The translations under genes were made by a program, and so were the position numbers. A DNA stretch of 56,120 nt from Welwitschia mirabilis (taxonomy: Eukaryota), in NCBI GenBank assembly GCA_051453625.1, contig JBOZIK010000001.1:4638787-4694906 (forward strand), given 5' to 3'. The notes under the pieces were generated by a model, which saw only the letters and a list, made by a program, of their open reading frames with translations, was not told the origin of the DNA and did not search any database. Of the stretch, positions 1 to 56,120 are shown one piece after another. The first letter of the stretch is position 1. Every line of letters begins with the position of its first letter.

Positions 1-1515
1 GATGATGAATATTTTTCTTGAAACTTCTAGTAGTAAATTATGGTAAATTGAGTTTATATTTCATTTGAGAGGTCTTTCGTGTGAACCTTAAATCTTTGTC
101 TGTGTATTTTACCTCAAAAACGCATTGAATGGTAAAATTGCTATTGTAACTTTTTTGAATCTTTATTTTGATAAGTATGACTATGACAATGACAATTTAT
201 AATTAAATTATAAGTAATAATTGGGAATTTCATTATGAAATGTTGTGGAACACTTAAATAGTAAGCCTGATATTATGTTTATTTTGTAACTAATTGAGGG
301 ACAATATTTTTTCATACATAAATAATATGTTGAGGGGCATTAAAAATAAGCCTAATTAAGCGGAGACTATAAATAAAAAGCATGCACGATGTGATTTACA
401 CCACAGCTCTCCCTCTTTATGTAACTGCCCCTTAACACTTCATCATTGAGCTGATGCTTTTCAAAAAAAGCATTTTCCTCTTAATTATATTAAACGCTGG
501 GTCCACCTCTGATCATGCCTTGAATAGGTAGAGGATTTGTTCATCAGCGATTATGTTTGCAGGCAAAGAAAAAGCCCAAACTGTGTTTTATCGGCTGTTT
601 CATAAGAAGTTGGAAGGGGAAAGGCTATATGAGACAGTGTCTTGAAATGCCCTTTTTCCTCCTGGGCTATAACTTTATTTAATCATGCTAGCCATTTCGA
701 AAGTTTTTAAAATGTCTGAGATTTGAATGTGTAGGGTAACGCCCATGGATCCTGTCGTTATCTGATATTTCTTCATCATTTCAAAAGCTGCTCTGAAAAC
801 CTTTACGTCTTCAATATTAGAATGGGGAATCTTACCCAATGGATTCATGCCTGAAACATTATTGAATTGCACATTTTTCTTATTAGCGTTTCAGTTTCTG
901 GAGTGTTTTTCCTTAAACGTTTAAGTTCTAATGCGTTTCATAACACCATTCCCTCCTATTTCTTGAATAAATTCTCTTCCTCCAGCATTACCCAAGAATT
1001 GAAATTTTTTAGGAACACTCAACGCTAGTTCAAAAAAAAAAATTTATGTACTTGAATTGGCCCTTCATCCTTGTCTGCGTTGCAAACCCCTGAGCAATTT
1101 CATTCGTTTCATCAAGCTGGATTTCCATGTGCTTATTTGAAAAGAGGCTCTTGCCCAACTGACTAAACACCTAAATCCTCAAATGCCGATTCAAAAATGT
1201 TCATGAAAATCTTTGCAATTTTTATCACCCATTCAAGTTCTGCAATCCTTCTACAAGTGGACTCCTTATGCTATTGCTTCTGCCGTTTGCCTCATATTGA
1301 AAGCACTTGTCTATGCTTCAGTGCTTCTATTTTTTTTCATGGCCTGCATCTATTCTTTTATGTGGCCTATAGATTCTCATTTTCTAATGGACGCGAGGGA
1401 AGAACAAGCCATAAAATTTAGGTCCGCATTGAAGCTTGGGTCTGTGATGGATGAGTAAGGATCCTTCTCTTGATGCACAGACATTATTTATTGCAGTCAA
1501 TAATTTTAACAAGTT

Positions 1516-1588
1516 AATAAGTTGACGTAGTAGATAAAGCAAGAGTCTCATAACAATTAGGTTATGGGTTCAAGCCACGATGGTAGCA
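1516..1588 (+). pseudogene. Degenerate tRNA(Met/CAT)-like sequence; tRNA pseudogene or SINE head
   Basis: A-box-like TGACGTAGTAGA (~1523), anticodon-loop-like TCTCATAA (1546-1553) and B-box GGTTCAAGCC (1567-1576) at tRNA-like spacing. Stems pair poorly. Confidence 0.35.
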
Positions 1589-1886
1589 AAATTATAAAAT
1601 TATTTTAAAATCTTAAATTCTTGTACATTATGATCATACCTTAGTTATTAAATTTAATAAAACATTAAAGCGTTGGTATTAGTAGGTCTTAATAACCAAC
1701 CATATAATTCATTCTAAACTCTAGATATTTATATTATTAATGTTTATGCCTTTCTTATTGTTGTTTAAACATGAAAATCCCTATGTTTTAGCACTAAGGA
1801 AAAAGTTGGGCATTGCAAAATAATAAAAATCTAGAGTACTTTTAAGATAAAATGCAAATCAAGTCTCAGATTTTCCAAATCCTTCC

Positions 1887-2055
<169 letters not shown>

Positions 2056-2213
2056 TGAATAACATTATATTTAAATATTCAAATATTCATCTAGAATAAT
2101 AACACTGCTTGGCATCATAAAAATAATTATAAATTGGATCCCACCTATTGGCTTAAAAGCTAGGTGAAGTTCTAATGATTCAACTCTAAAACTTTAGGAC
2201 ATTACATACTGAC

Positions 2214-2243
2214 CTCTAAACCCTAAACCCTAAACCCTAAACC
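2214..2243 (+). repeat. Short interstitial plant telomeric tract, (CCCTAAA)x3 plus one variant
   Basis: CTCTAAA CCCTAAA CCCTAAA CCCTAAA CC is the Arabidopsis-type telomere repeat. Confidence 0.9.
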
Positions 2244-2480
2244 AGAGCATTCGAGTTAGTTGTCGAACTTCATAACTTTGTTATTAGAGTGTCAAGTCTG
2301 AACAAGCTAAGAGATAGAGCGAGTTTGAAGTTTTGCAATTATAGAACCTTTAGGGTGTTATATTTGGTAACAAATCATTAAGTTTAAGAAGATTTTCAAC
2401 AGTCAAACTTTTGGATCATTTCATTTGGAATTAGATGTTAAAAATAAAGATTTTTCGACAATAGAATTTTAGGCCACTAC

Positions 2481-2872
2481 AAAAGGACTGTGTTGGACTC
2501 ATCATGACAAATATTTTACCAAATGCTATATAACAATCTCCACCAAACACTACAAGACAACCTCTACCTAATGCTAAATGACGAAGAGTCTACCTAACAC
2601 TACTACAACCTTGTCATACCTCTATCACATGTCTTCCAATGCTACAGCTATGTGTATCCCTCTGATTTCTTCATTGCCACTATTGTTTTATGTGGAATTA
2701 TGTTTATCTTCCACTCTGTGTGGTAAAATGTGACCAAAGATCTATAATTATTATAGGAAAAAACATAATATTAAATTTTATTTTAAATAATAAATTAATA
2801 AAGTAAGTGTCTTTTCCTATGATAAATTAATCAATTATACTTACTTAAAATTTTAATTTTGGCATGCAAACA
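2481..2872. mobile_element. Truncated foldback insert (part of spacer plus right arm)
   Basis: Ends GGCATGCAAACA|TACAC at 2872. 2600-2872 is the reverse complement of 5118-5412. Confidence 0.8.
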
Positions 2873-3350
2873 TACACCTTTTCATCTTTTCTTCTTAACT
2901 GAAAAATAATGGTTTGTGGTTCATCACCAACTTTGTAAGGCTAAGTATAACATGTTACCCCTTACAAGGTAGCCAACTCAACCTCTTAGGATTTGAGCTC
3001 ACAACAAAGGTGTTTTTATCAAAACCACACATAAGTGCCATTCCTGGGATGCTACAACCTTGAAATCCAAACTAGACTCAATAGTATGCAGGCCTCCAAA
3101 TGGCCAAAGAATAAGAATAATAACAATGTGAAATTTATAGAGACTAAGAAATTAAATTTTCACTTCTAAGTGCAATAACTTTAAAGGGATCATAAGTAAT
3201 CTAGAGAACAATAATAAATGAATATAACTAAATAACTTGCTTAATTACTAGGAAGAAGAGTATAAAGAATGAGGTTTTAGTTATAACTGCTTTTTCATTC
3301 TCTTGTTCAAAGTGCACTGATGGAAAATATTCTTTTTTATGATATGACTC

Positions 3351-3358
3351 TTTTATAG
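3351..3358 (-). promoter_or_regulatory. Putative LTR TATA box (CTATAAAA)
   Basis: Plus-strand TTTTATAG, downstream of the motif array on the minus strand. Monomers 2 and 3 carry the variant CTACTAAAG. Confidence 0.5.
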
Positions 3359-3614
3359 TCTAGAGAATCTAATCATAGTAATGGAACCTTAATGTTATTC
3401 TTCTTTTTAATTTGTCATGTTTATTTTCTAGATTCTTACTAAAGATTTATGTCAATAATCTTTTTTCCGAGAAATGTTTATTTTAATAATTTATTCGAAC
3501 ATTCTCTTTTTCTTTCTTAGGCTTTTGTTTCCTTTTGATATGGGAACTCTTTACTAGATGGCATGAAGATAGTCAGATCTACACCCTTCAATGTCTATTT
3601 TCTTAATTAGTGTT

Positions 3615-4190
3615 TTATAAACATCTTCAAAAGTGTAGACATCTTCAGATGTAGTAACCATCTTCATCATGTGTAGACTTCTTTAGTCTACAATTGCTAT
3701 GTCCTCAATCACTTTTTAATCAAGATGTATTTAGTCCTACTAGACATCTTTGTGTTGTATAGATGCCATCAATATGTATACACATCTTCAACTCTTAGTA
3801 GTTATTTATGAGCTTCTCATTTTAGTTAAGACATTTTGTCTCTAATAGATGTCTTCTGTCAAACTACTGTGAATTAGCCAAGACATATTTATTAGTTATA
3901 GATGTCTTCATGATGTGTAAAAATCTTCAGTATTCATAAGCATCTTTTGATGATTGTCCCTTTATTTAGCCTAGACATCTTCTCTTTTATAGATGTCTAA
4001 ACGTATAATAGATGTCTTTAACTTGTGTAGATGTCTTTATTGCAAGCTCCTATAGCATATCATATTGGCCAATCCATTAGTTCTAAAACCCAATCTTAAA
4101 AAGTTACCAAATGTCTTGTAGATGTCTTCAATTCTTGTAGATGTTTTTAGTTGTTATAGATGTCTCTCGACGTAGTAGATGTCTTTAAAA
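3615..4190. repeat. Array of ~20 decayed palindromic motifs (TAGACATCTT / TAGATGTCTT, inferred ancestor AGACGTCT) in the U3 of the array LTR; also at ~7370-7920 and ~10415-10633
   Basis: Irregularly spaced motifs upstream (minus strand) of the TATA box, the position typical of Sirevirus repeat motifs. Confidence 0.8.
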
Positions 4191-4280
4191 CACTTGGTTT
4201 ATTTTGCAAATTCATGATTCCTACACACATATGACAATGAATTTGACAAGTTTGGCATAAGAAAACTAGGTAAGTTAATA

Positions 4281-4935
4281 ATATCTTCATTTTTCATGAT
4301 GTACAAAACTTGGAAAATCTATTAGAAGTAGAAATTATTAAATTACCAATTTTAATTTGCATTTCAGTAAGAAATTTGATATTATAGATTCATGATAAGA
4401 ATGAGAATTTTAAGCTAATGTTTTTAGAGAATACAATTCAGTAACATTCATATAATTAGTGCAATAGTAAAGATATTGAATTTGAAAACAATGCACTTAC
4501 ACAAAAATACTAGATTTGATTGAGATAAGACAGAAAAGCAATAATTCTAAAAGATAACATAATGCAATGAGAAAACCCTAAAAGACTAATAATGCAAAAA
4601 CATTTTGAATGTCTCCAAAATATCATGGCCATAATGTGCATGAGTAGATGTCTTCAACCAAGTTCTTTGTACCCTCTAATTTTCCTTCTCCTCCTTCTTC
4701 AAATACGTTTTCCTTCTCTTTCTTTTTGGACATTATTTGATCACTAATTACTAAGAGATGCATCAGAAGCATACGGTGCATTTTATAGATCATCATCATC
4801 ACCATTATTCATGTTAGCATAATACTTAGAAGAAAATTCTTGATACATACCATGAGATGATGAGATTTTCTATTGAGAGCTAGAGCTCAGAGATGATGAG
4901 AGCTCATGGAAGCACTACTAGATGTAATTTTAATT
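4281..4935 (-). mobile_element. Sirevirus-type pre-3'LTR linker with two PPT-like motifs (monomer 1)
   Basis: Minus strand GTTTTGTACATCATGAAAAATGAAGATAT|TATTAAC is a decayed GTTTTGTCATCATCAAAAAGGGGGAGAT|TGTT. A second PPT-like ATGTCCAAAAAGAAAGAGAA lies at ~4735-4714. Multiple PPTs are a known Sirevirus signature. No PBS seen. Confidence 0.65.
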
Positions 4936-5117
4936 TGTAAATCTAGATCATTGAACTCAAAGGGGAGGGATGAATGAGTTTTAAATAAAATTTTTAGACA
5001 GATAAAAATTAATAGCTAACAAAAATTAAACATGAAAAACCAAATAGAAGTCTTATTAGATTTAACATGGTTCCTTAACTTGGGTGTTTCACACTTGAAT
5101 GGTTGAAGCTAGTACAC

Positions 5118-6621
5118 TATTAAAATGCCAAAATTGACATTATAAGCAAGTATAATTGATCAATTTAACATAATAAAAGACACTTAATTTATTAATTTAT
5201 CACAAAACGATGTCTTCTATTGTTTTTAAAATAAAATTTAATATTTTGTTTTTCTCCATAATAATTGAAGGTCTTTAGCCACGTTTAACCACACATGGTG
5301 GAAGATGAACATAATTTTGCATAAAATTATAGGGGCAATGGAGAAATGAGGTGGCGACACATAGCTATAGCATTGGAAGACATGTGGTAGAGGTATCAGA
5401 AGTTTGCAGTAGAGACATGTGGTAATAGCATCGGTTAGTAGAGGAATCTGACTTGAAAGAACATGTATCAGACTCATCATGATAAAGATTTTGGCAAACG
5501 CTACATGACAATATCTACTAAACACTATAAGACAGCCTCCACCAAATGCTAAATGATGAAAATTCTACCTAATACTAGAGGACAAAATCTTATCTACCTA
5601 ATGCTACAAGACAACTTACACTAAATGATATAAGACAAAATCTTATCTACCTAACACTAAATGATGAAGATTCCATCTAATGCAACTCAAACCTTTTCAT
5701 ACCTCTACCACATGTCTTCCAATGCTACGGTTACATGTCACTTCCTCATTTCTCCATTTCCACTTTTGTTTTATGTGGAATTATATTCATTTTCCACCAT
5801 GGATTATAAAGTGTGATTAAAGACCTGCAATTATTATGAAGAAAAACATAATATTACATTTTATTTTAAAAATAATAGAAGACATCATTTTATGATAAAT
5901 TAATAAATTAAGNNNNNNNNNNNNNNNNNNNNNNNNNNNNNNNNNNNNNNNNNNNNNNNNNNNNNNNNNNNNNNNNNNNNNNNNNNNNNNNNNNNNNNNN
6001 NNNNNNNNNNNNNNNNNNNNNNNNNNNNNNNNNNNNNNNNNNNNNNNNNNNNNNNNNNNNNNNNNNNNNNNNNNNNNNNNNNNNNNNNNNNNNNNNNNNN
6101 NNNNNNNNNNNNNNNNNNNNNNNNNNNNNNNNNNNNNNNNNNNNNNNNNNNNNNNNNNNNNNNNNNNNNNNNNNNNNNNNNNNNNNNNNNNNNNNNNNNN
6201 NNNNNNNNNNNNNNNNNNNNNNNNNNNNNNNNNNNNNNNNNNNNNNNNNNNNNNNNNNNNNNNNNNNNNNNNNNNNNNNNNNNNNNNNNNNNNNNNNNNN
6301 NNNNNNNNNNNNNNNNNNNNNNNNNNNNNNNNNNNNNNNNNNNNNNNNNNNNNNNNNNNNNNNNNNNNNNNNNNNNNNNNNNNNNNNNNNNNNNNNNNNN
6401 NNNNNNNNNNNNNNNNNNNNNNNNNNNNNNNNNNNNNNNNNNNNNNNNNNNNNNNNNNNNNNNNNNNNNNNNNNNNNNNNNNNNNNNNNNNNNNNNNNNN
6501 CATTTTATTTTAAAAATAATAGAAGACATCATTTTATGATAAATTAATAAATTAAGTATCTTTCCTTATTCTAAACTAATCAATTATACGTGCTTAAAAT
6601 GTTAATTTTGGCATGTAAACA
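5118..6621. mobile_element. Foldback insert A: ~295-bp inverted arms, ~270-bp spacer, TSD TACAC (~860 bp after gap collapse)
   Basis: TACAC(5113-5117)|TATTAAAATGCC...GGCATGTAAACA|TACAC(6622-6626). Left arm 5118-5412; right arm from ~5683. Confidence 0.85.
5913..6500. other. Assembly gap, probably spurious (contig overlap)
   Basis: 5857-5912 is identical to 6501-6556. Collapsing the gap restores colinearity with monomer 3. Confidence 0.85.
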
Positions 6622-8013
6622 TACACCTTTGAATCTTTGCTTCTTAAGTAAAAAGTAGCAATTTATGGTTCATCACAAACTTTGCAAATTACCCCTTACA
6701 AGGTAGACAACTCAACCTCTTAGGGTTTGAGCTCACAATAAAGGTGTTTTTCTCGATAATACACATAAGTGCCATGCCTGACATGTTATAACCATGAATT
6801 CCAAACTAGATTCAATAGCATGCAGGCCTCCAAAGGGCTAAGAGATAAGAATAATAATAATGTGAAATTTATAAAGAGTCTAAGAAATTAGATTTTTACT
6901 TATGAAGTGCAATAACTTTAAAGGAATAATCAGCAAGCTAGATAACAATAATAAATGAATATAACTAAACAACTTGCTTAATTACTAGGAAGAATAGTAT
7001 AAATAATGAGATTTTAGTTATAACTACTTTTTCATTCTCTTCTTCAAAATGTAGTGATGGTAAATATTCTTTTTTATGATATGACTCTTTAGTAGTCTAG
7101 AGAATCTAATCATAGTGATGAAACATTATTATTCTTATTCTTTGTAAGTTGTCATGTTTATTTTCTTGATTCTTGCTAAAGATTTATGTCAATAATCTTT
7201 TATCCTAAAAATGTTTATTTTAATAATTTATTCAAACATCCTTTTTTTCTTTCTTCTGCTTTTGTTTCCTTTTGATATGAGATCCCTTTACTAAGTTTTC
7301 ATTTGAAGGGAGACATGCAAATAGTCATATCTACATTCTTCAATGGCTATTTTCATAATTAGTGTTTTATAGACATCTTTAAAAAGTGTAGAGATCTTCA
7401 AATGTAGTAAACATCTTTGTCATGTATACACTTCTTCAGTCTGTAGTTGCCATGTCCTTGATCGTAGTTTAATCAAGATGTATTTCGCCCTATTAAACAT
7501 CTTCATCTTATGTAGATGTCATCAATTTATGTATATATCTTCAACCCTTGGTAGTTATTTATGAGCTTCTCATTTTAATTAAGACATTTTATCTCTAATA
7601 GATGTCTTCTGTCAAACTACTGTGAATTAGCCAGGACATCTTTATTAGTTATAGATGTCTTCATGATGTGTAAAGGTCTTCAAGATTCATAAACATATTT
7701 TGATGATTTTCCCTTTTTTAGCCTAAACATCTTCTTTTTTATAGATGTATAGACATATAGTAGATGTCTTTATTGCAAGCCACTGCAGCATATCATATTG
7801 GCCAATTCATTAGTTCTAAAACCTAATCTTAAAAAGTTACTAAATTTCTTATCGATGTCTTTGATTCTTGTAGATGTCTTTAGTTGTTATATATGTCTCT
7901 TGAATTAGTAGATGTCTTCAAAACACTTGATTTATTTTGCAACTTCATGATTCCTATACACATATGACAATAAATTTTATAAGTTTAGCACATTAAAACT
8001 AAGAAGGTTAATA

Positions 8014-8665
8014 ATATATTCCTTTTTATGATGTACAAAACTTGGAAAATCTATTAGAAGTATCAATTGTTGGCTAACCAATTTTAATTTGAATTTAGTA
8101 AGAAATTTGATATTGTAGATTCATGATAAGAATAAGAACTTTAAGTTGATGTTTTTAAAGAATACAATTTAGTAAAATTCACATAATTAGTGAAATAGTA
8201 AAGACATTAAATTTGATAATAATGCACTTGCATAAAAACACTATATTTGATTTAGATAAGGTAGAAAAATAATAATTCTAAAAGATAACATAATGTAAAA
8301 AAAAAAAAAAACCTAAAAGGCTAATAATGCAAAAACATTTTGAATGTCTCCAAAATATCATGGCCATAACATGCATGAGTAAATGTCTCCAAGAAAACTC
8401 TATAAACCCTTTAATTTGCCTTCTCCTCCTTCTCCAAATACATTTTCCTTCTCTCCCTTTTTGAACATCATTTGAGCACTAATTACTACGAGATGCATCA
8501 CAAGCAGATGGTGGATAGATCATCATCATCATCATCATTCGTGTCACCATAATACTTGGAGGAAAATTCTTGATATGTACCATGAGATGATGAGATTTCC
8601 TATTGAGAGCTAGAGCTCAAGGATGATAAGAGCTCATAGAAGCACTACGAGATGTAATTTTAATT
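8014..8665 (-). mobile_element. Sirevirus-type pre-3'LTR linker (monomer 2)
   Basis: Homologous to 4281-4935. PPT relic at 8014-8027 and TGATGTTCAAAAAGGGAGAGAA (minus) at ~8470-8449. Confidence 0.65.
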
Positions 8666-10633
8666 TGTAAATATAGATCATTAAACTCAGAGGGGAGGGG
8701 TAAATGAGTTTTAAATAAAATTTTCAGAGAGATAAAAATTAATAGCAACAAAAATTAAAACATGAAAAACCAAATAGAAGTCTTATCAGATTTAACATGG
8801 TTCCTTAACTTGGGTGCTTCACACTTGAATGGTTAAAACTAGTATATTATTTGCATGCCAGAATTAACATCTTAAGTAAGTATAATCGATCAATTTAACA
8901 TAAGAAAAGATACTTAATTTATTAATTTATCATAAAATGATATCTTCTATTGTTTTTAAAATAAAATTTAATATTATGTTTTTCTCCATAATAATTGCAG
9001 GTCTTTAGCCACATTTTACAACACATGGTGGAATATGAACATAATTCCACATAAAACAATAGTGGTAATGAAGATATGAGGTGGTGACACGTTGCTATAG
9101 CTTTAAAAGACATGTGGTAAAGGTATTAGAAGACATATGGCAATAGCATCAGTTGGTATAGGAATCCGACTCCAAAGGACATGTGTCAAACTCATCATGA
9201 CAAAGATTGCATAAAACGCTACGTAACAATCTCTATCAAGTACTATAAGACAACCTCCATAAAATGATAAATGACAAAGATTCTACCTAATACTGACACT
9301 ACATGCTATAAGATAGAATTTTACCTACCTAATGCTAAATGACGAAGAGTATACCTAATGCTACTGCAACCTTCTTATACCTCTACCACATTTCTTCCAA
9401 TGCTATAGCTACATGTAGCCACATCATTTCTTTATTGCTACTATTATTTTATGTAGAATTATGTTTATTTTTCACCGTGTATTATAAAACATAGCTAAAG
9501 ACCTATAATTATTATGGAGAAAAACATAATATTAAATTTTATTTTAAAAATAATAAAAGACATCATTTTATGATAAATTAATAAGTTAAGTGTTTTTCCT
9601 TATGCTAAATTGATCAGTTACACTTGCTTAAAATGTTAATTTTGGCATGCAAACATACGCCTTTGAATCTTTGCTTCTTAACTCAAGAATAGTGGTTTAT
9701 GATTCATCACCAACTTTACAAGGCTAAGAATAATAAGTTATCCCTTACAAGGTAGCTAACTCAACCTCTTAGGATTTGAGCTTATAACAAAGGTTTTTTT
9801 CCTTAAGAACACACATAAATGCCTTGCTTGATATGCTACAACCTTGAATCCAAAATAAACTCAACAGCATGCAGGCCTCCGAAGGGCTAAGGGATAAGAA
9901 TAATAATAAGTAAAATTTATAGAGAGTCTAAGAAATTAGATTTTTACTTTAAAGTGAAATAACTTTAAAGAGGCAATAAGTAAGCTAGAGAACAACAATA
10001 AATGAATATAAATAAACAACTTACTTAATTACTAGGAAGAACAGTATAGAGAATGAGATTTTAGTTATAACAACTATTTCATTCTCTTCTTCAAAGTGCA
10101 GTGATAAAAAAATATTCTTTTTTATGATATGACTCTTTAGTAGTCTAGAGAATCTAATCATAGTGATGAAACCTTATTGTTCTTCTTCTTAATTTGTCAT
10201 GTTTATTTTCTTAATTCTTGCTAAATATTTATGTTAATAATCTTTTTCCCCTAAAAATGTTTATTTTAATAATTTGTTCAAAAATTCTCTTTTTATTTCT
10301 TAGGCTTCTGTTTTCTTTTGATACAGGAACCATTTACTAGGTTTTCATCTGAAGGAAGATATGCAAATAGTCAGATCTACCCCCTTCAATGGATATTTTC
10401 ATAATTAGTGTTTATAGATATCTTCAGAAAGTGTATACATCTTCAGATGTAGTAAACATCTTCATCATGTATAAACTTCTTCAGTTTATAATTGCTATGT
10501 CCTCGATCGTAGTTTAATCAAGAAGTATTTAGTCCTCTTAAACATCTTCATGTTGTGTATATGTAATCAATGTATGTAGACATCTTCAACCCTTGGTAGT
10601 TATTTATGAGCTTATCATTTTAGTTAAGACATT
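8666..10633 (-). mobile_element. Sirevirus-like LTR, copy 3, 5'-truncated at ~10633
   Basis: Colinear with copy 2 from TGTAAATATAGATC (8666) until homology stops after TAGTTAAGACATT. Confidence 0.7.
8848..9655. mobile_element. Foldback insert B (808 bp, gap-free)
   Basis: TATAT|TATTTGCATGCC...GGCATGCAAACA|TACGC. Left arm 8848-~9131 pairs with right arm 9361-9655. Flanks are transition variants of TACAC. Confidence 0.88.
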
Positions 10634-11399
10634 ATGGATTCCATTCCTTCCAAATGACTTTTCAACTAGCTCATAATTTAAATTTCTTGTAAAAAAACAT
10701 AGTTAAAATAAAAAACATAAAAATACAAAAACAAAAAAATAATATGTGTACATATGTGTATTTAAAAAAATACCAACAAAAATAAAACAAACTAAGAATA
10801 AACTATTAGGTTACTTACCTATCTAAAATACAAAGGACAAGATTCCTAATGATCAAAGTACATCACATAAATGGATTCATGCAACTAAGTAAAGTTTCAA
10901 TAGCTAACCAAAAGCCTTAGCTTATTACATCTCTCATGAATGCTTTCAAAGTGTAATATTTCAAAAATTTTCAAAAACCTTTTCCAAAAAAAAGGAGATT
11001 AAAATCTCTTTTAAATAGTTCATGCTTTTACTTTTTACCTATTTTGATCAAAGTATCCTATGATGTTTTTAGTGTCTTCTTTTTGTTTAATCCTCATTAT
11101 TACTCTTATGTCAATCCCTTGACTTGTAGAACATTATTATGATAAGGAGTTTGTCAAATCAGCTCTTACATTTCACTCTTGATGATGAGCTTGTTGAAAG
11201 GTATATCAAGCTCAACCTTCTTATTATATTAATTCCCTAGGAAAACCTTGTATCTTCTCAAATCAAGAGCAAATAAGTGAAAACACTAAGGCATATGAAA
11301 CAATGAAGTCATAACATGTAAAATCATCTCTAGTAAAATAACAAGATATCACAACACATGACTTCCTCATAAACCCATTAGTCAAGAAAAATCTCTTAA

Positions 11400-13178
11400 G
11401 ATTAATGAATAACTACTATAATAGACTAAATCTAAGCTAAAAAATGTGTTATCTTCTAATCAAGACATCTTTACTTATCATTATAAAGATATGCTAAGAA
11501 TTGACAAATTAATAGTTATGCATAACATTGTTCTAAATCTAAACTCGATCCCTGTGAGATAAAAGATTAGAAAGCTAAACCCTCATCTTGTATTAATGGT
11601 AATACAAGATCTAGGAAGTCTTTTTATTTTTCATTTTATTTGAATAGTAGACTATTCAGATTTGCTATCAAATATGGTGGTCATTTCAAAGAAGAAAAAC
11701 TAGATTAGTATTTGTATTGATTATCATGATTTAAATAAGATTACCTTAAAGGACACCTATCCTTTGCTAAACCTCAACATCCTTGTAGATAACACTGCCG
11801 GTTATGTTACAATAAGATATTTATTAATCTTGTAGATTAACAAAAAATAACTTTTATAATACCATGTTATCTCTTATGTTACATCATGATGCCTTTAGAT
11901 TTAAGAACGCTAGTACAACTTACCAGTATGCAATGACACATATCTTTAATAACATGATCCATCGTAATATGAAAGACTACGTTGATGATGTTGTAGTTAA
12001 GTCAAAGATAGTTGTCAATCATTATAATGACTTAAATTAACTATTCACATAAGTAAGATGATATAATTTTCACCTAAACCCAAAGAAATGTATGTTTTAT
12101 GTGTAATCAGGAAAACTCTTAGGATTCATGGTATTGAAATAAGGCATAGAAATTGATCTTGATAAGATCAAGACAATCATCGATATGCCATCACCATGCA
12201 ACTTGAAATAGTTATGTAGTCTCCAAAGTAGACTACAAGTAATATGTTAATTTATTTTACCTTTAGCAGATCGATGTGAACCATTTATGCATTTACTCAA
12301 GAAAGACAATCAATTTAAGTGGAAAAAATTATCAAAAGGCTTTTGATAGAATTAAGGAATATTTGACATACACCCCTATTCTAAGTCCACCTAAGCATGA
12401 TCAACCATTATACCTTTACTTGACATATACATCATCATCAATTAGTGCAATGATCTTTCAACATGATGAATTACATCAAGATCGCTTGATTTATTACATC
12501 AGTAGGATACTACATCAATATGAGAGAAATTACACTAAAGCAGAAAAGGCATGTTTGAGTTTAGTTTTTGCTTTGTAAAAGTTTTTTTATTATATGATGA
12601 CAAATAAAAAAAACTATGATTAATAATTAGAATTTGCTCAAACATTTCCTTGAATACATTACTAGTAGCACACATTTAACAAAGTGGGCGTCGATTCTTG
12701 CAGAATTTAACTTAGACTTCCAATCTCAAAAATCAGTCAAGGGAAAATGCATAGCTGAACAAATGGCAGATATACCAATAGAAGCTGAAGGTAAAACCTC
12801 TAGAAAATTTGAATAATTTTCTAATAAATAAATTCATATTTTCAAAATGAAAAATAATTGGGATGCATTAATGTTTTTTATGGTATATCCAACCGAAATG
12901 GTGGATTTGTAAGAGTAGTCTTCTTCCTTAATAACAAAATTATCTTGCCATTATCTTTTAAACTAAATTTTCATTGCATAAACAAATTTATAAATATGAG
13001 TCTTTAATAAAATAAATCATTCCAACCATTCAAGCAACTTTCAAGAAATTATGCATTTTGGATGACTAACAATTATTTGTCAACCAAGTCTTAAGTAAGT
13101 ACGAAACTAAATCAGTAATATTAAGTACATACCTTAGAAAAGTAAGAAATTTCTTGAATTATTTAAGTCATTTGAAAT
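11400..13178 (+). pseudogene. Ty3/gypsy Tat (Ogre/Retand-like) pol relic 1: RT, RNase H and additional RNase H
   Basis: ICIDYHDLNK, YVDD (11978-11989), PILSPP..YYISR..YTKAEKACLSL, KW..L.EF, then an aRH-like SFKLNFHC region. Many stops and frameshifts; ends at an N-gap. Confidence 0.88.
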
Positions 13179-13692
13179 NNNNNNNNNNNNNNNNNNNNNN
13201 NNNNNNNNNNNNNNNNNNNNNNNNNNNNNNNNNNNNNNNNNNNNNNNNNNNNNNNNNNNNNNNNNNNNNNNNNNNNNNAAACCTTGTATCTTCTCAAATC
13301 AAGAGCAAATAAGTGAAAACACTAAGGCCTATGAAATGATGAAGTTAAATGAGATAAAGTAATCTTTATTAAAGTAACAGGATGTCATAACACATGACTT
13401 CCTAGTGAACCCTCCTAGTCAAGAAAAATCTCTTAAGATTAATAAATAACTATAATAATTTTTTAAATTTAAGCTTGAAAATATTCTATCTTCCAATACG
13501 AACATCTTTACTTGGAATTATAAAGTTATGCTATGTATTGGTAAATTAATAATCATGCATAATATCATCCAAAATCAAAACTTGATTCCTATGAGATAGA
13601 AGGTTAGAAATCTTAAACCTTATCTTACATTAGTAGTGAAACAAGACGTAGAGTACCTTTTAACTATTAGTTTCATATGACTAGTAAACTAT

Positions 13693-13974
13693 TAATGTGG
13701 ACGACATAGCTACACACTTCATAGATTAATTAGAGTCCAATTAAGGGGGATGGAATGATGTGACCCCATAGCTTTATTTTTATATTTTGCAATTTAGCAT
13801 ATACTATTATTTCCTTGTTTTTTCTTTAATCATATATTGTTTAGAAATTTTTGTTAAAAGGAATTAAGTCCTATAAATAAGTGGATTATGTACTATTTTA
13901 TAGAGGAAAATAAAAAGTGATACAGAGTTCTCTCTCCATTTAAGATTTTTTTGAATGCTATTCACACTGCATTA
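13693..13974 (+). repeat. 5' LTR of CRM-like element
   Basis: TAATGTGG...CTGCATTA, homologous to 18530-18811. Confidence 0.93.
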
Positions 13975-13976
13975 GG

Positions 13977-13988
13977 TGGTATCAAAGT
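13977..13988 (+). promoter_or_regulatory. Primer-binding site (tRNA-iMet)
   Basis: TGGTATCAAAGT vs canonical TGGTATCAGAGC, 2 nt after the LTR. Confidence 0.85.
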
Positions 13989-13991
13989 CTA

Positions 13992-16900
13992 ATGGTGACT
14001 AGTAGTAACTATGGTAATCTCCGTGATGATTCTTGGAAGGCTAGAGTCCCAATCCTTGGGGACAAATCATTACAATAATTAGAGCAATATTTATTGAAAT
14101 GCTTGGATCAAGAAATCGATTGCAGATTCCATCGCTTTAAGGAGTGATTTTATTAAATTTTGAATTGGTTAGATGCTCTTGATGTTGATGTGAACCAGAA
14201 CCAAATTAATGGCAGAAGGCCAGAAGTTGATGATCCTCATGGTAACCCTGTCTATACACTTATTTCTATCTACAAGTAGAATTTTGTCGATGATAATAGT
14301 TCCTAAGAAGAAGAAGCTGAGCTTGAGAAAGAACAATATTTTCAATATGGTGGAAGATAATGAGGTGGTTAATATAGGAGAAATGAAGATCAAGAAGTAA
14401 CAATTTTAAGTTAAAAGCTAATATTCTTTATTTTAATGGGAGCTTGGGAATAGAGGAGTTCCTAGATTAGCTTGCTGACATCAACAAGTGCTTTAACTAT
14501 ATGGAGATCCCTATTAAAAGGTGAGTTAGATTAATTGCTTGCCAATTAAAGGAAGATGCTTTAGTGTGGTGGAATATATTATAAAGAAGGAAAAATTGTG
14601 AAGGAAGAAACCAAGTTTATAGCTAGTCTCGAATGAGGAGATTGTTGATTTAGGAATTATTTTCACTTGACTATGAGCAGATCCTATTCCACTAGTACTA
14701 GCATTGTCAACAAGGCAACCATTCAATCTATGAGTATACTACAAATTTAATGAGATTGACTAAGCGAAACAATCTGGTGAAGACCAAGGAGCAGCAAGTA
14801 GTTAGATATCTTGATGGATTAAAACCCTACATTAGAGATAAAATTAGTGTGCAGGTTTTAAGGATGTTATCTAAGGCTAAGAATATTACAGTAAAGGCAG
14901 AGATGATGCAGCAAGAGAGGAGTAGAAGGGGTTTTAAAAATTTAAGATCTATCAGTGCAATTGAAAGGCCTAAAACATCACAAGAAGTAGTAGGACATTG
15001 TGATCATTATGATAACAGTAGTAAGAACTAGGAAAAGAAGGTTGTAGGAAAGAAACTATGATAGATGCAAAGGATAAAAAGGAATAGACCCAGAAAGCCA
15101 CAAATCCTTATGCCAAATCAATAACTAGCAAGTGTTTTAGAGGTAATTAGTTGGGCCACCTATCAAATGAGTGCCCTCAGAGAAAAACAGTAAACACAAT
15201 GACTAGAAAACATGAGGAGGATGAGTATTATTATGAGCCAGATGGAGAGAAAGATGAGTTTGAAGATAAGGAAATAGAAGAAGCTACTTACATACTATGA
15301 AGGATGATGCTATCTCTAAAATAGGATGACCAATCACAATGCCATCAATTGTTTTGGACTAGGTTCATCATCTTCAATAAGATATTTATTGTAGTTGTGG
15401 ATAGTGATAATATGGAGACATTATTGGAAGAGAGGTGGTGAAGAAATTGGGGGTTGCAGTAAAGAAACATCTAAATCCTTACACTTTAGGTTAAATCAAA
15501 TCTAGATCAGACCAAATTAAAGTAACTAAATGCTATAAAGATTCTTTTTCAATTAGTAAATCTAAAGATGAGGTATATTATGATATTGTGGATATGGATG
15601 TATGTCATTTTCTATTTGGGAGGTTGTGGAAGTTTGATATGGATGTCCAACATTCAAGAAGAATCAATTAGTATAGTCTAAAGAAGGATGGAGTGAAATA
15701 CACCTTGTTGTTATTAAAGAGAAAGGTAAAGCAATCTATAGAAAAAAATTTATTCACTCTTACCAAGGGTTTTAAAGCTAAACTCAAGGAGATTAGGCAG
15801 GTTCATATGTTAATAGTAAAGCAGGTGTGTTATATAGATGTTGAGTCATAAGTTAAGGAGTAGCCTAAGGCTATTAGACCTTTGCTAATGAAGTTATGTG
15901 ATTCGATGCTAGAGGATGTTTTAAATGGTCTACCACCCATGAGAAATATTCAACACCATATTGACTTATTTTCTAAAGTCAGTTTACCTAATTTACCATA
16001 TTATAGGATGAATCCATAGAATAGTGAGATCCTTAAGGAGAATGTGGAGGAGCTATTATAGAAAGGGGAACATCCAGGAAAGTATGAGTTCCTATGCTTC
16101 AGCTACCTTGTTAACTCTAAAGAAGGATGGTAGCTAAAGGATGTGTGTAGACAGCAGGGCCATTAATAAGATCATGGTGGGGTACAAGTTTTCAATTCCT
16201 AGATTGGATGATATGTTAGACAGATTGCATGAAGCCAAGTGGTTTTTGAGGCGGGATTTTAAAAATGGTTATCACTAGATTCAAATCAGGCCTAGAGATG
16301 AGTGGAAGATAACCTTCAAGATGAAGGACAGGTTTTATGATTGGTTGATGATGCCCTTTGGATTATTAAATGATCCTAGTACCTTCATGCAACTTATGAA
16401 TCAAGTATTAAAACCTTTTATTAAAAAGTTTATTATAGTTTATTTTGATGACGTATTGATTTATAGCCAAATTAAGGATGATTAGTTATTGCATTTGAGG
16501 GAGATACTAATAGTTTTGCAGGAGAATAAACTATATGTAAACCTTAAGAATTATAGTTTTCTTATGAAAGAATTCCTATTCTTAGGATTTATTGTGGATG
16601 CTAATGACATTAGAATGGATAAAGCTAAGATGAAAGTGATTAGTGAGTGGCCTACCCCCAAAACTATCTTAGAAGTTTGAAGTTCACATGGGTTAGCTAC
16701 TTTCTATTAACATTTCATTAATAACTTTAGCACCATTACAATGCTAATCATGAAGTGATTAAAGAATGATAGATTCCATTAGGGAGAAGAAGTTAAAAGG
16801 AGTTTTAATTTACTAAAAAAGAAGCTATGCACTACTGTATTCTAGCATTACCTAATTTTGATAAGCTATTTAAAGTTGAATATGATGCTAGTGGATTGGG

Positions 16901-18581
16901 GATAGGATTTGTTCTGTCCTAGGAGTGAAAGCCAGTTTGCTACTTTAGTGAGAAGCTTAATGATGCCAAGTAGAAGTGAAGTACCTATAATAAAGAGTTT
17001 TATTTAATTATGCAAGCTTTGAAGACATGGAAGTACTATCCAATTGATAAGGAATTCATGTTGTATTTAGATCATAAGGTGTTGAAGTACTTGAATAGCC
17101 AAAAGCAGATCAGTAAGGCTATGCATGCCAAATGGTGTCAATTTTTATAAAAATTTCATTTTAAGCTACATCATAAGTTGGAAGTGGATAATGCAGTGAC
17201 AGATGCACTAAGTCGAAGAGTAGGCTTATTGATTACCTTGAAATAAGAGATAGTTACCTTTGAATAGTTACAAGACTATCATGTAGAAGATAAAGACTTT
17301 GGACAAATTTGGGAGATTTGTTCGAATGGGTTTGCCTGTGTAGGACTTTCGTGTGTAAGATGAATACTTAATGTAAAGCAATTTGTTTTGTATTTTTGGG
17401 ACCTTACTATGAGAGAAGGTAATCCAGGACTTGCATGTTGATGGGTTGGCTACACATATAGGGTGCGATAAGACAGTTGTTGTAGTTCCTAAGAGATTTT
17501 ACTGGCTACAGTTGCTATGGAATGTAATTAAATTTGTGTAGAAGTATTATATTTATCAAACTACTAAAGGACAATCTCAAAACAATAGACTGTATATGCC
17601 TCTACCAATTTCTAAAAATATATGGGAGGACTTGTTGATGGATTTCATAATTGGCCTACCTCAGACATAGGGGGAGCAGATTCTGAGTTTTTTTTTGTTA
17701 ATAGGTTTTTAAAGATGATGCATTTTATTCCCTATAGAAAGACATTAGATGCTATTAACATGGTCAAACTATTTTTCAAGAAAATAGTTCGTCTACATGG
17801 TGTTCCCAAAACAATTACTTTAGACTAGGACAATAAATTCCTAGATCACTTTTAATGAATCTTATGGAAGCTATTTAACTCAGCCTTGAATTTCAATAGC
17901 ACAATTCATCCACAATCTGATGGTTAAATAGAAGTAATTAATTACACCTTGAGTAACCTAATTCATAGCATATGTGAAGAGAAGCCAAAGTAGTGGAATG
18001 TGGCTTTGTCTCAGGAAGAATTCACTTATAACAATGTCATCCATAGTGCTACTGGGAGATCCCCATTTTCTGTGGTTTACATCAAGGCATCATAGCATAT
18101 CTTAGATTTAGTCAAGTTACCAAAGGAAGCAAAGAATAGTGTAACAATGATACATATGGTCAACCAGGTGGTGGAGGCACATAAGAAAGTTAATAAAAAA
18201 CTGGAGGAGATCAATAAAAGGTATAAGAAGGCTATTGATAAGCAAAGGAGGAAGTAAAATTTTGTAGTGGGTGATTCTATCATGGTGTTTCTTTAGCAAG
18301 ACTGATTTTCAGTTGGTACATATAGCAAGTTGCAATCAAAGAAATATGGACCATTTAAAATTAGCAGGAAGATCAATGATAACGTCTATGTTATTAACCT
18401 TCCAAAAAGCATGATGATTTCTAAGACCTTCAACATAGCTAAGTTGTCTCCATTTCATGCATCTAATGAGTCAATGTACCTTGATCCTAAATCCAACTTA
18501 AGGACAAGTTTTATACAAGTGGAGGAGAATGATGTGGACAACATAGCTGCATACTTCATGGATTACGTTGAGCCCATTTAA
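13992..18581 (+). pseudogene. CRM gag-pol pseudogene
   Basis: gag RYLDGLKPYIRDKI; Zn knuckle C..GHLSNECP (~15133); protease VVDS (~15395); [11 protein letters not shown] and YFDD (16441); RH YDASG; INT HGVPKTI, HPQSDG, KYGPFKI. Many stops. Confidence 0.9.
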
Positions 18582-18811
18582 GAGGAGCAGAATGATGTGA
18601 TCCCATAGTTTTATTTTTATATTTTATCATTTAGCATATATTGTTATTTCCCTACTTTTTCTTTAGTCCCACATTATTTATGGATTTTTGTTAAAAGGAC
18701 TTATGTTCTATGAATAAGTGGCTTATGTATTATTTTATCGAGGAAAATAAAAAGTGATATAGAGTTTTCTCTCCCTTTAAGATTTCTTCGAATGATATTC
18801 ATGCTACATTA
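18530..18811 (+). repeat. 3' LTR of CRM-like element, preceded by PPT AGTGGAGGAGAA
   Basis: TGATGTGG...CTACATTA, followed by TSD ACTAT. Confidence 0.93.
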
Positions 18812-21800
18812 ACTATTCAGATTGGTTGTTAAAGATGGTATTTGTTCTAAACAAAAAATAACTAGATTAGTGTTTGTATTGATTATTGTAACTTAAAAAA
18901 GGCTATCTTGAATGATAACTATTCTTTATGAAACATTAACATCCAATTAGTTAGCACTTATAGTTTATAACCTCTTCTCATCTATGGATAGTTACTTGGG
19001 ATTCAATTAGATATTCGTCAATCCTACAGATTAGTATACAAAAACTTTTATAACATCATTAAGTATCTTCTATCATGTCATAATGCCTTTTGGATTAAAG
19101 AACACTAAAGAAACATATTAGTGCATGACGATGCACATATTTCATAACATAATCCAACGAAACATGAAATACTATGTGGATGATGTTGTGCTCAAGTCAA
19201 AGATAGTCACTCATCATCTTGGCTACTTAAATTAGATCTTGATGTAAGAAAGGTAATACAATCTACACCTAAACCCAAATAAATGCATGTTTAATATGTC
19301 GTCAGGGAAACTCATAGGATTTACGATATTAAAAACAGACATAAAAATTAATCTAAATAAGATTAAGGTGGTCTTTGATATGTGATCCTATAGAATGTAA
19401 AAGAAATACAAAGTCTATAAAGTAGGATATAGGTAATACATTAGTTTATTTTAATCTTTCATAGGTTGACATGATTCATTCATGCACTTTCTTAAGAAAG
19501 ACAGTGAATTTAAATGGGATCAGAATTTCTAAAAGTCTTTTAATAAGATCAAAGGATATTTAACATCTACTCCTGTGCTAAGTCCACCTAGGCTAGATTA
19601 GTCATTTTATCGTTATTTTATATATATTTCATCATTGATTAGTAGAACAATCTTTGAAACAAATTAACTTTATTGAGATCATCTAGTCTACTACATCAGT
19701 AGAATGCACCAACATAAGAGCAACTACACTAACGCAGAAAAGGCATGTTTAAATCTAGTATTCACTTCATAAAAGTTTTGTTATTACATGATGATAAATA
19801 AACTAATTATGATTAATAACTAAATCTTGCATAAGAAAATACTTAAATACTCCACTAACAATACATAATTAATCAAATGAATGTTGATCCTCTTTGAGTT
19901 TGACTTGAAATTTCAATCATAAAAATCAATCAAAGGGAAGTGCATAATTGAATAAGTGTAGATCTTCAAGTTGAAACTGAAGGTAAGATCTTAGGTGAAT
20001 CTGAACAATTTCCTAGTGAATAAATTCATGTCATAAAAATGAAAAATAATTAGAATGTATCAATGTTCTTTGATGGCACATCAAATCAAAATAGTAAATT
20101 TGTAAGGGTAGTCTTCTTTTTCAATAACAAAACTAGCTTGTTATTCTCTTTTAAACTGCATTATCATTGCACAAATAATATTGTTGAATACAAAGATTTA
20201 GGAAGAGAAATAATGCTAGTTATTCAAGTAGATCTTAAGAACCTACGCACTTTTAGTAACTCAAAACTAGCCGTCAACCAAGTCTTAGGCAAGTATGAAG
20301 CTAAATCAAGAGTCCTAGATGCATATCTTGGAAAAGTATGTAAGCTTCTTATAACATTTAAGTCATGTAAAATTTTGTCTATTATTATAAAAATAAAAAA
20401 CAATTCATGAACTATTTAGCAAAGTTTTTATAAACATGGTTTAAAGATCTATCTCTTAAATATTATGTTACATGCATGAACATCATTTAAAATTTCCTTG
20501 ATGAATGTCTAATGGTAGCTTATTAAGATCTATAGTGAGATGAGGTATGTCAATTAACAAAAGATACTAAAGTAAACAAGTGACATAACACTCTAGTAAA
20601 TTACCTCACTAGTAAGAATTTACTAGAATATATCTCATCACTATAGCAGCAAAGTTTTAGGGGTCAATTCACATGCTTCACCCAATTCAAGATAAATTAT
20701 ACAAAAAGTCAAAGGAAGGTATCTTATTGAGATTCCTAAAGTCAAGAGAAGTTACTTATGTTTTAAAAAAGATACATGCTAGATTATATGAGCTCTAATA
20801 AAGGGTAAGATCAGTATTGAGTTACATGATAAGTTCTAGCTATTTCCAGAAGACAATGAGTGATGACTCTTTTAAGAGGATGAAGACATGTCACACTGTT
20901 AGATCTCTTCACCAAGAATACATCAACTGCCTACTGAACTCTTTTCTTCTAATTGAATTTAGTTTTTTAAAAAGTGGGTTATGGATTTCATTAGTTCTAT
21001 TATGCCTACCACACTAGGATAACATGCGTTCCTTCTTACTGTGATAGAACACTTTTCTAAATGAATCAAAGTAGTTCCATTATGGTAAACAACATCAACA
21101 AAAATCCAAAATTTCATCCTTGATCACATCATTACTAGATTTGACATGCCCTACATCATCATCAATGATAACATTCTATAATTTAGGTCATTCAAAGTAA
21201 GAAATTTCTTGAGAAAATTTGGGATAAAGCACTCATTTTTTATGTACATTACCCCTAGGAAAATGGATAAGCTAAGGCAACTAATAAACTCATAATCAAC
21301 TACCTCAAGAAGTTATTGCAAATGAATATAAAGTTGTGGTATGAAAATTGCTTTTTGAACTATGGGCTTACTATACTGTAGTGAAAACTATTATAGGAAT
21401 GATCTTGTTTCAACTAGTCTATGGCACCAAAGTGATTTTGCCTACCTAGATTCAAATTTTCATGCTAAGAAAACTAGTCAAAAATTTAGAATTATCTAAT
21501 ATAAAAAAGAAAATGTGACTTGCATGACTTAAAATTTTAGATGAAAAGTGTGTAAAAATCTTACAACAAAGCTAACTCTACCAAAAGTGAGTTAGTAATG
21601 CATACAACAAGCGTGTGAATCTAAGATCATATGATATAGGTGACCTAGTGTTGAAAGTGAACTTAATTGAAAAAACCTCAAATTTCTTAACAAATTGGTT
21701 AAGATAATAAATTTGACAAAGGAACATATAATCAAAGAGTTTAAATAATGTTGAAGAAATTGAATTGATAGATTTCCTATATCTTTGATCTTATAACTAA

Positions 21801-24800
21801 TAAAATAAAATCTAAAATACAACACATTTTGTTTTATACTTTAATTTACTCATTTTGGCATTTTCATTAGCTAGTTTTCATGATCTTCCATTGCATGTAT
21901 TCTCGGGTTAAGATATTTCATGTATATGAACATATTTGATTTTTATAAAGTATGATTGGGCACATTCCTTAGATCATAGAAAGGATGTGTGCTGCTTACG
22001 TTCATGCATAGCATGAATGAGGTCATGTATTAGGCACACATAACAAGAATCACTTCATCCCCCATGACTCCAATGTTTCTGTGATCAACATTCCACTTCC
22101 TGAGGCTCCACTCATGAAAGATAATGATAATGACATATACCACATCAACCCATGCTATGACACCTCCACCATAATTCATGCCCTCATATGAGCCTTTCTA
22201 TTTTACCTACTTATATACCATCATCATCATCCCAATTAGTAAATACATCTCTTTCCTACCATGTGTTTCATTATGCTCTTCCTCCATGGTTATTACTCCA
22301 TTTACTTCATTTCACTCATATCCATTACATCATCCTATTGATCATGTCCATGTCAGATTTCCTATGGCTTTTATTTTTATTTGATTTATGAGAAAAAAGA
22401 AAAAACAAAATTTTAAAAAGGTACTATTTTAAAGTCTTTATTTTCAATCTTTCTAGATTTTTCTTTCACATTTTTCTTTTACTTTTCATGTCTGGTTAGT
22501 TAATCTTATTACAACCTTTGTATACATCTTTATCATGAGTTAACTTTTAAAGTGGCTAAATCCTCCTCTTACAGAAAAGTGTTGCTTGAATAACTTTGTT
22601 GAGATTCCTAATTTAGATAATGAGGAAAACTTAGAGTCAATGGATAATGGTTAAGATTATCAATATACTCTCATCATGATAGAAGCAATTAAGTAGAAAG
22701 ATCCTCTTGATTAAGAGGTGATTCTTCCCTTCACCTTTATCTAAATGACTCCTTTGCAGGATTTCTTAGTTATGACATTTCTTCATTTGATTCTATTCAT
22801 TTGATCCTACGCTAAACTACATCATAGTCTTTATGAAACTAGTTTTCTACTGCAAAGCATTTAGGGTGCTAATACTAGATTCTACCCAATACTAAGACAT
22901 TCTCATATCTATGACATTTAATGTCTTATGTTGTTTTGCATTGGTATTAATTATGTCAAATCTGATGCTTATCTTCAGCAGTAAGCTTTATAATTTACCA
23001 TCCTAATGATCAAAAAATGCCAAAAAAATAAAAAATAAAAAAAAAAGAATCCNNNNNNNNNNNNNNNNNNNNNNNNNNNNNNNNNNNNNNNNNNNNNNNN
23101 NNNNNNNNNNNNNNNNNNNNNNNNNNNNNNNNNNNNNNNNNNNNNNNNNNNNNNNNNNNNNNNNNNNNNNNNNNNNNNNNNNNNNNNNNNNNNNNNNNNN
23201 NNNNNNNNNNNNNNNNNNNNNNNNNNNNNNNNNNNNNNNNNNNNNNNNNNNNNNNNNNNNNNNNNNNNNNNNNNNNNNNNNNNNNNNNNNNNNNNNNNNN
23301 NNNNNNNNNNNNNNNNNNNNNNNNNNNNNNNNNNNNNNNNNNNNNNNNNNNNNNNNNNNNNNNNNNNNNNNNNNNNNNNNNNNNNNNNNNNNNNNNNNNN
23401 NNNNNNNNNNNNNNNNNNNNNNNNNNNNNNNNNNNNNNNNNNNNNNNNNNNNNNNNNNNNNNNNNNNNNNNNNNNNNNNNNNNNNNNNNNNNNNNNNNNN
23501 NNNNNNNNNNNNNNNNNNNNNNNNNNNNNNNNNNNNNNNNNNNNNNNNNNNNNNNNNNNNNNNNNNNNNNNNNNNNNNNNNNNNNNNNNNNNNNNNNNNN
23601 NNNNNNNNNNNNNNNNNNNNNNNNNNNNNNNNNNNNNNNNNNNNNNNNNNNNNNNNNNNNNNNNNNNNNNNNNNNNNNNNNNNNNNNNNNNNNNNNNNNN
23701 NNNNNNNNNNNNNNNNNNNNNNNNNNNNNNNNNNNNNNNNNNNNNNNNNNNNNNNNNNNNNNNNNNNNNNNNNNNNNNNNNNNNNNNNNNNNNNNNNNNN
23801 NNNNNNNNNNNNNNNNNNNNNNNNNNNNNNNNNNNNNNNNNNNNNNNNNNNNNNNNNNNNNNNNNNNNNNNNNNNNNNNNNNNNNNNNNNNNNNNNNNNN
23901 NNNNNNNNNNNNNNNNNNNNNNNNNNNNNNNNNNNNNNNNNNNNNNNNNNNNNNNNNNNNNNNNNNNNNNNNNNNNNNNNNNATCTTAGCCGATGATTGG
24001 ATTGAGTTATAGTCGAAACATTATATTGATACTTTCTAGAATAACCATAGGCATTGTCATAATCAATGCCCTTATCGCATGATACTATATGGTGTTTAGC
24101 ATCGAACCACATAATCATGACATTAAACAACCCTTATGGCTTATACCAATGGACTTTGCTAGGTTGGTATTTAGAGGTGCAGAAATCAATCTCCTTCACA
24201 TCAATATTTGTCTCTTTTCACCTAGTTTNNNNNNNNNNNNNNNNNNTAATTAAGTTAAAGTCATTCCCTACATTTACTCATACCTTTATTCAAGACTAAT
24301 TCTACTTCTTAGTTAATTTGTCATTTTTTAATATCCAACCTCTCTTATCCTTCACTTGTCCTTGGTCGTCTTTCTATTTTCATTCACTATCTCTCCTATA
24401 CATATATCTAAATCTTGTTCAGATTGCATCTTTACCATCTATTCAAGTTATCCCTAATCATATTGATCATTACTTGGTTATTTATCTCACGATATTTTGG
24501 ACACATGGTTATCTACTTACCTCTCATCAAAAAAGGGGCAACTATATTCATATAATTTTATTACCCCCTTTTCATGTATGTTTACTATGCATGTCATTGG
24601 TTTATGTCTCATTTACTTTATTTTAATTTATATAGTTGTCCTATCCTCTCTTTATTACACCAATTGCCATACCAAAGAAACTCCCATAATACCTTACTTT
24701 TCTCATTCCAATACATCATCATTAATTCATTACACCCTTCTCCACCACTTCCTTTTTTTCCCTTTTCTTCGGATTTCACTATTATATCACGTTGACACAT

Positions 24801-24951
24801 CATTATTGGAAGTCATCCTTTATTAATATTAAAAAAACATTGATCATTTTACCATTAGTCCATCTTGATCACCAATGGGCTCTACTTAGGTAAGTATGTT
24901 GTAGCAAAGGTGAAATCATAAAACTTAGGTCAGCCATCTCTCAACAATTTC

Positions 24952-25030
24952 ATCTTTCCAAATTCCATAGTCATTTTACCATGGGTGGATCTTTCCAAAT
25001 TCCATAGTACATTTTACCGTGGGTGGATCT
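24952..25030. repeat. ~37-bp tandem duplication
   Basis: ATCTTTCCAAATTCCATAGT(A)CATTTTACCRTGGGTGG twice. Confidence 0.85.
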
Positions 25031-25479
25031 CCAAAACATTGTTTGGCATTTGATACTATCTTTATTAATTTTGCAAGTGCTTTTAATATCCTTTTTTTTT
25101 TCCCCTGTTTCTTGCTTTATGTAAGAAAAAAGAAATAGATGTTTTATATGAATAAGCTAGAATAATGGCAAAACAATAATGATACTCAAAGTCACTCCAA
25201 TCAAATTCTATTTTTATCCTTCCTCATGTGGACACAAAGCAGAAAACTACAACATTCAAAACCCAACCAACAAACTATGAAAAACAGAAGGCAACACCAT
25301 TATGAAGTTAAATGTTATGGAGGTTAATGCAAAAACATTGTTCCATAGTAATATACGGTTGGTATGTACCTCCACAGAAGTACTTGCTAATTTATCTGGA
25401 TCTCAAACTTCTCAATACTTGAAGGATTTATGGGTGCTTACACTAGATCGACTTCATAGCATGAAAAATAATCAATCAG

Positions 25480-25990
25480 TCAAGGAGGTGCTAGCGGCAG
25501 CGCACAGCGGAGATGCAGAAAACAAGACCGGCCACCGTTCAAAGGGTGCAAAAAAGAATCAAAGACAGCGGCAGGCCCGGCAGCTAGCACGCAGCATCGA
25601 AGGAGACCAGAGGAGAAAGAAGATGCAGTGGAGGATAAACCACACAAAGGAAACTCCAGTGCAGCAAGTGTAGGATCGGTGCATTACAGCAGATCGGCTG
25701 GCGGTTGACAGGAAAAATGCAGCACCCGCAAAGGCAGGCAGGCCTTAGAGCTAGCATGCAGCAGACAGAAGAACGCGCCGGAGGAGGCCGAGGAGACCTA
25801 GAACACAAAAAGAGAGACTGAGACAGAAGAAAGAAAGGGAAAAAGAGGGAGGAGCGCTTCAAAAAAGGAACGGATAAGAGGCGATCAAAGGCACCCAATA
25901 GACAGACGGCGGTGAACACTGAAGAAACAGTCCGAAAACGCTGTGATAGAGAATAAGAGGAATCACAAAATGAGGCCAAGCAAAAGTGCA
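25480..25990. other. GC/CpG-rich island with strong purine skew on the plus strand
   Basis: Many intact CpGs (GCGGCAGCGC, GAACGCGCCGG) against CpG-depleted flanks. The minus strand is CT-rich like a plant 5' leader. Confidence 0.7.
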
Positions 25991-26144
25991 GTCAAAGACT
26001 ATTTCTCCCTTTACATTTTAGCTTTTACACTATTTCTCCCTCTAGTAACTTGAAATAAGCATTAGCTTCTCAGAGACTGAACCAATTAAAGAAAATATTT
26101 TCACACAACATATCATAAAAGCCCTCACTGGTAATTATGTTTGT

Positions 26145-26201
26145 CTTTTAATAATGTTATGTGATTAAGCTTTTAATAATGTTATGTGATTAAGCTTTTA
26201 A
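26145..26201. repeat. Perfect 25-bp tandem duplication
   Basis: CTTTTAATAATGTTATGTGATTAAG x2 plus a partial copy. Confidence 0.9.
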
Positions 26202-26589
26202 ATATTGTTTTGTTATTAGCTTCTTTATCTAGTCATAAACACCCTTGCTTTCTAAATAATAATAATTTAAAAAAGAGAGAGTATAGGGAGTTAGAAGTTG
26301 GATGGCCCTAATTCATGAAACAAGATAAACAAGAGACAATTTCATATTATTTGTTATTAGTCAAAATCATGTGGTTTAGTTTATATTAACAAAGAAAAAT
26401 TGTTTAAGTGTGGTGCTACCCCTTATTTTCCTTTTGAGCCCTTTTTGTCTTTACAATTTGTGTATGTAACTGTATTAAAGAACATATATGTGTGCATATA
26501 CCACTATGGTCAAAATCCCTTAATAGGGAAATTAACATTTTGATGTTATATTTGGGGGAAAAAAGTCTCTCAAAACACAATCAAATTCA

Positions 26590-27010
26590 ACTATTTCAAA
26601 CGATGTTTAACCAAACTTGATAACCAAGATCAAAGTAAAACCCATCTGAGTTGCCAACATCCCAAAGTTAAATAACATGTCAAGGAATAGGTGTTATACC
26701 TAGTCAAGCTTAGTTAAACCAAAATCATCAAACTCAATCAAACCTAGTAAGACTTAGAAAAACTCAATCAAACCAAAACTGTCAAACTTGATTAAAACTT
26801 AATTGACATGAAGTTGGAAAAACTCAATCAAAATGCAATATAAACTTAGCCAAATTTAGTCAATTTAAAACAATCAAACTTGGTAAAACTTAGTAAGATT
26901 CAGTCAAACTATAACTACCAAACTCAATTAAAACCAAAATTGTTAAACCAAAATATTCAAACTCTATCGAATAGTTAAACTTAGTTAGATTCAGTTAGAT
27001 CCCACTATTA
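26590..27010 (+). repeat. Degenerate short-motif array (AAACTYARTCA-like), possible DNA-transposon subterminal relic
   Basis: AAACTCAATCAAA, AAACTTAGTAA and AAACTTGGTAAA variants repeated more than 15 times. No TIR or TSD found. Confidence 0.45.
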
Positions 27011-27029
27011 AAATGTTGTTAACCAGACC

Positions 27030-28305
27030 TAATCACCTATCATCGAGTGACATGTGAATTAATTCATTGTTTATGAAAAATCTTGTACACAATAAGCATA
27101 TGATTTTTTCCTTACTTGAGGCTAATTTTCTATATTGAAATCTAATCTATTAATGTCTAGCCAACAGACAAATTCTTGCATCCATGGACATTCTATTCCT
27201 TCATGATTATTTTCTCCATATTGTCCATAGATAAGTCCTTTTTCATTTTTGAAATGCTAAATAGTTAACTGATCAAATTTTTCAACCATGCTATCAGTTA
27301 CCTTTTTAGCTACTTCTTTCATAAGACTAATATGCTTTGAACTATACATACTAGCCATTGCTTCTATGGTTACTTCATTTATTCTCTTTTTATTTTCACC
27401 TTCTTGATCTCATCCTTGACTTATGTTATAAAATTGAGTAACAGATTCTCCTATATCTTGTAAATTCTTAGTCTTAATACTTCCTCTTCACAAAAATCCA
27501 ATTTCTTTAAAGTTTGACTCTGTAATCCTCTAAATAATGCTCTGATTCTTTCTCTAATCAAAATTTCATGATTAGGACATTTAGCTAACAATACATTATA
27601 TCGGTCCATGAACCCATTAGATCTTTCATTATCCCTTTTTTTAAATATTTAAAATTTATTCCCTTTAATCTTATACTATCTTTGTGGGTTGAAATTTATC
27701 TAAGAAAGCATTCTTAAGGATTCCCTATGAACTAAAGGCATGATTAGGATTTCACAATACCATAATTGAGAGTCCTTTTTTAAAGAGAATGGAAAATACC
27801 TTAAAAAAGTTAAATTTAGAATCAGGATAATTTGCCTTACGAAATGCATCAAATAAACTCAAATGTAGTAAGAATTCTTTTGTTTTATTACCTTAAAGTT
27901 GGATATAGATGTCATATTTATATTCCTTACTTTGTTGGAGTGTTTCAATACATTAGAATAAATAGGAATCGAATCCTCTAACTAGTAGATGTGATAGTTT
28001 AGAGGTCTTGAATTTTTATCATCTTCCGAGTAACATCCTACTATGAATTTTCTTTCATGATCATGAGTTTTGATTTCTTAGGTAGACTCTCCTTGCATGC
28101 TATGTAATTTTAGAAGAGTTAATAATCATTTATCCATTTCTTTCATTAGTTGAGAAAAGATATATTCCTTAACTGTTTACCTAATAGTAGTTTCGTCCAT
28201 GATAAAATCCTCTTATTCTATTACTATTTTAATCTTACTTTCTTTTGTTCATCTAAATTATATTTTTTAGGATTTTTAACAAACCTACCTCTCTCATCTT
28301 GTCAT
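27030..28305 (-). pseudogene. Athila-like retrotransposon gag relic
   Basis: Minus strand LRYFPFSF (~27800), EKFDQLT (~27280) and a Cys/His cluster near 27170. Confidence 0.6.
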
Positions 28306-30199
28306 TTCCCTTGGTTATCTTATTAGACTACAGAATTGATCATTTATACAAGTTGGCTTTAGATTATCCTCCTTCTAGCCCTAAAATGATGAAAGCTTAT
28401 TTTTGAAATATATACTGAAGATATTATAAAATAATGCAAAAAAATACAAAAAACTAAAATGCTATTTAACTTAAAATAGGATTAAATCATTAAATTTAAA
28501 AATAAAGGTTTACTAAAGAACTAGTAAAGACCATCAAATCTTCAATTAACTTAGTTTAAAATGCATCATCAAGGTCAACTCTTGATGAGGCTTACTTAAA
28601 CTATTTAGGTCTAAGATTGATATATAAGATTACTATATACATGTTATACATTGTGGGGAATGATTCAAATGGAAGACATAACAAAAATTCTATTATATGC
28701 TAAAACAATATCTATCTAAGTATTATTGATTATCCTAGTCTATGTTTAGCTACACAAAGATGAATATGTTAAAGTAACATTGCTTTGTTAAATAATAAAA
28801 CACAATACTTTTTAGTATGCACATAAAGTAATTCATTCATTCATAACATTAAATTTTCAACATTACATTNNNNNNNNNNNNNNNNNNNNNNNNNNNNNNN
28901 NNNNNNNNNNNNNNNNNNNNNNNNNNNNNNNNNNNNNNNNNNNNNNNNNNNNNNNNNNNNNNNNNNNNNNNNNNNNNNNNNNNNNNNNNNNNNNNNNNNN
29001 NNNNNNNNNNNNNNNNNNNNNNNNNNNNTAACAAAAGTATCCTCTATCTTTTTTCCATTCCTTTTCATTCCCTTTATTCTACCCTTTATTTTAAGTAGTT
29101 TCCTTTCTTTGCTCCTTAAAAACAACTTATGATTGGGGTTGTTGCTTGGCTTTTGCCACCTTATCCTTCTCTGTCATCTTTGTGCCAAGTGGCATTTTGT
29201 ACCTACAACATAATAGGTAATACGTATGCTAACCTACTAGCATTTTAACTTACTAATACATTAACCTAAGTACTTTAAAAAGAAGTATTAAATAACTAAT
29301 TAAAAGATATAGTTCTAGGCATAAAAACATTCTATTATTAATGATAATTTGGATTATCATTCTTACTCATTAGTAAGTTATCAACATAAGTACAAGAACT
29401 AGAGAGAAAGATAGATTAGTTATAAGGTAATAATCCTACATTAAGTTTAGCAGCTTTGAATTTCAATAAAGAAAATATTATTAAGGTTGTATGGCATGCA
29501 AAGGATTATATAAATTTTTGGAATTCATACCAATTAGAAATATGAATGTTATCTGAATATCTAGGTAAAATACATTTGCTATCCTCTTCATCTGAATCTT
29601 CAAGGGCTACAAGGTTAGATAGAAAGAATAAGTTCTTTAATTAATTTAATCCATAATCTTATACTAATTTTTGGCTTGAAGTAATTAAACATCTTGTTTT
29701 CTAGTCTTCTGAGTGCTAGTGCTAAACGTTTATTATTGCATAAAAGTACTATGTTTTTATGTTTATCATCTGTGATTTATCTAATGCTTAAGTGATCACG
29801 TCAGTTTCTTTAAAGAAATTTCTTTGTATTAACTTAATAAGATTATTTGAAAACTTTTGGGATACTATGAAAAATGAGAAACTTACTTTTTTATGTTTAA
29901 TAAAAATTTAATCATTATGCATATATCCTTATGTTAATACAATTGATCCACATCCCATCTCAATATGTAAAGATATAAATTTTTCTTTTAAATTTCTCAA
30001 GTTATTAAGTTATGGCATGTTGATCTAATTAAAGTCTAAAGTTAAACTTTCTTAGTCAACATTGGTTCATTATGATTGAATAAAATCATGATAACTAGCT
30101 ATGCTTGAGATGAATTCTAGAATATAATTACTTTTTAACTATTTCAAGCCATAAAACTTAACTCTTTATTTAGAATGAGGAAAGTGTAACTACCATTAA

Positions 30200-31385
30200 A
30201 GGAGTAAGATCTTGAAGGATAAAAGTCTAGGTTATGACCAACTAATTCCTTAGTTCAGTTCTCACAATTATCATATGGAACTATCGAAGTCCCTTCTTGG
30301 GAATATTTTTCTTATGCACATGTAGTAGAAAATTTAAATTTTTTAAAGGTACTAATAAAATGTTTTATAAGATATTAACATTTAATGAAATGCACAAGTT
30401 CCTATCAAAGTCTTACTAAGTTCACTTCTCTTTTTTTTAAGTGGTTCAAATTTTATCTTTATCAATCTCAAAAGTTCATAAGTAAAACTAATTTTAAAGA
30501 TTACCATGACTTATTATTCCTATGAATTAGTTTAAGTATCCTTTCCACATGTAAAGGTTTTTTAAATATTCTAGTAAATATGTTTAATCATTATAAATTC
30601 TAATTTTTTATCTATTAATTTGATAAGTTAACTTTTCTTTAGGATCATATATTTCTATGCCTCCATTTCCTATAATTCTTTATATTTTATAAGGTTTAAG
30701 ATAATTTATTCATATTTTTATTTAGAGTAAAGACTTGTATAATCATATACTATTATTAAATACCAATATTTAAAATTTATCTTTTTAATTTTGTTATTAT
30801 AAAATCTATTTATTTCTCCTAAATTAATTCCTTTTTAAGAAGAGACTTTTTTTAATTTTTCATCTAACTATACATATTTTCAATTCATTCGTTTTCATCT
30901 TTATCTAAATTATAATAAACTTCTTTAGCTAATCTAAAGGTTTTTATTTTAAAGTTAATTGGTAGAGTTTCTTTCTTGTCATAACCTAATTTATATGGTG
31001 TAAATCCTATGTTATTCTTCGAAGTTATCCTTTAAGATCACAAAGTTTCATTTAGTCTTTTAGCATAATTCGTTTTCCTCATATATATGATTTTAATTAA
31101 CATTTTATTTAATTACAATTTTTCACTTTAGCTTAGCCATCATCTTGAGGATGGTAAGTGGTAGAACGTTTATGATGAATTCCATTGTTAGAGATAAGTT
31201 TACCAAAATATTTACTAGTAAAGCGAGTTTTCCATTTAGAAATAAAAATCCTAGCTACTTTAAATTTATAGGTGATGTTTTTAAGAAAGAAATTAATAAC
31301 AATTTCAAAAGAACAATGGAATATAGCATTAGCTTTAACCTACTTACTTAGGTAATCTTCTCATGCAATGAAGGATTAGTAGGAC
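30200..31385 (-). pseudogene. Ty3/gypsy (Athila-like) integrase, 3' part; host of the 31386-43122 insertion
   Basis: Minus strand DYLSK.VKA, GIHHKRSTTYHPQDDG (~31160-31133) and GFTPYKL. Continues the WGIDF segment at 43146-43132. Confidence 0.8.
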
Positions 31386-32834
31386 TTTCTACTATGAATT
31401 AATGTTATTCATTATAATAAAATGCAAACCTCAAATAAACTGGTAAGAACCCAGCATTTTTCTTCCACAATGATATTTATGGTAAACTAATCCAAAGGCA
31501 ACATAATAATACAATTCTATAATGTAATTAAATAAAAGGGAAAAAAACTAAGGATTTGAGAGATTTTAGTAAACTTCTATTAGTAATGTAGGAAGATGAA
31601 CATGCTATAGTGGTTTAGCTTGTCTTACCTAACTACCCACTTTTACTCTAATGATTTCCTATAAGTCCTAAAACATAAGCTTCAAATCATCAAGTCATGG
31701 TGGCTTGAGTGTGGTGACATAATCTCATTCACCACATGAGTGTTAGTATAGAAAGTAAGTATGATCATCCTTAAGATCTATAACACAAAAGTGACTATAG
31801 CTAAAATGTAAACTTAAAGAATTCACTTGGTTCTAAAGATCCTGATGATGTAGTCTCATCTAAGGATTAATAGTACATGTTAATGTGCATTACAAATTAA
31901 AGAATAAATAATTATTCCAATATTATAAATAAGAAAGAATCTCACCTAAGAATTAATAGTACCATGTTAATGTTCACTAAACATTGAAGAATGATAACTA
32001 CTCTTTATATTAGTTCATTAAATACATTATGTCAATATAAAAAGATTAATCTAAAATGAACTCCTTAAACTAGCCTCAAATCAAGTTCACTCCTAAGGAA
32101 GATGCTTAGAAAACTATGATGTTTTGACACTTCAGGTATTCCCACCACATTTTTTCAATCAAATATTCTTTATAATGAGGGCTTAAGGCCCTTTTTTTAG
32201 GTGAGGGAAGGCTTGGAAAACTTTGGCATGTTGTGGTTGGTGGTGGTTACATAAGCGGATTATAATTTTCAGTGGCTACATTAGGAGGAGGTTATAAAGT
32301 TTGTCATGTAGCCTTAATGGATGATTCCTTATATTTTTATGTAAACAAGGTGATCACATGTCCTTTGAGTGATCATGTAGCTTCCACTAAATGCGATGCT
32401 ATATGTTCTCCATTTTATTGTACTTGTTGTTACCACATGTGACTTTTATATGTTAATTTGCACCTTTGTCATGTGTCATCAAGGTTTAAAGGTTAAATTC
32501 GATTTAACATTCAACTAGTCTCACAAGTAAAATATGATGTCTTTCCCATAATGATGTGAAAAATGTAAGAATAAACTCCTTTTATCATAAAAAACCACTG
32601 CTGCTAGTGACTTGAATAGTAACGTCGATGTTTTCTAATGGATTATCTTCAAACTTCAGCATGTTCTTTAAAAAGTAGTAGTTATCTTGAAAATGTTATG
32701 AAAAATTTTATATTTTCATAACTCATGATAAAAATGGTAGAAGACATAATTTTATGATAAAAATGCTATTTTAATATATTTTCCTGTGTTAAATTAATTA
32801 GATATACTTGGTTCTTAATTTTTGCACGTGTACA
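31386..32834 (-). repeat. 3' LTR of Athila-like element
   Basis: Colinear with 41629-43122 (e.g. TAGGAAGATGAACATGCT, AATGAGGGCTTAAGGCC). Confidence 0.88.
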
Positions 32835-34784
32835 CAACTTGTAACTAGAATTTTATTAGTCTCTTGACAAAATGTTGATAAAGAAATGATCAAACTTAAA
32901 AAAATTTATCTAAATAAAATATTCAAGTATGAAAATGATACAACTTTGGAAAAATTTTTCATCAATTTGTGGAAAATAAGGCATTAAAATTTTGAAAAGT
33001 TCTACGACAAATGAATGGTATACCTCATAACCAAAACTAAACTTTGTCCTTAAAGTTAAAAAGATATAAAAATTCAATACAATGCTTTTGAAAACAAGTT
33101 AAAGTATTTTAAAATAAAATTTTATATTACATGGCTTTTCATATAACAGGTTATAAAATTATTTTGATATAAGCAATTTAAAACTTTATAAAAAACTATA
33201 ATGCAAAAATGCTAAACTGGCATGCAAACATTTTATTACAACATACTTAAAAAAATTTTAAAATAATATAATAAAACACACTTTAATTCACATAATAAAA
33301 TGCAAAAGTTAAATGAAAAAAAGCGTTGCATAATAGATAGGTGCTTCGTTGTAGTATTAAAAGAGTAATGAACTTTATAGATGTGGGGATTAAAGATAAT
33401 AGCTAGATCATCTAAACTAATTAATGATCAAGATGAATTATAGTAAGGATTGAGGTATGAATTGATAGATCTTTTTAAGAAAAACATAGTTATGTTTCTT
33501 TGGTGTATTTTATCTCATAAAGTAACATGGTCAAAATTGCAATTTAGGGAAAACAAAACATGAAATATAATGAGGAAAACTCATTAATCATAAATCCAAA
33601 AGACACAAGACCTAAGTTAATAATATTAAATATTTTAATATTTTAATTCTAAATTTAAATAAATCACAATACAAAAAAAAAAAAATCTTCTAAGTAAAAC
33701 TCTAAAAATCTAAAAATTAGTTGAGTAAATCCTCAAGTACTCAAGTTCAAAAAAGAAATTACAAGAAGCATCTCCAAATCCCACATTTTCTTTCTAATTT
33801 TTACCTTTTTGAAAATCATATTTATTCCTTGTTTTAAGCATTTAGATCAAATCAAGCATCCAATATTATGACATCTTATTCCAATAGAACTACGCATGTT
33901 GTTTTATGAAGAAGTCATTGTTGCATTACTAGTAAGAATTTATAGCCCCAATACATTTAAACATGTCATAAAATAAATCATTAGAGCCACATTACTAGTG
34001 AGTTTTCATAGTCCAAATGCAATTAACTAAATCTAATTTTAATTAACCAAATCATAGTGTAATTTTAGAAAAAGACATATTTTATTTTCTTTTAATTTTT
34101 GTTTCTCATATTCAATATTTTTATGCGCATAGAAAGGGAACATTAGCACATTATCTTAATTAAGAAAAATTGTGTCCCACAAAATGCTTAAAAACATGAA
34201 ACATAATATGAATGTAGTTTACACGTTTTTAGCCACAATTTCTGAATTTGAAGATCTTAAGTGATATTAACCTTTACAAAATAACTTAAAAATAAGAAAA
34301 ATCTTTTCTTAAAAACTACAAGTAAACTTAGATTCTACATCACTTAAAATAACAAGGTGATCACTTATTAATGATTTATTTATTATGGATCATTAGCCAG
34401 CATTACCAATTCTTAGGGACTCATGGATGCATGGTAATGATGGGTGGTTTTTGCACTTAATGAGGTAACTAAAGAATAAAGTGGATGTATGGAATGGTTT
34501 GAATGGGTTGTGATAGTTATGATTATTAATGAAAAAAAAATCTTGGAATTTAATGAATCAGTTACGCTTTGAAAGGTGTTTCTATGGGGGAGTTTTTTGA
34601 AGGAATGAGAGGAGAAAGTTTGAAAAATATTAGGGTTGTGAGGCTTAAAATCTTGACTATTTAAAAATAAAATAAAATAGATATCATTTTTATGAATAGA
34701 CTCTACACATACATGTAAAAACTTTGAAAGATCATCAAGGATGCAAATCGAAGAATCTAAATTTTAAAAGTCAGAGCTATTCCA

Positions 34785-35282
34785 TCATATTATATTTCTA
34801 TGATTTCCTAATAAGTCATTGAAACGAGAGTCAAATAGATTAAAATCATTATGAGAAGAATGGGATTCAATAAAAGAAGGATCAAGATCATGAATTTCAT
34901 ATACAAAATTGGCCTTATTATTATTCCCTGAAAGTTCCACAATGTTAAAAATATTCAGATCCATAATTAAGTTACCAAAGGAGATTTTCATATGACCATT
35001 TAAACAATTAATAAGGGAATTTAATGTTGCTAGAAATGGTTTTTTCTAAAACGACTAGAACTAAGTTTTACTTTGTTATGATTATTTTTAAGACAATAAA
35101 ATTAATTAAAGAATAATAATTATCCAGTCACATGATTATGCCTTTAATAATTCTTAAGGACAATTTTAAAGAATTATCTATTAATCATAATGGGATTTTA
35201 GTATTTTTAAGATTATTAAAGTTAAGTTCCTTATAAACTAAGTGGAGTGAAAGATTGATTCTTACTCCTAAATCTAACAAGG
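34785..35282 (-). pseudogene. Aspartic protease relic of Athila-like element
   Basis: LLDLGVRINL (~35280) and PFLATLNSLINCLNGHMKISFGNLIMDLNIFN. Confidence 0.8.
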
Positions 35283-38200
35283 TGTGATACCCTATCTTTA
35301 TCCATGCTAATTAAGCATTATTTTTTTCCTTTCCTTCATTCTTAAATATTATTATCTAATAGACATAGCAAAACCTAGAATCAAATTTTACTTACTTGTT
35401 TTTTGGCACTTTTATATTTGGAGAAAAAATAAATAATGTTGTTATTATATATTTATTTATAATTAATTCCTAAGTTACTTTGGTTTATAAATAATAGCGA
35501 TGTTATAAGTTTATGTCCTTCATGTGTTCCTAGCTTTTTATCCCATAGAAAAATATCTTGTAAATAATTAAGGAGAGGTAAACTTGTTATAAACATACAT
35601 AAATAAGTTTAAAGATAATACCTAATCAATATAATAGGAGGTTGCAACTTCCATTAATGGCATTCCAACTCGTTATCTAGCCACTCTCCAAATGTGATTT
35701 GGTTTTACTTCAAGTTTTAGACTACACAAACATGATTGGGTTGAACTCCATGGACTTTCATTTCATCTCAATATACCCCTAATACAGGTAGTAGGTGGTA
35801 CATGAGGTGGATGCATGCTTACAAATACGCATTTTTCCTTAAAACATTTGAAAATGATGCAACATGATCCATTAATTCCAAGGGCTTAAGATACTAAGTT
35901 GGATTATATTCATACATGGGTAGGATAGGAGAGTGATGATCAAATCTGCTTCTAGAAGGGTATTATTAAAAAACAAATGCCGCTACCCACCTTAGTGATG
36001 AAATCCAAGTGTGGGAATGATTATTATTAGAATTATCTTGATTATTGTAAGATGAATGCACCACACAAATGCATGCTTATAATTCTAACTAATGTGGATA
36101 TTTAATGGATTGTTTACCTAGTTGTAATAATTCTAATCATCATTAGGTTCATTTTATAGAAAGAGTCATAAAAATAAAACAAACACACTAGAACATCTCT
36201 ATATTTAAGATTACAATAATGAAAATAAAAATAAAAGAAATATTCTTTTCTTTTCTATCTTTCATAATAATAAAAACACTTTAAATGTATCAAACCACAT
36301 GTTATTAATGAACTTAAAGAAACTAAAACATATCTAAAGCTATGCCAATCTTAGAAACATTATTTCATGCTCATATGATGATCTCCAAGGATTAGTGTAA
36401 TGAAAGTAAATAAAAGAAGGTATAGCTCAAGCATAATTATTATTATATAACTCTTTATCCAAGATTCATATGTCTATATTATATTTCAATAAAATAAGTG
36501 ATAATCCAAATACTATTTATGTTACTTAAACTACTAAAGTAAAAACTCTTACAAATACACACATTCAACAAAAGATAAAGAAGGAAAAAAATTTAAAAGA
36601 GGTATTTCTATAAATCAAATATTAGTTCTAGATAATTTAACTTAAAGTTACTGATAGAACATATTTTATATACTCAAATTTTCTATCAATGTTTGTGTAA
36701 TAATTTTTCTATAATTAAAACATTAATTATAACATTTTTATGCTCTAAGGAGACATCATAGTCAAAAATTAATAATTAATTAATTATAAAGTAAAAAATA
36801 AATTACATTAGTTCTATATAAACCAGACAATGAGAGGATCCTCAAAATCTAACTTAAACTATCTTATAATTCTAAAAATATTATTTCTAAGTTCATCATT
36901 TAAGTTTAAAAACTATCAAATTTTCTAAAATTATAGTCTTACCGCACTACACTAAAATGACCATAACTTTCAAAATAATGTGACTTTTTAAATGATTCAA
37001 GATGTTTTGAAATTTTAATTTAATTTTCCACAACTTAGGAGGCTCAAGTTTGTAGATATCTTAATAACTAGTTACAAAAATGTAAATTAATTGCTTACTA
37101 TTTTTTGCATTTATTTTCTAATGTATTTTGAAAAATAATTTTTTAAAAATAATTAAGCATTAGAAATATTACTATTTTTACATTTCCATGATCATAACAT
37201 AATCTTAACCTTACAAAAAAATTTTTACTAATTTATACCTACTAATTAATAAGGTATGGTATTTTTATCCTATGTCTCAATCCTAGAAATTTAATTTTTC
37301 ATTGTAACAAAAATATGATAAATTATCTATAACTAATTATGAAATAATTTAAATTAATAAAATAATGGATATAATAACTAATTATCTATGGAATATCTTA
37401 ACTAAATTACTAATTTGGATCTTTGTAAAAAGAAAAATCAAATCAATTTAAAAAGAACCTTTTACTATAAGACTTAGGGTTTCTGTGAAAGAGTACTAGC
37501 CTAAAAGAGATTTTTAAGGATTAAACTTTACCTCTAATAAGATAGACCTAATGCATAATGAATGAAAAATATATTATATGTCTATTAAAATAAAATAAAC
37601 ATGGGCACTCAAGTATATGGTGAATCCCTATAGTGGTCATTTAGCCATAAACATCCATAAGCCAATGGGAGGAAATAAAATATGTTTATGATATATCATA
37701 AATAGTGGTTTAATGCAAGTATTGTAGCATTCTAATAAAGATTTAAAAGAGACTGTATGAATAATATGAGTAAAGAGCTTACTTAGAAAGATAATAACTC
37801 CTTGATAATTGAACACTAATGAAGATTCAAGCTCAAGAGTTCCTTAGCTCCAAGCTTCCAAGCTCAAATCTCCACAAACAAGATAAAGAAAGAAAGAGAG
37901 AGAGTAAAGAAGGAAATGCATTTGTGTTAAAAAAAAATGGAAAGTATCTTCTCTTTGCAAGAAAGGAAATGATCTATTTATATAGATAAACAAACACACA
38001 TAGCTCAATATCACAATACTACATGATTTAGCATTGATAAGATGGCTAATAAATGACATTAGAGTATAAAAAAAGATCATATTTATGACTCATGCACTTA
38101 GATAGGATGAGTAATCTTATCACTTTAATTAGAAAAGGTTAATTACATGCGTCATTTCCTCATGTTGACTCTTTATTAATCCTTCCTAATTTTAATTCAT

Positions 38201-38819
38201 CTAAGACATGCATCAAAAGAATAAATGCACAAATATTAAAATGGTCATGTGGCATAATAGATAAACTTTTCAATTTTAATGAATAAAACAATGAGTATGC
38301 TATGAACCCAGTGCCCTTACACATCTCAAAAATATAAGAGTCATGGTAGAATAAATCTACTCATTTATCATTCTTGGTTCGAGGTAAAAGTGCATGTACT
38401 TATTCATATGCTCATTTATTTCATAGTGCATAAAATCTATTAATCACATAACATAAGGAAGAAAATGTTGATCCATAATATAGTACACCTATCACATTTA
38501 CTAAGAATTTAATAGTAAATAAGATTTAAAATATATTACTAAGTCCTCTAAAAATTTTCAAGGTATTAGTTTTATCATGTGACTTTAATTCCCAACATAT
38601 TGGATTATTTAATTTTAAATGTTTGGATAGCTTTTTTAATAAAAACCTTTTAACGCAATATTTATTATTTTCATGGTAAAATTTAAAAATTACAAAATAA
38701 TGTTAATTTAAAATTCCATCTTATGTTTATAAGGCTTTTAAATAAGAATAATTAACCATTTGATTAAAAGCTTAATATACTTAATATCTAAGAAATATTA
38801 AGAAATATGGAATATGACA
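35283..38819 (-). mobile_element. Probable solo LTR (~3.5 kb, Tekay/Del-like) inserted at the start of the protease
   Basis: Begins TGTGATACCC and ends GGAATATGACA. The host frame joins across it (IRDKHLKQ|LLDLG). Weak TSD CAAGG/TATGG; minus-strand TATA CTATATAAATAG (~37985); no coding motifs. Confidence 0.55.
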
Positions 38820-40900
38820 TTATGGTTGCTTAAGATGTTTGTCTCTAATNNNNNNNNNNATTATGATAGCAATTTTGGGACATCAAAGATATTTATATGT
38901 AGAAGATATTTGATCTTGAATTATTATGCTCATTTGCTAAGCTAACAAGGCATTTTTCTTAACATGTATATTTCTCTTAATCATACACGTATCTTTGAAA
39001 ATTATGCATGTGAAGGGATTTGTCTATATACATCTAATAATGGCATGTTAATTTTACCTTTTTAAAAAAAATCTTTAAAGTTTCTAATTATTTATTTTCA
39101 ATGTTCTTCTTCCTAAGTTATTGTGGGAAGAATAGAAGTTCTTAATAATTAAGTAAAAATTATTCTAAAAATTTTTCCTTCTTACTATTTTCTTTGGGGA
39201 TTGATTCTTTGTTAGTGACATTTTGCTATAATTTTTTAATTTAATTCTTTTCCACTCTTAAGATAAATGGTTCTAGATATTTGATATGTTTGGGATCTAA
39301 TCCTTCTATGAATCTAAATCCTCTAGGATTTGGCTATGAACTTGTAGGGAATTTACCAGGTTCTCTTTGGTTTAAAGAAGAGAGAATTTATTGAAGCACT
39401 CAAGTATTAGTTTTAAGAAGTTTTTTTAAGGGTTCTTAAGGTGGAGGAATGTTGTTTAAGAGTTATTTTATGGTCATAGTTAATTTGAGTATAAACACAG
39501 TTAATATAAACTTAGATGTCCATGACTTTTCTCAATGATTCCTCTAATTGATTAGATGATGAAGGTTTTTAATGGATGAATGATGATGGGAATGGGATTA
39601 TTAATTGACTAAAATGATTTTGGTCATGGAAATTATTATATCACCAAGAAAAGTTGGAATGGTTCTTCCACCTAGGATTCTAAGAGTTTTAAATTAGAGG
39701 TTTTTTACAATTTTATCACTAGTATCCTATGATACTAACTTATTCATTTATATTGTTTTAAAAAAGGGGTATAAAAGAACATGTGTGTATTTTATGAGAA
39801 TCTAAATGGAAAATAAGGCATTTAGATGTAAATGCTAATGGTTTAGATGGGGTGAAACTGAGTTCTACTCTTTTTGATGATTAATTTATTTGATTGTTGA
39901 TATTAAAGTTCTGTAAAACTCAAAAAACCCTAGTTGATCTAATGAATGGCTGAAATCTAAGTTGTTTAATTAGTCTTCCCTAGTTCTTAAAACTTTTGAC
40001 TACTATTTCAAGGTAATACCACACTTTATCTAATGGTAAACTAAGGAAATTACCTCAAGTCATTATTTGAACTAATTATTTATTAATGATAGATTGTTCA
40101 TCATAAAAGAAATTGATCTCTCTAACTAGCTTGAGTCCATATTGTAAGTGATTTGAAGAAAATCCTTAAGCCCTTTAAGGCTTGGGGAAAAAGTTTCATG
40201 ATTTTTTTTTACTTGATAATTTATTATCTATAGTATTAGAGCGCTTTTTTTTTGTGGTTTAAAAAAACATTGGAAATAAAAGATTTATTTAAATTAATCC
40301 ATGTTCTAATTGATAAGTATTTAAGGATGTAAACCAAAGATTAGCTTTTCTTTTAAGGAGAATGAGAAAAGGGTAAGTCTAATAATATCATAGGTGTTAT
40401 GGCATTGTAGAGTAGTGTATAGCACACATTTAAATTCCTTAATATGGAGATAAAATCTTCTAATTATAAGTTAATAAAGTATGGTAATAACTAAGTTATG
40501 AATGGTTAAAATGTAATATATTAGTTGTCAATGATTGAATTATATGTAAGAAGATTCCTAAAAATTGGATTTATAAGTAATCCCATAAGGTTTATTTAGA
40601 GGGATTAGGTTGGTTTTAGTCAAGGTTTTGAGCTACCTCTTGACTAAGGTAGTAGGCATGTAGGTTGTCTATAAGTCCTTGGTTTAACCAAGGTATATTA
40701 AGAGGGCATTAAAAATTAGATTAGGCATGTTGATTTTATTTTGAAGTGGACGCTTATTCTCCTTGGGGATTGTCATGAGGTTGATTTTTGAATGAAACAT
40801 TTTGTTCTTTATTTCTTTTAGTGTTAGAATTCATGTTAATAAAGGGGTTTTTAACTAATTATCTTAGTTCATCTTGGATCTACAGAATGCAATTTTTAGA
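38820..40900 (-). pseudogene. gag relic of Athila-like element
   Basis: Minus strand DIIRLTLFSFS..KEKANLWFTSL (~40390-40320). Confidence 0.75.
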
Positions 40901-41604
40901 CTTGGTTTAGATAGGTCCTAGATGATAGATAGGTTTTTAATAAGTTATAAAAGGTTTAGTTTTAATTTTACGAGGCTCTACTTAGAAAATTTGATGGAAC
41001 AGGTTAGGGAAGGTGGTGACATCGATTAATTTAAAAGTTTTAGTTTGGAAAAATAACCATAGGATTATAGAGCTTATGTAAAACATTGAGACTTATAGGG
41101 TGACAGAAACATCTTATAGAAAAATAAATATGGCAAAAAACTTAACTAAAACCTATAAAAAACAAACCCTAAGCATTTTTAACTTTAGAAATTTTATCAG
41201 AAAATACAATAAAAACTAAATTTTTATTAAAAAATTTATTAAAAATATACAATGTTAGATTTCAAATTTAGTTTCTCACTTTCTTCTGATCTTGACTTTG
41301 GTTGTGATCTATAGAAACATTGTTACATCTATAACCTAAAATATCAAATATGGATATGAATTTTATTTTTAAAATAAAAACTAAATAATACTCAAAATTA
41401 GACTAGCTCAAATTTCACTGTAAAATGACTAGTACTAAATATTAAAGAGAAAAGAAAATAAAATAAACACTCAAGAGAAAACAAAAAGGACTAGTTTAGA
41501 TTTTAGTGGAAATGAACTAATACCAATCAATAGAAAAATAAAAATGAATTTAAAAAATTGTAAGAAAAAAATTATGCAACTTTTGAAAAGTTATCATGCT
41601 AATA

Positions 41605-41622
41605 TCCCCAACAACAATTCCA
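41605..41622 (-). promoter_or_regulatory. Decayed Athila-type PBS (tRNA-Asp)
   Basis: Minus strand TGGAATTGTTGTTGGGGA vs TGGCGCCGTTGCCGGGGA. Confidence 0.75.
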
Positions 41623-41628
41623 AAGATT

Positions 41629-43122
41629 TATTCACTATGAATTAATGTTATTTATCATAGTAAAATGAAAATATCAAATAAACTAGTAAGGATCCAATAT
41701 CATTATTCCACAAGGATATTTGTAGGAAGATAATCAAAAAGTGACACAATAATACAATTCTATAATAAAATCAAACAAAATAAAAAAATCCAACTATTTG
41801 AGAGGTTTTAGTAAATTTTTCTTGGTAACATAGGAAGATGAACATGCTCAAGAAGTCTAGCTAGGCTTGTCCAACAATCCACCTTTGCTCCAATAATTTT
41901 CTGTAAGTTCTGAAACATAAGCTTTAAATCATCAAGTTGTGGTGGTTTGGGCATGATGACAGAATCTCATTTACCCTATAAGTATTAATGAATTGAATAG
42001 TCATTTTAGTCCTTCATGGCCCTATATGACCATAAAAAGTTAAGTCTAATTGTCTTTAAGATCTATAACATAATAGTGACTATAATCAAAAAGTAAACCA
42101 AGAGAATTCGCTTGATTCTAAAGATCTTAATGATGTAGTCTCACTTAAGGAGCAATTTACCATTTGAATGTGCATTAAAAAATAAATAATAAATAACTAA
42201 TTCAATATTGTAAACAATAAAGATTCTCATCTAAGAATTAATGGTATCATGTTAACATGCACTAAAAATGGAAGACTGAATAACCAATTCTTGTATTAAT
42301 TAAAAAAATACATTATGTTAAGAGAGGAAGATTAAGTAAAAATGGACTCCTCAAACTATCCTTGAATTAAGTCTGCTTCAAAGAAAAGTATGTAGGAATC
42401 CATGACATCTTAATTTTATAAGAATTTTTAACACATTTTTCTAACTGAAGTTCTTTACAATGAGGGCTTAAGGCCTTTTTATAGATAAGTGAAGGCTTGG
42501 AAAGCTTTGGCATGATATGGTTAGTGGTAGTTACATAAGGGAAGTTACACTTTTGGGTAGTTAAATTAAGGGAAGATTACAAAGTTTGTCATGTAGCATT
42601 AATGGATGATTCCTTGTCTTCTTATGTGAAAAAGGTGATAACATATTTTTTGATTGATGATTTAGCTATCAATAAATGTTATGCCATGTGTCCTCTATGT
42701 CATTGTGCTTGTTACTACCACATGTTGCTATAATATATCAATTTATGTCTTCACTATGTGTCATCAAGATTGAATATTGAATTTGATTTGACATCTAACT
42801 GAGTCCATAAGTAAACTGTGATGTCTTTCTCATAAAGATGTGAGAACACAAGAATGAATTCCTTCTGCCCTAAAAGATTAGTGATGCTGGTGATCGGGAT
42901 GGTGGTGCTAAGGTTTTCTAATGGATTATCTTCAAAATTTATTATGTTCTTTAGAAAACATAAATTATCCTTAAAATGTTATGGAAAAGTGCATATTTCA
43001 ATAATTCATGATTAAAAGGAAAAAAGTCATAATTTAATGGAAAAAATTACTATATAATATTTTTACCTATGATAAATTGGTCAAATATGCTTAGTTGGAA
43101 TGTCAATTTTTGCATGTAAATA
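41629..43122 (-). repeat. 5' LTR of Athila-like element
   Basis: Colinear with 31386-32834. Minus strand begins TATTTACATGCA and is followed by the PBS. Confidence 0.88.
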
Positions 43123-45850
43123 GGAATGAATGAAATCTATTCCCCACATACCAAAGGGATTAATTACTTGGATGGATTATTATAATATTTTTCATCTTTG
43201 ACAAAATGCTTCTTTCTTTTGGCATTTATCACAACTTTGAACATACACATCTAAATATTTTAATATTATAAGTCAATTATATTCCATATTAAGAATTTCT
43301 ATTTATATCATTATTGCATCATAATGTTCTTTATCATACCACATGTAGTCTTTAATTTCTCTTAATGATCATTTCCTTTCATAGTACTTTAGATATGATG
43401 ATGATTTCTTACTAGTTATGAAGTTAGCTATATCTACATACAAAGGATTTTTCTAAACTTTTAGGATATGCTCATTAGATAATTCATTTCTCACGTGTAT
43501 TTATTCATCCTCATATGAAATATTTAAATCTTGCTAGATGTTTTGCTATAATATCTTTCATTCCTTCTCTATTAGTGATTTTTAACTCAAATTCCTATAT
43601 TAATAATAGCAATCTTATGATCCTTGAATTTCCTTCCTTTTTATTCATCAAGAATCTAATAGCACTATCATTAGTATGCACTTTATCTTCATATCCTAGA
43701 ATGTAATGTGTAAATTTTTCTTGTGTCATTACTACTATTAATAATTCCTTTCTAGTTATTGTATAATTCTATTAGATTGAATTTAAATTTTTACCTAAAT
43801 AAATAGTATAATATGATTTATTCTTATCATTATTTTTGCCCTAAAACTAATTCCATAACGTAATTAAATGCATCAGTCATTATATGAAAGCACTTCTAGT
43901 AATTCGGTCCTTATAGTATAGGTGCTTTAATTAACTTATCTTTGAAGAATTGACAAGCATTTTAACATTTGCGAGTCTAATCATACTCAACATCTTTTTA
44001 CAAAAGATTGTTAAGGGATTTGAGAATTTTAATAAAATTAGCTATAAATCTCTTATAATATCATACATGTTTTAAGAAAGATCTAAGCTTTTTGAGTTTA
44101 GTTGGAAGTATTATATTCTTTATAAAATTAATTTTTTTCTTATTGGTTTCTATTTCTTTTTAAGAGATGTTATGCCCTAATACTATTCCTTCTATTATCA
44201 TACGATGATTTTTAGACCAAATTAGTTTTAATCTTTTCTCTTTAGATATTTCTAAAACTTTTTCCAATCTATTAAGTAATTAAAAAATTTATTTCCAAAG
44301 ATTATGAAATCATTCATGCAAACTTATACTAGTTTACTTATATTGTTGTAAAAGATACTCTTTACCACTTTTTGAAAAGTAGTTAGAGCATTGCATAAAT
44401 AAAATGGTAGTACTAAGTGTTCTACTGACAGGAAAAATTTGTCTTTGCTTAGTTCTTTAAAGCTATAAGAACCTATTTGTAACCACTATATCCATCTAAG
44501 AAACTATAGTAATAGTGTTCAAATATTATTTTTAAAATCTACCTAACAAAAGATAAGAGCAAATGATCTTTATAAGTTATGGTGTTCAACATTCCGAAGT
44601 TGATACAAACTCTCCCTTTATTACCTCTTTGGGTACCATTGTAATAACACTAATCCATTGTGAGCCTAATATAGGATAAATAATTCCTACATCTAAAAGT
44701 TAAAGGATCTTATATTCAATAGCTTCTTTCATATAAGGATTACACCTTCTCTTGGGTTATCTATTTGGTTTAATTAGAGGGTTTAAATAAATTCTATGTT
44801 GGCAAATTTTTTGATTTATTTCTTTTATGTCAGTATGATTTCAAGTAAAGTCTTTTTTCTCTTACCGAACATTATTTAAGTTTTTTTTTTTTTGGAAATA
44901 AATTAGATTACTATTTACAATTAAATCTTTATTGAATTCCACCTCTATGTTTTTTGACCCTTCTTTAAATAGAGAATTTCTACTTCTTAAGGTGTTAAAT
45001 ATTTATCCTTATATTTTTCTTCACTTTATTATTTTAATATTATATGTGCTTTTTTAGTTAAGATAGCATTTGTCCTAGCTTTAATATTGGGTCCTATTTC
45101 TTTTGTAATAGTAGCTTCTAATAATTTATTTTTTTAAAATAAGTTGTAACATTAGCAGTAGCCACCATGCCTTATTAAGATGACTACATGAGTATCTCAT
45201 TGAGTTTTCATTACTAATGAATCAATTAAGTACATGAAACATTAAAGTTTAATAGCTATATCTTTTAATACTTCTTTAAGTGCTACTACTAATTCATAAA
45301 CTAAATAAAATTTCCCTTAATAAGATGTTAGATTTGATTTTTCAAGTTCCTAATAGGTTTCATAAGCCATAACATTGACACTAGCTCCTAAATCTATTAA
45401 ATCTCTAACTTCCAATTTATTATTAACCTTTATATCTATCATGCAAGTTCCTGAGTAACTATATTTTTCATGGTATTTATTCTAAAGAATCTATGTAGGT
45501 GCTTAAGAAATTTGATCCTTTTTATTCATATTTATCTATTTTTATCTTACTTTATTTTCACTTATTTATTTTAAGGATAGACTTTTCATTTGTTTCTAAT
45601 ACATAGGAATATCTTTTACTATTTTTATAAGAGGTAATAAAATTATTATATCTTCTATTACCTTAACCAACTATTCTAAGTCTTCCTTGATCTTTGGATG
45701 CTTGAGTTTTTAACTTTTAATTAGAAAGGGTATAAGTTCTATTTGTTTACTTACCATTGTTTTAATATTTACATTAGTTTCCTCTTCTATGGATAAACTA
45801 GTTAAGTTCTTTTTATTTTAAGATTCTAGTCTTTAGTCATAAGTCTTCTT
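43123..45850 (-). pseudogene. Athila-like gag(end)-PR-RT-RH-INT(5') relic
   Basis: LIDLGASVNVM (~45398-45367), YYYSFLDGYSGY (~44515), a decayed FMDDF-like motif (~44320), RH, and PFGMWGIDF (43158-43132). Confidence 0.85.
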
Positions 45851-46009
45851 AACCTAGTGGGCATGGCCTTGCTAGTGGCTACCCTTAGTTTGATTAAGAT
45901 TAAGAAAGAATTTTTCCTTCTTTATTTTCCACCTCTTTCTTATCCATGTTATTTTCCTAATCTTTATTTTCTTAAACTTTCTATAATATTAATATTTTTA
46001 TTATCTCTT

Positions 46010-46580
46010 AGAGCTTATAGTCATGCATTTGAAACTTTTGAAGCATATCTTAAACATATTTTGATTCATTCAAGAAAATTCCATTAGAAAGTTGATGAAT
46101 TTCAATACTTAAATAGTAAGAGAGCATACCAAGATCTATAATCTTAAATTCATTTTGCATATCAAGTTTAAATTTGATTACTAAGGCATCATGTATCCCA
46201 CCAAATATTATATCATCAACATAAATAAGAACAAAAATAACTTTATCATCAACAACTTTCCTACATAGTGTGTTTCTAGATGAGCATTTTTCATAAGATT
46301 GTTCTCTTAGATGAGAATCTAACCATGCAAGTCATGCTCTAAGAGCTGGTTTTAAATCATAGAGTGCCTTTTTTAAGAGATAATCCCAATCTTCCTTATG
46401 TAATATTTTGAATTCCTATGATTGTTTTGTATAGACTTCCTCCTTTAAATACTTATTGAGAATAGCTGATTTAATATCCATTTGCCACACCTTCATTATA
46501 ATTTTGGAAGCATAGGCTAAAAATATCCTCATAGATTTTAACATAGCCACAAGAGCATAAGTTTTCTCATAGTTAATCCT
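46010..46580 (-). pseudogene. Ty1/copia reverse transcriptase fragment (SIRE-like)
   Basis: INYEKTYALVA, VWQMDIKSAILN, LKKALYDLKPA and LIYVDDIIFG (YVDD at 46223-46212). Confidence 0.92.
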
Positions 46581-47705
46581 AGTGTTTTGTTACCAACTTA
46601 TGTGTATTTGATAGGATATTCTGAGTTGTTTTGCAGGTAAATTGGCAGATAAATTCTTGGTTTTCATGATAATGGAGAACTATGATAAAAAGGATGGAAA
46701 TACGCAATTTCCTAGATAAATTACAAGAATTCTCTGCATATATGAATAAACGGTATTTTGGATGATAATTTCTTGCAAACAACAAGAGTGCTGGACCTAT
46801 TGAAGATCCATCAAAGACCATCATCCTCCTCATCATCTGAATGTCACTGTAGACGACCAGCGAATAGGATTATAACATGTCTGATGGGCAATCAGACTGG
46901 CAGTAGATGAAGATTTAACTGCGAGTTGGCAGTATCTCTTCTATCGTCCAGACGACTATATGGACGACAATGATTATAGTATCTACACTGAATGTTCACC
47001 TAAGCTTTCGCCACTTATTTTGATTTCTTTCTGCATGGCGAGCAGGGTTTCTCCTATGTCTTTCTGTCAGTTTTATTTCAATGTTTTCAGTCAATAAATA
47101 GAGGTCTCACCCTCAACTCTTATCATCTTCGATGCACTAGAGATTCTTGTGATAGGAGAGTAAAGGGCAAGAGATCCATCCTTATGAGTTACAGAAAGAC
47201 GAGCACTTGGTAGAGGGTTGAGTATCTTCTATTAAGGCTAGGCTAATTTGTAACCCAGATGATTGTTACTTTTAATATAAAATCTTGGTTTTTTAGTTAT
47301 GTTTATATTTGTTTGTATTATAGATTTCTTATATTCCTTATAGTCTAATATTGCCTTAGATCTAGTGACAATTTCTAAGGTAATATAGATTATCAAGGGC
47401 AGCTCTTGTTAGAGCTGAAGAGCAAAAGTAGGGTTAGGATTCATTTGCATTGCATGTTAGTCTAGAATGCATATTGTACTTTGCATGATAGTTTAGTTTC
47501 TTGCTTTGTTATTTATTATTTTTGGTTATCAAGATTATTTGCAAAAGCAACCTAATTTTCCTTACGGATAGACTTCAACGAGATACAACATTTGGGTCAC
47601 TTCCATTATTCTAGCATGTTGTATTATGCATAATATCTATTTTGATTATTAATGATAACATCCGTTTGAATGCTAAAGCATGCATAAATACACACTGCAA
47701 TGAAT

Positions 47706-47723
47706 TAGCATCATTGTTGAGAA
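47706..47723 (+). promoter_or_regulatory. Decayed Athila-type PBS (tRNA-Asp)
   Basis: TAGCATCATTGTTGAGAA differs from TGGCGCCGTTGCCGGGGA only by G>A and C>T transitions. Confidence 0.7.
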
Positions 47724-48174
47724 AGGCTATCAAGGAGTACAAAGGTTGTCATCTTTCAGATAAGTATTTCGGATATTTATCTATTCAGTGTTGTAGTTTA
47801 TTACATCTATAGGTTTTCTCTGTGTACTGAGTTTCAGTTTGATTTTTTGGATTTTTTGCTTTCTGTTAAAAATTGTAGTCGTCCACTATGTCGGCCACAC
47901 GGTAGTAAGGACGACATTTATATTTTTGATTTTTCAGTTGATTTTGGATTTTTTTTATTTTTCTGTGATAAATTGAGTTCTATCGTCTCTTTTGACGTTT
48001 AGAAGATAAACAGGACAATAGACATTTCTATCCGTTTTTTGTTTGCATTTTGATTCTATTTTTGTTTTTTCTATTTTTTCCTTTGTATGTCGTCTCTTTT
48101 GGCATCCGCGACAACATATAGGATGACAGTCTGTTATTTTCTGATTTGTTTTTTGTTGTTTACTTCTTTACAGG

Positions 48175-49890
48175 ATGCTATGATATGGTAAATCTGGAGA
48201 AGAAATTTCTTAGGGAAAAGAAGCTAATAGAATAGGACCTCAAAGAAGGACTAGAAATCTTAAAAAAAGAGTAGGAAAAACACTCTCTAGATGCACTCAA
48301 TCCTCCTTTAGAATTTATTTTTTCTAAATATGATTTTCTTAACAAAAAATCTATAGAAGGAGAAGACCAACCTATAATGTTGAGTGCTTCCCATAAAAAA
48401 AAATAAGTCATAGCGTCTTCTACCCCTAATGCCAACCTCACCCTTAGAGAACTATTAGCCAACAAAAATAGAGAAATTCAAACTCTATTTGACCTACCTT
48501 TAGGGGATGATGTAGAACTTAAAAATTTACATGCTTATCCAACTTTTAGTGAAGAAGAGGATAAGGATCCTATTCAACACATTGGAGACATTGGGCAACT
48601 TATCCCCACCTTAGGAAATGGAAAGAAAGGAATAACAAATAGAACATACATAGTGATCTTTCCCGTGACTTTAAAAGGTAAGGCAAAATTATGGCTAAAA
48701 ACATTACCCCATAAAAGCCTCAAAACATGGGATCAAGTCCAGGAAACCTTTATAAAAATATTCATAAGTGAAGAAACCATAAGAAAAAGAAAAAGTGAGG
48801 TAACAAATTTTTAACAAAATCCAAATGAAGACTATGCCTCCGCATATGAACATTTCTTTGTAGCAATCCACTCTAATCTAGTAGATACTTTTTTAAAGGT
48901 AGAATAACTAAACTACTTTTATAGTGGATTGACTCCCCACACAAAACAACTTATAGATTTTTTTTTGTAGAGGAACCTTTTAAACCTCACCTTAGATGAA
49001 GCCTGGAAAAAATTAGAAGAAATTGTGGAGGTTAGTAAAACTTGGTCAACACCAAAAAAAATCAAAAAGTAGGCCAACTTATCAAAGGATTAAAACAAGT
49101 GAAGCAAAAAGAGGTAGAAGACAACCTTTCAAATCTTATCAGGGAATTTACAACAACCTTGGAGAAATACACATAAATGATTTTAGATGCTAAAAATGCC
49201 ACTGAGAGAAATGTTATGCAATCATGTGATTTATGTGAGGACAACTATCATGTTACCAAAAATTATCCTCTTTTACCAACTTACAAAGAGAGAATCCGAG
49301 AGGAAGTTTTTACTTTTAATCAACCATCTCAAAACTTCCAAAACCAAAACCAAGCACAACATAGGTTGAACCCTCATTTCCAAAATAATCATTAATCTTT
49401 TAGAAACTGAAATACATATTACCAACCAAATTCATTTAACTTTCAACATCCAAATGATCCTCTTGCAAACTCCATAGATGAAATGAGAAAAACACAAGAG
49501 GCAACAAATGCTAATATAGATAACTTAATAAATGTCCTTCAACAAACTTTATTAGTAAACCATAGACCTCAAGGAATTTTAGCCATACAACCTTTACCTA
49601 ACCTGAATGAGTTAAGAAAAGATTGCAAGGTTGTAACAAGAAGTGGCTAAGAAATGAACCCTCCTCTATGTGAACCATCCACCTCATATAATAATGAAGA
49701 GGAAGAGGAAGATGATGACTTAACTTTTAATGATCATTTAAAAGCCTTGATGAAAAATGTAAGCATAAGTCTTTCTTTTTGGAAAGTTTTACAAGAAAAT
49801 TTGGGGTATGCAAAACTTTGGAAAGACTTGATAAAAAGAAAGAAAAAAGAGTCATTCCTAGTAAGGTCTTTCTTGCCTAATTCCTCATAA
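48175..49890 (+). pseudogene. gag pseudogene
   Basis: IFPVTLKGKAKLWLKTLPHKSLKTWDQVQETF, FYSGL, CDLCEDNYH..NYP and a Q/N-rich linker. Stops and frameshifts present. Confidence 0.85.
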
Positions 49891-49898
49891 ACTTAGTA

Positions 49899-50498
49899 TT
49901 GCAAAAATCACCAAAATTTAAAGATCTAGGAGCAGAAATGGTGAATGTTATAATAGAGGGAAACAAAAAGATAAAAAAAGCATTAATTAACATTGGAGCG
50001 AGTGTGAACATTATGTCACTTTACATTTGTAAGAGGCTTTGTTTAGAAGATAGAATAAAGCCTACCTCGGTTATCTTAGAATTAGCAGATACATCAATTA
50101 AGAAACCAATAGGTGTAATTAAAGATTTGGTAATTCAAATAGAAGAGGCTTGCTACCCCATTGATGTGATAATCATGGAAGTTGAGCATGATAGAGGATA
50201 TTCTTTACTTTTAGGTAGATCCTTTTGTGTAACAGCTCATTGCATCATTGATACAAGAAAAGGAACAATGAAATGTCATTTTAGTAATAGAACTTTCACG
50301 ATTAGAGTCTTTGATATAGCTGAAAAAGATCTGGGTGATGATGAAATAAACAATGAAAACAATGTCAAACCCACTTTATTTTTGCAACATAATCCACTTA
50401 AAAAAGAAGAAATAAAACCAAGTAAGCATGTGCTTTATAATGATCAACTTAAGAAAGAAGAGGAAGAAAAGAAATATTTTGAGTATAAGGAAGTCTAA
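49899..50498 (+). pseudogene. Retrotransposon aspartic protease (catalytic D replaced by N)
   Basis: KFKDLG..KALINIGASVNIM..LELADTSIKKPIGVIKDLVI..LLLGRSF. Confidence 0.88.
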
Positions 50499-53149
50499 CT
50501 TATCAAGAAAAATCATAAGGGGGATTGTCCATTTTATGAGTTAAAAAGTAAAAATCATAAAATAAATTTGAAAAAGAAAAATGTTTTCAATGGGCATCAA
50601 GGTAATTTTCTTTATAATATTCCTCTTGCATTTTATGAAAATATTTTATCCAAAATACTTTATCTCTCCCCTTTGACTTCCAAAATATGTACTTTAATAT
50701 GGCATCATAAAGCACTCTCCATTACTCCTCTCTTTATCTAATTGAGTTTACTTGAAAATAATTGCACATCACTTATGTTTTATTAATTGGTGAATTTTTG
50801 GTTTGGATCATTCTTCTCTAAAAGCTTTTGAGACCATAACAAATCCTTGATTTTCTTTTCTCTATTTTCAATAAAGTGTGCTTTAGCTTTAGGATTTAGT
50901 TTGCTTGCTTTGATTATTTTCTTTTCAGTTTTTTGTTTTTTGTTTTTAGAGTATCTATTTTTTTTTTTTTTTTGTTTTCTGTTTTATTTCTGTTTGCAGC
51001 TTTCCATTCTTTATTTTTTGCTCAAATAAAACATTGTTTCCTATGTTGTATAGACGACTAGATGGACAATAGTCACTCTTTCTTTTTTTGTTCTGTATTC
51101 TTTTTTGTGTATGTCGTCCTATATGTCGTCTAGATGACTATCAGGATGACGGTCCTATTAATTTTGCTCTCTATTATTTTTCAGAAAATACATTTTTATG
51201 ACTCTATTGAAATTTCTGACTTGACTACTTAAGAATTACAAGAAACAAATGGGTAAAAATTGGACTTTCATGAGCAAAACTATTTAAATTTTCTCTTAGC
51301 TTTTTCCTTTGAAAGATTATTATGGCATCACTTGATCATCTTTCAAACTTGACTTATGTATTCATTTCCATGACTAGTCTTTTTGACCTGGGAATTTTAG
51401 TGGTAAGATTAGATTTATCCAATCTCAAGACATTCACACGTCCATGAACTTCAATTAAAGGAAGATGCTTTATTTTTTATGCTTTTCTCAATGGTGAAAG
51501 AATCTTAGGTTGTTTAGAAGTAATCTTTTATATCTTAATATTTTAACTTTAACCTTTGTCTTTTGGAATGTATGGTCATGTGGAATGTGTATGTTTTAAA
51601 AAAAACATAGAGAGAAGAAAGTAATAAATACCATGATGTTTTATGTTTCTATTTCAAAAATATGGTCATCATGATGTCCTACTGTAAGTACACTGGGGCA
51701 AATATTTCCAAGAGGAGCCTTTGGCAGTATAACATGGTAGCTATGAAAACTCCACTGGGAGGTTAGTTGGCCATGTTTCACGGGTCCTTACTTCTCTGAC
51801 AATGGTTGCACTCCCCTCATCATGGGTAATAAAAGTTGTAAGTAAAACTTTAAGACTATGGGATTAGTGGTGTTCCTAGTGTCATCAGAGACATTGCTTG
51901 TTTCTTAGACTCTTAGTCTTTCCATATAATCATTTCATTTCTTGAGATTTTGATGTTTGTTTTAAAGATGACAGTAGAAGAGTTTAATTTTGAGTAATTC
52001 TTTGATTTGATCATTCATTATTTAAAGCATGTTTCTCTAGCATCGTCATAATCACTGCCTTATTGAATGGAATTTTTATACATTAAGTCATGCATTTTTC
52101 ACATCAAGTAATGTTATGATTACTTTCCTTGGAAATTGCTAGGATAAATATTAGAATGGTGAGCTATCTTTTTTTTATGTTATCTTATACCCATTCTTCC
52201 TGTTTTCTTTTGTGGTTTTGTTAGTCATTTCAAAGTTATTACCATATTTTTTAATCATATTTTCTTGTTTTAGCTCTTAATGAAAAAAAAATTCTTTAGG
52301 TTTGTGTTCTTTTTCGAATTTTTTGTGATGTATCCGTTATCCACATAGTCATCCAAACGACACTATGAAGACAACGGTCTGATTTTGACTATCAGTCATC
52401 TTAGGGCTATTATCTAGACGATATGACTAGACGACAGTGTGATAAAAGCACTACCCAATCCTTTTCTTCTCATTTTTCTCTCATTTTCTCTAGCTAGTAC
52501 CAATATTTTAGGACTTGTCCTGCCTGATTTCGTTGCTAGATTTGCAAGATTTCTTTAAATTCACAAAAATGAGGTATGTTTCTCTCTCCTCCTAATTTTT
52601 CATTTTTCTCTCTCTTTTTTTTAGCTTTTCGACATGTAGTTTTAATGTATATTATTCAGTTCATCGTGTTCTTCATTTTGGGACTTATGTATTTGAATTT
52701 CACTTCGTATTTTTCGAGTTATGATCATTTTTATGTATTACGAGGATTTCTCATGTTTTTACATTTCACACTCGTTTTCTTGCAAACCATAAGTCAAAAC
52801 ATAGTGATCCTTTAGGCAAAATTGATCAGTGCGATGTGTTCTACGACTTTACCAGATCAGATTTTCTATTTGAGTACTTTGAGTTTTTTACTTATTGTGG
52901 GGCCCACTACATACACAGTGTTCGGATTTTCTTCATTTTTCTCCATTTCTTTTCTCGTGATTAGGCAATTTAGAATGCATTACATATTTTTAGAAGGGCA
53001 TTGTTAGATTATTTACTAATTAATATCAAACTAATTCCTCTGGTGTAGTGCAAATTTGTTAGATATTGTGTGTAGATGAGTTTGAGTTATGCAGGTAAAA
53101 GATGTGGTTAAAATGCTCGAAAGGAACTGCTAAGTTATTTACCTCTAGT

Positions 53150-53515
53150 GGGGGTCAACCAAATCCTAGAGGAGTCGATCATACCTAACTCAAACACCAC
53201 AGAGATGAACTAAACCCAGAGGGGTCGACCAGATTCTAGAAGGGTCGACTGGACTTGTGATATTAAGAACCAATAGTTCCAGACCGAGAGGAATTAGGTC
53301 GACCGGATATTTATGGGGTCGACCAGATTTGAGGAGCTGACAATCAAGTCCTAGACTAAATGGAAAGGGGTTGACTAGACCCAGGATGAAATCAACCGAA
53401 CTTGAGAAGCTGTCAAGTCCATAGTTCCAGACTGAGAGACAAGGGGTCGACCAGATCTAGGATGGGGTCAACCAAGTTCCTATGGGATTGACTGGATATT
53501 TATGGGGTCGTCTAG
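53150..53515. repeat. Sirevirus U3 palindromic repeat-motif array (GGGGTCGACC, ~12 copies)
   Basis: Intact GGTCGACC at ~53223, 53297, 53317 and 53445, plus transition variants. Confidence 0.88.
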
Positions 53516-53631
53516 ATAGTATGGAAAAGTAAATCATGTAGATATTATATATCCATTACCTAGTCATTTTCTATCTGTTTATAGCTGTTAGAGGTGCAAT
53601 TCAAATGTATCAAACCCTAGTAACCCTCCAT

Positions 53632-53639
53632 TATAAATA
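53632..53639 (+). promoter_or_regulatory. LTR TATA box
   Basis: TATAAATA downstream of the repeat-motif array. Confidence 0.7.
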
Positions 53640-54397
53640 CCTAGGCAAGAGATGACCTAGAGATCTTTTTAGCACATTTTCAAATTGGTATATTTGGTGT
53701 GGATCTAAAAGATCAATTAGCACATTGCATTGGAATATCTATTGTACTTCTTCATATCTAATTAAGGAGATCTATTCTTGGATTAGGCCATTACTCAGAA
53801 TCGAATCTAAGGATCTCATCACTGTATTCATTTGGAGAAGAGCTCCATTCTATGTATTGATACTAAACAAGTGATATCAGAGCTATGAAGGCTTCATTGC
53901 ATCACTTCTATTCATTGTTAAAGGTTAAGGATTAGCCTACAAAAGTCCATTGCCAAAGGTTGAGACTTAGCTTGGAAAATTCTATTGTAAAGGTTGAGAC
54001 TTAGCCCGTAAAAGTCCATTTGTAAGGGTTAACAGGTGAGCCTAGAAAAACCTATTAAGTAACAGAGATCTAAGATCAAGCTTAGGAGAAGCTGATCATC
54101 GAGAGTGGAGTAGGGGAGTTCCAGAACCACTATAAATCCTGCGTGCATCCAAACTGGTAGTTTCTATTTTATGGTTTATACTTTGTTTCTATTTATTCTT
54201 TGTATACATGATTGTGATTTCATTATTCGTTTATATGCATTATATGATTAGAATTTGTTAAGTTATTTTGAGTTTGAAGTTTTTGTAAATGAACCTATTC
54301 ATCCCCTCCCTCCCAGGGTTCTTGATCCTATTATTTGATACCAATGCATAGGTTAGTCTTTGAGCGATCTTAACAGATCTAGACTAAGAACCCTTAA

Positions 54398-56120
54398 ATG
54401 GATAATCTATTTAATAAATCTTTTAGCATATCCACTCTAAATACCTATGCCTTATTCCATTTTTTCTATATAGTATTTGGATATATGTTCAAATAGATTG
54501 TAGAAAGAAAAGACTCTCATGGATCAAAGGAAGGAGAGAACAGAAATAATCAAGAGCATGATAGAAAAAGAAGACTCTCCTTTATGGCATTTATGCCATC
54601 TCTACAAGATGTTCCCAATTCTTTAGTTAATGATGAAGATGAAGTTGATCTGGAAGACACTTGCGAAGAATTATATCATGAATGTAAAAATTTATCCAGA
54701 AGGATTAATGACCTAAACAAGTTTATAAAATCCCTTACCAAAGAAGAGAACGAGTTGGAATCAAGCCTTGAAAAAGTAAAATCATAAAACGTCAGTCTCA
54801 CTTTGCAACTAAAAGATTTGTTATATTTTGTTAATAAGTTTTTAAGTGGATCTAACAGATTGAAACAAATGCTTGAAGTTCAGAAAATGGTTGGAAACAA
54901 ATCAGGTATTGGGTTCATTTCAAATAAACCTCAAGCACATCAAACTCATGTAATTAATTATGGTAATTTTGTTTCAAAAATTACTTGTCATTTTTGTGGG
55001 AAATTAGGTCATTTAAAATTTATATGCAATGTTAAGAAATTAATGTTATTTTCAAATTCTGGTAGTTCTTTTCCATTTAGATTTATCCTTAAGAAGTTTA
55101 CCACATAAGTCTAAAAGGACTAAGTGGATAAAAGCTAATGATCTTAAAAGCTTGTTGAATCAAACAGCTTTTAAAGTCTCAAATAGCACACGATGGTATC
55201 TTAATAGTGGGTGTTCAAGGCACATGACAAAAGGCAAATAAAGATTCAAACATCTCAGCCACTTTGATGGAGGAGAAGTAAACTTCAAAAACAATGAAAG
55301 AGCAAAAATAGAAGGCATTGGAAGCGTTAGTGGATGTAACTTTCCTAAAATTAATGAAGTTTTATATGTAAAAGGTTTGAAGCACAATTTATTAAGCATT
55401 AGTCAGATTTGTGATGAAGGTCATAAAGTAGTCTTTGATAAATCAAAATATGAAATTGTACACGAAAAATCGAACAATGTGATACTTAGAGCTAGCCAAA
55501 TAGATAATGTGTATAGCATAGATCAATTGTTTTCTCCTTGTTATTTTTTGAATGTTCCTCAAGATGAATTATGGAATAAATGTTTAGGACACGTTAATTA
55601 TGACCAATTAAAATTGATTATTCATAAAAATATTGTTAGAGGAATCCCTAAGATAAATATAGAAAAATAAGGGTTGTGTGATGCATGTCAAAAAGGGAAA
55701 CAAATTAGGACTTCTCATAAGATTAAAACCCATGTTTCTACCTTAATGTCATTAGAACTCATCCATATGGATCTAGTTGGATCTGCTCAAACTTGTAGCC
55801 TAGGTGGAAAGCATTATTTTCTCATAATGGATGATGACTACTCTAGATATATGTGGATTACCTTTTTGTCCAACAAATCTAAAGCTTATAAGCATTGGGT
55901 TGAGATTTGTAACAAGATCTAATATGAAAAGGATTACACCATAAAGAAAATAAGAAGTGATCATGGTGGAGAGTTTGAGAACCATCTCTTTAAAAAATAC
56001 TGTATTGAAAACAGTATCAATCATCAATTTTCAGCTTCAAAGACACCACAACAAAATGGTATAGCTGAAAGAAAGAATAGAGTTCTTCAAGAAATTGCTC
56101 GAACTATGCTTAATGATAAA
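54398..56120 (+). pseudogene. Sirevirus gag(partial)-pol pseudogene
   Basis: CHFCGKLGHLKFIC, WYLNSGCSRHMT, LKHNLLSISQICD, LWNKCLGH, CDACQKGKQ, LELIHMDLVG, DDYSRYMW, IRSDHGGEFEN, TPQQNGIAERKNR. Internal stops. Confidence 0.93.

Follow-up and report, generated by a model that had tools for sequence, protein, structure and literature searches.

A foldback insert of about 0.8 kb, found in the stretch of Welwitschia mirabilis DNA analysed here (56,120 nucleotides, hereafter the window), carries at both of its ends sequence matching the U3 end of Athila-like LTRs, and at one of its copies it is bounded by an exact 5-bp repeat. We consider it probable that a pair of U3 ends, supplied either by a fold-back cDNA or by two cDNAs that were later joined, was inserted by integrase at a single target site. 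The insert would then record a one-off aberrant integration by the integrase of an Athila-type LTR retrotransposon, with U3 at each of the two joined ends.

The window is AT-rich, with a GC content mostly of 22–35% per kb, and is filled with decayed LTR retrotransposons; all four short ORFs tested are Pfam fragments, namely of gag, protease, RNase H and copia pre-integrase. Self-comparison reveals a tandem array at about 2480–10633 whose repeat unit comprises the foldback and about 2.2 kb of host sequence, with 86.5–88% host-to-host identity between units. The array is composed as follows.

2480–2872, minus strand: foldback copy C, truncated, with part of the spacer and the right arm, followed by an exact TACAC at 2873–2877
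2873–5117, minus strand: host unit 1, parts of a Sirevirus-like LTR plus a linker of about 0.7 kb
5118–6621: foldback copy A, 860 bp without a false N gap at 5913–6500; left arm at 5118–5412
6622–8847, minus strand: host unit 2, sharing 88% identity with unit 1
8848–9655: foldback copy B, 808 bp, delimited by inverted-arm search, alignment and fold
9656–10633, minus strand: host unit 3, truncated at 10633

The host LTR is one that we take to be Sirevirus-like, in part from its motifs, and its left flank weakly matches a copia-type LTR at 53040–54340 (z 4.2–4.3). The 588-N gap in copy A has the same 55 bases on both sides and is an assembly artefact. Copy A, which measures about 1.5 kb with the gap included, is therefore corrected to 860 bp, and its hairpin arms probably caused the break in the assembly.

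About three telomere-like CCCTAAA units lie at 2214–2240, some 250 bp left of the array edge, and a plastid psaA fragment of 20 codons occupies 1993–2052 (best E 2.6e-07 to photosystem I PsaA), beside a stretch of about 80 bp that is duplicated locally (approximately 1886–2005). Direct-repeat pairs at 11243–11656/13279–13693 (79%), 13695–13974/18532–18811 (83%) and 11651–13178/18812–20373 (70%) are probably nested Gypsy elements, and an RNase H fragment is found at 12267–12578. The copia-type element at 53040–56120 has a PBS-like stretch, gag and pre-integrase fragments, and an LTR end motif that we presume to be Sirevirus-like. An Rfam search of 2000–11000 gave no matches.

Copy B can be divided into two arms, a spacer and an inner join.

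8848–9132, plus strand: left arm, matching the U3 start of an Athila-like LTR in forward orientation; begins TA
9133–9360, plus strand: spacer, read as the forward U3 continuation; matches Athila LTR positions of about 360–580 and ends in short tandem units
9361–9364: fold-back join, where the final spacer unit and the inverted arm overlap in CTAC
9361–9655, minus strand: right arm, matching a second U3 start, inverted, 295 bp, with its CA end on the plus strand

The original prediction described an insert of about 0.8 kb with inverted arms of about 295 bp, and both inverted-arm search and alignment bear this out. In copy B the arms at 8850–9132 and 9371–9653 are 85% complementary over 283 nt and align at 84.5% over 291 columns; 35 of the 43 arm-to-arm substitutions are transitions. 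The left arm of copy B is about 12 bp shorter than that of copy A, at its inner end. Folded as a single strand, copy B reaches −190 kcal/mol against −64 ± 5 in shuffles, none of which (0 of 20) is as good, and no ORF of at least 90 amino acids overlaps it. At 808–860 bp, non-coding and bounded by terminal inverted repeats, the foldback has the form of a MITE; plant MITEs usually have target-site duplications (TSDs) of 2, 3, 8 or 9 bp. Lacking a TATA-like box, R, U5, PBS and ORF, it is incapable of copying itself by reverse transcription.

The arms were proposed to derive from the U3 ends of Athila-like LTRs in the window, a claim that holds against shuffled controls. Aligned with the U3-first strand of these LTRs, the arms give z values of 5.9–18.7 in all eight comparisons (60 dinucleotide shuffles), and the alignments start at base 1–9 of both sequences and reach to about 145–220 at roughly 65% identity. 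Against the U5-first strand, z is 0.5–3.0 in all eight comparisons, and none of these alignments lies at the U5 terminus. When 364 window tiles were scanned with the arm, the four best were the two U3 ends (scores 109–142), followed by a tile at 66.5, with a median of 39. This weak match, at about 32950–33230 in the 3′ region of the Athila-like element, ends in the motif GGCATGCAAACA and is possibly AT-rich noise. Ordinary LTR cDNA terminates in U3 on one side and in U5 on the other, with its LTRs in direct orientation; the insert departs from this arrangement, as both of its ends match U3. The parent LTR itself is absent from the window, and its relatives there are only about 65% identical to the arms.

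These relatives flank an element at 31388–43122 that we take to be Athila-like, partly from gag-pol motifs.

31388–32834, minus strand: Athila-like 3′ LTR, with its U3 start at 32834; 76% identical to the 5′ LTR
41633–43122, minus strand: Athila-like 5′ LTR, with its U3 start at 43122, a TATA-like box at LTR position 639 and a PBS-like stretch at 41622–41610

The ORFs of this element are heavily decayed, and the assignment of the arm-matching LTR ends as U3 draws on three modest signs: the PBS-like stretch, a minus-strand protease and the TATA-like boxes. The Athila PBS motif is given as TGGCGCCGTTGCC just past the 5′ LTR (bioRxiv 10.64898/2026.03.20.713144). The PBS-like stretch, separated from the LTR end by 11 nt, agrees with it at 7 of 13 letters, with five of the six differences being C>T or G>A; the window contains 20 matches of equal grade, so that the stretch is a weak sign by itself. 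The protease match on the minus strand scores 85 against a shuffled maximum of 62, and the TATA-like boxes are 639 and 635 positions from the two U3 ends. For the same element, gag and RNase H queries gave no score above shuffles, Pfam found no families in six minus-strand frames, tblastn returned no match and the best tblastx E value was 0.012. The Athila LTR ends in the window have a short terminal inverted match in common. The protease-like frame at 35346–35082 (minus strand) lies far downstream of the gag-like region, a position that suggests either rearrangement or the nesting of a second element.

Alignment of the interior adds a feature beyond the original prediction, in that the spacer, too, appears to be U3, running on forward from the left arm. 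Positions 225–515 of copy B match LTR positions of about 360–580 in forward orientation with z values of 5.7 and 6.3 (3.9 and 4.9 for copy A), against 0.2–2.4 for both copies in reverse; the spacer alone gives 2.1 and 3.5 forward and 0.1 and 1.0 in reverse. The forward continuity is thus read from z values of 2–6, because the parent LTR is not in the window. At the inner join, CTAC matches the GTAG at 5409–5412 that ends the copy A left arm at base 295. Because the spacer continues U3 forward and the right arm is inverted from the CTAC join, the insert is best read as U3 positions 1 to about 517 joined, via a 3–4-nt overlap, to inverted U3 positions 1–295. The palindromic U3/U3 molecule proposed earlier accordingly keeps its two U3 ends but gives way to an asymmetric fold-back of about 517 plus 295 nt whose spacer would also be U3.

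Homology to the Athila LTR ends near position 580, before the TATA-like box at 635–639, and the complete U3-R-U5 of a solo LTR is not present. The sequence between the arms is of U3 type, unlike the interior of an LTR retrotransposon, TRIMs and LARDs included, in which a PBS and a polypurine tract (PPT) lie between two LTRs. A PBS-like match at 9151 (minus strand), at the arm–spacer border, which would cast the arms as leader sequence, was rejected: it is not kept in copy A, where the TGG start is missing, and the window has about 20 matches of this kind. The tandem spacer units at 5560–5690, 9255–9360 and 2540–2590 vary in number between copies, with copy A having about 42 bp more than copy B, and their number varies also among family members in reads.

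The outer ends of the insert were examined together with their flanks.

5113–5117, plus strand: TACAC left of copy A, exact
6622–6626, plus strand: TACAC right of copy A, exact
8843–8847, plus strand: TATAT, left flank repeat of copy B, matching TACAC at three of five positions, with two C>T
9656–9660, plus strand: TACGC, right flank repeat of copy B, matching TACAC at four of five positions

All three right termini end in AAACA (GGCATGCAAACA in copies B and C, GGCATGTAAACA in copy A), and the left termini begin with TA, not TG (TATTTGCATGCC in copy B, TATTAAAATGCC in copy A). The TG..CA termini ascribed to the insert are therefore present as CA at 3/3 right ends, but both left ends are TA, one transition off; the Athila 5′ LTR in the window shows TG>TA at its U3 start as well. 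A TACAC TSD had likewise been claimed, and the pair is exact at copy A, where a 5-of-5 match has a chance expectation of 0.001–0.002, but decayed at copy B. We regard TACAC as a candidate target duplication. The proposed fit of termini and 5-bp repeat to an LTR integrase draws support from the CA ends and from the exact TACAC at copy A.

Placing the host flanks on the LTR at 53040–54340 gave one flank pairing that implies the neighbouring positions 54075 and 54085, and three other flanks that imply 54109, 53803 and 54166 and are inconsistent. An empty-site joint, at which the host sequence would go back to its uninterrupted state, was not seen among the 15 of 262 read joints listed. A search with the 20-nt terminal pattern found no matches in viral contigs, and its sole match in a metagenome contig was dismissed as chance, the locus having 51% GC and being otherwise unlike the window.

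All three foldback copies in the window (3/3) occupy one site with the same flanks, in a tandemly amplified LTR, which agrees with the earlier proposal of a single insertion event later copied with the array. Identities between arms are 87.0% for left–left, 84.7% for right–right and 82.6–85.6% for left–right comparisons, and the arm phylogeny is star-like, with nine two-versus-three splits of 2–4 sites each, mostly transitions. Because arm-to-arm identity is close to the host-to-host identity, a single insertion shortly before the duplications is suggested, and the divergence pattern would fit one insertion soon followed by tandem amplification of the host. Tandem amplification of LTR-retrotransposon sequence is a known behaviour (PMC11899658).

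Twelve sequencing runs contain the region, none of them listed as RNA, which has no bearing on expression. Four were compared over 6622–9365, from a single host unit through the left arm to the spacer; the compared stretch stops at the inner join, and summed contig depth is not copy number. In 4/4 runs, contig depth steps from 70–106 in bin 8738–8829 to 2,760–10,013 in bin 8830–8921 and is 1,600–77,000 through the spacer end. Host bins are mostly below 150, with exceptions at 7910–8093 (up to 1,387) and at the LTR-end motif (8646–8737). Variant sites in the arm and spacer are mostly covered by about 55–126 contigs per run, with three near 9300 having fewer, against 0–29 at host sites; at spacer positions 9187 and 9240, another letter is present in 93–110 contigs of each run. 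Arm and spacer are thus members of a very abundant family whose edge coincides with the insert edge, and the host has few close relatives. Because depth steps up at the insert edge and stays high through the spacer, that edge marks a terminus of the abundant family.

Among the 24 of 3,588 loose ends listed, the commonest is at 9363 (71–89 contigs per run, agreement about 0.6), and it continues with more spacer-type units, not with the inverted arm, as the parent LTR would. No strand-change joint appears among the 15 of 262 joints listed, and no second insertion site of the foldback among the 32 of 36,756 pieces and 24 of 3,588 loose ends listed. One contig of run X2 spans 8703–8882 with 21 differences, exactly the number that separates copies A and B there, and the left junction of copy A is therefore present in reads. 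Run X3 (organism B) contains an orthologous host unit over 6622–8701 at about 98% identity, with 4–12 differences per 236–535 bases; none of the X3 contigs listed bridges the insert edge.

Two routes could bring a pair of U3 ends to one site. In the first, a plus strand primed at the polypurine tract would stall in the tandem units near position 517 and pair through CTAC/GTAG at about position 295, on itself or on a second plus strand, and copying back to the U3 end would yield a linear duplex with two U3 ends. In the second, a single integration complex would receive a U3 end from each of two cDNAs, whose inner ends would be joined by microhomology; alternatively, an inverted dimer would have lost its centre. 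By either route, integrase would produce the 5-bp duplication in the Sirevirus-like LTR, which would soon afterwards be amplified to three tandem units. Integrase reportedly accepts two U3 ends in Ty1 artificial transposons, and older virology and yeast work is said to have integrated U3/U3 substrates in vitro.

Replication, rather than integration, might have produced the inversion, a course of events that we consider unlikely although at one locus it would yield an anatomy identical to that from the joining of two separate cDNA ends. An ordinary Athila insertion or solo LTR would have made the 5-bp duplication. In a later template switch during replication, the strand would have turned back on itself at CTAC, U3 would have been copied backwards, and the short terminal inverted repeat would have allowed rejoining at the U5 terminus, with replacement of R-U5 and the intervening sequence. 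Known processes would thereby account for the single locus, for the microhomology where the inner ends meet and for a TSD that is exact, and the terminal inverted match between the Athila LTR ends in the window is available for the second step; moreover, host polymerases are described as appending viral sequence of either strand at aberrant HIV and ASLV ends (PMC5041404). Two switches are nevertheless required, and the second must hit the terminus precisely, guided by only about 4 bp of homology. Left and right arms are also set apart by one or two transversions beside the join, hinting at two templates, a hint that is weak because other arm splits have 2–4 sites each. Recombination between inverted LTRs can be discounted on logical grounds, as it flips the middle and leaves one U3 and one U5 at the outer ends.

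More doubtful still is membership in a family of non-autonomous inverted repeats, resembling MITEs or Ginger/TDD elements, for which Athila U3 ends were the source and an integrase-type enzyme the means of movement. The great abundance of both arms and spacer in reads is what such a family would produce, but it is accounted for equally by the parent LTR family, and the loose end at 9363 runs on into spacer units with no strand-change joint among those listed. Full-length copies could hide beyond the listed pieces and loose ends, given that the compared stretch ends at the join; the three copies in the window nonetheless lie at a single site, TGTTT at the terminus departs from the TGTNR of Ginger, and the insert has none of the signals for reverse transcription. 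Excision is not a normal activity of LTR integrases. We give least credence to a fusion by deletion of two opposite Athila LTR insertions with a chance 5-bp match, or to a solo LTR from an inversion-bearing LTR subfamily. The surrounding nest of decayed retroelements, the lack of an empty site among the listed joints and the disagreeing host flank positions speak for these readings; against them stand the low chance expectation of the 5-bp match (0.001–0.002) and the abutment of the same host LTR on both outer ends. In addition, an LTR cannot work without a TATA box, R and U5, and the insert stops short of all three (TATA-like box at 635–639).

Should the favoured reading, the joining of two U3 ends by integrase, be correct, this natural two-U3 insertion with a clean 5-bp duplication would mean that symmetric ends are acceptable in vivo to the integrase of a plant Gypsy element and that products of fold-back or two-molecule integration enter the germ line. 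It would also offer a possible direct route from an LTR end to a terminal inverted repeat, a step that is required if Ginger-type transposons stem from Gypsy. As a source of hairpins, the foldback could yield small RNAs against its parent family. As a single, old and dead insertion, it carries little biological weight. There is a slim prospect that the insert instead belongs to, or represents the founder type of, a family of mobile inverted repeats that each combine two LTR U3 ends and depend on a retrotransposon's integrase for movement; such a family would be a living intermediate between Gypsy LTR retrotransposons and Ginger-type DNA transposons, hidden under annotations such as 'MITE' or 'LTR fragment'.

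No published U3/U3 insertion was found in the literature searched, a weak negative given that older virology and yeast work and most subscription journals were thinly covered. Complex LTR-retrotransposon insertions arise from template switching or pre-integration recombination (PMC1950507; bioRxiv 10.1101/452573) and resemble the foldback in their abnormal cDNA, single integration event, 5-bp TSD and LTR ends. They differ in having three direct LTRs with one U3 and one U5 end, whereas the foldback has inverted U3s and no internal region; the word 'inverted' is absent from PMC1950507. In aberrant retroviral integrations, inverted viral sequence can likewise be appended when a truncated end uses short homology to prime on viral DNA close by (PMC5041404), but in those cases integrase joins a single end and the flanks carry deletions or duplications, whereas both foldback ends are precise and bounded by the 5-bp repeat. 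Tandem LTR-retrotransposon arrays (PMC11899658; Cassandra, PMC7215508) alternate LTRs with short internal sequence as the host array does, a likeness that concerns the array and not the foldback.

Among DNA transposons, Ginger2/TDD elements share with the foldback long TIRs, LTR-like termini and, in TDD-4 and TDD-5, a 5-bp TSD; the TDD-5 TIRs measure 297 bp, and Ginger1 has been proposed to be Gypsy-derived (PMC2836005). Unlike these elements, the foldback has no transposase, its TIRs are recognisable as the U3 of an extant LTR, and its terminus is TGTTT, not TGTNR. GingerRoot has 6-bp TSDs and TIRs of 100–150 bp (PMC6839031), compared with the 5-bp repeat and 295-bp arms here. In the window, the only relatives found for the foldback ends are LTRs, with no autonomous Ginger-type partner among them. 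An Athila solo LTR shares with the foldback TG..CA-type ends, a 5-bp flank repeat and a content of LTR sequence only, with no ORF, but the foldback is without R, U5 and the TATA-like box, and its right third is an inverted copy of its left end. The foldback is thus a real, unusual structure, best filed as a variant of aberrant LTR-retrotransposon insertion.
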